Shown here: positions 1 through 64,000 of the stretch, piece by piece
Position numbering within the stretch: the first letter of the stretch is position 1
Layout: each line of letters opens with the position of its first letter
NCBI GenBank assembly: GCA_963751925.1
Contig: CAVVWJ010000002.1
Span: 1,702,560-1,766,559 of the forward strand
DNA: 64,000 bases
Reading direction: 5' to 3'
Origin: an uncultured Gemmatimonadales bacterium
Lineage (GTDB): Bacteria; Gemmatimonadota; Gemmatimonadetes; Gemmatimonadales; GWC2-71-9
Notes under the pieces: generated by a model
What the model saw: only the letters and a program-made list of their open reading frames with translations
What the model was told of the DNA's origin: nothing
Database searches by the model: none
Program-made: the position numbers and the translations under genes

Positions 1-122
1 TCATGTTCGACCTGCCGAATCGTGAGGACGTCCGCGAAATCGTGATCACCAAAGAGGCGATCAGCGAGGGGGGCTCCCCGCTGATCGTCACCGAGCGCGC
101 GCGGACGAAGCGCGAGGCGTGA
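1..122 (+). CDS. clpX: ClpX (Clp protease ATP-binding subunit), C-terminal fragment; 5' end outside window
   Basis: Translation MFDLPNREDVREIVITKEAISEGGSPLIVTERARTKREA* resembles the conserved ClpX C-terminus (E. coli ...[20 protein letters not shown]..PLLI). TGA 120-122 overlaps the next GTG (GTGA). Confidence 0.6.
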   Translation, partial: MFDLPNREDVREIVITKEAISEGGSPLIVTERARTKREA

Positions 123-859
123 CCCCGGCTGGTCGGACGCATGGACGGCCACAACGGGTGCGAGACGAGGAAAGGGCGGCGAGTGCGGACGCAGCCAAAC
201 CGCTGAGCGGCGAGCTCCGGCCAGCGCCGACGCCTGCAAAGAATCCCGATGCCGATCCCGCCAACCCGCTGCTGGCCCTTCCCATCGAGTTCGTTGGGTC
301 GTTTCCCGATCCCAAAATCAGAGTCGAACCGGTTCTACCCGAGATTGCCTTCATCGGGAGGTCGAACGTAGGAAAGTCGAGCCTCCTGAACACGCTGGTG
401 GGTCGTCCCGGTCTCGCGAGGGTCAGCGGCTCACCCGGTAAAACCACCCTGCTCAATTTTTATCGGCTGCCCGAGTTTTATCTGGTCGACTTGCCAGGCT
501 ACGGCTTTGCCAAAGCCGGCAAGACCGCCCGGGCAGGCTATCGAAGGCTGGTTGACGGATACCTGCGGCAGCGGCAGGAGCTGGCAGGAGTGGTCTGGCT
601 GCTCGATATCAGGCACCAGCCGTCCGACGATGATTTCGTGATGCAGGATGTTTTGATTCAGAGCGGGGTACCAGTGCTCGCTGTTTTGACCAAGGTCGAC
701 AAGCTGACCCGCTCGGCCCTGGCGGCGCGGACCAGGGAGCTGACCCTGGCACTGGGCTTGCTTCCTGATCAGGTCCAGCTCACCAGTAGCCGCCTCAAGC
801 AGGGTATCGCCGAGCTCGCTGAGAGTATCGTCGCCACTGCAGCCAGGGAGATTCCGTGA
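119..859 (+). CDS. engB: Ribosome-biogenesis GTPase EngB/YihA/YsxC
   Basis: G1 GRSNVGKSSLLN, G3 DLPGYGF, G4 TKVDK. GTGA overlap with clpX stop. Exact start uncertain. Confidence 0.85.
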   Translation: MTPAGRTHGRPQRVRDEERAASADAAKPLSGELRPAPTPAKNPDADPANPLLALPIEFVGSFPDPKIRVEPVLPEIAFIGRSNVGKSSLLNTLVGRPGLARVSGSPGKTTLLNFYRLPEFYLVDLPGYGFAKAGKTARAGYRRLVDGYLRQRQELAGVVWLLDIRHQPSDDDFVMQDVLIQSGVPVLAVLTKVDKLTRSALAARTRELTLALGLLPDQVQLTSSRLKQGIAELAESIVATAAREIP

Positions 860-1485
860 CCACGCGTGCGCTCGCAGCAGTGCTGATGCTGGGCTGGACC
901 ATCCCGGTTGTGGGTCAGACGGTTGAGCCGGCCAGGGCACTACCGGCGGGTTACGGTTCTCTGACTCAAAACGACCTGGCGTTGCGGGTCCGGAACGATG
1001 ACATCGAGATCCGGTTCGTTCCCCTGGATCCCCGGATCATGCGGTTGATGGCCCCCGATGCCGCTCAGGCACTCCGCTCACTGGTAGAGGCCAGACGGCG
1101 CGGCATCGACTCAGTTGCCTCCCGAGCCGGCATATCTCAGCCCGGCTTGGCACTGGTCAGTTTCTTCGGCCAGCGGCCGGATGCCCGGTTCGAGCCGCAA
1201 AACGTCACGCTAATGATCCGGAACCAGCTGGTTCGGCCTCTGGGTGTCATCCCGGTCAACGGACGCTTCACTTCGCAGCAGCTGGATGTGCGGGAGCAGG
1301 CTACCGCGATCTACCTCTTCGAGCAGGACATACCGGTGGATGACTCCTTCAGCCTTTCCTATGGGGCGCTGTCTTCGGAGGATTGGCTCAACAAGCAGAG
1401 GATTCTCGATCGGGAGCGCGGGAGAGTCTCTGCGCGGTCAAGAGGAGAGCGCCGGGACACGGCCCGGAGACAGAATGGACAGTGA
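856..1485 (+). CDS. Hypothetical secreted protein
   Basis: GTGA overlap with engB stop. N-terminal signal-like MTTRALAAVLMLGWTIPVVGQ. No family recognised. Confidence 0.5.
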   Translation: MTTRALAAVLMLGWTIPVVGQTVEPARALPAGYGSLTQNDLALRVRNDDIEIRFVPLDPRIMRLMAPDAAQALRSLVEARRRGIDSVASRAGISQPGLALVSFFGQRPDARFEPQNVTLMIRNQLVRPLGVIPVNGRFTSQQLDVREQATAIYLFEQDIPVDDSFSLSYGALSSEDWLNKQRILDRERGRVSARSRGERRDTARRQNGQ

Positions 1486-1492
1486 AGCGCCT

Positions 1493-2410
1493 CTATAGTT
1501 GATAGTACCGCAGCACTCCTTTCGCCGGCATTCCTGACACCAGCATCGCCGTAGAAAACGCATCCGCTTCGATGCCGGTGGCGGCAACGACCGTTGCCTG
1601 CTTGAGAGCATCTGCCGGCCAGCCTGTCTCAGGATTCATCACGTGCCCGCGAACCGCCCTGTCGTAGCGAACCACAGACTCCGTATTGGCCGACGTCGCC
1701 AGGGCGGCGTCTCGAAGCCGGGTAGACGATATCCGGCGCGTGCCCCCTTTCGGCTCGGCAATCTCCACCAGCCAGCCATCATGACCTGGGGGAGCTCCCA
1801 GGGCGATACAGTCACCGCTGATGTCGAGAAATGCCCGCCTGATCCCGTGCGCTCTCAAAACAGCGGCCGCCCGATCCAATCCGTAGCCGACTCCAATTCC
1901 ACCTAGATCCAGCCGAGTGTGGGCAGACGGAAGCGCTGCCCGGTCGCTCGCGAGCTCTACCCGCGCCGCCTGCACCGACGCGCGAGCCTCGGAGATCTCC
2001 GCCGGCGTCGGCTCCGACCTGCGGGGCTGACGAAAACCCCAGACCCGCATCAAGGGCTCGATCGCTGGATTGAATGCGCCCTGGGTGGCCTGCTCCAGAC
2101 GGAGTCCCGCCGCCAGCACAAAGGTGAGATCCTGGCCCACCCTGATCGCCCGTCGTCCGGCATGGCGATTCAGCTCTACCAGATCGCTGGTCTCGTCGAA
2201 GAGAGAGAGCCGGTGCTCTACCCGCCGGAGCTCCGCCAAGGTCGCTGCCGCAGCCGTCAGGCCCTGGTCGCTGGAGCGGGTGAACAGCTGCAAATGAACC
2301 GGTTGGCCCATGACCCACGACCAGCGTTCCACCAGCTGCTCGTCTCTTCTGGGAAAACGCAGGGCCAGCACGCCGGCGCCCATGCTGCCAATGAACGATC
2401 GACGGTTCAC
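1493..2410 (-). CDS. apbE: FAD:protein FMN transferase ApbE (Tat-exported)
   Basis: Motifs LDLGGIGVGYGLDRAA and SGDCIALG are typical of ApbE. Start set to GTG 2410 (VNRRSFIGSMGAGVLAL twin-arginine signal), which overlaps the upstream stop (GTGA). The 2411-2596 ORF extension was rejected. Confidence 0.8.
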   Translation of the reverse strand: MNRRSFIGSMGAGVLALRFPRRDEQLVERWSWVMGQPVHLQLFTRSSDQGLTAAAATLAELRRVEHRLSLFDETSDLVELNRHAGRRAIRVGQDLTFVLAAGLRLEQATQGAFNPAIEPLMRVWGFRQPRRSEPTPAEISEARASVQAARVELASDRAALPSAHTRLDLGGIGVGYGLDRAAAVLRAHGIRRAFLDISGDCIALGAPPGHDGWLVEIAEPKGGTRRISSTRLRDAALATSANTESVVRYDRAVRGHVMNPETGWPADALKQATVVAATGIEADAFSTAMLVSGMPAKGVLRYYQL

Positions 2411-2910
2411 AGCCGAGGCGCCGTCGTCAGTTCGCGCAGCACGTAAAACGATTGGACATAGAAGGTCACCGCCATGATCCCGCTCGAAAGTCCCAGCAGC
2501 CAGCTGAACCGCGCATCCACGTAGCGCATCAGCCACATCGCTGAGAAAGAGATCAGGATAGCGACGAACGGCTCCACCACCAGCAGCCGACGCCACCGCT
2601 CACCAGGTCTGCTGCAGAGGGCCAATGCCAGGCCGCTGAACACGAAGATCGCCGCCATGCTGAAGAGGTGCGTATGGGTGATAGTCAGCATCTCGGCGTA
2701 TGACTTGGGAAACTGCATTGCAGCATCGGTGGCAGCCGAATCAGCCCCGCGGTATCGTCCGGCCACCCCGGCAGGGGTCATGCTGGTGGTGTGATGGACG
2801 AACAACAGTGAGGTGGTGTAGCCCACCAGCTGAACGATAGTGATCCACCGTCCCACGGCTCTCACCGGCTCCGGCAAGGAGTCCCACGAGATGGGTCGGG
2901 GTGGGGTCAC
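2407..2910 (-). CDS. His-rich integral membrane protein, about 4 TM helices, unknown family
   Basis: Four hydrophobic segments. Paired histidines FVHHTT (TM1) and ITHTHLF (TM2). GTG 2910 overlaps the stop of the FMN-binding gene (GTGA), and its stop overlaps the apbE start. Confidence 0.55.
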   Translation of the reverse strand: MTPPRPISWDSLPEPVRAVGRWITIVQLVGYTTSLLFVHHTTSMTPAGVAGRYRGADSAATDAAMQFPKSYAEMLTITHTHLFSMAAIFVFSGLALALCSRPGERWRRLLVVEPFVAILISFSAMWLMRYVDARFSWLLGLSSGIMAVTFYVQSFYVLRELTTAPRL

Positions 2911-3509
2911 TTGATAGTGCCGGCGCGATGCCACGCCGTGAGATCCGCGAGTGTCTGTCGGACCGCGAGCGTCACCGCATGCGAGCTGATGGTTGCACCC
3001 GAGATGTTCCTGATGTCCTTGCCGACCGCGAGCGGCGCGGTGGAGGTCTTTCCACGGAACTGTTTGCGCCAGGGCTCGTACGCCACTTCTCCGCCGTGCG
3101 GCTCACGATACACCAGGATGTCGATATCCTTGAGCGCATCTGTCGAGTCGATCGCGACGAGGTAGGTGATCGGCTGGTCTTTGCCTTTGACGTTCCGGAC
3201 CCGGGCAAAGCCGAGCAGAGATCCGGCCTTGGAAATCCGGAGCACCGACGCTGTATCGACTTTGACGGTGTCCACCTGAACGCCCGCGCCGAAAATCCTT
3301 CCGATCGACTTGGCTACTTTGTCAGGGGGAGCGGTCTGCGCGGCCAGCGGTGCGAGGGACAACGTAAGAAGTGAGAAAGACAAGAGGTGAGAAGTGACAA
3401 GGCGAGCGTGGCGAGCGCGGAACGCCCGGCACAGCGTAGTCCCCCCAGCCACACAGCGTGAGGGTCGGCTGGCGTCAGACGAATGGAATTTGTCCCTCTC
3501 ACCTCTCAC
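2907..3509 (-). CDS. Secreted FMN-binding domain protein (NqrC/RnfG/NosR-type FMN_bind)
   Basis: C-terminal KDIRNISGATISSHAVT matches the ApbE flavinylation acceptor motif ([DN]xxSGAT[IL]S). Signal-like LLSFSLLTLSLAPLAAQ. Start uncertain (GTG 3509 or GTG about 3452). Confidence 0.7.
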   Translation of the reverse strand: MRGERDKFHSSDASRPSRCVAGGTTLCRAFRARHARLVTSHLLSFSLLTLSLAPLAAQTAPPDKVAKSIGRIFGAGVQVDTVKVDTASVLRISKAGSLLGFARVRNVKGKDQPITYLVAIDSTDALKDIDILVYREPHGGEVAYEPWRKQFRGKTSTAPLAVGKDIRNISGATISSHAVTLAVRQTLADLTAWHRAGTIK

Positions 3510-3540
3510 TTCTACCTCTCACCTTCTTCTCACTCTCACC
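3496..3540. repeat. Pyrimidine-rich tandem CTCTCAC heptad block between the porin stop and the FMN-binding gene
   Basis: ctctcac ctctcac ttctac ctctcac cttcttctcac tctcac. The complementary GTGAGAA/GGTGAGA words recur at 3364-3400. Confidence 0.6.
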
Positions 3541-3543
3541 TGC

Positions 3544-4671
3544 TCAGAACTGATACCCCACACCCAGGCTGGCCACATCCCTTTCGCCCAGTCCGGCACG
3601 GTTCCGTTGAAGCTGGTAATCGCCCTTGAATACCACATTGTAGAGCGGCTTGTAGGTAAGGCCAAATGTGGTGATCCGGCGCGCCAGGGCGTCATCGGCG
3701 ACAACCCCTGCGGGGACGCCGGCCTGAGTATCGTAGTTCTCATAACGGAGAAATGCATTCAGCCGCTGGGACGAAGCCGAGGCCAAGGAGGAGAGCACAT
3801 TGTATGCAGCCTCAACATAGCCGCCGGCAATCCGGCTGCCGACCTGCGTGCCATACGCCGCATTCACCGCCTCAGCATCACTCACGGTGATATTCGCCAG
3901 GACTCCGCGGAACATGAACGGTCCCACATCGTAACGGGCGTCGGCTGAGATGAGTGCGACCGCGTTGGCGAAGGACCCGCTGTCGAGCGCTCCGTCCTGG
4001 TTGGCGCTGCCACCGTACCAGAACGAGCCACCGACCCGGAGGCCCGGGCGAGCCCACTCGATCCGTCCAGTGACGGATGGGTTCGCAAAGCTGGCCTCCT
4101 TCCCCTCCTGCCGCCCACCCCTGATGCCGCTCACGGCGTCGAAACCTGAGGCTTTGAGGCCATTGACCAGGTACACCCGGTAGTTGAGCCCAGAGGAGCC
4201 TGGAATGGCTCCTACGAGACCCACCCCGATGTCACGCCAGGTGGTCGGAATGACGTCGTTGTCGAAGTTGGGCCGGGAGACTCCGTTGAACGTTGGAGGC
4301 TCGTGCACCTCATTCAGGATGCCGACCGGTGCGAGCAGAAGACCGGCACGGAGGGTAAAAGCGGGCGAAAAGGTGTAGTCCAGGTAGGCCTGTTCCAGGG
4401 CGACCTCCCCTCCTCCCTGGCCTCCCTCGACCTTGGTGTCTTCCACCTCGAGCTCGGAGCGGAGCGCCAGGTGCTCGCTGAAGCTATGGGCCACGTACAA
4501 CACGAATCGCTTCACCGTCACCTCACCGGGCGTGTTGGCGCCGGTGGCATTGGTATAGTGGACTTCACCGTACCCACCGATCGAAGTGCTCTCGGTTTCC
4601 TGGGCTAACAGAGATGTGAGTGGGAGGGTCATCAGGGCCAGCAACGGGAACCAACGGGGCCGTAGGCCCAT
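3544..4671 (-). CDS. Outer-membrane porin-like beta-barrel (phosphate-selective porin O/P-like)
   Basis: Signal MGLRPRWFPLLALMTLPLTSLLAQ. Alternating amphipathic strands. C-terminal ...SLGVGYQF with terminal Phe. Confidence 0.6.
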   Translation of the reverse strand: MGLRPRWFPLLALMTLPLTSLLAQETESTSIGGYGEVHYTNATGANTPGEVTVKRFVLYVAHSFSEHLALRSELEVEDTKVEGGQGGGEVALEQAYLDYTFSPAFTLRAGLLLAPVGILNEVHEPPTFNGVSRPNFDNDVIPTTWRDIGVGLVGAIPGSSGLNYRVYLVNGLKASGFDAVSGIRGGRQEGKEASFANPSVTGRIEWARPGLRVGGSFWYGGSANQDGALDSGSFANAVALISADARYDVGPFMFRGVLANITVSDAEAVNAAYGTQVGSRIAGGYVEAAYNVLSSLASASSQRLNAFLRYENYDTQAGVPAGVVADDALARRITTFGLTYKPLYNVVFKGDYQLQRNRAGLGERDVASLGVGYQF

Positions 4672-4694
4672 GGGTACCTTCCAAAAGAACAGAT

Positions 4695-4713
4695 GAGAAT
4701 GATTTTCAATTAA
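4695..4713. promoter_or_regulatory. Candidate Fur box upstream of the porin operon
   Basis: GAGAATGATTTTCAATTAA. This matches 12/19 (13/19 on the other strand) to GATAATGATAATCATTATC. It lies 24-42 nt upstream of the porin start inside a visibly AT-rich divergent intergenic region (4672-4823). Confidence 0.3.
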
Positions 4714-4823
4714 ACCCCTACTAGACTATTCCCAATTAGCACTGGTGTCAACACACCCATCCGCGCATCATTCGACTCTAGGCGCACTTCCGCCCTCTCA
4801 TCAACACCGTAGGCGAGGCTTGC

Positions 4824-5666
4824 ATGGTACAGCTGCCCCTCCGCGAGGTGCGACTCCCCAAGGTCACCGAGCAGTTTTTCGACGGATGGCTCGCTGATAT
4901 CGAAGCCCAACTGTCGCGCCCCGACGCGGACTGGTACCGTCTGGCCCGAGACATCCTGTTCCAGATCCACTTCCCTGGGGCAAAGGGCTATGACGAGCTG
5001 TTGCAGGACCCGACTACCCCCGAAACCTCCAGGGTGGCGCTCCTCTCGCTCGATCCAAGGAACATCACCCTTGAGCCGGAGTATTACGCCGAGGTTGACT
5101 GGGACCGCTACGCGAAGCTGAAGCCGCTCTTGTGGCTGTGGCAGAGCTTCGATCACTCGCCTCTCGGCGCGAGCGTACACCTCGGTATTCGGTTCCGCAG
5201 AATCCTGGCGCGGCACATCTTTGCACGCTGCGGCCGTAACTTCAAATGCTTCCAGTTCGTGGAGTTCTCCTTCGGCTACAATCTGGAAGTCGGCGACGAC
5301 GTCGTGGTCCATCGGTACGTCCTGCTGGATGATCGAGGCGGCATCACCCTCGGCAACCGGGTCAGCATCTCCGACTACGCCAACATCTATAGCCACACCC
5401 ACAGCATCGTGGACCAGAAGGATGTGACGAACGCGCGAACCGTTCTGGAGGACGACGTGCGCATCACCTACCACGCCACGGTCCTCGCGGGTGTACGGGT
5501 CGGCCGAAACGCGATGGTAGGAGCTAACGCGGTCGCCACCAAAGATGTCCGGCCCTACCACGTCAACGTCGGTATCCCGGCCAAATCGATCCGCATCAAG
5601 CCGAACGCACCCCCCGAGGCCTACGTCAGCGAACGGACGGCCCGGCGGGACAACCGGGACGAGTAG
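4824..5666 (+). CDS. Hexapeptide-repeat (left-handed beta-helix) acyl/acetyltransferase
   Basis: C-terminal half has hexapeptide repeats (ITLGNRVSISDYANIY...VRITYHATVLAGVRVGRNAMVGANAVATKDV). N-terminal about 150 aa unassigned. Confidence 0.7.
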   Translation: MVQLPLREVRLPKVTEQFFDGWLADIEAQLSRPDADWYRLARDILFQIHFPGAKGYDELLQDPTTPETSRVALLSLDPRNITLEPEYYAEVDWDRYAKLKPLLWLWQSFDHSPLGASVHLGIRFRRILARHIFARCGRNFKCFQFVEFSFGYNLEVGDDVVVHRYVLLDDRGGITLGNRVSISDYANIYSHTHSIVDQKDVTNARTVLEDDVRITYHATVLAGVRVGRNAMVGANAVATKDVRPYHVNVGIPAKSIRIKPNAPPEAYVSERTARRDNRDE

Positions 5667-5730
5667 ACTGATCCGGCGTCTTCCGCACCCGGCACTCTCC
5701 CCAGCAGCCATTACCGGGGGAGTGCTCGTT

Positions 5731-7980
5731 GTGTGCGTCGCCGTCAGCCGTGTGCTGGCTGACGCCCCCCTGCTCCCGGCGATGGCATTGCTGACTGCCG
5801 GTGCGGTCATCGTGGCACTCGCGCTCCGGAACCCACGGTGGGAGGTCCCCCTTCACGCTCTGGCGGCCGCTCTCCTCGGCATCCTGGCGGGCTGGGCGGC
5901 CAGCCGAGTCTGGTGGCTGGCCCTTGTGGCGGTGGGTGTCGTCGCCGCGACGTTATGGCTGGCCCGGATGGTCTCAGGCGATCGCCTGCGTGAAGCAGAA
6001 GACAAAGCCGAGCGACTCGCGGCACAGGTGGATCGCCGGATCAGCGAGCTCTTCTCACTGCGCGAGCTGAGTTACGTCCTCTCCGAATCGATTCAACTCG
6101 ATCGCATCGTCGAGCAGGTGGTTCGCTATACCTCCCGATTCGTGCCGGCCGATGGCGTCGTCCTGGTGCTCGCCGAGAGTGATGGCCGGGTCCTGCGAGT
6201 CGCTGCCGCCTCGGGAACGCTCGCTCCGCTACTGGGCCAGGTCAGCGAGGCGGCGGATGGGAGCCTGGTGCGAGTGGCGATCGAGCGGGACCGAATCGAG
6301 GTGCAACAGGGAGAGAGCAGTCCGGCCGTTCACCTCATTGCCGGCGTGAGCGTTCGTTCCGCCGCCGTGGCCCCGCTCAAGGCCCAGGGTATCACCATGG
6401 GCGCCCTCGCGCTGGCGGACCGCAACGAGGGCCCCTTTACCACCGAGGACCTCTGGCTCCTCTCAACCGTGGCGACCAATGCGTCGGTCGTCCTGGCCAA
6501 CAGCAGACTTTATGAGATGGTACGCCGGGGTGAAGAGGAGTGGGAGACTGCATTCGACGCACTCACAGAGGGGATCGCGGTGGTGGGAACGAATGGCGCC
6601 GTTCTGCGCGCCAACAAGGCGCTGGCCGGCCTTGCCGGTCTGGCCGAGTCCGACCTGGTAGGCCGGAACTTCTGCCAGACGCTGTTCGGCAGCTCAGAAG
6701 CAGTTTCGAGCCTGATCGAAGCCGCCCATCGTGGCGAACGGACCGTGCCGATGGTGGTCCGGCCCGACGAGAGTCACCAGGTACTCCGTCTCACTGCGGC
6801 GCCGCTGGCTGCGGCAGAACGTGGATCGGTGGTGATCCTGATCGAGGACGTCACCGAGCAGCGCGCGCTGGAGGCGCAGATCATCCAGAGCGACAAGATG
6901 GCATCGATCGGGCAGCTCGTATCCGGTGTCGCTCACGAGCTGAACAACCCGCTCACCTCGATCGCGGGACTATCCGAGCTCCTGCTGGAGCGGCCCCCAC
7001 ACCCGGAGTTCCCCCGGGAGCACCTCCGGGTCATCCACGACCAGGCGGAACGCGCCGGGCGAATCGTTCGAAACCTTCTGACCTTCGCCCGAAAAGGCGT
7101 CGCCGAGAAAACCGCGGTCGACCTCAACGATGTCGTCACCCGCACCTCTCTGCTCATCATGTATGAGCTCCAGCTCCACGGCATCGAGCTGGAATCCGAG
7201 CTCAGCTCTACGCCGCCGATAGTAGTGGGAGACCGATACGAGCTGCAGCAGGTGCTGCTGAACCTGGTGACCAATGCGGTTCAGGCGGTGAGCGGACTAC
7301 CGGCCGATGCGCCGAGGCGTATCACGCTGGCAACCAGCCACGCCGAGGACCGGGCAGTGTTGCTGGTACGGGACAATGGTCCTGGCGTTCCCAGGCATCT
7401 TGCGCCGTACCTGTTCACGCCGTTCTTCACCACCAAGGCGCCAGGTGAAGGTACCGGGCTGGGTCTGTCGGTCAGCTACGGTCTGGTGAAAGCGCACGAC
7501 GGCGATCTCTCGTATGAACCCTCAGCGGAGGGTGGCGCCGAGTTTCGCGTCACGCTCCCACTCTTCAGTGCAGAGCTGGCCGATCTTGTTGATCCGGTCG
7601 CCACCGAGAATGGTGGGCACGACCGGGGCCGAATCCTGGTCGTCGATGAAGACCCCGCGGTCCATCGAATGCTCAGCGCGTTGTTCGCTCCAGACGGCTA
7701 TCAGGTAGAGACGGTTCAGAGCGGTGAGCAGGCGCTGAAAATGGCGAGTGAGCGTGAGTACGATTTGATCATCGCGGACCGTCGGATGGGGGCAGGAGCA
7801 ACCGACCGGTTTACCCAGGTCCTGCTGAATTCCTGTCCCCACGTCCGCGATCGGCTGGTGGTAGCCTGCTCCCGAGACGAGGCCCTCTCCGCTGCGTCAG
7901 ACCAGCCGGCGGTCCGCACCGTGACCAAGCCGTTCAACCTGAGAGATCTGAGGTCGGTAGCGGGGGAAATTCTTCAGTAG
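5731..7980 (+). CDS. Hybrid sensor histidine kinase (TM, GAF-like, PAS, HisKA, HATPase, REC)
   Basis: H-box SGVAHELNNPLTSI; N box LVTNAVQA; G boxes DNGPGVP and GTGLGLS. C-terminal receiver ILVVDEDP...DLIIADRRM...TKPF. Start uncertain (GTG 5731 preceded by GGGGGAG; alternatives 5722 and 5782). Confidence 0.8.
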   Translation: MCVAVSRVLADAPLLPAMALLTAGAVIVALALRNPRWEVPLHALAAALLGILAGWAASRVWWLALVAVGVVAATLWLARMVSGDRLREAEDKAERLAAQVDRRISELFSLRELSYVLSESIQLDRIVEQVVRYTSRFVPADGVVLVLAESDGRVLRVAAASGTLAPLLGQVSEAADGSLVRVAIERDRIEVQQGESSPAVHLIAGVSVRSAAVAPLKAQGITMGALALADRNEGPFTTEDLWLLSTVATNASVVLANSRLYEMVRRGEEEWETAFDALTEGIAVVGTNGAVLRANKALAGLAGLAESDLVGRNFCQTLFGSSEAVSSLIEAAHRGERTVPMVVRPDESHQVLRLTAAPLAAAERGSVVILIEDVTEQRALEAQIIQSDKMASIGQLVSGVAHELNNPLTSIAGLSELLLERPPHPEFPREHLRVIHDQAERAGRIVRNLLTFARKGVAEKTAVDLNDVVTRTSLLIMYELQLHGIELESELSSTPPIVVGDRYELQQVLLNLVTNAVQAVSGLPADAPRRITLATSHAEDRAVLLVRDNGPGVPRHLAPYLFTPFFTTKAPGEGTGLGLSVSYGLVKAHDGDLSYEPSAEGGAEFRVTLPLFSAELADLVDPVATENGGHDRGRILVVDEDPAVHRMLSALFAPDGYQVETVQSGEQALKMASEREYDLIIADRRMGAGATDRFTQVLLNSCPHVRDRLVVACSRDEALSAASDQPAVRTVTKPFNLRDLRSVAGEILQ

Positions 7981-9401
7981 CCAGCGGCACTGGCTGGCTT
8001 CCACGGCAGAACGCTGATGCGTCCTCTCACCTTTGCGGTCGCTCCCGATGCATCGGCCGTGGCCCAATAATTCCCGCCGGCAGCAAGGTCAGGCGCATCG
8101 ATGAACCATCGCCTGACCCGAAGAAAGATGTTTCCCGTGACTTCACTGGAGTGCCCGGCACCGTCCAGCACCAATCCGTCCCCAACCCCGTCGAAAAGAT
8201 TGCCGCGCAGCTGAGCGCGTGAGGTTCGCTGCAGGACGATGCCCTGGTCCAGCCTCGAGAGTACGTTGTCATCGATGCGATAGCGCCGGCTCGAGTCGCT
8301 GGTCTGTTCGGTGCCGATGCGTATGCCTACCGGCCCGCCCATCAGCACGTTGGCCAGAATGGCGTTGTCGGTGCCGTAGTCGCTCAGGATTCCCCCACCG
8401 CGAGCCCCGATGACCGTGTTCGCGCGAAGGGTACTGCCGCCCGAGTGATCCAGCCGGAATCCAACACCGGCGCTGTCGGCCCGGTTCTCGAGAAAGGTGT
8501 TTCCCCATCCATTGACCACCGTGAACCCGGCGCGGAGCGCTGAGGACGCGTCGTTTCGGAAGACCAGATTGCCGACTGAGGGCTGGACCAGCGGCCGGTC
8601 TCCAGAAAGGAGAAAACCGAGACTCGACTCCCGGAAATTATTATCGACGATGGTATTCGAGTCGCTGGCATCGCGGAGCAGGAGCGCGGCGGCGCCGCAA
8701 TCGGCTGCCGGAACCTGTGCATCGCAGCGGCGGGTATGATCGACCCGGTTTCGCGCGATGGTATTGCCATCCGAGCGCCAGAGCTGGATCCCCCAGCCGT
8801 TGTTGAATGCCACATCGTTATCGGCGATATAGCTGTCTCGCACCTCGAATAGAGCAATGCCGTTCTGGGCTCCGCGCGCAGTCACTCCAGTTATCGTGGC
8901 AGCGACGGTGCGCTGCAGTAGGATTCCGCCGCCGTATCGCTCGAAAACGTCCGATCGCTCCAGGTCTAGACGGTCAGTGGGATCGGGATGGGCCGGGGTC
9001 GAGCGAACTCCCTGACTTCGGCTGCCGGACAGATCGGTGCCAACGACCCGGTGCGCCCTTCCGCCTTCGATCCGCACTCCGTAGCGATACCCGTGGATTC
9101 CTCCTCCGGTGATGGTCACCGCGTCGACACCCCTACTCGCCACACCCACACCTACAAACTGCCCCGGAATCGAATCGCCACTCTCTAGTACCACCCCCGT
9201 GAGGTCGATGTGAGTTCCAGATGCGGCGGCGATGATGACGCCTTGTTCCGAACGGTCCGCGATGCGATACCGTCCGGGGCAGACCCGCACCTCCCCTTGC
9301 ACCTGAGTCGCGGCCCGGGTGGGTCGGATGCAGGGCGCCAGCGCATAGGGGTGTCCAGCGGGAGTCAGCAGGATCGAGAAGATGAAAGGCTGGAGGATCA
9401 T
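7974..9401 (-). CDS. Secreted right-handed parallel beta-helix repeat protein (NosD/CASH-like)
   Basis: Signal-like N-terminus. Many repeats of about 22 aa ([49 protein letters not shown]). Start overlaps the hisF stop. Confidence 0.6.
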
Positions 9402-10150
9402 GGCCGAACCGGATAACCCCGCTCCCGAAGGTAGGCGCGGGCCCGAGGGAGTGATGAATCGTTGAAGTGAAAGATCGTCGCGGCCAGGACTCCATGCGCT
9501 CCCGCCTCGAACGCCTCAGCCAGATGCGCGAGGTTCCCCGCGCCACCCGAGGCTATCACCGGAATGCGAACGGCGTGAGACACCTGCCGCAGCAGCGGAA
9601 GATCATATCCCTCTCCGGTCCCATCGCGATCCATAGACGTCAGCAGAATTTCACCAGCACCGAGTTGCTCCAGCCGAGCGCTCCACTCCACCGCGTCCAA
9701 CCCGGTCTCCTCGCGGCCACCGTTCACCATGACCACGAAGCGACGATCGACTCGTCTGACGTCGACCGCCGCGACCACACACTGGGTGCCGAAGCTTTCT
9801 GCCAGACGAGAGACGAGCGCCGGATCGCGCACGGGCGCCGTGTTCACCGCGATCTTGTCCGCCCCGGCCCGGAGGGCCGCACCGGCATCGGCGACCGAGC
9901 GGATTCCGCCGCCCACGGTGAAGGGAATGAAGATCGACTCGGCGACCCGGCTGACCATCTCGAGTGTGGTCTGACGAGCCTCGGGGCTCGCCGAGATGTC
10001 CAGGAACACCAACTCGTCGGCGCCATCGGCATCGTAACGCCTGGCCTGTTCGACCGGATCGCCCGCGTCCCGCAGGGTCTCGAAATGAATGCCTTTGACT
10101 ACCCGGCCGCCGGCCACGTCGAGACAGGGAATGATCCGGCGGGCTAGCAT
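9398..10150 (-). CDS. hisF: Imidazole glycerol phosphate synthase, cyclase subunit HisF
   Basis: [20 protein letters not shown]..., VIASGGAG. Full-length (250 aa). Confidence 0.95.
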
Positions 10151-10611
10151 ACCCTCAGGACGTCATCGACCCTGCCGGCGTTTCCTTCGCCCAGCAGGAT
10201 TACGATGTCCTCCAGGGCCCGGCGCTCGCGCGGCCAGGCAAACCTCCCGTTTGCGGCGGTGGCTGAGAGCCACTCGAACTGGTCGTGCTCGGGTCCCAAC
10301 CGAACCAGCGCGTTCGGATCGACAAAGACTGCAAAGACCGGGACCAGGGCCACCTCGTCGAGCCGATGCTGATAGAACAGCTCGACCCGGCTCACGTTGT
10401 ACAGGTGAAGGGCCTCGAGACCCGTCTCCTCCTGCAGCTCACGGACAGCAGCCTCCGCGGGTAATTCCTCGGCCTCGATGTGTCCGTGCACACTCTCCCA
10501 TGATCCCGGGCACCGGCCTCCACCCGCGCGTCGAAGCACCAGACACTCGAGCTCTGGTGCCGCACTGCGAAGGACGTACACGTCCACCAACGAGACCCGG
10601 ACGGTCGTCAT
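10144..10611 (-). CDS. NUDIX hydrolase (NudB-like)
   Basis: Complete Nudix box [23 protein letters not shown] (Gx5Ex7REUxEExGU). Overlaps the hisH stop (4 nt) and the hisF start (7 nt). Confidence 0.8.
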
Positions 10612-11228
10612 GGCTGCCAGTTGGCGAATGCTCCCAGCAGGTCGATGCCGGCCTGCTGGGACTTTTCGGGATGGAACTGCGCACCCACAACCGAGCCGTA
10701 CCCGACGAAGCTTGGGAAGACGCCGCCGTAATCACCAGTACCCAGCACGGCTGAATCGGGCAGAGAACTGGGGTGGTAGCTATGCACGTGGTAGAAGTAC
10801 TGAGCCGGCTCCTTGAACGCTGCCCCTAGGAGGCTGTGGCTCCGTCCCGACTCGGTCAGGTCGACCCTTGCCCATCCCACGTGAGGGATCGGCAGATCGA
10901 CGCTGAACCGGCGAACTCGGCCGGGAAGTAGCGCCAGCCCTCTCGCCTCAGGGGCCTCCTCGCTGTGCTCGAAAAAGAGCTGCAGGCCCAGACAGATCCC
11001 CATCACCGGCCGGCCCGCTTTGGCCGCCTCCCGGACGGCGTCTCCGAGACCGCTCGTCGCCAGGTTGCGTGAGGCTTGTCCAAAGTTCCCGACGCCCGGC
11101 ATCAACACCCGATCGGCCCGCCGAACCTCGTCGGGATCATCGGTCAAGTGCGCCTGATGTCCGCCCGCGGCCAGAGCCCGAACGACGCTCGCGAGGTTAT
11201 TGACCCCGTAGTCCACCACCGCGATCAC
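10608..11228 (-). CDS. hisH: Imidazole glycerol phosphate synthase, glutaminase subunit HisH
   Basis: VIAVVDYGVNNLASV..., PGVGNFG, GICLGLQLF (catalytic Cys), YFYHVHSY. Start set to GTG 11228, which overlaps the hisB stop (GTGA). Confidence 0.9.
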   Translation of the reverse strand: MIAVVDYGVNNLASVVRALAAGGHQAHLTDDPDEVRRADRVLMPGVGNFGQASRNLATSGLGDAVREAAKAGRPVMGICLGLQLFFEHSEEAPEARGLALLPGRVRRFSVDLPIPHVGWARVDLTESGRSHSLLGAAFKEPAQYFYHVHSYHPSSLPDSAVLGTGDYGGVFPSFVGYGSVVGAQFHPEKSQQAGIDLLGAFANWQP

Positions 11229-11815
11229 AGTGCACCCTTGGTGGACGGGATACCGCTGACCCTCGGGTCGAGCATTGTCGCCATGTCGAGCGCGCGCGCG
11301 AACGACTTGAACGCTGCCTCGACAATGTGGTGCGGATTGTCGCCTCGGACGAGATCGAGGTGAACGGTGAGTCCCGCGTTGAGCACGACCGCTCGAAAGA
11401 ACTCCGGCGTGAGGAACACGTCGTACTCCCCCAGCATCTGCCACTTCGGGATATCGATATTGTACGAGAGGAAGGGACGTCCGGAAACATCCACCACGCA
11501 CCGTACCAGAGCCTCATCCAGCGGAACCATGGCGTCGGCATAGCGACGGATTCCGGCTCGGTCTCCCAATGCCTGGGCGATTGCCTGGCCCAGAACGATG
11601 CCGGTGTCCTCCACGGTATGATGCCCGTCCACGTGGAGATCACCCCGTGCTTCGACGTTCAAATCCATGAGGCTATGCCGAGCCAGGGCCTCCAGCATGT
11701 GATCGAAGAAGCCGATGCCGGTCATCACGCGGGCATCGCCTCGTCCGTCCAGGTCCAGCCGGACATGGAGGTCGGTTTCTTTGGTCGTTCGCGAGATTTC
11801 GGCCCGGCGGGTCAT
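11225..11815 (-). CDS. hisB: Imidazoleglycerol-phosphate dehydratase HisB
   Basis: ISRTTKETDLHVRLDLDG, DGHHTVEDTGI, GDNPHHIVEAAFKSFARAL. Start ATG 11815 overlaps the hisC stop (ATGA). Confidence 0.9.
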   Translation of the reverse strand: MTRRAEISRTTKETDLHVRLDLDGRGDARVMTGIGFFDHMLEALARHSLMDLNVEARGDLHVDGHHTVEDTGIVLGQAIAQALGDRAGIRRYADAMVPLDEALVRCVVDVSGRPFLSYNIDIPKWQMLGEYDVFLTPEFFRAVVLNAGLTVHLDLVRGDNPHHIVEAAFKSFARALDMATMLDPRVSGIPSTKGAL

Positions 11816-12974
11816 TTCGTAATCTGCTGCAGTGCCTCGATCACCGCATCCATATCTTCCCCGGTCCCGACCGAGATCCGCAGGCATTGCGCCAGCTCGG
11901 GTGAGCCGGAGACATCACGCACCAGGATGCCGTGTTCGTTGAGAAGTCGCTGAAACAGGTCCTTAGCAGGCAGCTCGCGAGATCGAATGAGCACGAAGTT
12001 GGCGGCGGTCGGGTACACGACAAGGCCGGATATCATCCGCAGGCGGGGGAGGAATCGCTCTCGCACCGAAATCACCTCCCGAGTCCGTTCCTCGAGCAGA
12101 GAGGCATGGCGCAGGGCGGTACGTGCGGCAGCAAGCGTCACCAGATTCACATTGTAGGGAAGCTTGGCTTTGGCGATCTCGCGGGCGACACCCGGGTTGG
12201 CCAGAGCCAGTCCGAACCGGAGCCCCGCCAAACCGAGCGCCTTGGAAAAGGTACGCAGCACCACCAGCCGGGACCAACGACCCAGGAGAGGAATGGCCGT
12301 TGGCCCGCCGAAATCCTGGTAGGCCTCGTCGCAGATCACCAGTGCCTCGGTCTCGGTGAGAACCCGCTCGACGTCTCCCTCGGCCAGAGCCGAACCGGTC
12401 GGATTATTGGGCGAGTTGAGGACGATCACCCGGGCACCTTCCCGCCGAGCTGTGTAGATCAGCTGATCGACGTCGAATACAAAATTTTTCCCCAGCGGCA
12501 CCGGCAGGTACACACCACCGAGGACGGACGTCAACAAGCGGTACAGAGAAAAGGTAGGTGACGGCGCCACCACCCGATCGCCCGCACCCAGTGTCACCGC
12601 CAGAGAGGCCTGGATCAGCTCGTTAGAGCCGTTCCCGACCAGTACTCCATCGGGTCTCCAGCCGTAATAGTCCGCCAGCGCAACGATCAGATCCTGCGGT
12701 GTGAACTCCGGATAGCGCTGCCACTCCGAACGGGAACACTGCTCCAGGACCTCGCGCTTCAGCTCTGCAGGAAAGTCGTAAGGGCTCTCATTCTGATTGA
12801 GCTTGTGTCGTGCAGAAAGGGCCGCGAGGCTGTAGCCCGGCTGGGCCCGTACCGATGGCTTGATCAGCGCGAGGCCCTCGGCGGAACGCAGCGGATCAGC
12901 CGCTGGGCCGGTGACTTTCTCGATGGAAGGGCCGGCGGGTTGAGCGGGAGATTGCGGCGGAGTTGGCTGCCGGG

Positions 12975-12978
<4 letters not shown>
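11812..12978 (-). CDS. hisC: Histidinol-phosphate aminotransferase HisC
   Basis: Class-II aminotransferase: LNQNESPYDFP, NSPNNPTG, TFSKALGLAGLRFG (PLP Lys). TTG 12978 overlaps the upstream stop. The true start may be further downstream. Confidence 0.85.
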
Positions 12979-15200
<2,222 letters not shown>

Positions 15201-15273
15201 GTAAACTCTGAGAAGATGACAGGAAATGAGAAGGTCGGACGGCCGGGGGAGAGCCGCCCGAAAGATAAGAAGG

Positions 15274-17359
15274 TTACAGCAGGCCCCACCAGTCCCGATT
15301 TACATCGACCGTCATCCCCACACCGCCGTCCCGAAGGCCGACGCCCAGTTCCAGCCGGATGAGACGCATGAACAGCTCCAGCGCCACGCCAGCCACCGGC
15401 CGTACACCTGCAGTTCGGCTCCAGGGGAGGCCGATGTAGGCCCGGGAGGCCAGACCCGCCGCGAGGAAAGGAGCGATGGTAACCGACCTGCCGGTGGAGG
15501 CGAAGGAGCCCAGGGCGAGGGCCGGCACAGGAACGTCAAACCGCCACTCGACATGCCCGAGCACCGCCGTACGCCCGCCATAGGCCCGGAACGGCTCCCC
15601 CGGTAAGGTCCCCCTGCCTCCGAGCACGAAGCTCCGATATGGCGGGAGGTGATCGGTTCCGCCACCAGCATAGACCCTCGACAGGAGCTCGCCTTTGCCC
15701 AGATTCACCAACCAGCGTGCCTCCGCGCTCCCACGCAGGTAATCCCCCGGCCCAACGCCACCCTCGACCGAGAGGCGGCCCTGCAAATCCCGTCGGGCAG
15801 CGATTCCGCCGCTGGCCCGCTCGAGAGTCAGGCGGGCGATTCGATACGTGCCTGAGCCCAGTGCCGGATTCGTGCGATAGTTGCCGTTCGCGGGCGACGC
15901 CTTGGTCGAGACCGACTGACTCTCCTCCAGGTTGAGGTCTAGCATAACCGCAGTACGCCCGCTGAGCCGCTGGCGCAGACCCGCACCGGCAGTATGAAGC
16001 AGGACATAGTCCCCGTAGTCTTTCCCGGCCTCCTGTGATGTGAGCGAATTCAGCACGGGCGCAATCACCGGCAAGTCACTGAAGTCGGATACCCGCCGGG
16101 AAGCGCTCAGGCTCAGACTGTGTCCGTCCGGTTCCCCAGCTCGCCGTTGCCGAGCCCACCAGACGGTGGTCTGCCGTACCATAGCCGATCGATGGCTTGA
16201 GCTGGAAACGGCTGCCCTTCGGGTTGAGGGTCCCACCGAAGCCAAGCGTCAGTCCCTGCACCCGGTTGACGTGCGCCAGGTCGCTGACCGACCCCGCAGC
16301 CAGCCGGGTTGATGGAAGCCCCGCGAGTGCGCGCGAGCCGGCGATCCGTTCGACCTCGGCTCGAAGCGCCTCCATGTCTTGTCGGTTGATCGGCTGGGCG
16401 ACGCCGAGAATAGCGCGATCGAGTGACTGCGCCCAGGTTGTATCCGACTTTCCAGCCTGGAGCAGGCCACCGATCGATGGTCCTTGAAAAACGTCCGGTG
16501 AAATCGGGAAATTCAAATCATAGTCGCCGATTTCCCAACGGCACCGGATGATGCCCCTGGCAGGGAAGTCGAGCCAGGTGAGCCGGCGGCGGATTTCAAT
16601 CTCCTGACGGTACGGCAGCCAGTACCGATTCTCGTAGAGTGCGTTCTCGAGCACGATACTGATGTCCTCGAGCTCACGGTCCAGGTACGATGCTGGGGTA
16701 AAGCTGAACCGGAAACGGACCAGCTCCGCCGTTGTGACATCGAGATACAGCGTACCGACAACCAGTGGTCGGCTGAACGAACGCGGCCTGACCTGAACCT
16801 GACGTACCGTGACCTCGCCCTGCGCGGTGCGGATCGCGAGTGAGTCGCCCAGGGCATAGTCGTAGCTTGCCGCTCCGCCCGGTGAGAGTGGATGGATAGC
16901 ATCGCGCACTTCGTCACCCTCGCCGATGCGAATGATGTCGCCGAAGTTGTTGGTGACGATACCGAGGTGATCGCGGTGGTATTGGATGTCGGTGGGGAGA
17001 AAGGTGCCGTCGCGCCAGCCGAGAATGATCTGCTTGCTCCGGTTGGGGGCGCGCCAATACACTTCCACGTCGAGCTGGTCCGCTTTCACCAGCCGCGGAG
17101 GCTCGGCCATTCCCTCCCCTACCTGGGCCAGGAAGAAGACGAAGCCATGGGCCCGGGTCCGGTAGCTCTTCAGTGCCGAATCCGCCTGAGTTGCCAGGCG
17201 CCGGTCCACTGCGCGTTGCACCAGGGCCAGCGCGTCGGGGGTATTCCACCGCTGGGCGGAGGCAGGTGAGACCAACGAGACGAGCAGGACACCGGCAATC
17301 ACCGCACCAAGCGGCCAGTTCACCTGGAGCTTTTGACGTGCCCCATTCTCAGCGCTCAC
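15274..17359 (-). pseudogene. Secreted protein with Omp85/surface-antigen-like C-terminal beta-barrel, split by an apparent +1 frameshift
   Basis: ORF 16076-17359 has signal LLVSLVSPASAQ. ORF 15274-16245 continues the beta-strand pattern to ...GVGMTVDVNRDWWGLL*. Both frames are open over 16076-16245. A C4/G4 run at 16134-16137 is the likely shift site. Confidence 0.45.
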
Positions 17360-17379
17360 GGCCCACCTCGCGACACGTC

Positions 17380-17976
17380 ATGCGCGCAATATTCGGAAGA
17401 AGGAGCCGCAGGACAACCTGGCGGTGGATTGCGGCAGGCACGGTTCTGGGGTGCGGAGGCCGTCACCCGGTGGCGGAGGCTGCGCCCGGCGTAAACGTGT
17501 CGCGGGTACTCCCACTGGCGCAGCTTCTGGTCCTGGCGACCTCGGGGCCGCAGCCGGGCGACACGTCGGTCACATTCACCACAGGATCGCAGCGTGTCAT
17601 TGTACTTCGCCATGGTCCACCGGGGAATGTGGTGTTCGCGGAGATCACATTTGGAGGTCGTAGCTTCGGCGACAGCGGCCGCTCGGTCCAGGTGGACATC
17701 CGCCCCCGGCCGGGGGTCTATGGATTCGATCTCACCAGCAGCATCCCGTTCGGACAAGGAGCCACGGTAGCCTTCCGCTATGCGCGCTATTTCTCGGCAC
17801 CGCCTCGTGCTCGCGAGGTTTACGGAAGTGATATCGCATTCGAGCGGGCCCTGGCCGTAGGCCGACTCCAGTCAGACGATCAGGTCCTGCTACTGCCGTC
17901 CACTCGGCCCGCCTCCGACAATCTCCAGGCAGCGATACCATCAGCCGGCAGCTACCTGGTCGCTGCGCCGCAGTGA
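17380..17976 (+). CDS. Hypothetical lipoprotein
   Basis: MRAIFGRRSRRTTWRWIAAGTVLGCGG (lipobox-like VLGC). Its stop overlaps the trpE GTG (GTGA). The longer 17173 start overlaps the upstream divergent gene and was rejected. Confidence 0.45.
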   Translation: MRAIFGRRSRRTTWRWIAAGTVLGCGGRHPVAEAAPGVNVSRVLPLAQLLVLATSGPQPGDTSVTFTTGSQRVIVLRHGPPGNVVFAEITFGGRSFGDSGRSVQVDIRPRPGVYGFDLTSSIPFGQGATVAFRYARYFSAPPRAREVYGSDIAFERALAVGRLQSDDQVLLLPSTRPASDNLQAAIPSAGSYLVAAPQ

Positions 17977-19478
17977 GCTCGACCTTCGAAAGCTTCGTTG
18001 AGCGCGCACAGGCGGGCGGCATGGTGCCAGTCACCCGTCAGGTCGTGCTGGACGGTGACACCCCCGTCACCGCCTTCACCAAGCTGCACCAGGGCTCCTA
18101 CGGTTTCTTGTTGGAATCGCTCGAAGGCGGTGAGCGCTGGGCCCGCTACACCTTTCTGGCCACAGATCCTCGTGAGGTGTTCCGCTATCGGGGGCGCGAG
18201 TGTGCCCGCTGGACCGAAAAGACCGGCTGGAAGGTCATCGAGACCGATGTCGCCCCGCTGGAGCACCTCGGACGGACGATGCGGCGGCACCCACCGGTCG
18301 AGGTTCCAGGCCTACCCCGGTTCACCGGTGGCGCCGTCGGCTATCTAGGATACGATGTCGTACGAACGATCGAGTCGCTTCCCAATGCCCCACCCGACGA
18401 CCGAGATCTCCCCGACGCGATTCTCATGGTGGCCGATACTCTGCTGGTTCTGGACAACCTCTTCAACCGTGCCACCGTCATCGCCAATGTAGAAGTTCCG
18501 GCGGGCGCGAGCCGGAAAAGCCTTCAGTATCTGTTTCAGGAGGCGGAGACCAGGATTGAGCGCTGGCTCGAGCGCCTGGCCAGACCGGCCACCAGTCCGC
18601 CGCTCGATCTCGAGCCGTTGCCACCGCTACCGACACCGTCGTGTACCTATCCCGATCACCGCTTTCAGGAAGATGTCGGTCGCATCAAAGAGTACATTGC
18701 GGCGGGAGACACCTTTCAGACGGTGCTCTCGCGCCGGCTCGACTTGGCGGCCCCAGACCCTTTTCTCACCTACCGCTATCTCCGGGCCCTGAATCCGGCA
18801 CCGTACCTGTACTTTCTCCACTGCGACGACATCCATGTCATCGGCAGCTCTCCGGAAGTACTGGTTCGCGTGGAAGAAGGCGAGATTACCCTGCGTCCGA
18901 TTGCCGGCACCCGTCCTCGCGGGCTCACCACGGAGCAGGATGCGGCACTGGCGGAAGAGCTGTCGGCCGATCCCAAGGAGCGGGCGGAGCATCTGATGCT
19001 GGTTGACCTTGGCCGGAACGATGTCGGACGAGTCGCGGCGTTTGGGTCGGTCCATCTGACCGCGTTCATGGCCATCGAGCGGTACTCGCATGTCATGCAC
19101 CTCGTGAGCGAAGTGCGGGGTCGCTTGCGCCCAGAACTGGATGCAATGGCTGCGCTCGGCGCATGCTTTCCCGCTGGAACGGTGTCGGGGGCACCCAAGG
19201 TTCGCGCGATGCAGATCATCGATGAATTGGAGCCGGTGAGGCGGGGGCCGTACGCCGGAGCCGTGGGGTACGTCGGCTTTGGGGCCCGTACGCTCGACGC
19301 GGCAATCGCGATCCGGACCTGCGTCATGAAGGGGGGCCGAGCCTGGATTCAGGCGGGTGCCGGGATCGTGGCGGACTCGGACCCGGCGTCGGAGTGGCGC
19401 GAGACAGAGGCCAAAGCTCGTGCCGTGCTCCTAGCGTTGGCCCTGGCGGAAAGGGCGGGAAAGGCGGCAAAGCACTAG
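17973..19478 (+). CDS. trpE: Anthranilate synthase component I TrpE
   Basis: LLESLEGGERWARYTF feedback motif, chorismate-binding core GTRPRG...LMLVDLGRNDVGR...GAVGYVGF...IQAGAGIVADSDP. Confidence 0.9.
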   Translation: MSSTFESFVERAQAGGMVPVTRQVVLDGDTPVTAFTKLHQGSYGFLLESLEGGERWARYTFLATDPREVFRYRGRECARWTEKTGWKVIETDVAPLEHLGRTMRRHPPVEVPGLPRFTGGAVGYLGYDVVRTIESLPNAPPDDRDLPDAILMVADTLLVLDNLFNRATVIANVEVPAGASRKSLQYLFQEAETRIERWLERLARPATSPPLDLEPLPPLPTPSCTYPDHRFQEDVGRIKEYIAAGDTFQTVLSRRLDLAAPDPFLTYRYLRALNPAPYLYFLHCDDIHVIGSSPEVLVRVEEGEITLRPIAGTRPRGLTTEQDAALAEELSADPKERAEHLMLVDLGRNDVGRVAAFGSVHLTAFMAIERYSHVMHLVSEVRGRLRPELDAMAALGACFPAGTVSGAPKVRAMQIIDELEPVRRGPYAGAVGYVGFGARTLDAAIAIRTCVMKGGRAWIQAGAGIVADSDPASEWRETEAKARAVLLALALAERAGKAAKH

Positions 19479-19510
19479 CTTCCTGCCCTTCCCGACATTC
19501 CCGACCCTTC
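19445..19510. terminator. Imperfect GGGAAAGG / CCTTCCC hairpin spanning the trpE stop codon
   Basis: ggcggaaagggcgggaaaggcggcaaagc-ACTA-gcttcctgcccttcccgacattcccgacccttcc. Arms are built from direct repeats of 9-10 nt. TAG lies in the loop. Confidence 0.4.
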
Positions 19511-19523
19511 CGATATTCACCTT

Positions 19524-21137
19524 ATGCCATACCGCCTCGTCAGCTTCTCCGGCGATCAGACCTTCGAGCTCCCCAGCGGGCGCAACCTCGTGGTCGGCCG
19601 AGGCTTGACCAGCGACATCGCGATCTACGACCCCACCATATCCCGGCGGCACGCCGAGCTGATCGTGGGGAACGACGGGGTCCAGGTGAAGGACCTCGGA
19701 AGCTCCAACGGGACCTGCATCAACGGCAGCCGTGTCAGCAGTGGCCTGCTCCATCCGAACGACTCGATCACCTTCGGCAAGGTCCTGTTCCAGCTGAAGG
19801 ACGGGAAGCCGAGTGCCATCCGATCCGGAGCAGGACTGGCACTACCCGGAAGTCTGGTTCCGAGCGACACCATCATCCGTCAGCTGATGGTCAGTGCAGG
19901 AGGTCCACCGGGAATAACCAGTCGGGACCGGCCCTCGGGATTCGGCCAGCTCCGGGTGGTAGCGGCCTCCGCCGAGGAACGGCAGGCGAAAAAGCTCTCG
20001 CTGCTACTCGACATTTCTCAGAAGCTCTCCGGCGAGTTCGACCTCGACAAGCTGCTCCGGAATGTGGTGGACATGATGTTCGAGGTGATGAACGTCGATC
20101 GCGTCACCATCCTGCTCCGAAACGAGACCACCGGGGAGCTGGTCCCGTCTATGTCGAGGAGCCGCCTGGGTGACACGCAGCTGCAGCAGATTCCCCGCTC
20201 TATTGCCGAGAAAGTGGTCCAGGAGCGTGTGGCCGTGGTCTCGGACAACACCGCGGCCGATTCCCGCTTCAAGGGGAAGTCGATCGTGATGCAGAGCGTT
20301 CGGAGCGCCATGTGCTCCCCGCTGATGGCGTCGGGTGACCGGGTGCTGGGACTTCTCTATGTCGACAGCGTGACCGCGGCGAACTCGTTCAGCGACGAGG
20401 ACCTGCAGTTCCTGGTTGCCTTCAGTGGACTGGCGGCCCTCGGCATCAGGAACAGCCGGTACGCCGAACAGGTCAAGCGGGAGGCACTGGTCAGATCGAA
20501 CTTCGAGCGCTACTTCGCACCCAACATTGCGGCGGAAATAGCGCAGCAGGACGCCATCGTACCGCTCGGTGGTGAGAGGAAGCCCATCACGATTCTGTTC
20601 AGCGATATCCGGGGGTTCACAGCGATCGCGGAGTCGATGGGGCCGGACGCGATCGCACAGCTGCTGACGGAGTACTTCAGCGAGATGGTGGAGATCGTCT
20701 TCCAGCATGGTGGCACACTCGACAAGTTCATCGGTGACGCGATCATGGCGCTGTGGGGAACCCCTATCGCCCATGCGGACGATCCCGATCGGGCCCTTCG
20801 GGCGGCGGTCGAGATGCAACGCGGCATCGCCCGTCTCAACCAGCACTGGTCCGCATCGGGGCGCCCCGAGATCGGTGTGGGCATTGGGATCAACTATGGT
20901 GAGGTATTCGCCGGCAATATCGGGAGCGAGCGCCGGCTCGAGTACACTGTCATTGGCGATGCGGTCAATGTCGCCAACCGGCTCTGCTCCGCTGCCGGGC
21001 CGGGAGAGATCCTGGTGAGTGAAGCAGTCTGTCAGGCGGTGAAGGACCAGGCGGAATACGAGTATCTGCCGGCGATGTCGCTCCGGGGCAAGACGCGATC
21101 GGTCCAGGTCTTCAGGGTCAAGGGAGGAGTGAGCTAA
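19524..21137 (+). CDS. FHA - GAF - class III adenylate/guanylate cyclase
   Basis: FHA: VVGRGLTSDIAIYDPTISRRHAEL...GSSNGTCINGSRV. Central GAF-like region. Cyclase: ITILFSDIRGFTAIAE...KFIGDAIMALWGTP...GINYGEVFAGNIG...YTVIGDAVNVANRL. Confidence 0.85.
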   Translation: MPYRLVSFSGDQTFELPSGRNLVVGRGLTSDIAIYDPTISRRHAELIVGNDGVQVKDLGSSNGTCINGSRVSSGLLHPNDSITFGKVLFQLKDGKPSAIRSGAGLALPGSLVPSDTIIRQLMVSAGGPPGITSRDRPSGFGQLRVVAASAEERQAKKLSLLLDISQKLSGEFDLDKLLRNVVDMMFEVMNVDRVTILLRNETTGELVPSMSRSRLGDTQLQQIPRSIAEKVVQERVAVVSDNTAADSRFKGKSIVMQSVRSAMCSPLMASGDRVLGLLYVDSVTAANSFSDEDLQFLVAFSGLAALGIRNSRYAEQVKREALVRSNFERYFAPNIAAEIAQQDAIVPLGGERKPITILFSDIRGFTAIAESMGPDAIAQLLTEYFSEMVEIVFQHGGTLDKFIGDAIMALWGTPIAHADDPDRALRAAVEMQRGIARLNQHWSASGRPEIGVGIGINYGEVFAGNIGSERRLEYTVIGDAVNVANRLCSAAGPGEILVSEAVCQAVKDQAEYEYLPAMSLRGKTRSVQVFRVKGGVS

Positions 21138-21149
21138 ACTACGACCGAG

Positions 21150-21722
21150 CTACTTCCCGAAGCGGTACTCCCAGCCGGCCTCGCGCATCAGGTTCAGCAC
21201 CAGCCGTATCGGCAAGCCCATCACACTGAAGAAGTCCCCTTCGATCCGCTCCACCAGGGCCGCGCCATAGCCTTGAATGCCGTAGGCCCCGGCTTTGTCC
21301 ATCGGCTCTCCGGTGGCGATGTATGCCTCGAGGAAGCTGTCGTCCACCCGCCGAAACGTCACGTTGGTCACATCGGTAGCTTGGTGCACGGCTTCCCGCG
21401 CTCTCAGTGCTACCGAGGTAACGACCTGGTGAGTTCTCCCCTGGAGCCGTTGCAGCATCTGCAGCGCGTCAGAGGCATCGGCTGGCTTCTCCAGGACCGC
21501 ATCGCGAACCACCACGGTGGTGTCGGCGCCTAGGACGAGGTCACCATCGACACTGAACGCCTTCTCGCGGGCCAGCCGCTCCACATAATCCACCGGGGTC
21601 TCGATCGGGCGCCGAACCTCAGGAATGTTTGGCGCGACCACCCGGAGGGGGATGCCCAGCATCTCCAGCAGTTGGCGGCGCCTGGGCGAAGAGGAGGCCA
21701 GTGTCAACGCGGCGGCCGTCAC
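21150..21722 (-). CDS. maf: Maf-like nucleoside triphosphate pyrophosphatase
   Basis: LASSSPRRRQLLEMLGI, GADTTVV, DKAGAYGIQG. Start overlaps the dtd stop (GTGA). Confidence 0.85.
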   Translation of the reverse strand: MTAAALTLASSSPRRRQLLEMLGIPLRVVAPNIPEVRRPIETPVDYVERLAREKAFSVDGDLVLGADTTVVVRDAVLEKPADASDALQMLQRLQGRTHQVVTSVALRAREAVHQATDVTNVTFRRVDDSFLEAYIATGEPMDKAGAYGIQGYGAALVERIEGDFFSVMGLPIRLVLNLMREAGWEYRFGK

Positions 21723-22162
21723 GGGGTGCGATCAAGGATGAGAGTCACGGGACCATCGTTGTGGATTTCTACCTGCATGTCTGCGCCAAACTCGCCCGAG
21801 GCTACCGTCAGGCCGAGTTCGCGCAATGCCATCAGGAATCGCTGATAGAGAGGAATCGCCACCTCCGGCCTGGCTGCCTGGATGAACGATGGCCTTCGCC
21901 CCTTGCTCGAGTCTCCGTACAGTGTGAATTGAGACACAACCAGCACGCCGCCACCAACCTCATCGAGACCCAGATTCATTTTCCCTTCGCTGTCGGTGAA
22001 GAGTCTGAGACCAGCCACTTTCTCGGCCATCCAATCTACCTGGGTCGTGGTGTCGTCGTGGGTAAAGCCTACCAGCAGGCAGAAGCCACGCTCGATACTT
22101 CCCGCAACTCGCCCGCCAATCGTTACTGAGGCCCGAGAGACCCGCTGCAGAACTACTCGCAT
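21719..22162 (-). CDS. dtd: D-aminoacyl-tRNA deacylase
   Basis: MRVVLQRVSRASVTIGG..., VSQFTLYGD, GADMQVEIHNDGPVT. Confidence 0.9.
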   Translation of the reverse strand: MRVVLQRVSRASVTIGGRVAGSIERGFCLLVGFTHDDTTTQVDWMAEKVAGLRLFTDSEGKMNLGLDEVGGGVLVVSQFTLYGDSSKGRRPSFIQAARPEVAIPLYQRFLMALRELGLTVASGEFGADMQVEIHNDGPVTLILDRTP

Positions 22163-22201
22163 CGTGGGTTATCTTTTGAGAGTGATGGTCCCAGGAGAGT
22201 A

Positions 22202-23116
22202 ATGCCGATGATTCCGTTTACGACCAGACTGCGATTCGCTCGATCATACGTTCGGCGCAGTCTGCAGGATCGCCGGGCCAACCCACCGGAGAGTATCCGG
22301 CCCGCGTCCCAGCGCCCAGACCCGAGCTCCTGGCCAGATGACCGGCTGACGGTGTCCTGGCTGGGTCACGCGACCGTGCTCATGAACTTCTACGGCACCT
22401 GGGTGCTCACCGACCCCGCTCTGGAACGGCGCATCGGAATCGGGCGTGGTTTTGCCAAGCTGGGGCCAAGGCGACTGGTCCAACCTGCACTCCGACCTGG
22501 GGACCTGCCGAGCCTCGATCTGATTCTGCTCTCACATGCGCACATGGATCATACCGATCTCGGAACCCTGCGGAGACTGCCGGCCACCACGCCGGTGGTG
22601 GTGCAGAGTGGGAATACCGATCTGGTGCGACGCTTCTCCCGGGTGGACGAGCTCGCATGGGGCCAGCGCGCGGAAATCGATGGCACGGTGATCGAATCCA
22701 CCGAGGTGCGGCACTGGGGTGCCAGGATGGTGACCGACATGCACCGGGGATACGGTGGCTACCTCCTCCAGAAGCCGCAGGCGACGGTGCTCTTTGCCGG
22801 AGATACCGCCTTTACCGACGTGCTCACGCCGTTGGGACGTCGCAGGCCAATCGACTTGGCGATTCTCCCCATCGGAGCGTACGACCCCTGGATCGCGAAT
22901 CACGCCTCTCCGGAGCAGGCCTGGGCGATGTTCCAGGCGCTGGGCGCAGAGTACCTGCTGCCGGTCCATCACTCCACGTTCCGGCTCAGCCGCGAACCTC
23001 TGGATGAACCGGTGCAACACCTTCTGAAAGCCGCCGGCCAAGATCGTTGGCGCGTCATCCTTACCGAAGTTGGCGCAACCTGGAGCTTACCGGCCGATAA
23101 CGCGTCCTCACCGTGA
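22202..23116 (+). CDS. MBL-fold metallo-hydrolase (NAPE-PLD-like)
   Basis: LLSHAHMDHTD metal motif. WLGHATVLM N-terminal strand. Confidence 0.7.
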   Translation: MPMIPFTTRLRFARSYVRRSLQDRRANPPESIRPASQRPDPSSWPDDRLTVSWLGHATVLMNFYGTWVLTDPALERRIGIGRGFAKLGPRRLVQPALRPGDLPSLDLILLSHAHMDHTDLGTLRRLPATTPVVVQSGNTDLVRRFSRVDELAWGQRAEIDGTVIESTEVRHWGARMVTDMHRGYGGYLLQKPQATVLFAGDTAFTDVLTPLGRRRPIDLAILPIGAYDPWIANHASPEQAWAMFQALGAEYLLPVHHSTFRLSREPLDEPVQHLLKAAGQDRWRVILTEVGATWSLPADNASSP

Positions 23117-23145
23117 CTTCCTGAGCGCTCGTCGTTTCCGCAGAC

Positions 23146-24141
23146 TTGGAGGTGCTGGTGGAGCCGAAGTTCGGAGCGTTGGTGGTTTCCCTGGACTTCG
23201 AGATCCACTGGGGCCTGCGTGACACGGCAACGATCGACGGAGACTATCGTCAGAATTTCCTGGGTGTGCGCCAGGCTGTTCCGGCCATGTTGCGGCTGTT
23301 CGAGGAGTTTGAAATAGCAGCCACGTGGGCCACCGTCGGAATGCTTTTCGCAACTTCTAAACAGGAGCTCGCGCAATTTTCGCCGGCAGTTCGGCCCCAG
23401 TATTCGGATCGGAATCTCTCTCCGTACGAAGAACCCGTGGGTGAAGGAGAGCACGACGATCTATTCCACTACGCGCCGACGCTTATCTCGGCGATTCGGG
23501 CCAGCCCGCGCCAGGAGATCGGGACTCACACCTTCTCGCACTACTATTGTCTCGAGCCGGGGCAGGACGAGCGCGCCTTTGCGGCCGATCTCGAGAGCGC
23601 AGTGGCGATTGCCCGGCACAATGGGGTCAGGCTCCGTTCTATCGTCTTCCCCCGCAACCAGCACAACCCGCAATATGACAGGCTCTTGTCTGACGCCGGA
23701 ATCGTGTGCTTTCGCGGGAACCAGCGGCAGTGGATGTACCGAGCCAGCGGGGCCAGCGGCAATACCCGTCTGAAGCGAGCGGTCCGGCTGGCCGACAACT
23801 ATCTCAATCTCACGGATGCTCACAGTGTTTCCTGGGAGGCTATACGCCAGCCGTCCAGCCTGGCAAATGTGCCCGCCAGCTTTTTTCTTCGGCCATTCTC
23901 ACGACGACTCCAGGCCGCGGACTTCTTGCGCCTTCGTCGGATTACCCGAAGCATCGAGCGCGCGGCGAGAGCCCGAGAAGTGGTTCACCTCTGGTGGCAT
24001 CCCCACAACTTCGGCGTCGATCTGGCCGAAAATCTTCAGATGCTCCGTTCCATCTTTGAGGTGTTCGCCGGCTGCCAGAAACGGTACGGCATGCGCTCCC
24101 TCAGTATGGCCGAGGCCGCTGACGTTGCTTGTCCTGACTGA
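23146..24141 (+). CDS. Polysaccharide deacetylase family protein
   Basis: SLDFEIHWGLRD N-terminal motif, GTHTFSHYY, FPRNQ, WWHPHNFG. These are NodB-like/divergent deacetylase signatures. Confidence 0.6.
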   Translation: MEVLVEPKFGALVVSLDFEIHWGLRDTATIDGDYRQNFLGVRQAVPAMLRLFEEFEIAATWATVGMLFATSKQELAQFSPAVRPQYSDRNLSPYEEPVGEGEHDDLFHYAPTLISAIRASPRQEIGTHTFSHYYCLEPGQDERAFAADLESAVAIARHNGVRLRSIVFPRNQHNPQYDRLLSDAGIVCFRGNQRQWMYRASGASGNTRLKRAVRLADNYLNLTDAHSVSWEAIRQPSSLANVPASFFLRPFSRRLQAADFLRLRRITRSIERAARAREVVHLWWHPHNFGVDLAENLQMLRSIFEVFAGCQKRYGMRSLSMAEAADVACPD

Positions 24142-24144
24142 ACG

Positions 24145-24930
24145 ATGACGGACGTCTCGACGGCCGGTCCGGTGGTCATGCTCGCCACCGACGGACCATC
24201 CACTCGCATCGTCTACCACGCCATCGAACGAGAGCTGCCCGGCGTCAGCCTGATACTGGAGCAGCCGGTCTCCCGCCTCAAGCTCATCCGCGGCCGGCTT
24301 AAGAAGCTGAACCCGGTCGATGTCATGGGCCAGTTGCTGTTTATCACTCTGGCAAACCCGGTGCTTCGGAGACAGGGCGCTCGCCGCATCGAGAGCATCA
24401 AGCGCGAGTATGGCCTGGACGATTCCCCGGTGCTCGGAACGGTGTATCAGGTGGATTCAGTCAATTCTCCGGCAACCCGAGAGCTGCTGCGGGAGCTGGC
24501 TCCAACCGTGATCGTGGTGAACGGCACAAGAATCATCGGAAAAGAGACGTTGCGAGCCGTTCCCGCGCCATTCATCAATACCCACGCCGGGATTACGCCA
24601 CTCTACCGCGGAGTACACGGAGGATACTGGGCACTAGCCGAGGGGAAGCCTGGTCTCGCAGGCACCACGGTCCACTTCGTGGATGAAGGCATCGACACCG
24701 GCTCCATCATCGGACAGGCGACATTCACGATCTCGGATGAGGATAACTTTGCCACGTATCCCTATCTGCATACGGCTGTCGGACTCCCCCTATTGATTCA
24801 GGCAACACGTACCATCGTGACTGGGGGCACTCCCGCGCGTACGTCGCGCGACGACCTGCCATCTCGACTCCGCTACCACCCGACCCTCTGGGGATATCTC
24901 GCCGGCAGGATCCGAAGAAACGTGCGCTGA
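24145..24930 (+). CDS. Formyltransferase-domain protein (Fmt/PurN/ArnA-N like)
   Basis: VIVVNGTRIIGKETL..PFINTHAGITPLYRGVHGGYWAL...GTTVHFVDEGIDTGSII (SLLP-like HxGxxPxxRG and D-x-G-x-D-T-G motifs). Confidence 0.65.
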   Translation: MTDVSTAGPVVMLATDGPSTRIVYHAIERELPGVSLILEQPVSRLKLIRGRLKKLNPVDVMGQLLFITLANPVLRRQGARRIESIKREYGLDDSPVLGTVYQVDSVNSPATRELLRELAPTVIVVNGTRIIGKETLRAVPAPFINTHAGITPLYRGVHGGYWALAEGKPGLAGTTVHFVDEGIDTGSIIGQATFTISDEDNFATYPYLHTAVGLPLLIQATRTIVTGGTPARTSRDDLPSRLRYHPTLWGYLAGRIRRNVR

Positions 24931-24941
24931 CCCTGAATACA

Positions 24942-24972
24942 CCGAAGCCCCCAGGAGACCCGGGGGCTTCGG
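24942..24972. terminator. Bidirectional stem-loop between the convergent formyltransferase and glmS genes
   Basis: Perfect 11-bp stem CCGAAGCCCCC / GGGGGCTTCGG with a 9-nt loop. Confidence 0.6.
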
Positions 24973-25021
24973 CTAAGAAGAGCCAAGTGCGATGGATGGG
25001 GCGGCGTTATCAGTTCGCCGG

Positions 25022-26851
25022 CTACTCCACTGTCACCGACTTGGCGAGGTTTCTCGGCTGGTCGACGTTACAGCCGCGGCTCACAGCCACGTAATACGAG
25101 AGCAACTGCAGTGGGATGCTGGTGAGGATCGGAGTGAGCAAATCAAGCGTTTCCGGAATGGTGAACGTGGCATCCGCCAGACGCTCGATTTCGGTGTCGC
25201 CTTCGTTGATCAGGGCGATCACCTTCCCGCCACGTGCCTTCACCTCTTCAATATTGGACACGATCTTGGAATGCACCGCGTCCCGCGGGGCAATGAAGAC
25301 CACCGGCATGTTTTCGTCGATCAGCGCGATCGGTCCGTGCTTCATCTCGGCCGCGGGATACCCCTCGGCGTGGATGTACGAGATCTCTTTCAGCTTGAGC
25401 GCGCCTTCCAGCGCAACCGGGAAGTTCACGCCTCGTCCCAGATACAGCGCGTTCTTCGTGGTCCGAAGAAACCGGTCGGCCAGCTTCTCGATTTCAGCCG
25501 AGCGCTCGAGAATCTGAGCTGCTTGCTGCGGCAGCCGCTGTAACGCCTGAATGAACTGACGTCCCTGCAGAATGCTCAGATTCCGAAGCCGGGCGATCCG
25601 CAGCGTCACCAGGGCGAGTGCTGCGACCTGGCTGGTGAAAGCCTTGGTGCTCGCTACGCCCACCTCAGGACCGGCGTGCAGGTAGATGCCGCCGTCCACC
25701 TCACGGGCGATGGTCGAGCCGACCACGTTCACCAGTCCAATTGTGCGGGCGCCGCGGCGTTTGGCTTCGCGAATCGCGGCGAGAGTGTCCGCCGTCTCGC
25801 CCGACTGGGAGATGCCGATGACGAGCGTATGCGGATCGACGACGGGGTTGCGGTAGCGGAACTCCGAGGCGTACTCGACCTCGACCTGGAGCCGCGCCAT
25901 CTCTTCCATCATGTACTCGCCGATGATCCCCGAGTGCCATGACGTGCCGCAAGCTGTGATAATGACGCGCTCGACCTGCTTGAGCTCATCGTCGGTGAGG
26001 TTGAGGCCGGTGACGCGGGCGGTGCCCTCCTCTTCCAGCAGGTGGCCGCGGAGCGTGTTTCGCAGGCTCTCCGGCTGCTCGCAAATCTCCTTCAGCATGA
26101 AATGGGCATACCCGCCGCGCTCGACCATTGCCAGATCCCAGTCGATCTGGTTGACGGGTTTGCTAATCCGCATGGTCTCGAGGTTCCGGACCCGGTAGCC
26201 TTCGCGGGTGAGGACCACCATCTCACCGTCGTCCAGATAGACCACCGAACGGGTGTGCTGCAGGAGCGGAGACGCATCGGAGGCAACGAACCACTCGTTC
26301 TCTCCCACACCAACCAGCAGGGGAGAGCCCTTGCGAGCGGCAACCAGTACGCCGGGCTCATCAGAGGAGATGAAAGCCAGTCCGTACGCGCCGTCTACGT
26401 CACGGAGGGCAGTGGCGACGGCGTCTTCCAGGTTGCCGTCGTAGAACTCCCCGACCAGATGGGCCAGCACCTCGGTGTCGGTGTCCGACTTGAAGGTGTG
26501 TCCCCGTTGTTCCAGCGCTTTACGGATGATGCTCGAGTTCTCGATGATGCCGTTGTGGATCACCGCGATCCGGCCAGACTGGTCGGTATGCGGATGGGCG
26601 TTCCTGGTAGTTGGTGCTCCGTGGGTGGCCCAGCGGGTATGTCCGATGCCCAGGGTGCCCTGGGGCATGCTTCCGGCGAGGTCGCCTTCCAGGACCGAGA
26701 GTTTGCCGGCGGCCTTCATGACCTGGAGGCCGTGTCCGTTGACGACAGCAATGCCGGCCGAGTCGTATCCCCGGTACTCGAGCCGGCGCAGGCCCTCCAG
26801 CAGGAGCTCCGCAGCCTGACGCGGCCCGATATAGCCTACAATACCGCACAT
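25022..26851 (-). CDS. glmS: Glutamine--fructose-6-phosphate aminotransferase GlmS
   Basis: MCGIVGYIG N-terminal nucleophile (start set to ATG 26851), two SIS domains, C-terminal ...NLAKSVTVE. Confidence 0.95.
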   Translation of the reverse strand: MCGIVGYIGPRQAAELLLEGLRRLEYRGYDSAGIAVVNGHGLQVMKAAGKLSVLEGDLAGSMPQGTLGIGHTRWATHGAPTTRNAHPHTDQSGRIAVIHNGIIENSSIIRKALEQRGHTFKSDTDTEVLAHLVGEFYDGNLEDAVATALRDVDGAYGLAFISSDEPGVLVAARKGSPLLVGVGENEWFVASDASPLLQHTRSVVYLDDGEMVVLTREGYRVRNLETMRISKPVNQIDWDLAMVERGGYAHFMLKEICEQPESLRNTLRGHLLEEEGTARVTGLNLTDDELKQVERVIITACGTSWHSGIIGEYMMEEMARLQVEVEYASEFRYRNPVVDPHTLVIGISQSGETADTLAAIREAKRRGARTIGLVNVVGSTIAREVDGGIYLHAGPEVGVASTKAFTSQVAALALVTLRIARLRNLSILQGRQFIQALQRLPQQAAQILERSAEIEKLADRFLRTTKNALYLGRGVNFPVALEGALKLKEISYIHAEGYPAAEMKHGPIALIDENMPVVFIAPRDAVHSKIVSNIEEVKARGGKVIALINEGDTEIERLADATFTIPETLDLLTPILTSIPLQLLSYYVAVSRGCNVDQPRNLAKSVTVE

Positions 26852-26864
26852 CGCTCGATAAACC

Positions 26865-28262
26865 TCAGTACAAGAGTTCTCGGCCAACCGCGATCAGCTG
26901 TTCGGCATCGATCGCCGTGGGAGCCTCGGCGATCAGCCGGACTATCGGCTCGGTTCCGGATGGCCTCACGTGCAGCCAGCGGTCCTGCCAGGCAAGTCTC
27001 AGCCCATCGGTCTCGTCTGCAGCTGCCTCGGGGAAACGCCCTTTGAGACGATCGTACAGCGGACGAAGCTCGGGACCGCGGGGACCTTTCGCCTTGACTA
27101 TGGTATAACGGGGGGACCCGGCCACCAGTCCTGAGAGGGTTACCCCAGTCGCAGCAAGGAGATGCAAAACCAGGGCCACCCCTAGGGGAGCGTCACGACC
27201 AATATGCAGTGCCGGCAGCATGACGCCACCATTGCCTTCCCCTCCGATCACGGCACCTTCGTTCCGTATGGCCCGGGCCACGTTCGCCTCGCCAACCGGC
27301 GCACGAACGAACCTGGCGTTGAACGCACGAGCCGCATCTTCCACAACCAGGCTGGTCGAGAGATTCACCACGACCGTCGGGGCCGTCGCGGCACTGAGGC
27401 GACGGTCCAACACTGCCCGGACCGCAAAGGCCAGGGTGTAGTCCTCGCCAATGGCGCGTCCGGTCTCGTCTACCAGCGCCAGCCGGTCAACGTCCGGATC
27501 CACCGCAAAGCCAACCTCGGCGCCGGTTTCCCGAACCAGCCGGGACAGATCCCCGAGGTTCTCGGGCACTGGTTCCGGCGGCCGGGGAAACCGGCCATCC
27601 GGCTCCAGGTTGATCCCGTGCGTCTCACAGCCAAGCCGATCCAGGAGCGGCACGATGGCGGTCACGCCGGCGCCGCGAACACAGTCGAGCGCTACCCGAA
27701 ATTTGCGTTTTCTGATCGCAGCCACATCGATGATCGGGAGCGCCAGTATGGCGTCCAGATGGCGATCGATGGCTTCCTGATCGCCCCTGAGAACACCGAT
27801 CGTGTCCCATCCGGCTCGCACCGGGCCCTGGTCAGCCAGGGACCGTACGATCTTCCCGGCCTGGTCGTCGAGGAAGATCCCATCAGGCCCGACGAACTTG
27901 AGGGCATTCCACTCGATGGGATTGTGACTGGCAGTTAGGATCAGACCCGCGCCGGCATGGTGGTGTTCGACCGCCAGCTGCACCGTGGGAGTAGGGACAA
28001 TGCCGAGGTCGATGACGTCGGAGCCTACCGACATCAGCCCCGCGGCGGCGGCATGCGCGAACATCGGACCGCTGGTCCGCGCATCCCGTCCGAGCACCAC
28101 CGATGATCGATTGCCGGAAGATTTGGAGCCTGACTGGGCCGCCCAGGATCCCAGCGCGGCAGCATAGCGCGACACCAGCTCCGGAGTGAGATCCTTGCCG
28201 ACGTGGCCCCGGATCCCGGAGATGCTGATCATCAGGGTGTCTGAGGCCGGGCCCGCTGGCAT
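26865..28262 (-). CDS. glmM: Phosphoglucosamine mutase / phosphohexomutase family (GlmM-like)
   Basis: ISGIRG, phosphoserine loop LTASHNP, DPDVDR metal loop, GGEGNGG. Adjacency to glmS supports GlmM. Start ATG 28262 or TTG 28268. Confidence 0.7.
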   Translation of the reverse strand: MPAGPASDTLMISISGIRGHVGKDLTPELVSRYAAALGSWAAQSGSKSSGNRSSVVLGRDARTSGPMFAHAAAAGLMSVGSDVIDLGIVPTPTVQLAVEHHHAGAGLILTASHNPIEWNALKFVGPDGIFLDDQAGKIVRSLADQGPVRAGWDTIGVLRGDQEAIDRHLDAILALPIIDVAAIRKRKFRVALDCVRGAGVTAIVPLLDRLGCETHGINLEPDGRFPRPPEPVPENLGDLSRLVRETGAEVGFAVDPDVDRLALVDETGRAIGEDYTLAFAVRAVLDRRLSAATAPTVVVNLSTSLVVEDAARAFNARFVRAPVGEANVARAIRNEGAVIGGEGNGGVMLPALHIGRDAPLGVALVLHLLAATGVTLSGLVAGSPRYTIVKAKGPRGPELRPLYDRLKGRFPEAAADETDGLRLAWQDRWLHVRPSGTEPIVRLIAEAPTAIDAEQLIAVGRELLY

Positions 28263-28264
28263 AC

Positions 28265-29350
28265 TCAAGTGTTGGACGGGAGTGCGTTTCCGTCGTCATA
28301 CGCGGCAAGAAAGGCTTCCACCACGGCGGCGTCGAAGTGGACACCGGTAAACCGGCGAAGCTCCTGGACCGCATCGGCGGGAGTGCGCGGGCGCCGGTAG
28401 GCGCGATCGGTGGTCATGGCATCGAAGGCGTCGACCACCGCCACGATTCGAGCCTCCACCGGTATCTGGTCCCCCCGCAACGAATCGGGAAACCCGCTGC
28501 CGTCCAGGCGCTCATGGTGAGACCGGACGATTCGGAGGACCGCAGGAGAGGCAGCCAGGAGGGGCGCGAGAATCTTCTCGCCCAGGCTTGCATGTGCCTT
28601 GATGTGCTCGAACTCCTCGTGCGAGAGGGGGCCCGGTTTGTTCAGGATGTCTTCCCGGGTGCCGATTTTCCCGATGTCGTGCAGTTCTCCGCCTAGTCGG
28701 ATGTGCTCCAGGGAGTCGCCGGTGAACCCGAGTCGCACAGCGGCCTTGGTGGCGTACCGGCTGACCCGGCTCGAGTGACCGCTGGTATAAGCGTCCTTCG
28801 CTTCAAGCGCGTGCACCAGTGTCTGAACACCGTTGATGATCGACATTCGGTTGCTTCGGTCGAGCTCTTTTACACGGGTTTCGAGATTCTGCTGGTAGTA
28901 CCTATTCTGGAGCACCAGGTCGCGCTTCTGCAGCGCCTTGTCCAGCCGAGCCCTTACCTCTTCCAGAATCACCGGCTTCGAGATGTAGTCGAGCGCGCCG
29001 ATCTTCAGGCACTCGACCGCGGTGTTCACTTCGGCCACCCCGGTCAGCATGATCACTGCCATATCGGGATAGCGCTTCAAGACCTCCCGAAGGAAGGTGA
29101 GCCCGTCCATCTCGGGCATGTAGATATCGGAGATGCAGATGGGGACTTCGCCTTCGCGGGCGAGTACCGCCAGTGCGTCTGCGCCGGACTTGGCTTCGAG
29201 GGTGGACAGGCCATGCGTCCTGATGACGCGCGAGAGGACGTGCCTGACCTGGGCGTCATCATCCACAATGAGGCACCGCGCCGCGCCTCCGTTTGATCCG
29301 ATTGAAGTCACCTGCGAAAGTAACCGGACTTCGAGCCATTGTTCAACCAA
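28265..29350 (-). CDS. Response regulator with HD-GYP phosphohydrolase output domain (RpfG-like)
   Basis: REC: CLIVDDD...ICISDIYMPEMDG...SKP. HD-GYP: LHDIGKIG...HHERLDGSGFP. Stop abuts the glmM start. Confidence 0.85.
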   Translation of the reverse strand: MVEQWLEVRLLSQVTSIGSNGGAARCLIVDDDAQVRHVLSRVIRTHGLSTLEAKSGADALAVLAREGEVPICISDIYMPEMDGLTFLREVLKRYPDMAVIMLTGVAEVNTAVECLKIGALDYISKPVILEEVRARLDKALQKRDLVLQNRYYQQNLETRVKELDRSNRMSIINGVQTLVHALEAKDAYTSGHSSRVSRYATKAAVRLGFTGDSLEHIRLGGELHDIGKIGTREDILNKPGPLSHEEFEHIKAHASLGEKILAPLLAASPAVLRIVRSHHERLDGSGFPDSLRGDQIPVEARIVAVVDAFDAMTTDRAYRRPRTPADAVQELRRFTGVHFDAAVVEAFLAAYDDGNALPSNT

Positions 29351-29466
29351 CTCATCTCGAAAGCTCCCGCACTGCCGGCGTTGGACGCTACGATATGGGC
29401 GGAAGCTTGCCGCCCCGGGCTCGAAGCCATTACGCTTCTGCTAACCCTCTACGCGCAGCGCTCCCG

Positions 29467-30645
29467 ATGACACGAATTCTCCCGCACGATCACGATCACG
29501 GCTTTGCCACTCGCTCCGTGCATGCGGGTCAGATCATCGAGCCTCTGGCGGGCGCCGTCATGACCCCGATTTATCAGACGTCAACCTATGTCCAGAGCGG
29601 CTTGGGCAAGCATAAGGGTTACGAGTACGCCCGGACTCAAAACCCGACTCGCGAGGCCTTGGAGCGCAATCTGGCGAGCCTCGAGGGCGCCACCCACGGG
29701 TTCGCTTTCGGCTCGGGCCTCGCGGCACTCGACGCCATCCTGAAGCTGTTCAAGACGGGTGACCACATTGTCTGCGGTGAAAACGTATACGGCGGCAGCC
29801 ACCGGCTGATCGAGCGGATCTACGGCAATCTCGGCCTCCGGGTCAGCTTCGTCGATATGCGGGAGATCGGCAACATCGAACGTGCCCTCACTCCTGCTAC
29901 CCGGATGATTTATTGCGAGACCCCGACCAACCCGATGATGAATCTGACGGATCTGGCGGAGCTGGGAGATCTGACCCAGGCCCATGGTTACATCTACGCT
30001 GTGGACAACACCTTTGCGACGCCGTTTTTCCAACGACCGATCGAGCACGGAGCCGACATCGTCCTTCACTCCACCACCAAGTACCTCAACGGACATAGCG
30101 ACATGGTGGGTGGTATCCTCGCAACCTCCCGGGACGACCTGGCCGAACGGCTGGCCTTCATCCAAAACGCGGCGGGCGCGGTGCCCGGCCCAATGGACTG
30201 CTGGCTGGCCCTCCGAGGCTTGAAGACACTGCCGCTCCGAATGAGGCAACACGACAGCAGCGGTCGGCGCATCGCGGAGTGGCTCACCCGGCAGCCTATG
30301 GTCACCAAGGTCTATTACCCCGGGCTTCCCTCGCATCCACAACACGAGCTGGCGTGTCGGCAGATGGGCGGCTTTGGGGGGATGATCTCGCTCGACCTGG
30401 GAGATCCGACCCGGGCCCGCCGGTTCGTGGAAGCCACCAGGATCTTTGCCCTGGCCGAATCGCTCGGCGGGGTGGAGAGCCTTATCGGGCATCCTGCATC
30501 GATGACTCATGCCTCGGTACCTCCAGCGATGCGGCAGGCGATGGGGCTGACCGACAGCCTGATTCGCCTGAGTTGCGGGATCGAGGATACCGACGACCTG
30601 ATCGCGGATCTCGACCAGGCAATGCACGCGAGCGTCGCAAACTGA
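29467..30645 (+). CDS. Cys/Met-metabolism PLP enzyme (cystathionine gamma-synthase/beta-lyase family)
   Basis: ATRSVHAGQ, YARTQNPTR, PLP-Lys motif HSTTKYLNGHSD, LAESLGGVESL. Start ATG 29467. Confidence 0.85.
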   Translation: MTRILPHDHDHGFATRSVHAGQIIEPLAGAVMTPIYQTSTYVQSGLGKHKGYEYARTQNPTREALERNLASLEGATHGFAFGSGLAALDAILKLFKTGDHIVCGENVYGGSHRLIERIYGNLGLRVSFVDMREIGNIERALTPATRMIYCETPTNPMMNLTDLAELGDLTQAHGYIYAVDNTFATPFFQRPIEHGADIVLHSTTKYLNGHSDMVGGILATSRDDLAERLAFIQNAAGAVPGPMDCWLALRGLKTLPLRMRQHDSSGRRIAEWLTRQPMVTKVYYPGLPSHPQHELACRQMGGFGGMISLDLGDPTRARRFVEATRIFALAESLGGVESLIGHPASMTHASVPPAMRQAMGLTDSLIRLSCGIEDTDDLIADLDQAMHASVAN

Positions 30646-30699
30646 AACTGATGCTCTCGTGAGCCGTATGGCTCCGCATCCCCAACCGCAGAGTCTGCG

Positions 30700-31716
30700 A
30701 TGACCTCGAGCGTTCCAGCGCCGCGTCCGCGGCAGGCCTTTCCCGAAATATCCGCCGTCTCATGGGAGCACCCTGCCGACCGTGCGGCCCTGCAGGCACT
30801 GCGAGCGGTGCCCGGCGTCGATGAGGTCATCCGGAAAGTGCTGGGATTGCTGGGAGGCGAGCGTGGAATCCGTCTCCTCTTTCAGGGCAACGCGGTGCGG
30901 GTAGGGCCGGCCCAATTCCCCAAGCTCTGGCACATGCACAACGAAGCCAGCACGACCTTCGACTGGCCCGATCTGCCTGAGCTGTATGTGTCTCAAACGC
31001 CTTTCTTCAACGCCGGGGCCTACGGGATCGATCGACCGTTCATCGTGCTACACTCGGCCGCGCTCGAGCTGCTGGACGACGACGAACTGAGGGTGCTGCT
31101 GTCTCATGAATTGGGACACGTGATGAGTGGCCACGCGCTCTACCGCACCATCGCCGCCATCCTTGCGATGGTGAGTCTGGGTGCTCTCCCAATGCTGACC
31201 GGCCTGGCTGTCCTGCCGATTCGATTGGCCTTTCTGGAATGGTCCCGCAAGTCGGAGCTGTCGGCGGATCGCGCCGGGCTGCTCGGCGGGCAGGACATCG
31301 TGGTTGCCCAGCGGCTCGACATGAAGATGGCCGGTGGTGGACGAGGGCCCGGATTCGCAGGACAGCTCAACGTCGACGCATTCATGCAGCAAGCACACGA
31401 GTATGCCACCAGCGCTGAGGGGCTCGACGTCGTGTACAAGCTGCTGAGCACCCTGGCGCTCACCCACCCTATGCACACGGTGCGGGCCGCCGAGCTGCAG
31501 CGTTGGATGGCGACGGGTGAATACGACCGGATTCTTAGAGGTGAATACACCCGTCGCACGGCCGACGATCGTGAGCGGCCTTTGCGGGACGACATGGCCG
31601 CGGCCGGCAGCTACTACGCCGGTGAGGCTCGGGAGCTCGTGGATCAGGTCACCGGAGCGGCCCGACGGGCAGCGGACCGAGCCCGCGAGGCATTCCGGAA
31701 CGCGCAGAAGCCGTGA
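30700..31716 (+). CDS. M48-family zinc metalloprotease
   Basis: HExxH: LSHELGHVMSGH, followed by hydrophobic helices and ELSADRAG. Confidence 0.75.
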   Translation: MTSSVPAPRPRQAFPEISAVSWEHPADRAALQALRAVPGVDEVIRKVLGLLGGERGIRLLFQGNAVRVGPAQFPKLWHMHNEASTTFDWPDLPELYVSQTPFFNAGAYGIDRPFIVLHSAALELLDDDELRVLLSHELGHVMSGHALYRTIAAILAMVSLGALPMLTGLAVLPIRLAFLEWSRKSELSADRAGLLGGQDIVVAQRLDMKMAGGGRGPGFAGQLNVDAFMQQAHEYATSAEGLDVVYKLLSTLALTHPMHTVRAAELQRWMATGEYDRILRGEYTRRTADDRERPLRDDMAAAGSYYAGEARELVDQVTGAARRAADRAREAFRNAQKP

Positions 31717-33008
31717 GGCTGCTCGTCGTTGGTGGGGGAGGGAGAGAGCATGCGCTGTGTTGGGCGCTCCGACGCGAGAACCCGGATGCCACCCTCTACT
31801 GCGCACCAGGAAACCCGGGTACCGCTGACCTAGCCGAGAACCTGGCGATTGCCTCAGACGACCTCGATCGCCTGGCGGACGCAGCGGACATGCACGGCAT
31901 CGATCTGAGCATCATTGGACCGGAGGCCCCGCTGGCGCAGGGCCTCGCCGATCGGCTCCGGGCGGAAGGACGGGCTGTTTTCGGTCCGAGCGCTGCTGCG
32001 GCGCAGATCGAAGCTTCGAAGGCTTTTGCCAAGGATGTGATGGCCGCAGCGGGAGTGCGAACCGCCGCGAGCGAAAGCTTTACCCGGCTGAGTGCCGCAC
32101 TGGAGTATATCGATCGGCAAACCGAGCCGCTGGTGGTGAAGGCGTCGGGCCTGGCGGCGGGGAAAGGAGTGGTCGTGTGCGCCACCCGGGGCGAGGCGGC
32201 GCGGGCCGCTCGGTCGATGCTCGAGGATGCTCAGTTCGGCGCTGCGGGACGGACGATAGTCATCGAAGCCTTCCTGAGCGGCGAAGAGATCTCGGTCATG
32301 GCGTTGACGGATGGCCGCGACGTCGAGCTGCTACCAGTCGCCCAGGATCATAAGCGGCTGGAGGAGGGTGACCGCGGCCCCAACACCGGCGGCATGGGAG
32401 CCTACAGTCCCGTTGCTCTAGCCACCTCGGGGCTGCTCGAGCGGGTGAAGCGCGAAGTATTCCACCCTACCCTGCAGGAGATGCAGCGCCGGCGAACACC
32501 GTTCTCAGGCGTACTCTACGCTGGTCTCATGATCGACAACGCGGGCCTGCCTTCAGTGGTGGAGTTCAACTGCCGCCTGGGCGACCCTGAGGCGCAGGTG
32601 GCACTACCGTTGGTACGCGGCGGACTCACGGATGCCCTGTGGAGTGTCGGTCACGGCACGGCTCCCTCTCCGGTTGAGACGTCCACTGATTCTGCTGTGA
32701 CCACGGTGCTGGCATCACGAGGGTACCCAGACAAGCCAGAGATGGGAGCCCCGATCGTGGTTCCAGCACGCCTGCCCCAGGGAGTGACGATCTTCCACGC
32801 CGGCACCGCGCGGGAGGCAGATGGTACGCTGCGGGTGAATGGTGGACGAGTGCTGACCGCCACCGCAGTGGCGCCAGAGTTCCGAGAAGCTCAACGCCTC
32901 AGCCGCCTGGCGGCGGATTTGGTTCAGTTCGACGGGAAAGTCTATCGGCCGGATATCGGCTGGCGAGAGGCCTCGCGCCAGGAAGAACGGCTCCAACGCG
33001 CTTTCTAG
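31713..33008 (+). CDS. purD: Phosphoribosylamine--glycine ligase PurD
   Basis: MRLLVVGGGGREHAL, LVVKASGLAAGKGV, EFNCRLGDPE. GTGA overlap with the upstream stop. Confidence 0.95.
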   Translation: MRLLVVGGGGREHALCWALRRENPDATLYCAPGNPGTADLAENLAIASDDLDRLADAADMHGIDLSIIGPEAPLAQGLADRLRAEGRAVFGPSAAAAQIEASKAFAKDVMAAAGVRTAASESFTRLSAALEYIDRQTEPLVVKASGLAAGKGVVVCATRGEAARAARSMLEDAQFGAAGRTIVIEAFLSGEEISVMALTDGRDVELLPVAQDHKRLEEGDRGPNTGGMGAYSPVALATSGLLERVKREVFHPTLQEMQRRRTPFSGVLYAGLMIDNAGLPSVVEFNCRLGDPEAQVALPLVRGGLTDALWSVGHGTAPSPVETSTDSAVTTVLASRGYPDKPEMGAPIVVPARLPQGVTIFHAGTAREADGTLRVNGGRVLTATAVAPEFREAQRLSRLAADLVQFDGKVYRPDIGWREASRQEERLQRAF

Positions 33009-33075
33009 TCACCCTGTCACTGCAGCATTCATGGGCTTGAAAGGAACGATTACCGTCACACTGTGACGGCTCTGG

Positions 33076-33903
33076 ATGCCTGAGCTCCCCGAAGTCGAGA
33101 CCATTGTTCGAGATCTCCGCCCCGCACTCGTCGGCCGCCGAATCGTGCGGGCGTCCCTCAGCCACGATGACGTTCTGCGAGGTGTAACTCGCCGGAAGCT
33201 GATCCGCAGGCTGACGGGCTCGAAGATCGTTCGGTTATCCCGCCGGGCCAAGCATGCCGTGCTGGATCTCGATTCAGCGTACCATTTCGTTATTCAGCCG
33301 GGTATGACCGGCTCCCTGCAGGTTCACCGGCACACCCTCAAGCCGGATGAAGCCAAATACGCCGTCCTCCGAGCCGACCTCGACAACGGGCAGGAACTGG
33401 TCTATCGCGACGTGCGCCGTCTCGGGACGTTGCTGCTGCTGAACGACAGGGAGTGGGCTCGGTACACCACCGCGCTCGGCCCCGAGCCGCTCGAAGACGG
33501 GTTCACTCCGGAAGTGCTCGGCGCCCTCCTCGGGCGGAGCCGACAGGCGGTAAAGAAGGTCATCATGGACCAGCGGCACCTCGTGGGAGTAGGAAACATC
33601 TACGCCAACGAGGCGCTCTTCGCCGCCGGGATCGACCCATCCAAGCCGGCGAACAAAGTAGGTGAGAACGAATACCGGCGGCTGCATGCCGAGATCCGCC
33701 GCATTCTGAATGCAGCGATCGTCTCGAACGGGACGACGTTTCGCGACTATCGCACCGGCACCGGCGAGGCAGGAAACTTTCAACTGGAGCTGATGGTGTA
33801 CGGCCGGGAAGGTGAGCGCTGCAGGATTTGCGGCACCCGGCTGACGGGAACCCATCTCATCGACGGCCGCACCTCCGTCTTCTGCCATCACTGCCAGAGA
33901 TGA
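33076..33903 (+). CDS. mutM: Formamidopyrimidine-DNA glycosylase MutM/Fpg
   Basis: MPELPEVET N-terminus. C-terminal zinc finger CRICGTRL...VFCHHCQ. Confidence 0.95.
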   Translation: MPELPEVETIVRDLRPALVGRRIVRASLSHDDVLRGVTRRKLIRRLTGSKIVRLSRRAKHAVLDLDSAYHFVIQPGMTGSLQVHRHTLKPDEAKYAVLRADLDNGQELVYRDVRRLGTLLLLNDREWARYTTALGPEPLEDGFTPEVLGALLGRSRQAVKKVIMDQRHLVGVGNIYANEALFAAGIDPSKPANKVGENEYRRLHAEIRRILNAAIVSNGTTFRDYRTGTGEAGNFQLELMVYGREGERCRICGTRLTGTHLIDGRTSVFCHHCQR

Positions 33904-35000
33904 GCCGAAGCCGAGCTCAGCGGTCTGTCCCTCTTCCCTGCACCGATCTGGACCAGCTGCTCCAACGCGTACGGGCTCTGGCTGAGAATCGTCCGGCAGT
34001 GTACCGGATGTTCGATGCCACCGGAAAAGTACTCTACGTCGGAAAGGCCAAGCGGCTTCGGACCCGGCTGCTCAGCTACTTCAGAGCACGCTTCCCGGAC
34101 GACAAGGCCGCTCGGATCCTCTACGCTGCGAGCGAAATCCGCTGGGATTACGCTCCCAGCGAGTTTGCCGCCTATCTGGGAGAGCTCCGGCAGATTCGCA
34201 AGCTCCGCCCGTATTTCAACCATAAAGGCAACCGCACACGGCGCTCGGTTCTCATCAAGGTGGCCGGTGGGCCGGCACCCAGAGTGTACGGCGGAGGCAG
34301 TGTCGGCCGTGATGACGTGCGGTGTTACGGTCCCTTTCAGTCTATGGGGCGGACCGAGGAAGCCGTGCGGACGCTCAATGACCTGTTGGGGCTGCGTGAC
34401 TGCGCCGCCACCATGCCAGTGGTCTTTGCCGGACAGGGAGATCTGTTCGAGGAGCCGCGGCAGGCCGGGTGCATGCGGCACGACTTCGGATTCTGCACCG
34501 GTCCGTGTGCCGGACTGGTGACGGAACGGGAGTACCGGAAGCGAGTAGAAACTGCGATGGCGTTCCTGGAAGGACGCACCATCCAGCCGATCGATCGCGT
34601 GGTTTCGGCCATGCAGGAAGCCGCGGGGGCAGGTCGCTTCGAGGCAGCCGCTCGATGGCGGGAAAAGTTCGAGCAGCTCGAGTGGTTGCTGGCGGCAACC
34701 AGCAGGGCCCGTACTGCCATCGACCTGCTCACCTTCGTCTACCGGGACACCGGGGATTTCGGTGACGATCGGGTCTACATCATGAGACAAGGGGTCGTTC
34801 GGGCATCGTTTCCTTATCCCGCTACCCCAATCGAGCATGAGGCGTTCCGGGCCGTAGTTGCACAAGAGGTGCAACAGCCAGCGGCCGCTCCGGGTCCGCT
34901 GCCGCTCGACTCGATCGACGAAGTCCTGCTGGTGATGTCCTGGTTTCGAGCCCATCCAGAGGCACTACGACGAACAACCCCATACGATCAGTGGATGTGA
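33900..35000 (+). CDS. UvrC-N-terminal-half homologue (Cho-like GIY-YIG endonuclease)
   Basis: GIY-YIG: VYRMFDATGKVLYVGKAKRLRTRLLSYF. Cys-rich CMRHDFGFCTGPC. UVR-like RFEAAARWREKFEQLEWL. No RNase-H/HhH C-terminal half (366 aa). ATGA overlap with the mutM stop. Confidence 0.65.
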   Translation: MSRSRAQRSVPLPCTDLDQLLQRVRALAENRPAVYRMFDATGKVLYVGKAKRLRTRLLSYFRARFPDDKAARILYAASEIRWDYAPSEFAAYLGELRQIRKLRPYFNHKGNRTRRSVLIKVAGGPAPRVYGGGSVGRDDVRCYGPFQSMGRTEEAVRTLNDLLGLRDCAATMPVVFAGQGDLFEEPRQAGCMRHDFGFCTGPCAGLVTEREYRKRVETAMAFLEGRTIQPIDRVVSAMQEAAGAGRFEAAARWREKFEQLEWLLAATSRARTAIDLLTFVYRDTGDFGDDRVYIMRQGVVRASFPYPATPIEHEAFRAVVAQEVQQPAAAPGPLPLDSIDEVLLVMSWFRAHPEALRRTTPYDQWM

Positions 35001-35029
35001 GGCACTACCAACTGAGCGAATATCTTTGC

Positions 35030-35656
35030 TTACCTGATCGAAGCCCAGAGCGAGGGGGTTCGCTCGACTTCGACTGCTGACGGGATCCCCTTCACCACTG
35101 GCCAGGCAAACCATCCCTGAGGAGCATTGTCGTAGACCCTGAACGCGATCCGCGGCGGCCGGTCCGCTTCCTCCAGCCAGGACGGATCCAATCTCAGCAG
35201 TATGGTCCACGCGTTCGTCTCGTCAGCAGCACTGATCTCCCATCCACCGCCACTTCGTGCCGAACCTAATCGCCAATCGGGATCTCCTCTCGGCGGCTCC
35301 CACCGCCCGTTGCGCCCGCGGAATACGATGCTGCTGTCGATCAGCCGCCTGAAACACCATTGGAAGTCATCATGATCCGGGGCCGCCGAGCCGTCGCCAT
35401 GGGTATCCAGGCTCATCACCAGCTCATCAGCCCAGGATTGGGTCGAGTCCTGAATGCGGGCGGCAACGAAGAGCGTATCACTGGCCCGGAGCAGCCAGAG
35501 CGATGCCACGCCCTGACGGGTGCGGAGCAAGACCTGAGGCGCGCCCAGAGTGGTCGTGTCGATCGCCTGACTGGCTGAAGGAGGACGCGCGAGTGGCTTG
35601 ATCTTCAAGGTATCGGGAGATGAGTGCTGCATCAAAGAAAGAATCGCGAACAGCAC
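35030..35656 (-). CDS. Hypothetical secreted protein (possibly CBM9/DOMON-like fold)
   Basis: Open frame with good codon bias and an N-terminal hydrophobic segment. The family guess is weak. Confidence 0.4.
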   Translation of the reverse strand: MLFAILSLMQHSSPDTLKIKPLARPPSASQAIDTTTLGAPQVLLRTRQGVASLWLLRASDTLFVAARIQDSTQSWADELVMSLDTHGDGSAAPDHDDFQWCFRRLIDSSIVFRGRNGRWEPPRGDPDWRLGSARSGGGWEISAADETNAWTILLRLDPSWLEEADRPPRIAFRVYDNAPQGWFAWPVVKGIPSAVEVERTPSLWASIR

Positions 35657-35659
35657 GCG

Positions 35660-36151
35660 TTACTCGGCGTCGAACTCGAGGAGCGGCACCAGGCGGCCAC
35701 GCGGAGGTATCCCGGGCTCCAGCTCCAGGATCCCAACTGAGGGAGGGAGACTGAATCGCCGAGGGCCCGCACTGCCCGGATTCATCACTGTAACGACGAC
35801 ATCGACGATGGTGAGCAACGGCCGGTGCGTGTGCCCATAAATGATGATTTGGGCCTCGGGAAATGCCCGGTTGAGCGCGTCGGGTGTGGGAGATCCGAGC
35901 TGGTCTCCGTGAGTCACGACGATGTCGAAACCATCGAGCTGCAGCGCCGCCACCTGCGGCAGTTGCGCTCTGACATCTCCCCCATCGGTGTTGCCGTACA
36001 CCGCAGCGACCGGCGCGAGAGCCTCCAGCTCAGTGAGAAGGTCGAGCGGCCCCACATCCCCCGCGTGGAGGATGTGATCCACCTTTTCGAACGCCTTGAA
36101 TACTTCCGGCCGCAACAAGCCGTGAGTATCGGAGATCACGCCCAGGCGCAT
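35660..36151 (-). CDS. YfcE/MJ0936-family metallophosphoesterase
   Basis: MRLGVISDTHG, HAGDV, GNTD, VTHGD, GHTH. Confidence 0.85.
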   Translation of the reverse strand: MRLGVISDTHGLLRPEVFKAFEKVDHILHAGDVGPLDLLTELEALAPVAAVYGNTDGGDVRAQLPQVAALQLDGFDIVVTHGDQLGSPTPDALNRAFPEAQIIIYGHTHRPLLTIVDVVVTVMNPGSAGPRRFSLPPSVGILELEPGIPPRGRLVPLLEFDAE

Positions 36152-37392
36152 CAGCGAGATCCGGCACTGATGCGAGCGGTGGCAGCCGAACTGTTCACCT
36201 TCTCGATCAGAGTCGAGAATGCGCCGAGCAGCTCACTTGCCTCGAAGGAGCAGTGTCCGAACCTCGGGATCGCGACCTGGGTCAGCAGCGCGGACCGGCC
36301 GGCGCTACCTACCTTCGCTGCATAGAGCGCTTCCTGCTCGAAGGGGACGATCGGATCAGCGATCGTGTGCAGGGTGACAATCGGTACGTCGATTTGCCCC
36401 GAACTCTGAAGCTCGGCCATGCCTGTGAGTGCGGCGGGATCTGCGCTGAAGCGCTCGATCCCGGCGTTCAAGGCGGTATCGTCGGCTGACCCCGAATACA
36501 CCCGGTCGGTGTTGTCGAAGGGCTGACCGCCCAACCTGCTCCGTGCATCGGTGCTGCCGTAGATGTTGTACCAGAGCAGACCGAGGGCCGTCTCCACAAT
36601 CGATTCAATGGCATCGTCAGCGACGGGCGTGCCGGTGATGCTCACCAGCTGACGGGCTCCGGCAGGATCGGCCGCAAGAGCAAGGGAGACGGCAGGGACG
36701 TAGGTCGAGCTCCAGCCGCTCCGCACCGATTCAGGAACGTCAATGGGTGAGCCGGGGATGACGCCGGGAAACAGGTAGTCGAAGACCACGCGGAAGTTGA
36801 CGAAGTGATCCAGCTGGCTCCGGATGTCACCCACCGGTCCACATGCCGCCAGAGCCCCATCGAAGAGATCCTGATGCTGTTCGGCGGCGAGCGTGGCCAC
36901 AAGACCGCCTTCCGAGATACCGACCAGCAAGGTCTTTCCCGGATCCGGCCGGTAGAGCCGGCGCACCGTGGCCTCGAGCTCCACCAGGTCCTCTTTCGCC
37001 TCAGCGGCAACCAGTCCGTTGGCTCGGTAGCTGGTCGTGGCAAAGGCATAGCCGAGTCCATTCACGGCCGCGGAAATGCTTTGGCCACCGATCTGGTCAT
37101 CTGGCAGTGCGATGGGATTCCCTGGTGCGACATAGCCGTGCGCATATATGGCCAGGTCCCCGTTCCAGGTCGCCGGAAAGCAGATGCGGTAGAGAGCCCC
37201 GTGTTCGAGTACGCCATCTTTGCACCCGGCAACCGGGGTCTGTCCTTCATCGACCGGTGGCTCCGGGCCGGCCGGCGCATCGCTGCCTCCACCGCAAGAG
37301 AGCAACGCAGCGGCAACAAAAGCGAGAACGGCGCCCGAACAGGGGCGCCGTAGCCGGTCGAAAACCGGAATCACTGCGGGTCTCCTCCCCAT
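36151..37392 (-). CDS. Alpha/beta-hydrolase-like lipoprotein
   Basis: Lipobox AALLSCGG. Nucleophile elbow GISEGG. C-terminal GHCSF. Confidence 0.55.
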   Translation of the reverse strand: MGRRPAVIPVFDRLRRPCSGAVLAFVAAALLSCGGGSDAPAGPEPPVDEGQTPVAGCKDGVLEHGALYRICFPATWNGDLAIYAHGYVAPGNPIALPDDQIGGQSISAAVNGLGYAFATTSYRANGLVAAEAKEDLVELEATVRRLYRPDPGKTLLVGISEGGLVATLAAEQHQDLFDGALAACGPVGDIRSQLDHFVNFRVVFDYLFPGVIPGSPIDVPESVRSGWSSTYVPAVSLALAADPAGARQLVSITGTPVADDAIESIVETALGLLWYNIYGSTDARSRLGGQPFDNTDRVYSGSADDTALNAGIERFSADPAALTGMAELQSSGQIDVPIVTLHTIADPIVPFEQEALYAAKVGSAGRSALLTQVAIPRFGHCSFEASELLGAFSTLIEKVNSSAATARISAGSR

Positions 37393-37964
37393 CGGCGTGC
37401 TATTTCTATCTCTATCCCCAGCTGGTCGAGGATTCGCTGTACCAGGAAATCTACCAGTTCGGCGATTCGAGAGGGGCGATGGTAGAAGCCGGGAGAAGCT
37501 GGGACGACGACGGCACCGGCCTCGGTCACTGCAACCAGATTGCGCAGGTGCACCAGGGAAAGCGGTGCCTCCCGAGGCACCAACACCAGCTTCCGCCTTT
37601 CCTTCAGCGTTACGTCTGCGGCTCGCTCGACCAGCGAGCGACTGGTTCCTGCTGCAATCGCCGCGACCGTGCCCATGGAGCAGGGACAGATCACCATCCC
37701 GGTGGTGCGTCGCGAGCCGGACGCCGGCAGGGCGCCACGGTCTTCATCTGAAAAAGCCACGACCGAGCTCCAGTCTCCTCCGGTTTCCTGGCGCAGCTTC
37801 TCAATGGTATCGATCCCACACTCCTCCTTGAGGAGCCGCATGCCATGGCTGGAGGCGATCAGCCACACCGGAACCTTACGGGTGGCGAGTACCTCGAGCA
37901 GGCGCACGCCGTAGGGGGCCCCCGACGCGCCGGTGAGCGCCAGGACGACCGGATGAGTGATCAC
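37371..37964 (-). CDS. ubiX: Flavin prenyltransferase UbiX
   Basis: VLALTGASGAPYGVRLLEVL, MVICPCSMGT, VLVPREAPLS. Confidence 0.9.
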   Translation of the reverse strand: MITHPVVLALTGASGAPYGVRLLEVLATRKVPVWLIASSHGMRLLKEECGIDTIEKLRQETGGDWSSVVAFSDEDRGALPASGSRRTTGMVICPCSMGTVAAIAAGTSRSLVERAADVTLKERRKLVLVPREAPLSLVHLRNLVAVTEAGAVVVPASPGFYHRPSRIAELVDFLVQRILDQLGIEIEIARRWGGDPQ

Positions 37965-38002
37965 CTATATCCGAGCTTTGGGATCGTTTGAACGAAGGTA
38001 GC

Positions 38003-38962
38003 TCAAGAGGATCCGGTGATCCGATCGAGCAACGCGAAGGCGAACACCGTCACCGACATGACCCCGTTCATCGTGAAGAACGCAGCATCTACCCGAGACA
38101 GGTCACCAGGGCGCACCAGGTGGTGTTCATAGGCGAGAATGGCTGTGGCCACCACCAGCCCGGAATAGTAGACGATGCCGAAGCCAGCGCCGTACCCGAA
38201 CAGGGCGAGTGCCGGGATGGTGATCCCGTGAAGCAGCTTGGCGAGTTGGATGGCGCGAGTCTCTCCCAGCTTCACCACGGCGCTACGAAGACCCTCCGCG
38301 GTGTCGAACCCGACATCCGGCAGGGCGTAGAAAATGTCGAACCCTGCCACCCAGGTTGCGACTGCCAATGTTATCGCGAGCAGCACCCAGGGTGGATCAC
38401 TCCAGGCGCCGGTGATCGCCAGGTACCCGCCCACCGGTGCAATGGCGAGACTAACGCCCAACCACAAGTGAGGCCACCAAGTGAACCGCTTCGACAGGCT
38501 GTACAAGAAGATCCAGCTCAGAGCGATCGGGCTGAGCGCCAGACAGAGCGGATTCAACAGATCGGCTGAGGCGAGGAATATCCCGGCGGCGATGATCACG
38601 GATATCCAGGCCTGCGCCAGCGACAGCCGCCCACCCGGCAGCTCCCGATTCAACGTGCGCGGATTCCTGGCATCGTAGTGCCGGTCTGCAATGCGATTGA
38701 ACCCCATCGCTGCCCAGCGAGCGGCAGAAAAGGCGAGCACGACCAGCGCGACGGCACGTGGAGTCACCCGGGTCATCCGGGATGCAGCCAGGACGCCGAG
38801 AAGCGCGAACGGCAAGGCGAAAAGGGTGTGCGGTAGCTTGACGAAGTTGACGTACCGGACGAGAAGCGACTCACCCGCGAACGTCTGGGCTTCGCGAGGG
38901 GGTAGAGCCTGCCCCGAGCCTTGCGAGGGTGCGGCAGGACGGGAAGGCAGTAAGTCACTCAT
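38003..38962 (-). CDS. ubiA: UbiA-family aromatic prenyltransferase
   Basis: About 8 TM helices. Asp-rich motif NRIADRHYDARNPRT. ATGA overlap with the ubiD stop. Confidence 0.8.
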   Translation of the reverse strand: MSDLLPSRPAAPSQGSGQALPPREAQTFAGESLLVRYVNFVKLPHTLFALPFALLGVLAASRMTRVTPRAVALVVLAFSAARWAAMGFNRIADRHYDARNPRTLNRELPGGRLSLAQAWISVIIAAGIFLASADLLNPLCLALSPIALSWIFLYSLSKRFTWWPHLWLGVSLAIAPVGGYLAITGAWSDPPWVLLAITLAVATWVAGFDIFYALPDVGFDTAEGLRSAVVKLGETRAIQLAKLLHGITIPALALFGYGAGFGIVYYSGLVVATAILAYEHHLVRPGDLSRVDAAFFTMNGVMSVTVFAFALLDRITGSS

Positions 38963-40482
38963 CGCCCGCGTCCTGGTACTGCCTTACCGCCTTCCCGCCT
39001 TTCCGCCAGCCCGATTCCAAGCTTATCCCACATCTCATCCACCCTCCTCTTAGTCTCCGCATCCATGGTGATCAGCTCGGGCCACTCCCGGTCGAACCCT
39101 TCCTCTTTCCATTTCCGGGTGGCGTCGATTCCCATCTTGCTGCCATAGGTGAAGGCACGGCTGGAGTGGTCGAGCACGTCAATTGGCCCCATGGTGAACC
39201 GCACGTCTCGCTCGGGGTCGATGTTGTTGAGGGCGACCCACCAGGCTTCGTCAGGGTCGCGGACGTTGACCTCCTTGTCCACCACCACGAGCACCTTGGC
39301 CAGCGACATCAGCCCCTGGCCCCAGAGCGCATTCATCACCTTGTAGGCCTGGCCCGGGTACTGCTTGTCGATCGACACGAAGACCAGGTTATGAAAGATG
39401 CCCGGAGCCGGCATATGGTAGTCCACGATCTCCGGCACAGTGAGCTTGAGCAGCGGAAGAAAAATGCGCTCGGTGGCGTGCCCTAGATAGAAGTCCTCCA
39501 TGGGCGGCCGGCCAACCAGAGTCGCCGGGTAGATCGGATCGCGACGGGAGGTCACTGCCGTGACATGGACCTTAGGATACAAATCCGCCAGGGAATAGAA
39601 TCCGGTGTGGTCGCCGAATGGCCCTTCCATGACCAGCGGCTCGGCGGGATCGATGTACCCCTCTAGCACCATCTCCGCCTCGGCCGGCACATCGAGGTCA
39701 CAGGTGACCGCGGGCGCAAGCTCGACCGGCGCTCGTCTGAGAAAACCGGCAAAGAGAAATTCGTCGATAGTGGGCGGCAGTGGGGCAGAGCCGGAATAGA
39801 TGCTGGCTGGGTCGCCACCCAAGGCGATTACGACCGGCATTCGTTCGCCCCTTGCCGCCATCTCGCGCCAGTGGGCGGCACCGACCTTGTGTCGCTGCCA
39901 GTGCATCGCGAGCGTGTTCCGGCCGAGGACCTGGACCCGGTACATGCCGACGTTCCGAATCCCTCGAGCAGGATCGGTGGTGATCACCATCGGCAGGGTG
40001 ATATATCGACCACCGTCGCCCGGCCAGGTCGTTAGAAACGGAATCTCGTCCAGGTTCACCGCGTCACCCCGGTGCACCAGCTCCTGACATGGAGGCCGGC
40101 CGCTCTTCACCTTGGGCGGAAACTTCCCAATCTCAGCCAGCTTCGGCAGCATGGCGAGTTTGGCAAAGAGTCCTTCCGGCACCTTGAGATTCAGCATCTC
40201 AGAAATCCGGCCACCCACTTCGTCCAGGTCCCCGACATCCAGCGCCAAACACATCCGGCGCATCGATCCGAACAGGTTGATCGCGACGGGCTGGGTGCTC
40301 CGGCTCCCGTTCTCCAGGAGGACGTGATCGAAGAGAAGCGCCGGACCTCCGCCAGGACTCTTCATGACCCGGTCGGCTATCTCCGAAATTTCGAGGCGCG
40401 CCTTGACGGGATGGCGCACCCGGACGAGCTCGCCGATGCCGTCAATCGCCTTGATGAAGTCGCGGAGGTTATCTAGCGGCAT
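38959..40482 (-). CDS. ubiD: UbiD-family (prenyl-FMN dependent) decarboxylase
   Basis: MPLDNLRDFIKAI..., YRVQVLGRNTLAMHWQRHK, GPFGDHTGFY. Start set to ATG 40482. Confidence 0.85.
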   Translation of the reverse strand: MPLDNLRDFIKAIDGIGELVRVRHPVKARLEISEIADRVMKSPGGGPALLFDHVLLENGSRSTQPVAINLFGSMRRMCLALDVGDLDEVGGRISEMLNLKVPEGLFAKLAMLPKLAEIGKFPPKVKSGRPPCQELVHRGDAVNLDEIPFLTTWPGDGGRYITLPMVITTDPARGIRNVGMYRVQVLGRNTLAMHWQRHKVGAAHWREMAARGERMPVVIALGGDPASIYSGSAPLPPTIDEFLFAGFLRRAPVELAPAVTCDLDVPAEAEMVLEGYIDPAEPLVMEGPFGDHTGFYSLADLYPKVHVTAVTSRRDPIYPATLVGRPPMEDFYLGHATERIFLPLLKLTVPEIVDYHMPAPGIFHNLVFVSIDKQYPGQAYKVMNALWGQGLMSLAKVLVVVDKEVNVRDPDEAWWVALNNIDPERDVRFTMGPIDVLDHSSRAFTYGSKMGIDATRKWKEEGFDREWPELITMDAETKRRVDEMWDKLGIGLAERREGGKAVPGRGR

Positions 40483-40495
40483 GGCTACACCAGCC

Positions 40496-40570
40496 GTCAA
40501 CAGTGAACAGTGAACCGTCAACGGGAGTTGAAACGACCCAGTCCTTCACCGTTTACCGTTCACTGTTGAC
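40496..40570. repeat. Heptad-built inverted repeat (GTSAACN x4 / TTYACYG x4) at the ubiE-ubiD junction
   Basis: 13-bp perfect arms GTCAACAGTGAAC (40496-40508) and GTTCACTGTTGAC (40558-40570). Each arm consists of tandem 7-mers. The right arm encodes the last residues of UbiE (..STVNGKR*). Confidence 0.75.
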
Positions 40571-41301
40571 GCCTTCGTCCTCGTCCCCAGGTACAGCGCA
40601 CATACGCCCCCCATCAGCAACTCGTAGCGGACCTCGTCGAATCCCTGCGTCCGCATGCGCGCGGCCAAAGCCGGCGGCTCGGGAAAGGCAATCGTGGACT
40701 CTGGTAGCCAGGTATAGGCGGTCGTATGTTTCGAGATCAGGCGGCCGATTCGAGGCAAGATACGTCGGAAGTAGAACTGGTACCCCGCGCGAAGCAGACG
40801 GGGCTTTGGGAGAGCCATTTCGAGGATCACGAATGTCGCGCCCGGCTTTAGAACTCGGGCCGCCTCTGCCAGGCCGGCGTCGAGGTCAGCCAGATTTCGA
40901 ACTCCCCATCCCACCATGGCTCCATCGAACGCGGCATCGGGAAATGGCAGCTCGAGAGCATCCGCGTTGACAGGAGCCAACCCCTCGGCCTTGCGGCGGC
41001 CGAGCTCCAGCATCGGCCGTACGAAATCTGCCCCTACTACGCGACCTCGGAACCCTGGCCGGGCGGCGAGCGTGGCCGCGAAGTCCAGGGTTCCGGCGCA
41101 GAGATCGAGGTAGATTCCCTCCGGCTCACGCTCCCAACCCAAACAGGCGACTGCATACCTTCTCCACACCTGGTCCAGCCGGAAGCTGATGATGCGGTTG
41201 AGACGGTCGTAGGTGGGAGCGATCGCGGTGAAGATCGAGCGGACGTAGGCCCTCTTTTCCGGACCGCCTGAAACAGGTAACTGACGATCCGAGGCTAACA
41301 T
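40546..41301 (-). CDS. ubiE: Demethylmenaquinone/ubiquinone C-methyltransferase UbiE/MenG
   Basis: VRSIFTAIAPTYDRLNRIISF, SAM motif YLDLCAGTLD, GWGVRNL. Confidence 0.85.
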   Translation of the reverse strand: MLASDRQLPVSGGPEKRAYVRSIFTAIAPTYDRLNRIISFRLDQVWRRYAVACLGWEREPEGIYLDLCAGTLDFAATLAARPGFRGRVVGADFVRPMLELGRRKAEGLAPVNADALELPFPDAAFDGAMVGWGVRNLADLDAGLAEAARVLKPGATFVILEMALPKPRLLRAGYQFYFRRILPRIGRLISKHTTAYTWLPESTIAFPEPPALAARMRTQGFDEVRYELLMGGVCALYLGTRTKASTVNGKR

Positions 41302-41351
41302 AGACGCTGAATTTAGTCTCGCGGGAAGCCGCTTGGCAAGCCGAGGACCGG

Positions 41352-41957
41352 GTGCCTAGCAACGCTCCTGAATGGGCTGGTCTGACCGACCAGGAGGTGG
41401 TGCTACGGGCTCGCTCGGGTCTCGAGGCCGCCTATCGCGAGCTCATTCGCCGCTACGAACGTCCTCTGTTCGCCCTCCTCTTTCGTATGGTCCGGGATCG
41501 AGAGCTGGCGGAGGATCTGGCCCAGGAAACGTTCGTCAAAGCCCTCAATGCCATCGATTCCTACCGACCCGAATTCAAATTTTCATCCTGGATCTTCAAG
41601 ATAGGAAACAATGCCGCCATCGATCATCTCCGTCGGCGGGAGCTCGACACGCTCTCACTCGACGGATCTCCTCATGCCGAGACTCCCGAGGCGATGCAGG
41701 CGACTGCGTTACAGATTGGCGCACGCCAGGAGTCACCTCTCGAGACGGTCGAAGCCAAGGAGCTCGGTGGCGCCATCGAAGCTGCTATCGGAACCCTCCG
41801 GCCGGAGTACCGGGCCTGCATTCTGCTTCGGCACGTAGAAGGGCGCCCCTATGAGGAAATCGCCGAAATTCTGAACCTCCCACTCGGGACCGTGAAGACG
41901 TATATCCATCGCGCCCGCAACGAGCTGCGACAGTCACTGGCCCACCTCAAAGAATGA
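41352..41957 (+). CDS. ECF-type RNA polymerase sigma factor
   Basis: Region 2 ELIRRYERPLFALLFRMV..DLAQETFVKA. Region 4 YEEIAEILNLPLGTVKTYIHRARNEL. Confidence 0.85.
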   Translation: MPSNAPEWAGLTDQEVVLRARSGLEAAYRELIRRYERPLFALLFRMVRDRELAEDLAQETFVKALNAIDSYRPEFKFSSWIFKIGNNAAIDHLRRRELDTLSLDGSPHAETPEAMQATALQIGARQESPLETVEAKELGGAIEAAIGTLRPEYRACILLRHVEGRPYEEIAEILNLPLGTVKTYIHRARNELRQSLAHLKE

Positions 41958-41994
41958 AACCTTCACTTTCACCTCAACGTAGGAGGGTCCACTT

Positions 41995-42603
41995 ATGACC
42001 CGCCCCTCCGGATCCCACCTCTCGCCGGACGAGATCGACTCCTGGCTTGCGGGAGCGCTCACTCTGGACGCGCAGCGCCATCTCGATCGCTGCCAGGAGT
42101 GCCTCGAGCTCGCTCACGCGGAACGTGAGATGGTGGACCAAATCGCAGCGCTGCCGTTGATGAGTCCCCGACCGGAATTTGCCAACAGCGTCATGGCGTC
42201 CGTCATCGTTCCCGACCCATTCGCCATTCGCTCCATACAAGCCAGTCGCCGCCGTCTCTTCGCCACCCCGAAGTCGCTGGCTACCGCCGCCAGTCTCATG
42301 CTGCTGCTGGTGGGCTCGATGGCAGGAAGCATCGTTTGGACGCTGACGCATCAGGCAACGGTGGCATCGATTGGAGCTTGGCTTGCCGCGCAGGGTGGAC
42401 AGTTCGCCTGGCTGGGGCTCCGAGGGCTGGCATCCAACTTCATCGAGCAGCCGTGGTATGGCAGCCTGCGCTCGATGCTGGAGAATCCAGGCCGCCTGGC
42501 GCTGGCTTCGGGTCTGGCATCGCTCTGCTACCTGGTGGGAATCGTCGCGCTCCGGCGCCTGCTGGCTCTCCCCACCCAGCAGGTGGCACATGCGAACAGT
42601 TAG
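41995..42603 (+). CDS. Membrane anti-sigma factor (zf-HC2-like)
   Basis: H-x3-C-x2-C (HLDRCQEC) near the N-terminus, then hydrophobic helices. Lies immediately downstream of the ECF sigma gene. Confidence 0.6.
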   Translation: MTRPSGSHLSPDEIDSWLAGALTLDAQRHLDRCQECLELAHAEREMVDQIAALPLMSPRPEFANSVMASVIVPDPFAIRSIQASRRRLFATPKSLATAASLMLLLVGSMAGSIVWTLTHQATVASIGAWLAAQGGQFAWLGLRGLASNFIEQPWYGSLRSMLENPGRLALASGLASLCYLVGIVALRRLLALPTQQVAHANS

Positions 42604-43876
42604 AGGGCGCGCCCTACTGGTTGTCCTGATCAATCTCGCCAGCCACAACGCTCTCTGGGCCGCTACCCCGCCCAGGGTGACAGGTGCCAGTACGGCTCGA
42701 CTGGTGCACAACTTCTGGACTCTGATGGCGACGGTGTCGAACCGGGCTCAGCCACGACTTCAAGTGCCCGAGCACCGGACTGCGCCGCAGCCGATAGCTT
42801 CGGGCGGTCCCTCAGTGGACCTCGGAGATCTCAGCGCACCCACAAAGGTAGAAGCCCGGCTCCGTTCCGCTCTCTCCAGCAAAGGAAACGACCTCCGGCT
42901 CACCGTCCCGGGCGGGCATGCCCGCCGTGGCGACTTCAGCCTGGGGTCTTCCGAAAGCCTTAGTGGACATCTTCTGGTGGTCGATGGGAATGCGGATATC
43001 TACGGCACGTTGAATGGGAATCTCGTAACGGTCGATGGCAACGTGACCGTACATCAGGGAGGAGTGGTCTCGGGAGACGTCCTCACGCTCGGCGGCGAGG
43101 TTCGGGACGAGGGCGGCGAGATCGGTGGTGAAGTCAGGATGCTCAGGACCGCCGCGCAGCCTGCTCCGGTCGCAACCAAGGTCGAGGCCATCTCCCCAAT
43201 TCAAAGCATCCTGCGTCGAACCGCTGGTCTCATGGGAGTCTTCTTGAGTTTGGCTGCTCTTGGCTTCGGCCTGGTGATGTTCGGCCGGCAGAACCTCGAG
43301 ATCGTATCCGACACGGTTTCCCACTCGTTCGGGCGCGCGTTCATCACTGGACTTCTCGGCCAGATCCTGGTGCTACCCACCTTTGGAATGCTGGTGGTCG
43401 GCCTGATCCTGAGCGTGGCGGGAATTCTCCTGTTGCCCTTTGCGGTGGCGGTGTTCGCCATGCTCGTCGTCATCGGCGTTGTGGGCGGGTACCTGGCCGT
43501 GGCCCATGCGATGGGAGAGACCTACATCCGCAGGCGGATGGCGCTCGGCGTCGTTATCGGCTCGCCCAACAGCTACCGCTATCTCCTGGTGGGATTGGTG
43601 GCGCTCGCGAGCCTCTGGGCCGCTTGGGCGATCTTCGGCTGGGTGCCCGTCGCGGGAAGCATCATCTGGGGAACCGCCTTCTTCGTGAGCTGGCTCCTGG
43701 GCACGGCCGGATTTGGCGCCGCGTTGCTGAGCCGAGCTGGAATAAAGGAAAACTTCGCCGGCCGGATCCTTCCGCCCGAGGCTCTCACCGACGAATACCT
43801 CTGGGCCACCCCGCAATTCGGAGTACAGGCGGCCCGGCGTCCTGGAAGCGGCCGCACTCCAACCCGAGGGCTCTGA
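42590..43876 (+). CDS. Bactofilin-like (polymer-forming beta-helix) domain protein with C-terminal multi-TM region
   Basis: Signal MRTVRGRALLVVLINLASHNALWA. LVVDGNADIYGTLNGNLVTVDGNVTVHQGGVVSGDVLTLGGEVRDEGGEIGGEV. At least 4 hydrophobic helices follow. Start overlaps the anti-sigma gene by 14 nt. Confidence 0.55.
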   Translation: MRTVRGRALLVVLINLASHNALWAATPPRVTGASTARLVHNFWTLMATVSNRAQPRLQVPEHRTAPQPIASGGPSVDLGDLSAPTKVEARLRSALSSKGNDLRLTVPGGHARRGDFSLGSSESLSGHLLVVDGNADIYGTLNGNLVTVDGNVTVHQGGVVSGDVLTLGGEVRDEGGEIGGEVRMLRTAAQPAPVATKVEAISPIQSILRRTAGLMGVFLSLAALGFGLVMFGRQNLEIVSDTVSHSFGRAFITGLLGQILVLPTFGMLVVGLILSVAGILLLPFAVAVFAMLVVIGVVGGYLAVAHAMGETYIRRRMALGVVIGSPNSYRYLLVGLVALASLWAAWAIFGWVPVAGSIIWGTAFFVSWLLGTAGFGAALLSRAGIKENFAGRILPPEALTDEYLWATPQFGVQAARRPGSGRTPTRGL

Positions 43877-43878
43877 CG

Positions 43879-44721
43879 TTGCGCGCGACCGCCCTCTTGG
43901 CCGGCCTCACTCTCTGGTCGGCCGCCGCTTCCGCGCAGACAATGCGCCCGTTTACCACCTTCCGGCAGATGCACGGGGAGACTCGCCTGACAGCGCGGCT
44001 GGAGTACGCCGCCGGCAGCCTTCGGCTGGGCGCGGGCCGGCCCAACGAGCTGTACCGGATGGACCTCTCCTACGATCAGGATCGTTTCCTGCCGATCAGC
44101 GACTTCGATATTTCGAGCGCTACGGCTGTGCTCGGCCTCAAGGCGGAGGGCGTAGGCGGAGTACGTGTCATCTCTCGGCATCAGCTTCAGCAGGTCGCGG
44201 CGGTCACCATTTCGCCCCGGGTAGATCTGGCGCTCGACCTCACATTGGGCGCGACCGATGCCGATGTGGAGCTGGGTGGCCTAAGGCTGACCGACCTGGA
44301 CCTCAAGACCGGTGCGAGCCAGGCAGTAGTTCGATTCTCTCAGCCGAATAAGATCCGCTGCCGCCATGCAACCGTCAGCGCGGGGGCAGCAGAGATCTCG
44401 TTTCTCGGTTTGGGGAACAGCCGCTGCGACAGTTTCGATTTCGAAGGGGGAGTCGGCAAGATCACGCTCGATTTCGGGGGAAGCTGGAGTTCCAGTACCC
44501 GGGCGTCAGTGAAGATGGCGATGGGGGAATTGACACTCCGTTTGCCTCGACAAGCGGGGGTCCGCCTCACAATGGACAAGTTCCTCTCGCACTTCGACCC
44601 GGCGGGCCTCGTTCGTAGAGGCAATGAATTCGTCTCTCCAGGATATGCCAGCGCCGAGCGGCATCTCGACCTGGACCTCACGACGGCGGTGGGCGGCGTG
44701 AACGTCGAGTGGGTGGAATAA
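43879..44721 (+). CDS. Secreted repetitive beta-strand protein (DUF4097/toast-rack-like)
   Basis: TTG start 3 nt after the upstream stop. Signal LLAGLTLWSAAASAQ. Repeated units LDLTLGATDADVELGG / LDLKTGASQAVVRF / VSAGAAEISF / GGVGKITLDFGG / MAMGELTLRL. Confidence 0.45.
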   Translation: MRATALLAGLTLWSAAASAQTMRPFTTFRQMHGETRLTARLEYAAGSLRLGAGRPNELYRMDLSYDQDRFLPISDFDISSATAVLGLKAEGVGGVRVISRHQLQQVAAVTISPRVDLALDLTLGATDADVELGGLRLTDLDLKTGASQAVVRFSQPNKIRCRHATVSAGAAEISFLGLGNSRCDSFDFEGGVGKITLDFGGSWSSSTRASVKMAMGELTLRLPRQAGVRLTMDKFLSHFDPAGLVRRGNEFVSPGYASAERHLDLDLTTAVGGVNVEWVE

Positions 44722-44742
44722 GAAGAGAAGCTATGAAGCTGT

Positions 44743-44829
44743 GAGCTAGGAGCTAGGAGCTAGGAGCTAGGAGCTAGGAGTAGGGAGGAGCTAGGAGCTA
44801 GGGAGCTAGGAGCTAGGAGCTAGGAGCTA
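44743..44829. repeat. Tandem heptanucleotide array, about 12 copies of GAGCTAG
   Basis: Five perfect copies, a degenerate gagtagg-gag, two copies, an extra g, then three copies plus a partial one. Because the period is 7, TAG falls in all three frames on both strands. Confidence 0.9.
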
Positions 44830-44861
44830 ACCGCCGAATTTTGAGCACGGGGTTAGGGGCG

Positions 44862-44945
44862 TTCCCGCTGTTCTCTTCCCGCTTACCGCTTACGGTTTCC
44901 TCTCACCTCCCGCCTCCCTCTTACTTCTCCCCTCTCTCCTCTTAC
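44862..44945. repeat. Pyrimidine-rich heptad-periodic block (12 x 7 nt: TTCCCGC / TTACCGC / CTCTTAC words)
   Basis: ttcccgc tgttctc ttcccgc ttaccgc ttacggt ttcctct cacctcc cgcctcc ctcttac ttctccc ctctctc ctcttac. Ends 9 nt before the downstream ATG. Confidence 0.7.
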
Positions 44946-44954
44946 CTTCAAATC

Positions 44955-45575
44955 ATGTCACCGCTCGACACCCTGGGCTTCGCGCTCGGCACCTCGTTCG
45001 CTTCCGGGCTCAACCTTTACGCCACGGTAGCGGCGGCAGGACTGTTCCAGCGGTTGGGCATCGTTCAGCTCCCGGAATCATTGCAGGTCCTGGCCAATCC
45101 GATCGTCCTCGGCGTCGCCCTCACGCTGTTCCTCATTGAGTTCATTGCCGACAAGATCCCCTACATCGACAGCGCCTGGGACGCGGTTCACACGTTCATC
45201 CGGCCACCTGCCGCCGCTGTGCTCTCCTATAGTGCGTTCGGGCACGTACCCGAAGAGTGGAAGATCGGCGCGGCGTTGCTCGCCGGCGGAGTGGCCCTCA
45301 GCTCCCATGGTGCCAAGGCAACCACCCGCGCGGCCGTAAATGCCAGCCCCGAGCCGGTGAGCAACTGGACGTTGAGCATCCTGGAAGACGGATTCGCGGT
45401 GTTTTTGGCGTGGATGGCAGCGGCGCACCCGATACTGACGGCTGGAATCGTCGTCGTCCTGGTGATCCTGGCCGTTCTGGTGATCTGGAAGCTGTTTGGA
45501 TTCTTGCGCCGGGGAATGGCTCGGCTGCGAGGAGAAACGGCGAGACCGGCCGCGCCGGTTGGCCCACCAAGCTAG
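44955..45575 (+). CDS. Integral membrane protein (DUF4126-like)
   Basis: MSPLDTLGFALGTSFASGLNLYATV..., FIADKIPYIDSAWD. Several TM helices. The 44841 ORF extension runs through the repeat block and was rejected. Confidence 0.5.
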   Translation: MSPLDTLGFALGTSFASGLNLYATVAAAGLFQRLGIVQLPESLQVLANPIVLGVALTLFLIEFIADKIPYIDSAWDAVHTFIRPPAAAVLSYSAFGHVPEEWKIGAALLAGGVALSSHGAKATTRAAVNASPEPVSNWTLSILEDGFAVFLAWMAAAHPILTAGIVVVLVILAVLVIWKLFGFLRRGMARLRGETARPAAPVGPPS

Positions 45576-45578
45576 TTG

Positions 45579-46337
45579 CTACCCTAGTCTAGCCCTCACC
45601 CTTCCGCCGACCCCGACGCCCAGACGGCGGGCAGCGGACCCATTCCGCACCGCAATCTCGATGGCCCCGCCAGAACCGATGTAGGCCAGCAGCCCGCCTG
45701 ACGTGACATCGTTGTAGGTGCGCCTCAGTGGACCGAGATCGAGGTCTTCTATTTCGAGTCTGGCATAGGTAGGCACCAGCTCGGTGGTCAGGTTGGTGAC
45801 CAGGCTGCCGAACCGATCGATATAGACGATCTCACCCACAACCGTCTTGCCCTCGAAGTGCGGCAGGGTGTAGGCCAGCCGCTCCGGAATGCCCTCGAAT
45901 TGCTCACCTAGAGCGTGGAGCGGCGTTCCGTTGACCAGTGCTGCGGCGGCAGGTGCAAAGAGATCTCGCCCATGAAACGTCGGCGCGGCGGTCTCCGGCG
46001 TGGGGAGCACGACGGCATCGACCTCCGCGTCTTTCAGCACGGGAGTGAACACACCATTGTCCGGTCCCACGAACCAGTGGGCGTGGGCTCCGAACGCAAG
46101 AGCGGCCCTGTTGGTGCCGACGCCAGGATCGATTACAGCCAGGTGAATCGTGCCGGGAGGGAACCGGAACCAGGTGCGCCCGATGATGTAGGCGCCGGAG
46201 CGTACATCCCCCGGTGCTATCGCATGGCTGACATCGACGATCACGGCTGCAGGCGCCCTGCTCAGAAGCACGCCTTTGACCTCGGCCACGTAAGAATCAG
46301 AGGTCCCGAAGTCGGTCGTGAGCGTGACGAAAGCCAT
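45579..46337 (-). CDS. SAM hydroxide adenosyltransferase (DUF62, chlorinase/fluorinase-like)
   Basis: MAFVTLTTDFGTSDSYVAEVKGVLL, HLAVIDPGVGT, GPDNGVF, HGRDLFAPAAA. Confidence 0.7.
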   Translation of the reverse strand: MAFVTLTTDFGTSDSYVAEVKGVLLSRAPAAVIVDVSHAIAPGDVRSGAYIIGRTWFRFPPGTIHLAVIDPGVGTNRAALAFGAHAHWFVGPDNGVFTPVLKDAEVDAVVLPTPETAAPTFHGRDLFAPAAAALVNGTPLHALGEQFEGIPERLAYTLPHFEGKTVVGEIVYIDRFGSLVTNLTTELVPTYARLEIEDLDLGPLRRTYNDVTSGGLLAYIGSGGAIEIAVRNGSAARRLGVGVGGRVRARLG

Positions 46338-46338
46338 C

Positions 46339-47439
46339 TTAGCCCCGGAGAATCGGGAGGGCTACGGTTCGTCCGGCGGTTTTTTGTTGGAGGATTTCGG
46401 CGATCTCGCGGAGGCTTTGCGCCGCGGCGCTCTCAGGCTGGGCCACGAGTATCGGCTGACCCGCATCGGCCAGAGCTGCGAGATCGGGCTGGAGTGGTAC
46501 GGTACCGAGAAAGGGGGCGCCAATCTCGTCGGCAAGGCGCTGGCCACCTCCCGATGAGAACAGGTCGAATCGCTTGCCGGTCTCGGGATCGGTGAAGCCG
46601 CTCATGTTCTCCACCACCCCGATTACGGGGACTCCAACCCGCTCGAACATCTTGGCGCCGCGAAGCGCATCCCCTACGGCGACTTCCTGAGGCGTCGTCA
46701 CAATAAGCGCCCCGGATACATGGGTCGCCTGGACCAAGGAGAGCTGAGCATCACCGGTCCCGGGTGGCAGGTCCACGATGAAATAGTCGAGCTGTCCCCA
46801 GTCCACGTCGCGCAGGAACTGATTCACGATTTTCATGATGATCGGTCCGCGCCAGATGGCCGGTGCGTCCCGCTCGATCAGGAACCCCAGAGACATCAAC
46901 TTGACGCCATGCGCCTCGAGCGGCTGGATCTTTCCGCCGAGCACCGCCGGGCGATCGAAGACGCCGAACATCCGGGGGATGTTGGGACCATAGACATCGG
47001 CATCCATGACAGCGACCTGGAATCCACTCTGCGCGAGCGCGACGGCCAGGTTCGCGGCAACCGTGGATTTGCCTACTCCCCCCTTGCCCGAGGAGACGGC
47101 GATGATCTTGCCCAGGTTGGGCTGGTCCATGGGGGTTGGAGCAGGCGGTGTTCCGCCGGTGGGCGGATTGTGAGTCGTACGAGCGGGGCCTGCCGGGTTG
47201 GCCACGTTGATCTTGATCTCGTCCTTCCGCACTCCCTCGACCGCCGCGACCGCGGCACGCGCGCTTCGAACCAGTGTAGCCGGATCTTCCGGCGCCAGAA
47301 GGAAAGTAAAGGTGACCTTTCCCTCGTCCGTGACGGTGAGGTCACGAATCATTCCGGCGGAGAGGAGGTCATTCTCCAGACGGGGATTCTGAATTTGCGC
47401 CAGCGCCGCCGTAACCCTGGCTTCGATCGATCCATCCAT
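46339..47439 (-). CDS. apbC: Fe-S cluster carrier ATPase Mrp/ApbC/NBP35
   Basis: N-terminal DUF59-like domain. Deviant Walker A VSSGKGGVGKST. DLPPGTGD. Confidence 0.9.
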   Translation of the reverse strand: MDGSIEARVTAALAQIQNPRLENDLLSAGMIRDLTVTDEGKVTFTFLLAPEDPATLVRSARAAVAAVEGVRKDEIKINVANPAGPARTTHNPPTGGTPPAPTPMDQPNLGKIIAVSSGKGGVGKSTVAANLAVALAQSGFQVAVMDADVYGPNIPRMFGVFDRPAVLGGKIQPLEAHGVKLMSLGFLIERDAPAIWRGPIIMKIVNQFLRDVDWGQLDYFIVDLPPGTGDAQLSLVQATHVSGALIVTTPQEVAVGDALRGAKMFERVGVPVIGVVENMSGFTDPETGKRFDLFSSGGGQRLADEIGAPFLGTVPLQPDLAALADAGQPILVAQPESAAAQSLREIAEILQQKTAGRTVALPILRG

Positions 47440-47442
47440 CGG

Positions 47443-47673
47443 TTACACCGCCTCTACGTGCTTGACTTCTGGCACCATCTCGCGGAGCCGGCTTTCGATG
47501 CCTTGCTTCAGAGTAATGGACGAAGCCGCGCAGCCGTGGCAGGTGCCGCCCAGACGCAGCAGCAGCCTGCCATCCTGCTCGTCAAAGTCCACGACTTCCA
47601 CCTGCCCCCGATGGGAGGCGATATATGGCCGAAGCGTGTCCAAGGTTTTTTCGATGCGATCGATCGTATCCAT
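47443..47673 (-). CDS. NifU-like (Nfu C-terminal domain) Fe-S scaffold protein
   Basis: LRPYIASHRGQVEVVDF...LRLGGTCHGCAASSITLKQGIE (CxxC). Confidence 0.75.
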   Translation of the reverse strand: MDTIDRIEKTLDTLRPYIASHRGQVEVVDFDEQDGRLLLRLGGTCHGCAASSITLKQGIESRLREMVPEVKHVEAV

Positions 47674-47721
47674 GCGCCACCAGACGAGGAATCCCTACTC
47701 CAGAAGTCGGAATATAATGAC

Positions 47722-48759
47722 TTATCTCTTGGCCCCCGACCCATTCGTTCCCAGGTAGGCGCGGGCGGCCTGGAGCACCGTGCTCTGAACCTCGGCCAAA
47801 GAACCGGTCAGAGAGAGGCCCGCGGCCTTGGTGTGTCCGCCACCGCCATATGCTTTGGCGAAGGCAGCCACATCGACATCTCCGACGGACCGGAGCGACA
47901 CCTTGACCCGGCCCTGGGAGATCTCGCGAAACAGGAGCGCCATTCTCACTCCCTCGATTGATCGCGGAAACTCCACCACACCATCCAGATCGTCCGAAGA
48001 GACACCGAGCCGCTCGATCGCACCCGGGGGAACCGTCACCCACGCCAACCCAAACTCGTGTTCAACCACCAGCGTCTGCAAAGCCTCGGCGAACAGACGG
48101 GGCCGTCCCTCCGGCGCACGGGCGTACACCTCCAGATAGATCTCCTCGGCATCTACTCCGATCTCCAACAGATCAGCAGCCACGCGCAGGGTTCGCGGGC
48201 GAGTGTTGCTGAACCGGAAGCCCCCAGTATCCGTGAGGATCGCCACGTACAGGGCACGCGCCACTGCCTGAGTGATGGGCCAGTTATTTCCTTTGGCGAG
48301 CTCGAAGATCAACTCACCCGTGGCGGCCGCTTCAGCGTCGAGGTAACGGGGCCCGTCGGGCAGGATGCCGGCACTGACGTGGTGATCTACACAGGCAACG
48401 GGAACACCCCGTTCCCTGACCGTCTCGATGAGCATGCCCAGCCGCGTCAGATCGGAGATGTCCAGAACAACAATGACATCGGCGCGGCGCAGCTCACGCA
48501 CGGCTTCGCCGGTGTGATCGACACCCGGGAGGTCATCGAACAGAAAGCTGAAGCGGGGTGGAGTTGGCGTCGGATTGGTGATGATGGGATCCAGACCCTG
48601 GCCTCTCAGCAGGTGGACCAGCGCCACCTCACTGCCAAGTCCGTCACCATCGGGATTCACATGGGTAGTAATGCAGACCCGCTGCCCGGGCCGGAACGCT
48701 GCGGCGAAGTTTGCCGCCAGAGCGGCCTTCTCGGGCGAGAGGGAAAGCGGCATTTCCAA
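47722..48759 (-). CDS. nrnA: DHH-family oligoribonuclease/pAp phosphatase NrnA
   Basis: HVNPDGDGLGSE, VDHHVS (DHH), GGGHTKAAG (DHHA1). Confidence 0.75.
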   Translation of the reverse strand: MEMPLSLSPEKAALAANFAAAFRPGQRVCITTHVNPDGDGLGSEVALVHLLRGQGLDPIITNPTPTPPRFSFLFDDLPGVDHTGEAVRELRRADVIVVLDISDLTRLGMLIETVRERGVPVACVDHHVSAGILPDGPRYLDAEAAATGELIFELAKGNNWPITQAVARALYVAILTDTGGFRFSNTRPRTLRVAADLLEIGVDAEEIYLEVYARAPEGRPRLFAEALQTLVVEHEFGLAWVTVPPGAIERLGVSSDDLDGVVEFPRSIEGVRMALLFREISQGRVKVSLRSVGDVDVAAFAKAYGGGGHTKAAGLSLTGSLAEVQSTVLQAARAYLGTNGSGAKR

Positions 48760-48775
48760 TACTAACCAACAAAGC

Positions 48776-50239
48776 TCAGCGGGGGGGAGCCTCTCCCTCC
48801 CGCGCGGTCGAAGCCAGTCTGGAATGCGTCCGGCTGTAGAGGAAGTAGATCGTCAGCCCGATCACCAGCCAGATCAGGAGCCGGAGCCAGGTTTCCTTGT
48901 CGAGGTAGTACATCAGGTACCCGGAAGACAGGGCACCCATGGGGGCGACAAACCACACGAACGGCGTCTTGAACGGCCGTGGCAGGTTGGGCTCTCGGAT
49001 CCTGAGAACGAGTACGCCGAGCGACACGATCACGAAAGCCAGGAGCGTGCCAATCGAAACCAACTTGGCGGCGTCCCGTACCGGCAGGATCGCGGCCGGA
49101 ACCGATACTGCCAGACCCGTGATGATAGAGGTGATGTATGGGGTCCGGAAACGGGGGTGCACCCGTCGGATGAAAGGCGGAAGCAGCCCGTCGCGTGACA
49201 TCGAATAGAAAATCCGGGACTGTCCCAACAGCTGAACCAGGATAACCGAGGTGAGCCCCGCGATCGCCCCGATCTTGATGAACGCGCCGAAGAATCCCAG
49301 GCCGGTGTAGTCCGCCACTTTGGCGATCGGGGCGGGTACGTCGAGCTCGGCATAGGGAACCACGCCCGTGGCTATGGCAGACACGATGATGTACAACAGA
49401 GTGCAGGCGATCAACGACCCGATGATTGCAATCGGCATGTCCCGCTGAGGGTTTTTCGCCTCCTGGGCCGCGGTGGTTACCGAGTCGAATCCGATATAGG
49501 CGAAGAACACGATCGCCGCTCCCGCCACGACCCCGCTGAATCCGAAGTGCTCCCGATGGCCGGTGTTTGGCGGGATGAAGGGGTGCCAGTTGTCCGGATT
49601 CACGTGGGAGGCAGCTAGCGCGATGAAAAGAAGGACAACGACCACCTTGATGAGAACGATGACGTTGTTGACCGAAGCGGATTCTTTGATCCCCACCACG
49701 AGCAGGGTCGTGATCACCGCGATAATGAAGACCGCCGGCAGATTCAACAGAGCGGTGACCTGAGTACCGTCAGCCAGCGTTACCACCGTGCCCCGTGCAG
49801 CCTGCCAGTGAGCCGGGACATGGATGCCGAGATCGGCGAGAAAGGAGACGGTGTAACCCGACCATCCAATGGCAACCGTCGTGGCGGCCAGGGCGTATTC
49901 CAGCACGAGATCCCAACCGATAATCCAGGCCACGAACTCGCCCAGTGTGGCATAGCCGTAGGTGTACGCGCTGCCTGACATGGGAACAAGCGAGGCGAAC
50001 TCGCTGTAGCAGAGCGCTGCGAAGACCGAGGCCACGCCGGCCAGCACGAACGAGAGCACCACGGCGGGTCCGGCGTTCTGGGCGGCAACTGTCCCGGTGA
50101 GTACGAAGATTCCGGTTCCGATGATGGCGCCGACGCCCAGGGCGGTGAGCGCCACCGGGCCAAGTGCTCGCTTGAGACTCTGGTCACCAGCAGCTTCGGC
50201 CTGCAGCGCAGTGACACTCTTACGGCGAAACAGATCCAT
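48776..50239 (-). CDS. APC-superfamily amino-acid permease (paralogue 1)
   Basis: About 12 TM. LGVGAIIGTGIFVLTG, SGSAYTYGYATLGE. Confidence 0.85.
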   Translation of the reverse strand: MDLFRRKSVTALQAEAAGDQSLKRALGPVALTALGVGAIIGTGIFVLTGTVAAQNAGPAVVLSFVLAGVASVFAALCYSEFASLVPMSGSAYTYGYATLGEFVAWIIGWDLVLEYALAATTVAIGWSGYTVSFLADLGIHVPAHWQAARGTVVTLADGTQVTALLNLPAVFIIAVITTLLVVGIKESASVNNVIVLIKVVVVLLFIALAASHVNPDNWHPFIPPNTGHREHFGFSGVVAGAAIVFFAYIGFDSVTTAAQEAKNPQRDMPIAIIGSLIACTLLYIIVSAIATGVVPYAELDVPAPIAKVADYTGLGFFGAFIKIGAIAGLTSVILVQLLGQSRIFYSMSRDGLLPPFIRRVHPRFRTPYITSIITGLAVSVPAAILPVRDAAKLVSIGTLLAFVIVSLGVLVLRIREPNLPRPFKTPFVWFVAPMGALSSGYLMYYLDKETWLRLLIWLVIGLTIYFLYSRTHSRLASTAREGEAPPR

Positions 50240-50278
50240 CGCCCCTCACTGGTCTGGGTTGGAGTCGCCTGTGAGCAC

Positions 50279-51790
50279 TCAGGCCGAACGCTTCAGGGCC
50301 TGCGCGTCCCGCTCCTGCTGCAACACGCTGTGCTTCCGTCCGTAACTGAAGTAGACCACGAACCCGATCAGCAGCCAGACAAACAGTCTGAGCCAGGTAT
50401 CTCCCGGCAGCGTGGCCATCAGTCCCAGACACGCCAGCACACCGAGTATCGGTACCAGCGGGACCAATGGCGTCCGGAACGGCCGCTCCAGATCGGGGCG
50501 CTTGCGCCGAAGTATCCAGACCCCGAGGCAGACGAGGACGAAGGCCAGGAGGGTTCCGATGTTCACCAGCTCGCCCAGAATCTGAATGGGAAAGGTCCCG
50601 GTTATCACCGCTACGATAACGCCGACGTAGATGGTCGAGAGATACGGTGTTCGGAAACGGGGATGAACTTTGCCGGCCCAGGCACCGATGAGCCCGTCCC
50701 GCGACATCGAGTAGAACACCCGCGACTGGCCCAGAAGCATCACCAGTACGACGGACCCCAGACCCAGCACCGCGCCCAGGGTGATGAATGGACGGAGCCA
50801 CGCCAGCTGCGGGATCTGCTCGAGCGCATACGCAACCGGGTGGGGCACGTTCAGTGTGTCGTAGCGGACCAGCCCCGTCAGCGTAAGCGACACCAGCACG
50901 TAGAGCAGCGTGCAAATCACCAGCGATCCGAGAATTCCCTTGGGCATGTCCTTCTGAGGGTTCTTGGCTTCCTGCGCAGCGGTGCTCACCACGTCGAATC
51001 CGATGTATGCGAAGAAGATCAGCCCGGCGCCCCGAAAGACGCCGCTCCATCCGAACTCGCCGAAATGTCCGGTATTCGGCGGAATGAAGGGATGCCAATT
51101 CTCGGGATGGACGTACTGAACCCCGAACAGGATGAACAGCAGCACGACCAGGATCTTCAGCACAACGATGAAGTTGTTGACCTTGGCCGATTCCTTGATG
51201 CCGATGACGAGAATAGTGGAGGCGAGCAGAACGATGAGCATGGCGGGGAGATTGAACAGCGAACCGGTGCGGTTCCATCCGGCCTGGCTACAGGACGCCA
51301 CCGCGTTGGTGACGTCGGCGCTGGTACACCAGCGGAGCGGCGCCGAGGTGACGGCCGTGGGAAGATGGAGCCCGAAGGAGTCCAGCAGGCTCACGAAATA
51401 GCCGGACCACCCGACGCCGACGGTGGCCGCCCCCATCGCGTACTCCAGAATCAAGTCCCACCCGATGATCCAGGCCATGAGCTCGCCCATGGTGGCGTAG
51501 GAGTAGGTGTACGCGCTGCCCGCCACTGGAACGGTGCTGGCCATCTCCGCGTAGCAGAGGCCCGCGAGCCCGCAGGCGATGGCGGCCACGATGAACGAGA
51601 GCGGCACCGCAGGACCCGCATGCAGCGCTGCCGCCAGTCCGGTCAGCACGAAAATTCCGGCTCCGATGATCGCCCCGATACCGAGCATGGTGAGATTGAG
51701 CGCGCTGAGGGCGCGATTGAGCGATCGTTCGTTGGTCGCTTCAGCCTCGGCGCGGAGTGCCGTGACCGACTTCGTGGCCCACAGGCTCAT
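50279..51790 (-). CDS. APC-superfamily amino-acid permease (paralogue 2, tandem)
   Basis: Collinear with 48776-50239 and similar to it over most of the length (LGIGAIIGAGIFVLTG, AGSAYTYSYATMGE). Confidence 0.85.
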   Translation of the reverse strand: MSLWATKSVTALRAEAEATNERSLNRALSALNLTMLGIGAIIGAGIFVLTGLAAALHAGPAVPLSFIVAAIACGLAGLCYAEMASTVPVAGSAYTYSYATMGELMAWIIGWDLILEYAMGAATVGVGWSGYFVSLLDSFGLHLPTAVTSAPLRWCTSADVTNAVASCSQAGWNRTGSLFNLPAMLIVLLASTILVIGIKESAKVNNFIVVLKILVVLLFILFGVQYVHPENWHPFIPPNTGHFGEFGWSGVFRGAGLIFFAYIGFDVVSTAAQEAKNPQKDMPKGILGSLVICTLLYVLVSLTLTGLVRYDTLNVPHPVAYALEQIPQLAWLRPFITLGAVLGLGSVVLVMLLGQSRVFYSMSRDGLIGAWAGKVHPRFRTPYLSTIYVGVIVAVITGTFPIQILGELVNIGTLLAFVLVCLGVWILRRKRPDLERPFRTPLVPLVPILGVLACLGLMATLPGDTWLRLFVWLLIGFVVYFSYGRKHSVLQQERDAQALKRSA

Positions 51791-51812
51791 CGATCGAATC
51801 CTTGTTGGGAGC

Positions 51813-51881
51813 GTGAACGGTGAATCGTAAAGTGAACGTGGGGGAGGGCGGCTCGGGCCCGTTTACTGTTTACCGCTCACC
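51813..51881. repeat. Heptad-built inverted repeat (GTGAACG-type / GTTTACY-type) between guaB and the permease
   Basis: Left arm gtgaacg gtgaatc gtaaagt gaacg. Right arm gtttact gtttacc gctcacc. Uses the same word family as 40496-40570. Confidence 0.65.
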
Positions 51882-51886
51882 GCAGC

Positions 51887-53344
51887 TCAGGCGCTGTAGT
51901 TGGGAGCTTCCCGGGTGATCGTTACGTCGTGCGGGTGGGATTCCCGCAGGCCGGCTGAGGTGATCTGAACCAGTTCGACGTCGCATTGGAGCTGAGGTAT
52001 CGTGCTTACGCCGCAGTACCCCATGCCGCTCCGGAGCCCCCCGACCATCTGATAGATGACGTCGGCCACCGGACCCTTGTAGGGGACCCGCCCCTCGATG
52101 CCCTCGGGGACCATCTTGGAGGCTGCCATCTCGCCCTCCTGGAAATACCGATCGGCCGAGCCGTCCTGCATGGCCGAGAGGCTGCCCATCCCCCGAATCA
52201 TCTTGAAGCGTCGGCCCTCCGCAAGCACCGATTCCCCTGGGCTCTCCTCGGTACCGGCGAGCATCGATCCCATCATCACGGAGGACGCCCCAGAGGCCAG
52301 CGCTTTCACGACGTCTCCGGAATATTTCACCCCTCCGTCGGCAATGATCGGGACATCGTCAGCTCCCCGTAACGCTTCCATGATTGCGGTCACCTGCGGA
52401 ACTCCGACGCCGGTGACCACTCGGGTGGTACAGATGCTTCCAGGCCCGATGCCCACTTTGATGGCGTCTGCTCCTCGCCGCACCAGCTCCCGGGCTCCGG
52501 CTTCGGTAGCGACGTTCCCGGCAACGAGCTGAACGTCCGGGAAAGCCTCCCGAAGCTGATCGACCGTCGCCAGCACTCCCTCGCTATGCCCATGCGCGGA
52601 ATCAACCACGATCACATCGACGCCTGCACCGACCAGGCCCTTGGCCCGGCCCACCGCATCTGCCCCGCCGCTGACTGCCGCAGCAACACGAAGCCGGCCG
52701 TGCTGGTCCTTATTGGCGTTGGGGTGCTCTCGGCGCTTGAAGATGTCCTTGACCGTGATCAGCCCTTTCAGCACACCCTTGGCATCGACCACCGGCAGCT
52801 TCTCAATCCGGTGGCTGGCAAGGATCCGTTCCGCTTCATCCAGGTCGGTGCCGACCGGGGCGGTGATTAGCTTGTCCTTGGTCATCGCCTCGCGGATAGG
52901 TTGGTCGAGGTTACGCTCGAACTGAAGGTCGCGGTTGGTAATGATGCCGATCAGCCGTCCCTGCCCATCCACGATCGGCACCCCGGAAATCTTGAAGCGC
53001 CGCATCAGAGCGTACGCTTCCCGGAGCGGCCGGTCGGGTCCCAGCGTGATGGGATTCATGATCATCCCGCTCTCGCTTCGCTTCACCCGGTCGACCTCGG
53101 CGGCCTGACGCTCGACTGTCATGTTCTTGTGGAGCACACCGATTCCCCCGGCGCGGGCCATGGCGATTGCCATCTCCGCCTCGGTTACGGTGTCCATCGC
53201 AGCAGAGATCAGGGGGATGTTCAGAGAGATGGTGCGGGTAAAGCGGGTGGCGGTCGAAACCTCGCGCGGATGAACGGTGGAGTGCCGAGGCACCAGGAGG
53301 ACGTCATCGAAGGTAAGGCCGAGCTTGGGGCGAATTACACTCAT
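51887..53344 (-). CDS. guaB: IMP dehydrogenase GuaB
   Basis: [16 protein letters not shown] pair, catalytic loop [22 protein letters not shown]. Start set to ATG 53344. Confidence 0.95.
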
Positions 53345-53494
53345 GAACACTCCAGACGGCGGAAAGAATTCGACGCCGCGTCCATATGCACAACGGCCCA
53401 CCGGCGCCAGGAAGCGGCGTGCGGCGGGCCCGAACTCGATACGTCCATCTCCAAGACTAGTGGCCGTTTGCGGTGAAATCAAGCCGCGACGGCA

Positions 53495-55006
53495 TCACCC
53501 ACCTACGAGAGAGCCTCTTCGCCAGATCAGGTAGACCGGAATGCCGCTGGCCACGATTACCAGCCCCGGCCAGGTGTAGAGCGGACGATAGATCAGCAGC
53601 ACCAGCATCAGGGCTGCGACCGCTGCCATATACAATCCTGGAAGCAGTGGATAGCCAAAAGCCTTGACCGGCCGAGGAAGATCGGGCCTGGTTCGACGCA
53701 GCCGGAAGAGCGCTAACGTGGTGAGAAAGTAAAAGACCAGGGCGGCAAAGATCACGTAGTCCAGCAGCTGCCCGTAGGTACCGCTGATGCAGAGTACCGA
53801 CGCCCAGACCGCCTGGAGTATCAACCCAATCACAGGCGTCCGATACACCGGGTGCAGCTTTCCGACGTTCTCGAAGAAGAGCCGGTCTCGAGCCATCGCG
53901 TAGTACACCCGCGGTCCCGAGAGGATGAGCCCGTTGTTACACCCGAAGGTCGAGAGGAGAATCGCGACCGCCATGATCGTCGCGGCTCCAGCACCCAGAG
54001 CCACCTCGATCGCGGCGGTTCCCACCCGATCCTGGGATGCGTACTGGATGCCTCTGGCCAGGGCGTCGGTGCCCTGAGGGTCGCCATAGAAGGGCAGAAC
54101 ATTGAGGTACGCCACGTTCGCGAGAACATAGAGCAGACACACCATCCCGGTCCCGAGCGCGAGAGCCCGCGGCAGGTTCCTGGTGGGGTCCCGCACCTCG
54201 GCGGCGGCAAAGGTCACATTGTTCCAGGCGTCAGCCGAGAAGAGAGAGCCCACCATGGCCGCACCGACGGCCGGCAGGACAGCGAGAGACCACTCGCCGG
54301 TACCCCAGAAATGGGAAAAGTTGACGGCAGCAACGTCGGGCCTCCGAAAAAGCGTCAAGCCAAAGAAAACCAGCGCAGCCAGTGCGCCGATCTTGGCCAC
54401 GCTAAAAACAGTCTGAATGGCGGCGCCAAGGGTGACGCCGCGGATGTTCAGCAAGGTCAGCACTGTGATCATCACGATCGCAACGAGGCGCTGGGGAGAC
54501 AAACCCAGCTGAATGGCATCCTGGGCGCCGGGGAGATGGATCTGACCGAGAGGGAGGAATACGTCGGGGCTGATGCCCGGGAGTAGGACGCCCAGGAATT
54601 TGCCGAACGCAACGGCAACGGCTGCAATCGTTCCGGTCTGGATCACCATGAACAGCGTCCAACCATAGAGGAATCCAGCAGCCGGAGACAGACCCTCCCG
54701 CAGGAAGACATACTGCCCACCGGCCTTGGGCATCATCGCCGCCAGCTCGGCGTACGCCAGCGCACCGGTTACCGTCATAGCCGCGGTGATCAACCAGGCC
54801 AGAAGGAGAGCGCCGGGTCCCCAGGTTGAGACCTGCCGAGAGATGTCGGCCGACACGATGAAAATTCCGGACCCGATCATGGATCCGACGACGAGCGAGA
54901 TGGCCGCGAGGGGCCCGATCCCTCGGATGAACTCGGAAGGAGCGGAGGTGCGAGGCGGAGCCGTGGCTGGTGCAGCCATTGAGGATCCCAGTGGAGTAGG
55001 TGTCAT
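53495..55006 (-). CDS. APC-superfamily amino-acid permease (third copy, divergent)
   Basis: About 12 TM. VGSMIGSGIFIVSAD, GGQYVFLREG. Confidence 0.8.
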   Translation of the reverse strand: MTPTPLGSSMAAPATAPPRTSAPSEFIRGIGPLAAISLVVGSMIGSGIFIVSADISRQVSTWGPGALLLAWLITAAMTVTGALAYAELAAMMPKAGGQYVFLREGLSPAAGFLYGWTLFMVIQTGTIAAVAVAFGKFLGVLLPGISPDVFLPLGQIHLPGAQDAIQLGLSPQRLVAIVMITVLTLLNIRGVTLGAAIQTVFSVAKIGALAALVFFGLTLFRRPDVAAVNFSHFWGTGEWSLAVLPAVGAAMVGSLFSADAWNNVTFAAAEVRDPTRNLPRALALGTGMVCLLYVLANVAYLNVLPFYGDPQGTDALARGIQYASQDRVGTAAIEVALGAGAATIMAVAILLSTFGCNNGLILSGPRVYYAMARDRLFFENVGKLHPVYRTPVIGLILQAVWASVLCISGTYGQLLDYVIFAALVFYFLTTLALFRLRRTRPDLPRPVKAFGYPLLPGLYMAAVAALMLVLLIYRPLYTWPGLVIVASGIPVYLIWRRGSLVGG

Positions 55007-55021
55007 GTTGAACGCAGCGGG

Positions 55022-55046
55022 ATCTCTCCTCTATAAGAGGGGAGAT
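55022..55046. terminator. Stem-loop between the small ORF and the permease
   Basis: ATCTCTCCTCT-ata-AGAGGGGAGAT (10/11 bp). No clear U-tract. Confidence 0.35.
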
Positions 55047-55077
55047 TCCTCGATTCGCTCAGAATGACGGTGTAGGC

Positions 55078-55434
55078 TCAGGAGGACAACTTGTCTGGCT
55101 CAGGCGGTGAATCCGCTGAATCGACGCGGGGCCTGGTTTCGGCGGCCTTGACCGCTTCTTCGACGACTGCCTGCCCTGCCGCAGCCAGGCCTTTCATGAC
55201 CTTGGCGGCGCTGTCCATCAGTCCCATCGTTCCACTGATCGCCTGAATCGGAAGCTTGCCGGCACGCATCGTGTTTTCAACGGTCGCCGTGATTTTGGCA
55301 AACAGATTGTCAGGCTGAGAGCGTTCGGCGTACTTGCTCTCCAGGAACTCGATGTAGTCGAGGATTTGATATCCGCGCTCATCGCTCAGGGAATCGAGAA
55401 GCCGGTTGATTCGCTGCTTGAGGAGATCGTTCAT
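55078..55434 (-). CDS. Small hypothetical protein (118 aa)
   Basis: Helical, charged N-terminus MNDLLKQRINRLLDSLSDERGYQILDYIEFLESKY. Ala/Gly-rich middle. No family recognised. Confidence 0.5.
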   Translation of the reverse strand: MNDLLKQRINRLLDSLSDERGYQILDYIEFLESKYAERSQPDNLFAKITATVENTMRAGKLPIQAISGTMGLMDSAAKVMKGLAAAGQAVVEEAVKAAETRPRVDSADSPPEPDKLSS

Positions 55435-55442
55435 CGGTATAC

Positions 55443-56513
55443 CTAGCTCCCGGTTCCCTCGGAGACAGTGGACACGAGCTCTACCACCGGCGTGTCGAGG
55501 AACTTCGTCCTGGGAGCCTTGATGATCACTCTGAGCGTGAGTCCCTGTAACGCCTGCAGTGCCCGAAACTCCGCCGCCTGGCTGGCCGAAACAGTGACAT
55601 AGACGAAGCCCGGCTCTGGAAGCGGCCCACGCATGAGCAGGTAGTTCTGGCCGCGAGCCATCTCGGTGCGCAGCTCGTCCGCGGTCTGCACCGCAATGAG
55701 CTGAAGCTTCCAGTCCACGGTTCTCCCCACGAAACGCGCCGGATCTGCGCGCACCTCGGCCGCGGTGATCCCGGTCAGAACCCCAGCCGGCGCATCCTTG
55801 AGGTCGCTCTCATGAACCCAGCCCTCGAACTGGACCCGAGCCCACTCACCCGAGTGGCCCAGTACTCGGGCGGGAGCCCCGGACCTGAGGGTGCCGTACT
55901 GTCCGGCCTCTGGCGCTGTGTAGACGGCCGCCTCCCGGGCCAGCTCGACACGCTCGGGCGAAGCGGTACTAGTCGCGGCCGGGGTGGTGGTGACCGGTGT
56001 CTGAACCTTGGGTGAATCCGGCTTCACGGCCGGAGGTATTGGACGGGGACGGCCAGCCGGTGATGCGGTGGAGCTCGCGATAGCGTCCGCGGGGACCCAT
56101 CCCGAACGGTGAACATGGACCCAGCCACCGCGGGTCTCCTCCTTTTCGAGAAGTGTCCCGTTTCGGACTCGGCCGATCACCTCGCCGTTGGGCGATTCCC
56201 GGATGTTCTCGCCGTCCGACTGGCTGACTACCAGGTCGAACCCGTCCCGGCGGGTCGGCTCAGTCGACCGGCTGAAGATCCAGCCGTCGATGACCACCTC
56301 ATGCCACTCACCTACGGCACGTTTGGTCTCCACTTCAGCGCCAGCCGGCAGGGAAACCAGCGGAACTCCTTCCGGGTCCTTTCGAAGACGAGTATCTGTT
56401 GAAATTTCGCCCAGGTCCTGAGCGGAGAGAGACCCACCAAACCCCAGCCACAACGCGGTGACGCAGGCTGGTAGCAGGCGCAGGCCCGGACTAGATTGCG
56501 GCGCGTAAATCAC
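55443..56513 (-). CDS. Secreted protein with three SH3b-like repeats
   Basis: Signal LLPACVTALWLGFGGSLSAQ. Three G-x-W-x-x-V-x(3-4)-GW[IV] units (GEWHEVVIDGWIF, GGWVHVHRSGWVP, GEWARVQFEGWVH). Confidence 0.5.
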   Translation of the reverse strand: MIYAPQSSPGLRLLPACVTALWLGFGGSLSAQDLGEISTDTRLRKDPEGVPLVSLPAGAEVETKRAVGEWHEVVIDGWIFSRSTEPTRRDGFDLVVSQSDGENIRESPNGEVIGRVRNGTLLEKEETRGGWVHVHRSGWVPADAIASSTASPAGRPRPIPPAVKPDSPKVQTPVTTTPAATSTASPERVELAREAAVYTAPEAGQYGTLRSGAPARVLGHSGEWARVQFEGWVHESDLKDAPAGVLTGITAAEVRADPARFVGRTVDWKLQLIAVQTADELRTEMARGQNYLLMRGPLPEPGFVYVTVSASQAAEFRALQALQGLTLRVIIKAPRTKFLDTPVVELVSTVSEGTGS

Positions 56514-56543
56514 AGTGGCGCATTGTAGAACACGCGGAGACCC

Positions 56544-58094
56544 ATGTCAAACGGAAGCGCCCCCCGGGTAGCCCTGATTGTGCTCGATGGTTGGGGCTAC
56601 CGGGTGGAGCGTGAGGGCAACGCCATCGAGATGGCGGCGACCCCGACCTGGCATCGCCTCTGGCGTTCTTTCCCCAAGACCCTGCTTCAGTCAAGCGGGC
56701 TAGCCGTCGGACTCCCGGAAGGACAGATGGGCAATAGCGAGGTCGGCCACCTCAACCTCGGTGCCGGCCGGGTGGTCCCCCAGGACCTGGTCCGCATCTC
56801 CCAGAGTATCCAGACCGGCGAGTTCTACAACATCCAGCCTCTGGTAGAGCTGTGTGCCGGGCTCAGGCAGACCGGCGGAACCCTCCACCTGGTCGGATTG
56901 CTCGGCCCCGGCGGGGTCCATGCTCTCGATCGGCACCTCCTTGCCTGCGTCGATTTGGGAATCCGGCACAAAGTCCAGAGCATCGCCATCCATGGGTTCC
57001 TCGATGGCCGGGACTCGGCGCCTACGCTCGGTGCCGAGGTGGTGCGGACACTGCTGATGGACATGCGCCGGATTGCCGGGTCGAAGGTCGACATCGCCAC
57101 GCTGACCGGACGCTACTACGGAATGGATCGAGACCGCCGCTGGGAGCGCACCCAACTGGCGTATGAGGCCATGGTGGCGGGACAGGGAACGCCGGTCGAG
57201 CATCCCGTGCTTGCGGTCCAGGCCGCCTATCAGAAGGGGCAGACCGACGAGTTCATCCAACCCCTGGTACATATCCGAAAAGGCGTCCCGGTGGGGACGA
57301 TGCGCGATGGCGATGGCGTCTTTTTCTTCAACTATCGCAGCGACCGAATGCGTCAGATCGTCGCCGCGCTTGCGGTGGATGGATTCGATGCCTTCAACGT
57401 GCAGAACCGTCCGCGTCTCGCCTGTGTGACGATGACCCAGTACGATCAGACCTTCGCGATTCCCCAGGCGTTCCCGCCCTTCAGTCTGGCGAGAATCCTG
57501 GCGGAGGTGCTCGCCGACCGTGGGCGTACCCAGCTTCGGACCGCCGAAACCGAGAAGTATCCTCATGTGACATACTTCTTCAACGGTGGATACGAGCCAC
57601 CGTATCCCGGCGAGGAACGGTGCTTGATTCCCTCCCAGCGAGTCGCTACCTACGATCTCGCTCCGGAGATGAGCGCCCGCGGCATCACCGACGAGCTCTG
57701 CCGGGCAGTGGAGAGCAGGAAGCACGACTTCATCCTCTGTAACTATGCCAACGCCGACATGGTGGGACATACCGGCGTTCTGCCGGCCGTCATCAAGGCG
57801 GTCGAAACCGTCGACAGCTGCCTCACCCGGGTGCTGGCGAGTGCCGAAAAGGTCGGGACCAGCGTCCTCATCACCGCCGATCATGGAAACTGTGAGATGA
57901 TGATCGATCCTGTGACCGGCGGCGTTCACACGGCCCACACCACCAATCCCGTTCCGCTGGTCTCCGTGGGGGCTCTGGCGGTCCCACTCAGACCCGGTGG
58001 CTCACTGCGCGATGTCGCCCCGACCGTCCTGGGTTTGCTGGGAATCGAGCCACCCACCGAGATGACTGGTCGCGACCTGAGAGAGTGTGACTGA
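56544..58094 (+). CDS. gpmI: 2,3-bisphosphoglycerate-independent phosphoglycerate mutase GpmI
   Basis: VALIVLDGWG, GNSEVGHLNLGAGR, ANADMVGHTG, ITADHGN. Confidence 0.95.
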   Translation: MSNGSAPRVALIVLDGWGYRVEREGNAIEMAATPTWHRLWRSFPKTLLQSSGLAVGLPEGQMGNSEVGHLNLGAGRVVPQDLVRISQSIQTGEFYNIQPLVELCAGLRQTGGTLHLVGLLGPGGVHALDRHLLACVDLGIRHKVQSIAIHGFLDGRDSAPTLGAEVVRTLLMDMRRIAGSKVDIATLTGRYYGMDRDRRWERTQLAYEAMVAGQGTPVEHPVLAVQAAYQKGQTDEFIQPLVHIRKGVPVGTMRDGDGVFFFNYRSDRMRQIVAALAVDGFDAFNVQNRPRLACVTMTQYDQTFAIPQAFPPFSLARILAEVLADRGRTQLRTAETEKYPHVTYFFNGGYEPPYPGEERCLIPSQRVATYDLAPEMSARGITDELCRAVESRKHDFILCNYANADMVGHTGVLPAVIKAVETVDSCLTRVLASAEKVGTSVLITADHGNCEMMIDPVTGGVHTAHTTNPVPLVSVGALAVPLRPGGSLRDVAPTVLGLLGIEPPTEMTGRDLRECD

Positions 58095-58883
58095 ATGAGC
58101 GTTTCTCACCTGGTGCCCCGGAGGCCCCTACCCTTCTCACTGTCCGAGCAGGGCAAGCGAGGTGCTTCGGGATCGAGGTTCCTGATAATCATGGTGTTGC
58201 TTGGCTCTCTTGTGTCAACCGCCTCAGCCCAGGTGGGCCATCCACCAGGACGTTCGCCCTATCGCGACATTCGGAAGGGACACACCTTCACTGTGTTGGG
58301 CGGCTACTTCTCGGGTGGAGGCGGCGATTTCGGCATCGGCCCTCATAGCGGCAGCATCTTCGGGGCTCGCTACGACATCCGGACCGCGAGCGCGCTCCAG
58401 ATCGGTCTCGGATTCGCCCACGCCGGACTGGAGCGATTCATAGTGGATCCCTTCGTCGCGCTGGCCAACCGGAAGACCGGCCCGGTGGACCAGACCGTGA
58501 ACTTTGCGGAGCTTACTCTGCAGATGAATGTTACTGGTGGCAAGAGCTGGCACAGGATCGCTCCATTTTTCGGCGGAAATGTCGGGCTCGCGTTTGCAAC
58601 CAGCACACCGGGCGACACTAGCGGGTACAAGTTTGGTCGCAAGTTTTACGTCGCGCCGGCGCTGGGAACCCGGGTCTTCATCACGGACCGGCTGCATCTC
58701 CGGGCTGAAGCTCGCGCCACCTTCTGGAAGCTGAACTATCCCACGACCTTCCAGCAGGAACCTCCCCTGGAGCCAGGGAATGGCACCACGTCAAACGCGG
58801 TGATTCCTCCTCCTGGCAAGCTGGCCGAATGGACCACCTCCTCCTGGCTCCAGATAGGTCTGGGTTACTCGTTCTCACCCTGA
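58095..58883 (+). CDS. Outer-membrane beta-barrel protein, unknown family
   Basis: Signal ...LLGSLVSTASAQ. Alternating strands. C-terminal WLQIGLGYSFSP. Confidence 0.5.
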   Translation: MSVSHLVPRRPLPFSLSEQGKRGASGSRFLIIMVLLGSLVSTASAQVGHPPGRSPYRDIRKGHTFTVLGGYFSGGGGDFGIGPHSGSIFGARYDIRTASALQIGLGFAHAGLERFIVDPFVALANRKTGPVDQTVNFAELTLQMNVTGGKSWHRIAPFFGGNVGLAFATSTPGDTSGYKFGRKFYVAPALGTRVFITDRLHLRAEARATFWKLNYPTTFQQEPPLEPGNGTTSNAVIPPPGKLAEWTTSSWLQIGLGYSFSP

Positions 58884-58885
58884 TC

Positions 58886-59305
58886 ATGCCTGCATCTCTG
58901 ACGCGAACGGTCGGCTTCCACGCACTGCATCGCTACTACCGGCCTGAGTGGAGTGACGCGAAAAACCGCGACGTGTTCGGCCCGGTGGCTGATCCGCCAG
59001 GCCATGGCCACGATTACCAGTGCTCCGTCACGGTCCGTGGCAGCTTGAACGACGATGGGATGATTGTCGATCTGGGACTACTCGACCGGATCATGCGAGA
59101 CGAGGTGTCGACCCCATTCGCCGGCAAGCATTTCAATCTCGACGTACCCGAGTTCGCCTTCGGGAAAACTCTCCCCACCTGCGAGGCGATTGCCGCCTAC
59201 GTCTTTCAACGGATAGCGCCCAGATTACCCCAGGGGGTTGAGCTGGAGCGGGTACGAATCAGGGAGGATCCTTCGTTGTATGCCGACTGTACCGGAATCG
59301 CCTGA
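58886..59305 (+). CDS. 6-pyruvoyl-tetrahydropterin / 6-carboxytetrahydropterin synthase family (QueD/PTPS)
   Basis: FHALHRY, GHGHDYQCSVTV, TCEAIAAYVF. Start ATG 58886, just after the upstream stop. Confidence 0.7.
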   Translation: MPASLTRTVGFHALHRYYRPEWSDAKNRDVFGPVADPPGHGHDYQCSVTVRGSLNDDGMIVDLGLLDRIMRDEVSTPFAGKHFNLDVPEFAFGKTLPTCEAIAAYVFQRIAPRLPQGVELERVRIREDPSLYADCTGIA

Positions 59306-59336
59306 GCAGGCTCCTCCCGCGAAGCGCGGCGGGAGG

Positions 59337-60101
59337 ATGTCCGAACTGGCTGCTGTCGAGGAGGTGCCGGTCTGGCTGCAGGTCAACGGTCGCCCGGCCG
59401 TCACCTGGATGTGCACCCCGGATCTGTTGGAGGAGCTCGCCGTCGGCTGGCTCCACGGCGAGGGGTACATCGATACGATCGACCAGGTCCGTTTACGCCC
59501 CTGTGCCACGGACCTGGGGTTCTGGGCCGACGTGCCTGAGGAGCGGGTCGCAGCGATCCAAGCGGAAGGGCGCCAGCCTGTGTTGGCCTCCGGGTGCGGT
59601 GCCGTCTCCACTTTCCTGGCGGACCCGCACACCGTTGAGCCGGAACCGGCGCGCGGCACGCCTCCGGGACTGGAGCAGCTCAGGGGATTCTTCAAGGCAC
59701 TGTTCGCGCGGGGAGAGCGCTACAAGGATACCGGTGGCATTCATGCGGCCGCACTGGTGGATGCCTCCATTCCGATGGATTCGTCCGGCGGCGATGGCGC
59801 CTTGTCGCCCCTCATTGCTCACGCCGAGGACATCGGGCGCCACAATGCGGTGGACAAGGTACTGGGCTCGGCGTTGCTCGCCCGGATCCCAGTGGCAGGG
59901 CTCGGGCTCTTAGTGACAGGGCGCATCTCGGCCGAGTTGGCATTCAAGGCAGCGCGAGCGGGTCTGGCGTATGTGGCGACGCCGTCGGTACCCTCGACCC
60001 TCGCGATCGAGATAGCCCGGCGCAGCGGGATGGTGCTGGTGGGCCGGGCTGTCAGCGGTCACCCGCAACATCATGGGGCGGTCCGTCCGAGTGCCGCCTG
60101 A
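59337..60101 (+). CDS. fdhD: Formate dehydrogenase accessory sulfurtransferase FdhD
   Basis: LASGCGAVS, GGIHAAAL, DIGRHNAVDKVLG, LLVTGRISAE. Start uncertain (59280 or 59337). Confidence 0.8.
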   Translation: MSELAAVEEVPVWLQVNGRPAVTWMCTPDLLEELAVGWLHGEGYIDTIDQVRLRPCATDLGFWADVPEERVAAIQAEGRQPVLASGCGAVSTFLADPHTVEPEPARGTPPGLEQLRGFFKALFARGERYKDTGGIHAAALVDASIPMDSSGGDGALSPLIAHAEDIGRHNAVDKVLGSALLARIPVAGLGLLVTGRISAELAFKAARAGLAYVATPSVPSTLAIEIARRSGMVLVGRAVSGHPQHHGAVRPSAA

Positions 60102-60507
60102 TCACGCGCGCCTCGCAGAGCTCGTGCGTAGTGCCCGCCGCATTGCGGTCGTCGGGCTGAGTCGAAAGCCGGAGCGTCCCAGTCACGGCGTTGCGGCGTA
60201 TTTGCAGCGCGCCGGCTATACCATCATTCCAGTACATCCGGCCGGCGGAGTCACACTCGGTGAAAAGGTCTATCCCGATCTTCGTTCCGCCGCGGCGGAG
60301 GCGGGGCCTATCGACATCGTCAACGTCTTCCGCCGGTCAGAGCATATTCCTGCGCTGCTCGAGGCACTCCTGGAGATTCGGCCCAGCCTCGTGTGGCTGC
60401 AGCAGGGCATCCGCCACGATGACACAGCGCGGGCTCTCGAGAAAGCTGGCATACCGGTCGTGATGGACCGGTGCCTTGCGGTGGACCATCAATTTCTGGG
60501 GGTCTGA
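60073..60507 (+). CDS. CoA-binding domain protein (YccU/YneT-like)
   Basis: RRIAVVGLSRKPERPSHGVAAYLQRAGYTIIPVHP, DIVNVFRR. Confidence 0.75.
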   Translation: MGRSVRVPPDHARLAELVRSARRIAVVGLSRKPERPSHGVAAYLQRAGYTIIPVHPAGGVTLGEKVYPDLRSAAAEAGPIDIVNVFRRSEHIPALLEALLEIRPSLVWLQQGIRHDDTARALEKAGIPVVMDRCLAVDHQFLGV

Positions 60508-61304
60508 TGCGCGTCCGGGAGCTGGTCTGGCTGGTATCCGTGGGGACGTGCGTCTTTCCCGTCATCGCTTCGGCCCAGCGTTCGGGCGACCAGGCTCGGC
60601 TGATCTTTACCGTCTCCCTCGGAGCTGTCGGCGGGAAGAATCTCTGGTTCGTGCCGGCCCAGCCGGTGCAGGTCAGCAACTTGGTGGACACTCTGGCGGT
60701 CGGTCGCCGCATCCGTTCGACGCTCACCGTCGGCTTCAGCGGCACCTACTTCCCCGGTGCGCTCCTGGGCCTGGCCATAGAGGGGTACCTGATCGGACTC
60801 GGCTACGAGGACTCCTGCCGCCAAGTCTTCTCGTCGGGCTCAACCCAGATTACCGAGGCCTGCGCCTCCATTCAGGGCGACAACAAGGCGGCTACCTCCG
60901 TCGTTCTCTCCGCCGGCCCGGTGCTCCGCATCAACAGCCGAAAGCTCTTCTCGCCATACGCCCGGATGAACCTCGGACTGCTGTTCAGCAACCAGAGCTC
61001 GCTCCGGACAGCCGGTCGATTCTCCAGTCCCGGCGGGCCAGTCGAGCTCCCGGTCTACAGTGACAACCATGAGTCGAGAGTGGAGCCGGCATTGGCGCTG
61101 GCCGGGGGCTTCACCGCAGCGGTCGCCCGGGGCTACCAGCTCCGCTGGGAAGTGCGCGATAACATCGTCGGCGTCCAGCGTGTCAGCGGGGCCACGGTGC
61201 AGGCCGGTCTCATTCCAGCTCACGACCTCGAGTACAAACATCTGGTGAGCCTGATGATCGGTTTTGATGTCGTGTTGGAGCGGAGGAGAGGGAAGCGCTA
61301 TTAA
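60507..61304 (+). CDS. Putative outer-membrane beta-barrel protein
   Basis: Signal MRVRELVWLVSVGTCVFPVIASAQ. Alternating-strand pattern. Confidence 0.45.
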   Translation: MRVRELVWLVSVGTCVFPVIASAQRSGDQARLIFTVSLGAVGGKNLWFVPAQPVQVSNLVDTLAVGRRIRSTLTVGFSGTYFPGALLGLAIEGYLIGLGYEDSCRQVFSSGSTQITEACASIQGDNKAATSVVLSAGPVLRINSRKLFSPYARMNLGLLFSNQSSLRTAGRFSSPGGPVELPVYSDNHESRVEPALALAGGFTAAVARGYQLRWEVRDNIVGVQRVSGATVQAGLIPAHDLEYKHLVSLMIGFDVVLERRRGKRY

Positions 61305-61941
61305 GGGAGCGATACTGGCGGGCGGGGAAGCCTCCCGGTTTGGCGGGCGTCCCAAGGGTCTCGAGGAAGTTGGCGGAGAACGGATACTGGACCGGCTGGC
61401 GCGGATTCTCCATTCAGCCCTGGGAGAGCCGCCGATTCTGGTGGCGAACGCACCCGGCGCCTCAGCCTGGCGGCCGGATCTTCTCACGGTACCAGACGTG
61501 CGACCCGGGCTCGGCTCACTGGGCGGGATCTACACCGCGGTGGTTCGAGCACCGGCTCCTGTCGTCTGCATCGCCTGGGACATGCCGTTCGTCTCCGAGT
61601 CGCTGGTCCAGGCGTTGGCCCGGGGACTCGACAAGTGGGACGCCATGCTGCCCCAAAGCGATGGCCGCCGGGGTGTGGAGCCGCTCTGCGCTGCCTATGG
61701 TCCCGCCTGCAGCGATGCCATCGCACAGAGTCTCGACTCCGGCGACCTGCGCGCCATTGGCTTCCACCGCCTGATCCGAGTTGGTATCCTCCCACTGGAT
61801 GAGGTCCGGATGCTGGCCGATCCTGACCTCCTGTTCTTCAACGTGAACACCGCGGACGATCTCGCGAAGGCAGGCGAGTTGTGGAGCCAACACGCATCAT
61901 CACGGTCATCGGCCGAAAGAACACCGGGAAAACCACGCTGA
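61264..61941 (+). CDS. mobA: Molybdenum cofactor guanylyltransferase MobA
   Basis: GAILAGGEASRFGGRPKGL, CIAWDMPF. Start uncertain. Confidence 0.8.
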   Translation: MMSCWSGGEGSAIKGAILAGGEASRFGGRPKGLEEVGGERILDRLARILHSALGEPPILVANAPGASAWRPDLLTVPDVRPGLGSLGGIYTAVVRAPAPVVCIAWDMPFVSESLVQALARGLDKWDAMLPQSDGRRGVEPLCAAYGPACSDAIAQSLDSGDLRAIGFHRLIRVGILPLDEVRMLADPDLLFFNVNTADDLAKAGELWSQHASSRSSAERTPGKPR

Positions 61942-62414
61942 CTGTCGCGCTCAGCAGCGAACTGGCACGGCGCGGCCACCGAGTGATGACGATCAAGCAT
62001 GGCCACCATCCGGCCGACGTGGACCGTGCCGGCACCGACAGCTGGCGCCACTTTCATGAGGGTCGTGCAGAACGGGTTCTCATCTCGTCGCCTGATCTCC
62101 GGGTGCTGTTCGAGCGGAGTCCGGACGAATACGATCCTGCGGGGCTGGCGCGGCAGTATCTGCAGGGCGCCGATATCGTACTGGCCGAGGGCTACAAGAA
62201 GGCAGACCTCCCCAAAGTAGAGGTGTACCGACGGGCGGTCGCCCCAGCACCGATCTACGATCCAACGGGTCCCAACGCGGATCAGTGGATCGCCATCATC
62301 ACCGATGATCCTGATTTCCAGGCGGAGTGTCCGGTTCTCCACTTTCATGACACCGTCTGGCTGCAACTGCTGGCAACTCTCGTCTGGAATGGCTCGCAGG
62401 TTCTCTCTCCGTGA
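61881..62414 (+). CDS. mobB: Molybdopterin-guanine dinucleotide biosynthesis adaptor MobB
   Basis: P-loop ITVIGRKNTGKTTL, KHGHH, VLAEGYK. Confidence 0.8.
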   Translation: MEPTRIITVIGRKNTGKTTLTVALSSELARRGHRVMTIKHGHHPADVDRAGTDSWRHFHEGRAERVLISSPDLRVLFERSPDEYDPAGLARQYLQGADIVLAEGYKKADLPKVEVYRRAVAPAPIYDPTGPNADQWIAIITDDPDFQAECPVLHFHDTVWLQLLATLVWNGSQVLSP

Positions 62415-63666
62415 CCGGCCCGCTCGGCGCGGCCGAAGCTGCCACCAGAATTCTCGCCGATGTCCGACGGCAGCCCTCGCTTCGAATCCCACTGGATGAC
62501 GCTCTGGAAAGTGTGCTCGCGGAAGACATCGTGAGCCCGCTGGATATTCCTGCGTGGACCAACTCCGCCATGGATGGCTACGCCGCTCGGGGAGAAGACG
62601 TCGCGGGGCGCCTCCGAAGCCGAGCCGGTGCGACTCCGGGTGGTCGAGCATCTCCCGGCCGGGCACTTTCCCACCAGGCCCATTGGCCCGGGCGAGACCG
62701 CTCGCATCTTCACCGGCGCGCCGCTGCCGGAAGGTGCCGACAGTGTCATCCGTCAGGAGGATACCGACCTGGGCTCCGATACGGTCACGATCGTGAAGGA
62801 TCGCGACGTCGGCGTGAACATGCGGAACGTGGGCGAAGACATTCGGAAGGGAAGCACCGTTTTGAAGGCGGGTACCGAGCTGGGGCCCGCACAGCTGGGC
62901 GTGCTCGCCTCACTCGCGGTGGCGCACCCACTGGTATACCGCAGGCCCCGCGTCGCCATTCTCGGCAGCGGCGATGAGATCGTGGACGTGGATCAGACGG
63001 AAGAGATTTTGAGCGGCCGGAAGATCGCGAGCAGCAACACGCACACACTGGTCGCGCTGGTTCGCCAGGCTGGGGGCATGCCGGTCAACCTTGGTATCGC
63101 CGCCGATACCCCGGAGAGTCTTCGCCAGCACCTGGACGCGTGCCTTGGACTGTGATCTCCTGGTGACCACCGCCGGGATCAGTGTAGGCGAGCACGATTT
63201 CGTACGCTCGGTGCTGGAAGAGTTGGGCGCTGAGTTGAAGTTCTGGAAGCTTCGAATGCGACCTGGGGCACCGGTCGGTTTCGGGATTCTCGGCGAAATG
63301 CCATGGATCGGGCTGCCGGGAAATCCGGTGAGCACCATGGTCACCTTCGAGCTCTTCGTTCGGCCTGCCATCCGGAGGATGATGGGACATACCCTGCCGT
63401 TCCGCCGGACAGTACCGGTGCGGGTGGCGGAACCGATCACTCTCAAGCCAAAGCTGCAGCACTTTTTGCGGGGGATCGTCACGCCTTCGCCGACTGGACC
63501 CGAGGCACGCCTCACCGGGCCTCAGGGCTCGGGAATTCTCACCTCGATGGTGCATGCCAACGCGCTACTGATTATTCCGGAGGGTCAGCATGAGACGCGG
63601 CTAGGCACTTCGGTCGAGGCGCTGATTCTGAACGATCCGGTCCATCGAGAAGGTCCAGGTTTTTGA
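62411..63666 (+). pseudogene. moeA: Molybdopterin molybdenumtransferase MoeA, reading frame broken twice (+1, +1)
   Basis: Three consecutive ORFs in frames 2, 0 and 1 together give a collinear MoeA. 62411-: ...NSAMDGYAARGEDVAG. 62574-: ASEAEPVRLRVVEHLPAG...TGAPLPEGADSV...ILGSGDE. 63091-: ALDCDLLVTTAGISVGEHDF...WKLRMRPGAP...GLPGNPVS. Shift sites are near the G4 run 62605-62608 and near 63135-63141. Confidence 0.8.
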
Positions 63667-63669
63667 GAA

Positions 63670-63764
63670 GAGTCGAGGGTCTAGAGTCGAGAGTCTAGAG
63701 TCACGAAATCGACCAAACACCCTTGACCCTCGACCCTCGACCCTGGACCCTAGACTCTCGACTC
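63670..63764. repeat. Heptad-built inverted repeat (GAGTCNA x5 / GACCCTN x6) between convergent genes
   Basis: gagtcga gggtcta gagtcga gagtcta gagtcac ... gaccctc gaccctc gaccctg gacccta gactctc gactcc. 15-bp perfect complement: 63684-63698 with 63750-63764. Confidence 0.8.
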
Positions 63765-63947
63765 CTACCTATCCTCGCTCACGTGCTTTCCGGTCTTACC
63801 GCGCCGGCGCACCGCTTTCTCTAATGACTCCGATTCTGAGTTTCCTTGCTTCCGTCCGCGGCCCGTAGCCCCGGGCTGTTTTGGCTGGCGGGTCCGCTCC
63901 TGGCGACCTTCCTTATGACTGCCCATACCGCTGTTGGCGTCCGGCAT
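63765..63947 (-). CDS. Small, highly basic hydrophilic protein (60 aa), unknown function
   Basis: ATG 63947 is preceded by GGAGGGAGG at Shine-Dalgarno distance. MPDANSGMGSHKEGRQERTRQPKQPGATGRGRKQGNSE...GKHVSEDR. Confidence 0.45.
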   Translation of the reverse strand: MPDANSGMGSHKEGRQERTRQPKQPGATGRGRKQGNSESESLEKAVRRRGKTGKHVSEDR

Positions 63948-64000
63948 GGTTTCCTCCCTCCACAAAAGAGAACTGGTCCTGATCGTTCTCGGAAATAATG

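Follow-up and report, generated by a model that had tools for sequence, protein, structure and literature searches.

A predicted periplasmic flavin redox operon with a Fur-type operator in a soil Gemmatimonadales bacterium

Results

Organization of the operon

The window, which is the whole 64-kb stretch of DNA that we analyzed, comes from a soil Gemmatimonadales bacterium and contains a four-gene operon on the minus strand at positions 1493-4713 (Table 1). A first-pass annotation, made from the sequence alone, had described four co-directional genes, the last three of them joined by GTGA overlaps; all the open reading frames were recovered, and both stop/start overlaps can be read directly. 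Judging from the sequence, the FMN_bind, 4-TM, and ApbE genes are translationally coupled. The 200-aa FMN_bind product and the 305-aa ApbE product are both present in the public sequence collection, which also holds an exact match to the 375-aa porin product. None of the four genes codes for a ferrous-iron transporter, no iron genes were found among the 10 flanking genes scanned (5545-21137), and the flanking genes up to 21137 are unrelated housekeeping or signaling genes. The spacer between the porin-like and FMN_bind genes is purine-rich, with GTGAGAGG-type repeats that pair with 3346-3400 in a long hairpin (fold z-score -4.1). The only other loci with these repeats are L001 and L015, the closest relatives, while elsewhere there are different inserts or none; the spacer is a lineage-specific variable part of the operon and not a conserved one.

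Table 1. Coordinates of the genes, sites, and motifs of the operon.
Feature	Position	Strand	Product or sequence	Remarks
-35 element	4746-4751	-	TTGACA	TTGAC invariant, last A at least 90% in 20 aligned orthologous upstream regions
-10 element	4723-4728	-	TAGTCT (most relatives TAAAGT)	17 nt after the -35; T, A, and final T invariant in the alignment
Fur-type palindromic operator	4693-4709	-	TTGAAAATCATTCTCAT	Conservation, consensus match, PWM
Operator core	4694-4708		TGAAAATCATTCTCA	Between the -10 and the start codon
Ribosome binding site	4677-4682	-	GGAAGG	5 nt before the porin ATG; read from the sequence
Porin-like gene	3544-4671	-	375 aa	Predicted outer-membrane 16-strand barrel
Porin/FMN_bind spacer	3510-3543	-		
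FMN_bind gene	2907-3509	-	200 aa as called	Signal-anchored or secreted
FMN_bind alternative GTG start	3452		181 aa	
Flavinylation motif	2982-3017		DIRNISGATISS	D165-IRNISGAT173-ISS
Thr173 codon	2991-2993			Predicted acceptor
FMN_bind/4-TM overlap	2907-2910		GTGA	Read from the sequence
4-TM gene	2407-2910	-	167 aa	Inner-membrane protein, Pfam PF27139 (Aq_1264_TM)
H79 codon	2674-2676			Invariant, T-H-x-H
H81 codon	2668-2670			Invariant, T-H-x-H
4-TM/ApbE overlap	2407-2410		GTGA	Read from the sequence
Tat-ApbE gene	1493-2410	-	305 aa	ApbE-type FAD:protein FMN transferase
Twin-arginine signal	2387-2407		N2-RRSFIG-8	

The lead gene codes for a porin-like barrel

The lead gene had been annotated as a porin-like barrel, although its product matches no Pfam family above threshold: BBP2 (PF07642) scored 18.1 against a cut-off of 26.2 bits and Porin_O_P (PF07396) 14.7 against 20.9, and none of its homologs has a precomputed Pfam assignment. 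The AF2 model, of moderate confidence (pLDDT 62.9), has 16 strands, and a Foldseek search with this model retrieved OmpF, OmpC, and Omp32 (E ~3e-10, TM-score 0.5-0.6). Moreover, the protein begins with a signal peptide ending in LLAQ and finishes in GVGYQF, the terminal F of which is invariant in the alignment. It therefore shares with OmpF/OmpC/Omp32 and Porin_O_P a fold-level match, a signal peptide, and the C-terminal aromatic signal, but lies outside their sequence families. The model supports a 16-strand outer-membrane porin by fold class, in keeping with the porin-like barrel of the annotation. Conservation is highest in two loop segments, residues 116-147 and 171-196, for which the model gives no placement.

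A predicted flavoprotein and its candidate flavin transferase

The second gene product matches the FMN_bind family (PF04205; 38.1 bits, cut-off 22; E 2.6e-9) and carries the acceptor motif for ApbE that had been noticed on first reading. The motif is conserved: its D, G-A-T, and S are invariant in eight cassette partners with 21-75% identity, and the common form, DIxxISGATIS, fits the pattern D-x-x-[ST]-G-A-[ST]. The ApbE protein matches PF02424 over profile positions 1-249 of 266 with 209.1 bits (cut-off 25.6; E 1.1e-61). Its N terminus reads VNRRSFIG and includes the twin-arginine stretch NRRSFIG that the first reading had picked out; RRxF[LIV] is found in 77 of the 81 orthologous loci, and by this motif the enzyme is predicted to be extracytosolic.

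The FMN_bind protein shares with RnfG and NqrC the FMN_bind fold and the S-G-A-T acceptor Thr that is flavinylated by ApbE, but it is only weakly similar to them, with scores far below the family cut-offs (32.8 against 205, 28.4 against 102, and 13.4 against 144 bits), and no other Rnf or Nqr subunit was found among the genes examined at 119-21137. On these grounds we rejected the assignment of the protein as a subunit of an Rnf/Nqr complex.

The 4-TM protein keeps a single pair of histidines

The 4-TM protein falls in the uncharacterized family PF27139, an assignment that is precomputed and applies to the exact window protein and to all the listed homologs. It has no relative in the PDB by sequence or by fold. 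The first-pass annotation had not recognized it as a named family, and it is not a member of a characterized unrelated one. Neither a Pfam match nor a fold match links it to MsrQ, PepSY_TM, DUF4405, or cytochrome b561-type proteins, and its one Pfam similarity, to the MHYT repeat (E 0.0011), a putative metal-binding membrane domain, is sub-threshold. Matches to the protein with E up to 1e-3 form 294 clusters at 50% identity. In the AlphaFold model (pLDDT 94.8) there are four long helices and one short loop helix, with the motifs VHHTT in TM1 and THTH in TM2. The four helices with HH and H-x-H pairs on which the first-pass annotation had built a bis-His site are present, but the HH pair of TM1 is not conserved. 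Across 61 diverse members of the family, invariance is confined to H79 and H81 at the periplasmic end of TM2; the His of TM1 persists in 23% of the sequences, E113 in 45 of them, and K69 in 44. As the T-H-x-H on TM2 is all that is invariant, an intramolecular bis-His heme b site is unsupported; the two conserved His lie two residues apart on the same helix. A heme may be bound at the interface of a 4-TM dimer.

A Fur-type operator sits downstream of a conserved promoter

Upstream of the porin-like gene, a promoter of the form TTGACA-17-TAnnnT is conserved. The assignment of the -10 rests on conservation, because the hexamer of the window itself is too weak for a simple consensus scan. Counted from the predicted start of transcription, the operator occupies about +8 to +23, which puts it 22-38 nt ahead of the ATG. 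The first-pass annotation had pointed to a visibly AT-rich upstream region with a Fur-like 19-mer that matched the consensus at 12-13 of 19 positions, and both features were confirmed: no 40-mer of the window is richer in AT than the one that holds the 19-mer (72.5% AT), and the 19-mer matches the E. coli consensus at 13/19 positions when read on the minus strand and at 12/19 when read on the plus strand, being one of only two positions that score at least 13 among ~128,000 tested. When directly compared with the 7-1-7 form TGATAATnATTATCA, the operator matches at 12/14 positions.

The 19-mer also stands above the background: in a PWM scan of the 64-kb window, the operator was the sole match of at least 10 bits (30.1 bits). 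Moreover, the 17-nt operator is kept in 66 of the 72 orthologous Gemmatimonadales upstream regions, one of which (L022) matches the E. coli Fur consensus at 17/19 in the orthologous position, and in random 360-nt segments of the same loci its score was essentially never reached except at the operator site. By its sequence the operator is Fur-type, and its conservation is beyond chance. The perfect palindrome TTGAGAATnATTCTCAA was found upstream of iron-uptake genes in metagenomic loci without taxonomy, where the 20 downstream genes examined include feoAB, a TonB-dependent receptor, a SIP ferric-siderophore reductase, three members of SBP_bac_6 (presumably the Fe3+-type binding-protein family FbpA/AfuA/FutA), two ZnuA-family metal-binding proteins, and one cytochrome c peroxidase. 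The regulator could be another Fur-family paralog.

The cassette recurs in distant relatives

All four genes are present in each of the 67 Gemmatimonadales loci with enough flank, and in 66 of these they stand in the same contiguous order. The neighborhood is strongly syntenic even where the 4-TM protein is only 22-30% identical: the four-gene order recurs in L092, L093, and L095 (4-TM identity 22-28%), and the porin/FMN_bind/4-TM trio in L002, L006, L007, L089, and L091, so that the porin gene is co-conserved with the other two in distant loci. The FMN_bind gene adjoins the 4-TM gene in 9/9 informative distant contexts, mostly with a stop/start overlap. In L003 and L004, the gene of a DtxR-type iron-dependent repressor overlaps the FMN_bind gene and exbBD adjoins. 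Some distant loci have rhodanese, metallo-beta-lactamase/rhodanese, persulfide-dioxygenase-like, or thioredoxin-like neighbors, which hint at sulfur or thiol chemistry instead. Beside most of the low-GC distant cassettes, no convincing Fur box was found.

In a metagenomic locus, L126, the same Fur-type box is present two to three times, followed by genes for an outer-membrane barrel, an FMN_bind protein 46% identical to that of the window, ApbE, and a 4-TM protein. Its barrel is DUF6662-like, and its 4-TM protein is non-homologous to ours and has two His on each of two helices, which is the classical di-heme cytochrome-b pattern. By analogy, this pattern indicates that the membrane slot in cassettes of this type is probably an electron-input device.

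Discussion

We favor, with moderate confidence, the reading that the operon codes for a self-contained periplasmic flavin redox system repressed by a Fur-family protein, whose function is most likely the reduction of ferric iron for uptake. With plentiful metal co-repressor, a Fur-type dimer would occupy TTGAAAATCATTCTCAT just downstream of the -10 and block transcription. The operator itself can be read in the DNA, while the identity of the regulator and the response to iron are what we infer from it. Upon derepression, one mRNA would give rise to the four proteins. The 16-strand porin would admit the presumed substrate to the periplasm, and ApbE, exported in folded form by Tat, would move FMN from FAD onto Thr173 of the FMN_bind protein, a transfer that we expect from what is established for ApbE, NqrC, and RnfG and for which the motifs are in place. 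The flavoprotein would stay on the periplasmic side of the inner membrane, complexed with the Aq_1264_TM protein, which would most likely pass electrons to the FMN from the quinol pool or from a cofactor at the dimer interface, and the FMN would then reduce Fe(III) to Fe(II). The iron-responsive periplasmic flavin redox module of the first-pass annotation is supported in part: the computational checks named there as able to refute it, on the family of the 4-TM protein, on synteny, and on the operator (scored here within the window), all came out in its favor, but the bis-His argument is unsupported. Counting against an iron reductase are the 4-TM protein, which lacks the His pattern of a transmembrane heme conduit, the operon without an Fe2+ transporter, the sulfur/thiol-type neighbors in some distant loci, and the low-GC distant cassettes, most of which lack a convincing Fur box.

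The only direct link to iron is the Fur-type control, which would also suit an iron-sparing substitute, in which a flavin carrier replaces a periplasmic heme or Fe-S carrier under iron limitation, as flavodoxin does for ferredoxin, and works in reduction or repair, with no role in iron uptake. Substitution between flavins and cytochromes has been documented as a theme (PMC8238504). Since no heme-ligand pattern is conserved in the 4-TM protein, the system could be iron-free, and the operon lacks an iron transporter. Nevertheless, we find this substitution unlikely, as the co-conservation of an outer-membrane channel dedicated to the system points to a substrate that is imported and not to a mere exchange of carriers, and as in L003 the pair is coupled with uptake machinery, namely a DtxR-type repressor and ExbBD. 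It is likewise doubtful that iron is not involved at all, with an operator for a Zur-, Mur-, or PerR-type paralog or for an unrelated regulator, and with another porin-admitted substrate being reduced, for example, sulfur species, another metal, or an oxidized periplasmic target. In favor of this are the two ZnuA-family genes (which can be Zn- or Mn-specific) and the cytochrome c peroxidase gene associated with the palindrome, the recurrent rhodanese, persulfide-dioxygenase-like, and thioredoxin-like neighbors, and the scarcity of clear Fur boxes in distant low-GC cassettes. However, in the half-site TGA..AAT the G and A by which Fur boxes differ from those of PerR (TTATAAT) and Zur (TCGTAAT) are both present, the spacing of the operator (TTGA-N9-TCAA) is unlike that of FNR/CRP sites (TTGAT-N4-ATCAA), L022 has its near-classical Fur consensus in the same position, and feoAB, the TonB-dependent receptor, SIP, and SBP_bac_6 make up the commonest category among the 20 palindrome-adjacent genes.

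The H-x-H motif and the conserved Glu are typical metal ligands, and the 4-TM protein might be a small permease for ferrous iron or another metal, with His79/His81, Glu73, and the intramembrane Glu113 as ligands, while the flavoprotein is fed by another, unlinked donor. A permease would account for the fact that the operon has no other Fe2+ transporter, and the sub-threshold MHYT similarity agrees with such a role. We regard a permease as quite improbable, given that only two residues are invariant (E113 and K69 being lost in part of the family), that no similarity to any known transporter fold was detected, and that in L126 the corresponding slot is taken by a cytochrome-b-like protein and not by a transporter. 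The strict co-conservation of the barrel with a periplasmic redox protein could also reflect an MtrAB-like conduit, in which the barrel sheathes the flavoprotein and electrons pass outward to extracellular minerals. This is highly improbable, since a 16-strand barrel of OmpF size is too narrow for an FMN_bind domain, MtrB-type sheaths having ~26 strands, and since the flavoprotein appears to be translationally coupled to the inner-membrane protein and not to the porin.

Ferric iron reduction by a periplasmic flavoprotein, the reading we prefer, has parallels in known systems. The flavin-based system of Listeria is made of FmnB/PplA, EetA/EetB, Ndh2, and DmkA; its membrane proteins, without an obvious cofactor, connect the quinone pool to the flavin, and ferric iron is an acceptor. 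Both this extracellular electron transfer system (PMC9973259) and our operon combine an ApbE-type transferase with a flavinylated protein (at the surface in Listeria, predicted here) and with small membrane proteins, whereas the Listeria system is Gram-positive, has its own NADH dehydrogenase and quinone-synthesis genes, lacks an outer-membrane channel, and has membrane proteins with no detectable homology to the 4-TM protein of the window. ApbE-flavinylated proteins have been linked to Fur-repressed periplasmic iron reduction (PMC8238504), and new cytochrome-type membrane partners are still emerging (PMC11334425). The PepSY-like, MsrQ-like, and DUF4405 systems (Meheust 2021, PMC8238504; Huang 2024, PMC11334425) share with the operon ApbE, an extracytosolic flavinylated FMN_bind protein, and a small membrane protein, and are linked to periplasmic iron reduction, the PepSY-like clusters also to Fur repression. 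Their membrane part is a heme-b protein with conserved His pairs on different helices, whereas here it comes from the unrelated 4-TM family PF27139, in which conservation is limited to T-H-x-H. A TonB-related gene (PF03544) is found in 231 PepSY-like clusters (PMC8238504), in the place of which our operon has a dedicated, co-conserved porin; in a term search of the 2021 survey (PMC8238504), porins, beta-barrels, and Gemmatimonadetes did not come up for the systems that it lists. The cassette is widely conserved yet, to our knowledge, previously undescribed, and it is a variant of the known flavinylation systems.

Organization and Conservation of the Operon

All four genes lie on the minus strand, running in one direction from 4671 to 1493, as the first-pass annotation had described, and GTGA stop/start overlaps do link the FMN_bind, four-helix (4-TM), and ApbE genes. 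Profile HMMs bore out the FMN_bind and ApbE identities (Pfam E 2.6e-9 and E 1.1e-61, respectively).

Features of the operon and of the surrounding window
Feature	Position	Strand	Basis
305-aa ApbE	1493-2410	minus	sequence reading
167-aa membrane protein (4-TM)	2407-2910	minus	sequence reading
FMN_bind protein	2907-3509	minus	extent per public gene callers
Hairpin of the porin/FMN_bind spacer (purine-rich repeats) and the start of the FMN_bind ORF	3346-3543		fold computation
375-aa outer-membrane barrel	3544-4671	minus	sequence reading
Operator core	4694-4708		phylogenetic footprint
NosD-like periplasmic right-handed beta-helix protein	7974-9401	minus	PF05048, E 3.4e-31
Second site resembling the E. 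coli Fur consensus	58178-58196		13/19 positions

The operon is bordered by genes for a divergent hexapeptide acetyltransferase, a convergent function-unassigned protein, EngB, a hybrid histidine kinase, and histidine biosynthesis, none of which is visibly tied to the four operon genes in Pfam and profile annotation. The NosD-like gene adjoins the hybrid histidine kinase, a pairing kept in the homologous locus L001 too, and no other nos genes were found among the neighboring genes examined.

Scanned at one genome per species, a close relative was found in 262 genomes, the best 80 of which belong to Gemmatimonadota without exception. Every locus with enough flank holds all four genes (67/67), contiguous and in the same order in 66, so the synteny check went in favor of the proposed module. 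A search for plasmid-borne homologs found none. More distant contexts were sampled with 11 homologs, ten of them at 22-38% 4-TM identity, which yielded 15 loci representing 10 distinct contexts. The order porin-FMN_bind-4TM-ApbE recurs in L093 and L095, and in L092 with one extra gene; the porin-FMN_bind-4TM trio is present in L002, L006, L089, and L091, and rearranged in L007. The FMN_bind gene adjoins the 4-TM gene in 9/9 informative contexts, mostly with a stop/start overlap, and this constant adjacency and usual overlap argue for a stoichiometric complex of the two products.

The distant loci carry varied company. In L003 (259-1962) and L004, a gene for a DtxR-family iron-dependent repressor (Fe_dep_repr_C and FeoA domains) overlaps the start of the FMN_bind gene, after which comes the PF27139 (4-TM) gene; exbB and exbD lie directly downstream on the opposite strand, and this version has neither porin nor ApbE. 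An EamA-type transporter gene stands beside the 4-TM gene in L002 and L091, genes for rhodanese or metallo-beta-lactamase plus rhodanese are close by in L006 and L091 (a metallo-beta-lactamase also in L126), and a thioredoxin-like AhpC-TSA/Redoxin protein is encoded upstream in L002 and L092. In L093, hemA-hemCD-hemB is divergently transcribed, and in L092 a gene for a NusG_II-domain membrane protein lies between the 4-TM gene and ApbE.

In the porin/FMN_bind spacer, tandem purine-rich GTGAGAGG-type repeats base-pair with the pyrimidine-rich stretch of the FMN_bind ORF that encodes its signal peptide, giving a hairpin of ~200 nt (MFE -107.7 kcal/mol, z -4.1). Longer GTGAGAGGTAAGAGG arrays occupy this spacer in L001 and L015, in other relatives the inserts are of different hairpin-forming kinds (L011, L027, L034) or absent, and L048 has an insertion of about 2.4 kb. 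The spacer appears to be a hot spot for small repeats. Because its conservation ends with the closest relatives, we rejected a regulatory role for the long GTGAGAGG hairpin. An Rfam search of the region, FMN riboswitch included, returned no RNA family at E up to 1.

A Conserved Fur-Type Operator

The first-pass annotation had pointed to a Fur-like 19-mer in an AT-rich region upstream of the porin gene. The 19-mer falls in the most AT-rich stretch of the window and matches 13/19 positions of the E. coli Fur consensus; two positions in the window score so high. The other one (GTTCCTGATAATCATGGTG) is probably a chance occurrence, given its place within an ORF (58095-58883, 5′ part) and its lack of a match to the Gemmatimonadales operator PWM. 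Phylogenetic footprinting upstream of the porin gene revealed that relatives keep TTGACA, 17 nt, TAnnnT, and then TTGA(A/T/G)AA(T/C)nATTCTCAA(CTAG), which is much stronger evidence for the predicted operator than the E. coli consensus match. The site had been located correctly, but its core extends one base past the interval first given. The 15-position operator consensus is fitted at 11 positions or more by 66/72 promoters, and random segments from the same loci reached at least 11/15 only where they overlapped the operator site. Some relatives present the perfect palindrome TTGAGAACGGTTCTCAA, and L022 carries ATTAATGATAATCATTATC, which agrees with the classical Fur box at 17/19 positions. 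A simple sigma-70 scan misses the window's own promoter, so the promoter call rests on conservation. An FNR/CRP-type site was rejected because the spacing does not fit.

The operator core is the sole PWM match of at least 10 bits across the 64 kb. As the window offers no second operator site, we sought the perfect palindrome TTGAGAATNATTCTCAA in metagenomes and ran Pfam on 20 genes that directly follow such sites. These included FeoA/FeoB, a TonB-dependent receptor, a siderophore-interacting ferric reductase, three SBP_bac_6 binding proteins (a family that we take to be that of the Fe3+-type FbpA/AfuA/FutA proteins), and two ZnuA-family metal-binding proteins, together with cytochrome c peroxidase, glutamate synthase, and NrdD. 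A Fur-type box would be expected to show this kind of enrichment, but the contigs are metagenomic, without assigned taxa, and two or three of the genes could be part of other metal regulons. The search for Fur boxes beside low-GC cassettes, over about 75 kb of distant loci, returned L092 alone, where TGAGACTTAATCTCA (4864-4878, in a 33%-GC genome) matches 12/14 positions of the Gemmatimonadales operator core just upstream of the cassette's first gene (DUF6686). Our literature search found no described Fur box for Gemmatimonadota.

The Proteins of the Cassette

The lead gene had been called porin-like. The fold stands, with a model of 16 strands (pLDDT 62.9) that matches OmpF, OmpC, and Omp32 among solved structures (E about 3e-10). 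The sequence reaches no Pfam threshold, BBP2 and Porin_O_P both falling below theirs, and every listed barrel homolog likewise lacks a precomputed Pfam domain. Confidence in the model is moderate because it was built from close homologs only. The protein begins with a signal peptide and ends in an invariant ...GYQF. Conservation peaks at HEPP...IPTTW and GIRGGRQEGKEA, loop segments left unplaced by the model, and conserved Glu and His residues alternate along the first strands (E36/H38, E73/E75/E77, E89/E93), from where they would point into the lumen.

In the flavoprotein, the flavinylation motif reads D165-IRNIS-G-A-T173-ISS, of which eight cassette partners, with identities as low as 21%, all keep the D, G-A-T, and S. 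The protein resembles RnfG/NqrC weakly, with scores far under the family cut-offs. The twin-arginine N-terminus reported for ApbE is real (VNRRSFIG in the window) and the motif is found in 77/81 orthologous loci; such a signal is ordinary for some ApbE/NosX proteins.

The 4-TM protein, which had been noted as lacking a recognized name, falls in Pfam PF27139 ("Aq_1264_TM"), a small family (294 clusters at 50% identity, about 2,000 at 90%) named after Aquifex and labeled "hypothetical" in its sources; a literature search found no paper on aq_1264 or PF27139. Its AlphaFold model, which is very confident (pLDDT 94.8), consists of four long helices, with an additional short one in the first loop. 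A sequence-profile search of the PDB found no relative (best E 0.76) and a fold search returned generic four-helix bundles only (E 0.7 or worse). Natural fusions were discarded as a functional clue, the longer matches being frameshifted or read-through gene calls. A divergent subgroup (L094 328-1412 and the homologous proteins P0237/P0248) is marked by the motif W-T-H-I-H and a long, acidic extension at the N-terminus; on its short contig, the L094 gene comes after a DUF6488 gene and not after FMN_bind.

Across 61 diverse PF27139 members, H79 and H81 (T-H-x-H) are the only invariant residues, and the "HH" of TM1 is kept in just 23%. This leaves the intramolecular bis-His heme site that had been proposed from HH and H-x-H unsupported: as H79 and H81 are two residues apart on one helix, a monomer could not sandwich one heme between them, and the suggestion loses its basis. 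A cofactor at a dimer interface would still be compatible with these residues. The loop between TM2 and TM3 is strongly basic and hence cytoplasmic under the positive-inside rule, which would place the H-x-H near the periplasmic end of TM2. The earlier interpretation is thus partly supported: the module, its synteny, the operator, and a membrane protein of unnamed function hold, and the heme argument fails.

An Analogous Cassette and the Proposed Function

One of the palindrome-bearing metagenomic contigs, ERZ650310 NODE-3018 (L126 1-3051), carries two to three copies of the Fur-type box followed by genes for an outer-membrane barrel (304 aa, DUF6662-like), an FMN_bind protein sharing 46% identity with the flavoprotein of the window, ApbE, and a four-helix protein of 148 aa that is non-homologous to PF27139. 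The architecture is shared with our cassette, but the membrane slot holds a different, more recognizable electron conduit, whose histidines (His54/His72 and His118/His132, a pair on each of two helices) we read as a classical di-heme cytochrome-b pattern. By analogy with this cytochrome-b-like protein, PF27139 would be the electron-input partner of the flavoprotein. The lack of a transmembrane histidine pattern in PF27139 suggests that it acts at the periplasmic face, for example in quinol oxidation, and not in electron transport across the membrane.

We consider it about an even call that the operon encodes a periplasmic flavin reductase, most likely a porin-fed ferric reductase. A Fur-family regulator would repress it, the porin would supply ferric substrate to the periplasm, FMN bound covalently to the flavoprotein would carry out the reduction, most likely of ferric iron, and the PF27139 protein would couple this FMN to the membrane electron pool. 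An iron-sparing carrier, with flavin in place of heme, seems unlikely. So does a role with a non-iron substrate or regulator, of which the rhodanese, metallo-beta-lactamase, and thioredoxin-like neighbors give a hint at some distant loci. We regard it as improbable that the 4-TM protein is a metal permease, and as very improbable that porin and flavoprotein form an MtrAB-like conduit.

Going beyond the porin-fed ferric reductase, we tentatively propose that the cassette is an unrecognized Fur-controlled iron-acquisition route of FCB-group bacteria, possibly also of Aquifex, in which ferric species enter through a specific porin and are reduced by a covalently flavinylated periplasmic protein, and PF27139 represents a new, possibly heme-free class of electron input in the membrane (a quinol:flavoprotein coupler). 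If true, PF27139 would be one more type of membrane apparatus for flavinylated systems, alongside the NapH-, MsrQ-, PepSY-, DsbD-, and Nqr/Rnf-like ones, to which DUF4405/FezC cytochromes were added later (PMC8238504, PMC11334425).

The association of ApbE with a flavinylated periplasmic protein and a membrane partner, often linked to iron and Fur, is already established (PMC8238504, PMC11334425), and our cassette shares this flavinylation logic but differs in its new membrane family, co-conserved porin, and defined operator. Porins, beta-barrels, and Gemmatimonadetes did not come up in a term search of PMC8238504, and a 2025 ApbE review does not mention porins either. In thousands of genomes, the membrane component feeding flavinylated proteins is unidentified (PMC8238504).

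ApbE-flavinylated proteins are emerging as a counterpart to cytochromes in extracytoplasmic electron transfer, and with its four strongly conserved genes the cassette is a compact test case, featuring a new membrane partner family that has two invariant histidines only, a dedicated outer-membrane channel, and a clear regulatory handle, which suggests iron starvation as the condition in which to seek its function. Gemmatimonadota are an abundant, little-studied soil phylum, for which the operon would provide the first defined Fur-type operator and regulon member. The cassette extends a known theme and is no surprise; for specialists in extracytosolic electron transfer, it is a clean, testable new system.

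Follow-up and report, generated by a model that had tools for sequence, protein, structure and literature searches.

Two Heptad Arrays Upstream of a DUF4126 Gene in a Soil Gemmatimonadales Bacterium: Probably a Decayed Copy of a Common Intergenic Hairpin Element

The spacer between an ECF-sigma cluster and a DUF4126 gene

Within the 64-kb window that we analyzed (the whole stretch of DNA, from a soil Gemmatimonadales bacterium), a gap of 233 bp (44722-44954) separates the last gene of an ECF-sigma cluster from a DUF4126 gene, both on the forward strand. The upstream gene (43879-44721, TAA stop codon at 44719-44721) encodes a 280-aa protein that the ORF list and the gene calls identify as the final member of the cluster and whose C-terminus has weak LiaF-like similarity (Pfam LiaF-like_C, E 0.0012, under the curated cutoff). 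The downstream gene (44955-45575) encodes a DUF4126 membrane protein (Pfam PF13548, E 5e-55), the orthologs of which are conserved at the N-terminus starting at the ATG at 44955. Relatives keep the gene order (sigma, 202 aa, 428 aa, 280 aa, DUF4126). Exact-protein look-ups returned no record for the DUF4126, Mrp/ParA and SAM_HAT proteins of the window, and protein-query scans of genomes and metagenomes recovered relatives at 87% identity or less only. Genes were called with a codon-usage log-likelihood caller (93% coding, start sites approximate), which superseded an inadequate GC3-threshold caller (66% coding). ORF callers run genes through stop-free pyrimidine arms such as the one described below, placing, for example, the DUF4126 start at 44841. 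Rfam searches at gathering thresholds produced zero matches across the whole 64-kb window, ARAGORN detected neither tRNA nor tmRNA in it, and a promoter/terminator consensus scan of the spacer found nothing.

A preliminary description of the spacer had recognized two blocks of 7-nt units in it, and its coordinates and descriptions all check out. The left edge (44722-44742) consists of 8-nt proto-repeats (GAAGCTAT GAAGCTGT; TRF period 8 at 44727-44748) and is the portion of the left block common to sister lineages. The first array proper (44743-44829, 74% purine) begins 21 nt past the upstream TAA, a position also occupied in orthologous spacers. Described as about 12 tandem copies of GAGCTAG, it was recovered by TRF with that consensus at period 7 (12.9 copies, 90% matches, score 137) and has a lag-7 autocorrelation of 0.85 (z 11.2). 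Direct reading resolves it into 5 + 2 + 4 perfect units and one partial, with the two small interruptions noticed before, GAGTAGGGAG and one extra G; GGG is absent from the unit and arises only at these interruptions. The block indeed places stop codons in every frame (2-5 per frame, six frames), and the pyrimidine block has zero stops in the three forward frames. The CTAG tetramer is as rare as had been supposed, with 47 occurrences in 64 kb where base composition predicts 216 and a Markov estimate 73, and 10 of the 47 fall within the array. A search of both strands found no second GAGCTAG-like array in the window, and elsewhere among 160 related loci (here numbered with the prefix L) there is one (CTAGCTC)x2, at L137. 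The unit is found in none of seven sister-lineage contigs (L164-L170, about 90-93% nucleotide identity), which carry AGCT-rich 8-mer arrays of the GAGCTATG/GAGCTGTG type in its place. The GAGCTAG block is lineage-specific in origin, and it is young because these other arrays stand where it would be expected. Three unrelated viral contigs hold 4-5 units each with no partner array, which is uninformative about a viral or mobile origin.

Following a 32-nt linker (44830-44861) that is non-repetitive by direct reading, its periodicity not being significant, the second block (44862-44945) is degenerate and yet significantly 7-periodic, with a lag-7 identity of 0.64 against 0.38 in shuffled sequence (z 5.2), a value reached by 0 of 2000 shuffles. 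Lag 14 is also raised (z 3.0) and the remaining lags are not. TRF reports just 2.7 copies of CTTACCG (44875-44893), and the block is a composite of TTMCCGC-type units (44862-44895) followed by CTCTYAC-type units (44896-44945). The first sub-block contains TTCCCGC and TTACCGC-type heptads, with CCGCTTA units at this place in L168-L170; the second, of CTCTCAC and CTCTTAC-type heptads and assigned to 44896-44942, begins at the window-wide maximum of C-G (44896). Over its 84 nt the block is 49% C, 8% G and 6% A (14% purine), and the 55-nt tract at 44896-44950, at least 87% pyrimidine in each 30-nt window, is one of two such tracts in the 64 kb. Alignment A1 matched the second sub-block (about 44909-44945) to the 3' arms of orthologous elements (L003, L004, L008, L081, L086, L089 and L128), across which the alignment has invariant columns. 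Because of this alignment, we regard the pyrimidine array as the ancestral 3' arm of such an element.

The second block ends 9 nt before the ATG, as previously described, and its last bases run into a -10-like hexamer, TACCTT (44943-44948), that begins 12 nt before the start codon. The hexamer ends 6 nt ahead of the ATG, at the distance most frequent among leaderless starts of the clade. Of 142 DUF4126 orthologs, 108 have a TANNNT motif at -14 to -11, as do 78 of the 756 other starts called, where the background is 1-2 per position; the start regions share the consensus TAnnTT-N6-ATG. Because a consensus sigma-70 scan found nothing, we only infer that TACCTT acts as the promoter element from which a leaderless DUF4126 mRNA is made. 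This putative -10 box is preceded by both arrays, which lie outside any ORF, and the proximal 40 nt or so of the spacer are conserved, not variable. The preliminary description had suggested that array length could alter the spacing between upstream signals and the gene; such an effect is unlikely to matter because the box lies 3' of both arrays.

Whole-unit indels and arm complementarity

The arrays had been proposed as substrates for slipped-strand copy-number change, and comparison of close relatives bears this out. Contigs that are 99.1-99.3% identical (L165 and L166; L169 and L170) differ at the spacer by exactly one 7-nt unit, in each case in the pyrimidine array. At 97.4% identity (L128 and L132) the differences are indels of about two units, one of them exactly 14 nt. 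Among relatives with DUF4126 proteins at least 98% identical, the spacer measures 176, 183, 186, 192, 212, 219 or 233 nt, and one relative with 205 of 206 identical DUF4126 residues has a spacer of 186 nt. The spacer is a real and fast-changing pair of 7-base repeat arrays, and whole-unit indels of this kind suggest replication slippage as the mechanism. Copy-number polymorphism among close relatives is one property of contingency loci and is seen in the pyrimidine array; the other property, a repeat so placed that its unit number shifts the reading frame or alters the distance between -35 and -10, was not found at this spacer.

The companion proposal, that the purine-rich and pyrimidine-rich arms pair imperfectly, was not supported. 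The best ungapped Watson-Crick complementarity between them is 53-55%, the lowest of 73 array pairs that we compared and the level of mismatched partners, and the arm complementarity test detected no palindrome. Nor did folding the spacer as RNA, a check suggested in the preliminary description, give structures better than those of dinucleotide shuffles, with z +2.2 on one strand and +2.0 on the other. The minimum-free-energy fold reached -83 kcal/mol against a shuffle mean of -93.9, 199 of 200 shuffles folded at least as well, and the z-score was the worst among the 59 orthologous spacers with a length of 45 nt or more. A complementary left arm is missing in the sister lineages too. Canonical intrinsic (Rho-independent) terminators combine a GC-rich stem-loop with a U-tract immediately after it; no T-run follows the pyrimidine block, and the consensus scan for terminators was empty in the spacer. 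Slippage is thus supported and arm pairing is not, and a terminator or insulator role is something we infer from its fit with the genomic position of the spacer.

A family of heptad palindromes in Gemmatimonadales and its parallels

The 160 related loci, which come from many assemblies, define a class of intergenic elements delimited in the present analysis. Each typical element has a purine-rich heptad (or octad) array, a short loop and a complementary pyrimidine-rich array. The purine array precedes the pyrimidine array in 73 of 73 pairs (the reverse order was found in 0), and the arms are complementary at a median of 89%, with 65 of the 73 pairs at 80% or above. Family hairpins have z-scores of -5 to -12, and among the 59 orthologous spacers that measure 45 nt or more, 27 fold at z of -3 or lower. 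Nearly all classified elements (60 of 62) adjoin at least one gene 3' end; gaps between divergent genes hold 2 elements against about 6.6 expected, a weak depletion among sites that are not independent. The heptad is the preferred period, with 127 arrays of three or more copies in 1.14 Mb against 31 at period 6, 55 at period 8 and 45 at period 9. The unit itself is free to vary: orthologous spacers use GTGAGAG, GCGGTAA, GAACGGG, GAGAGTT, GCTATCG and others, and the 64-kb window has at least five different units. Of 118 orthologous spacers, as many as 50 do not exceed 30 nt and are array-free, and the array is therefore dispensable. Genomes 92-95% identical can differ in the presence of the whole element, L011 and L088 having TGAcATG where L089 and L012 have a full element. 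The hairpins lack a U-tract (downstream T fraction 0.2-0.3) and, for that reason, are not canonical intrinsic terminators.

By position and homology, the spacer at 44722-44954 belongs to this family. Its first array lies in an intergenic spacer within about 25 nt of a stop codon, a purine-rich array (74%) precedes a pyrimidine-rich one (14% purine), and the 3' arm is homologous to those of elements at the orthologous site. It departs from the family in having neither complementary arms nor a stable hairpin (53-55% against a median of 89%; z of about +2 against -5 to -12).

Several candidate unifying features of the units were considered and set aside. A G-quadruplex basis was rejected, G-tracts being absent from the units. 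GAGGTGA and UCACCUC resemble the Shine-Dalgarno (SD) and anti-SD sequences of Gemmatimonadetes (PMC10783764), and SD/anti-SD mimicry fits some units only, not GAACGGG, GTGAACA or GCTATCG. Nor do all units contain a stop codon, GGGGAAC and GGCGGAAC being stop-free. A genome-specific unit read by a trans factor was not adopted either, the window alone having at least five different units; units of the same genome do resemble one another somewhat more closely (at a mean rotation distance of 1.64 against 2.42; permutation p 0.016, 11 pairs).

The preliminary description knew of no such arrays in GC-rich lineages, which is contradicted by Xanthomonas (65% GC), where GGGAATC heptads form about 180 arrays and each genome has 70-75 inverted pairs (Rehm et al. 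2015, PMC4692102). These repeats are about 90% intergenic, begin a few nucleotides past the upstream ORF, are often intercistronic (groES-groEL, atpA-atpG, atpD-atpC) and vary in length between related species while keeping their position (PMC4692102). All seven pairs examined in its Table A have a purine-rich array on the plus strand, a gap of 21-67 nt and then an array on the minus strand (PMC4692102). Xanthomonas and Gemmatimonadales thus have in common tandem heptads in a GC-rich genome, inverted pairs and a purine-first polarity. The Xanthomonas unit, however, is essentially a single G-tract sequence interpreted as G-quadruplex-forming, whereas Gemmatimonadales have many units, most without G-tracts (GTGAGAG, GAGCTAG, GCGGTAA), so G-quadruplexes are not the common basis. 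The same inverted-pair architecture, built mostly from units incapable of forming them, argues for the hairpin and its polarity as the shared property. The element is interesting as a family and, having already been described in Xanthomonas, is not a new kind of thing. The spacer studied here differs from the Xanthomonas pairs in its non-complementary arms: the 32-nt gap and the polarity fit a convergent pair, yet the second block consists of different units, and GAGCTAG does not provide the three or more G per unit, over at least four units, of a Xanthomonas-type quadruplex array.

The likeness to the STRR sequences of cyanobacteria drawn in the preliminary description is apt as to format, both being short tandem heptanucleotides. 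The STRR of Calothrix and Anabaena were reportedly described by Mazel and colleagues in 1990, and their units in heterocystous cyanobacteria are CCCCAGT, TTGGTCA and CAACAGT. The GAGCTAG array of a Gemmatimonadales bacterium is not one of them: the cyanobacterial repeats have other unit sequences, low-GC genomes and phylogenetically unrelated hosts. Cyanobacterial heptamers (including GGGGAYT in Nostoc PCC 7120) are mostly intergenic, present in many copies per genome and of unknown function, and Nostoc has only few inverted pairs (PMC4692102). Beggiatoaceae have intergenic TAACTGA arrays directly upstream of start codons, with stops in the forward orientation; this single conserved unit occurs in 2-6 copies, is inverted in 1 of 170 sets and has been given a proposed translational role (PMC4679880). 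Intergenic heptamers with stop codons before a start codon are shared with our spacer; the purine-arm/pyrimidine-arm hairpin architecture is not.

Probable origin and possible function of the spacer

The spacer probably represents one copy, since remodelled and decayed, of the intergenic, repeat-built hairpin element common in Gemmatimonadales. The ancestral element would have had a purine-rich array after the stop codon, a loop and a reverse-complement pyrimidine array, together forming a long hairpin in RNA or in a DNA strand. The pyrimidine array is probably its old 3' arm, still there and still changing by whole heptads. In the lineage of the window, the complementary 5' arm would have been swapped for an AGCT-rich array, one variant unit of which, GAGCTAG, was probably amplified recently by replication slippage to about 13 copies, and therefore the two blocks pair no more. 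The likely effect is to keep the ECF-sigma/LiaF-like cluster and the leaderless DUF4126 gene as separate transcription units. Typical family members could achieve this separation through the hairpin at the upstream 3' end; the copy in the window could do so only through an unpaired tract of about 85 nt, C-rich, G-poor and resembling a Rho-loading site. Variation in the unit sequence and in its copy number is probably nearly neutral.

REP/BIME sequences are abundant imperfect palindromes in short intergenic or intercistronic gaps at gene 3' ends of enterobacteria and pseudomonads, where they act as mRNA 3' stabilizers or partial terminators. Their sequence is species-specific, individual sites are dispensable, and REPs have at the 5' end a GTAG-type motif linked to RAYT transposases. 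By analogy, the Gemmatimonadales family most plausibly works like REP/BIME, the elements of both being palindromes in short gaps at gene 3' ends and dispensable at a given site. REPs differ in having no tandem-heptad build and no purine-to-pyrimidine polarity rule.

It is also possible, though unlikely, that the unpaired pyrimidine array is itself the functional part, either as Rho-loading RNA or as promoter-upstream or protein-binding DNA that tunes DUF4126 by unit number. In a rut site, unstructured RNA rich in C and poor in G extends over about 70-80 nt ahead of the zone of termination. The rut-like composition of the array (no stretch of the 64 kb has a stronger excess of C over G) and its mostly unpaired state in folds of the sister-lineage spacers are consistent with a candidate site that would keep transcription of the upstream operon from running on into the leaderless gene. 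Persistence without a partner arm, at 11-17 units in all sister lineages and as pyrimidine-only arrays before DUF4126 in L063, L066 and L136, suggests that the array could have a function of its own. In its DNA version it would act as at a contingency locus. The array adjoins the -10 box and varies by whole units between contigs 99% identical. Yet the array-free orthologous spacers argue against either version, and the repeats lie outside the -35/-10 interval, where copy number would act directly.

A purely neutral origin, in which the spacer and the whole family are functionless, microsatellite-like products of polymerase slippage, we find very doubtful. Heptanucleotides are the most abundant long simple sequence repeats in many bacteria and have been attributed to slippage (PMC4679880; PMC4692102), and a neutral product agrees with units that differ freely from genome to genome and with the presence or absence of elements between genomes 92-95% identical. 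Slippage does not, however, explain the strict purine-to-pyrimidine order (73 to 0), the arm complementarity kept across different units, the repeated occurrence at given intercistronic positions or the matching architecture of the Xanthomonas pairs. Even less probable is a functional, imperfect RNA hairpin between the two blocks, acting as a transcription terminator or insulator past the ECF-sigma cluster. Such a hairpin would agree with the minimum-free-energy fold, in which the blocks are paired, and with the strong hairpins that most of the family forms at gene 3' ends; but shuffled sequences fold better, the other strand gives z +2.0, the complementarity is that of mismatched partners, the U-tract is absent and sister lineages have no complementary left arm. 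Finally, tandem repeats are prone to mis-assembly, but an assembly artefact or collapsed repeat is scarcely credible for an array of just 87 nt in a source contig of apparently 2.54 Mb, with the same spacer architecture and varying copies in at least eight independent metagenome contigs and 160 loci.

Beyond the reading of this spacer as a decayed hairpin element, purine-first heptad palindromes may, as a quite improbable generalization, be an RNA-3'-end or cistron-insulating device of GC-rich bacteria without U-tract terminators, spanning Gemmatimonadales (many units) and Xanthomonas (one unit). The polarity would then be mechanistic: a weak hybrid of pyrimidine RNA and purine DNA, present as the hairpin zips while RNA polymerase crosses the pyrimidine arm, would replace the U-tract and work in both directions, and the heptad build would let slippage tune stem length. 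The lineage of the window may have lost the hairpin, its bare C-rich arm becoming a Rho entry site.

For annotation, the family carries a warning, as pyrimidine arms cause over-extended genes and leaderless starts are numerous in the clade. In many bacterial genomes no long simple repeats are more over-represented than heptanucleotides, and a soil phylum rich in uncultured members carries heptad elements densely, with six in the 64-kb window. With its many units and its gain, loss and decay at orthologous sites, the family offers a comparative handle for choosing among terminators, RNA stabilizers and neutral slippage products.

Structure of the repeat spacer

The interval between the LiaF-like 280-aa gene and DUF4126 is a real, hypervariable repeat spacer. 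The upstream gene ends with a TAA at 44719-44721 (+; ORF list and gene calls) and the conservation of DUF4126 (Pfam E 5e-55) backs the ATG at 44955 (+) as its true start, a distance of 233 nt. TRF and autocorrelation analyses bore out the preliminary description of two repeat blocks. The first (44743-44829) is a tandem array of 12.9 copies of GAGCTAG (90% matches, score 137) and the top-scoring tandem repeat across the window. The second, a pyrimidine block (44862-44945), is far more degenerate, and TRF recognized there only 2.7 copies of CTTACCG. Its lag-7 autocorrelation is 0.64 versus 0.38 in shuffles (z 5.2; 0 of 2000 shuffles reach this value), with an echo at lag 14 and no rise at the remaining lags. 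This block is composite (TTMCCGC-type units first, CTCTYAC-type units after) and contains a 55-nt near-pure pyrimidine tract.

As initially described, the GAGCTAG block carries stops in all six frames and the CTAG tetramer is rare, ~4.6-fold under-represented in the window (47 observed vs 216 expected), with one fifth of all occurrences falling within the array. TTAA is near-absent from the window (1-64000), with 3 seen, whereas composition predicts 74 and a Markov estimate 11. The pyrimidine block has no stop in any plus-strand frame and the mechanical ORF for DUF4126 was, therefore, stretched back to a TTG at 44841. Over-extended start calls such as this one (44841-44954) are to be expected systematically in the clade from stop-free pyrimidine arms.

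A clade-wide family of repeat hairpins

A search with the DUF4126 protein retrieved 80 genome loci at 65-85% identity, nearly all labelled Gemmatimonadales, plus 80 metagenome loci; a LiaF-like gene directly precedes DUF4126 in almost all of the 160. Among the 118 loci with both gene ends placeable, the spacer measures ≤30 nt in 50, 31-60 nt in 25 and >60 nt in 43, and that of the window ranks second longest. Long spacers share a layout in which the stop codon is followed by a purine-rich tandem array, a loop and a reverse-complement pyrimidine-rich array that stops a few nucleotides short of the start codon. The repeat unit varies between genomes (GTGAGAG/CTCTCAC in L003 and L008, GCGGTAA/TTACCGC in L036, GAACGGG/CCCGTTC in L040, GAGAGTT/AACTCTC in L044, GCTATCG/CGATAGC in L010, AAGCGTG/CACGCTT in L117 and GAGCTRA/TYAGCTC in L080), and among the 59 orthologous spacers that reach 45 nt, 27 fold with z ≤ -3. 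Several heptad hairpins (L008 ~5905-5950; L128 ~1730-1840; L021 and L031, in the spacers before 6001) have in their loops another inverted repeat, GC-rich and of the 'gtcatcctgagcgaagcgaagg...' type, apparently a small repeat family of its own lodged inside the elements. Pyrimidine-only heptad arrays (e.g., TCCCACT x7) abut the upstream side of DUF4126 in three loci (L063 1482-1530; L066 5946-5995; L136 before 3001); they lack a purine partner and their MFE is close to 0. The pyrimidine arm can thus stand by itself, as it does in the window's species group.

We surveyed the window and the 160 loci together (1.14 Mb) for arrays of at least three copies and found 127 of period 7, versus 31, 55 and 45 of periods 6, 8 and 9, respectively. 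Called ORFs leave only ~8% of the DNA uncovered, yet this fraction holds over half of the period-7 arrays, whose purine content is bimodal. When adjacent arrays of period 7, 8, 14, 16 or 21 within 160 nt were paired, the purine-rich array came first in 73 pairs and second in none, a real polarity because reading the other strand leaves the order unchanged. Purine arms come after stop codons and pyrimidine arms before start codons. Best-register Watson-Crick complementarity between arms has a median of 89% and is at least 80% in 65 of the 73 pairs (59% for mismatched partners); whichever strand was folded as RNA, representative elements gave z scores of -5 to -12. The 62 elements with both neighbours classified lie in 52 tandem, 8 convergent and 2 divergent contexts (background: 771, 179 and 114), a bias that is only suggestive, as sites are not independent. 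No U-tract was found after the pyrimidine arm across the family, so the elements do not qualify as canonical intrinsic terminators. For the strict purine-first polarity, one testable idea is that a weak hybrid of pyrimidine RNA and purine DNA in the 3' arm replaces the U-tract.

At least five other copies lie in the window. Purine-then-pyrimidine hairpins are formed by GTGAGAA/CCTCTCA heptads at 3350-3546 and AACAGTG/CCGTTCA heptads at 40492-40574. Two more such hairpins overlap called ORF ends: 19445-19511, with 9-nt units (GGCGGAAAG/CTTCCCGMC) and a purine arm within the 3' end of a gene ending at 19478, and 38931-39006, where 8-nt units around TACCGCCT form arms on either side of an ATGA stop/start overlap. 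The well-formed copy at 63669-63767, just past the stop of a plus-strand gene ending at 63666, reads (GAGTCGA/GAGTCTA)n, loop, (GACCCTC/GACCCTA)n and folds as RNA with z -5.1 on the plus and -5.9 on the minus strand. GGTCTAG/CCTCGAC arrays, related to its units, recur in L003, L033 and L054.

In many bacteria, no long simple repeats are more abundant than heptanucleotides (Mrazek et al. 2007, cited in PMC4679880 and PMC4692102), and the GGGAATC repeats of Xanthomonas are the closest precedent. PMC4692102 describes ~180 arrays per genome, ~90% of them intergenic and beginning a few nucleotides past the upstream ORF; GC-rich lineages, from which the preliminary description did not know the format, therefore do have such repeats. 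Between 70 and 75 form inverted pairs (between groES-groEL, atpA-atpG, atpD-atpC, gltD-gltB and others), and every pair examined in the published table consists of a plus-strand array, a 21-67 nt gap and a minus-strand array, the same polarity as in Gemmatimonadales. The Xanthomonas repeats are read as G-quadruplex-forming (PMC4692102), whereas the Gemmatimonadales units are mostly unable to form G4. The likeness to STRR noted in the preliminary description stands for the heptamer format, which the Nostoc GGGGAYT and Beggiatoaceae TAACTGA repeats also share, but all three are without the paired architecture. Our literature search found no description of heptad elements in Gemmatimonadota. Intergenic heptameric repeats and inverted pairs are already known; new here are the many units, their non-G4 nature and the decayed window copy.

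Decay and turnover of the window copy

The window copy belongs to the hairpin-forming family by position and homology. Its proximal pyrimidine units (~44909-44945) align with the hairpin 3' arms of seven loci (L003, L004, L008, L081, L086, L089 and L128), in which the 5' partner arm is GTGAGAG/GTAAGAG, not GAGCTAG. The arms were proposed to pair but fail to do so here: the blocks are 53-55% complementary, the lowest among the 73 pairs, and the spacer MFE is -83 kcal/mol versus a dinucleotide-shuffle mean of -93.9 (z +2.2; opposite strand, +2.0), the worst z among the 59 orthologous spacers. We infer that this copy lost the family hairpin structure.

DUF4126 relatives in a large protein collection include one identical, one 205/206-identical and several at 98-99% identity. 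Flanking DNA in contigs of close relatives is ~90-93% identical to that of the window, the genes follow in the same order (ECF sigma, 202 aa, 428 aa, 280 aa, spacer, DUF4126), and the spacers measure 176, 183, 186, 192, 212 and 219 nt. The GAGCTAG unit is absent from all seven sequenced close-relative contigs. Their left block is an AGCT-rich, ~8-nt-periodic array (GAGCTATG, GAGCTGTG, GCTATTAG) with a left edge common to the window (GAAGAGAAGCTATGAAGCTGTGAGCTA...); it lacks complementarity to the pyrimidine array, which is unpaired in the folds of these spacers (z -1.2 to -2.6 for the spacers). We conclude from these comparisons that the complementary 5' arm had gone already in the ancestor of the window's species group, and that the later amplification of GAGCTAG to ~13 copies is confined to the window's lineage; the unit would have arisen most simply by one-base loss in an 8-mer. 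Tandem GAGCTAG (4-5 units) also occurs in three unrelated IMG/VR viral contigs of 45-61% GC (L161 2215-2235; L162 1419-1439; L163 3662-3682), each without a partner pyrimidine array; those of L162 and L163 adjoin other CTAG-containing heptads (GGTCTAG, GGGCTAG).

The arrays change by whole units. In close relatives, 11-17 units make up the pyrimidine array, which differs by exactly one heptad between the sister-lineage contigs L165 and L166, with 99.25% identity over 2.9 kb, and likewise between L169 and L170 (99.1% identical). The predicted VNTR behaviour, in line with the slippage proposed initially, is thus demonstrated at the locus for the pyrimidine block; for the whole spacer it is implied by the 186 nt of the 205/206-identical relative versus 233 nt in the window. 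In L128 and L132, from another genus and 97.4% identical to each other, two separate elements differ by ~two-unit indels, one of exactly 14 nt. Whole elements also come and go between genomes 92-95% identical: L011 (~1140-1153) and L088 (~1512-1525) have a TGAcATG junction where L089 (2190-2305) has a 112-nt element.

DUF4126 expression and possible roles of the repeats

A TANNNT hexamer (TAGCTT, TACCTT, TAGATT, TAAATT) starts 11-14 nt before the ATG in 108 of 142 DUF4126 orthologs, and most of the others carry a GGAG-type Shine-Dalgarno instead. The same peak is present at 78 of 756 other called starts in the window and the 160 loci (background, 1-2 per position), 76 of them ATG, with the consensus TAnnTT-N6-ATG. 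Leaderless mRNAs are known to be marked by a -10 box spaced from the start codon as it would be from a transcript start, and the recurrence of this signature indicates that such mRNAs may be common in Gemmatimonadales. Shine-Dalgarno use in Gemmatimonadetes is only 22% in a published survey (PMC10783764). In the window, TACCTT (44943-44948) sits at the modal position, fused with the last heptad, and the proximal ~40 nt before DUF4126 are conserved among relatives. We infer that the DUF4126 mRNA is leaderless from this putative -10 box. The mRNA would then include neither array and copy number would leave the -10-to-start geometry unchanged, which argues against the spacing effect proposed initially. 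In L011 and L088, the LiaF-like stop is 1 nt from the DUF4126 start and there is no -10 box, which suggests a coupled operon; L089-type genomes have the heptad element and a TAGCTT box between the two genes. Element gain or loss would accompany a changed mode of DUF4126 expression.

The family hairpins directly follow stop codons in tandem and convergent settings, where their most plausible target would be the 3' end of the upstream RNA, through partial termination or shielding from 3' exonucleases, as with REP/BIME elements. At the window copy, the upstream-operon transcript would retain a purine-rich stretch closed in all frames, then the 84-nt pyrimidine block, which at C 49% and G 8% is more C-rich and G-poor than any other stretch of the window. 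The latter is predicted to be largely unstructured and its composition fits a candidate Rho-loading site, for which C-rich, G-poor, unstructured RNA is the textbook composition. Read-through RNA would be Rho-sensitive because its internal AUG, having no Shine-Dalgarno, would go untranslated. An insulating role of some kind for the window copy is a tentative proposal, to which we give rather low confidence, and unit type and number are likely near-neutral. The single locus is a decaying copy. Yet the regularities of the family (the 73-to-0 polarity, the covariation of arms across units and the turnover at orthologous sites) make the old question of heptamer repeats more tractable.
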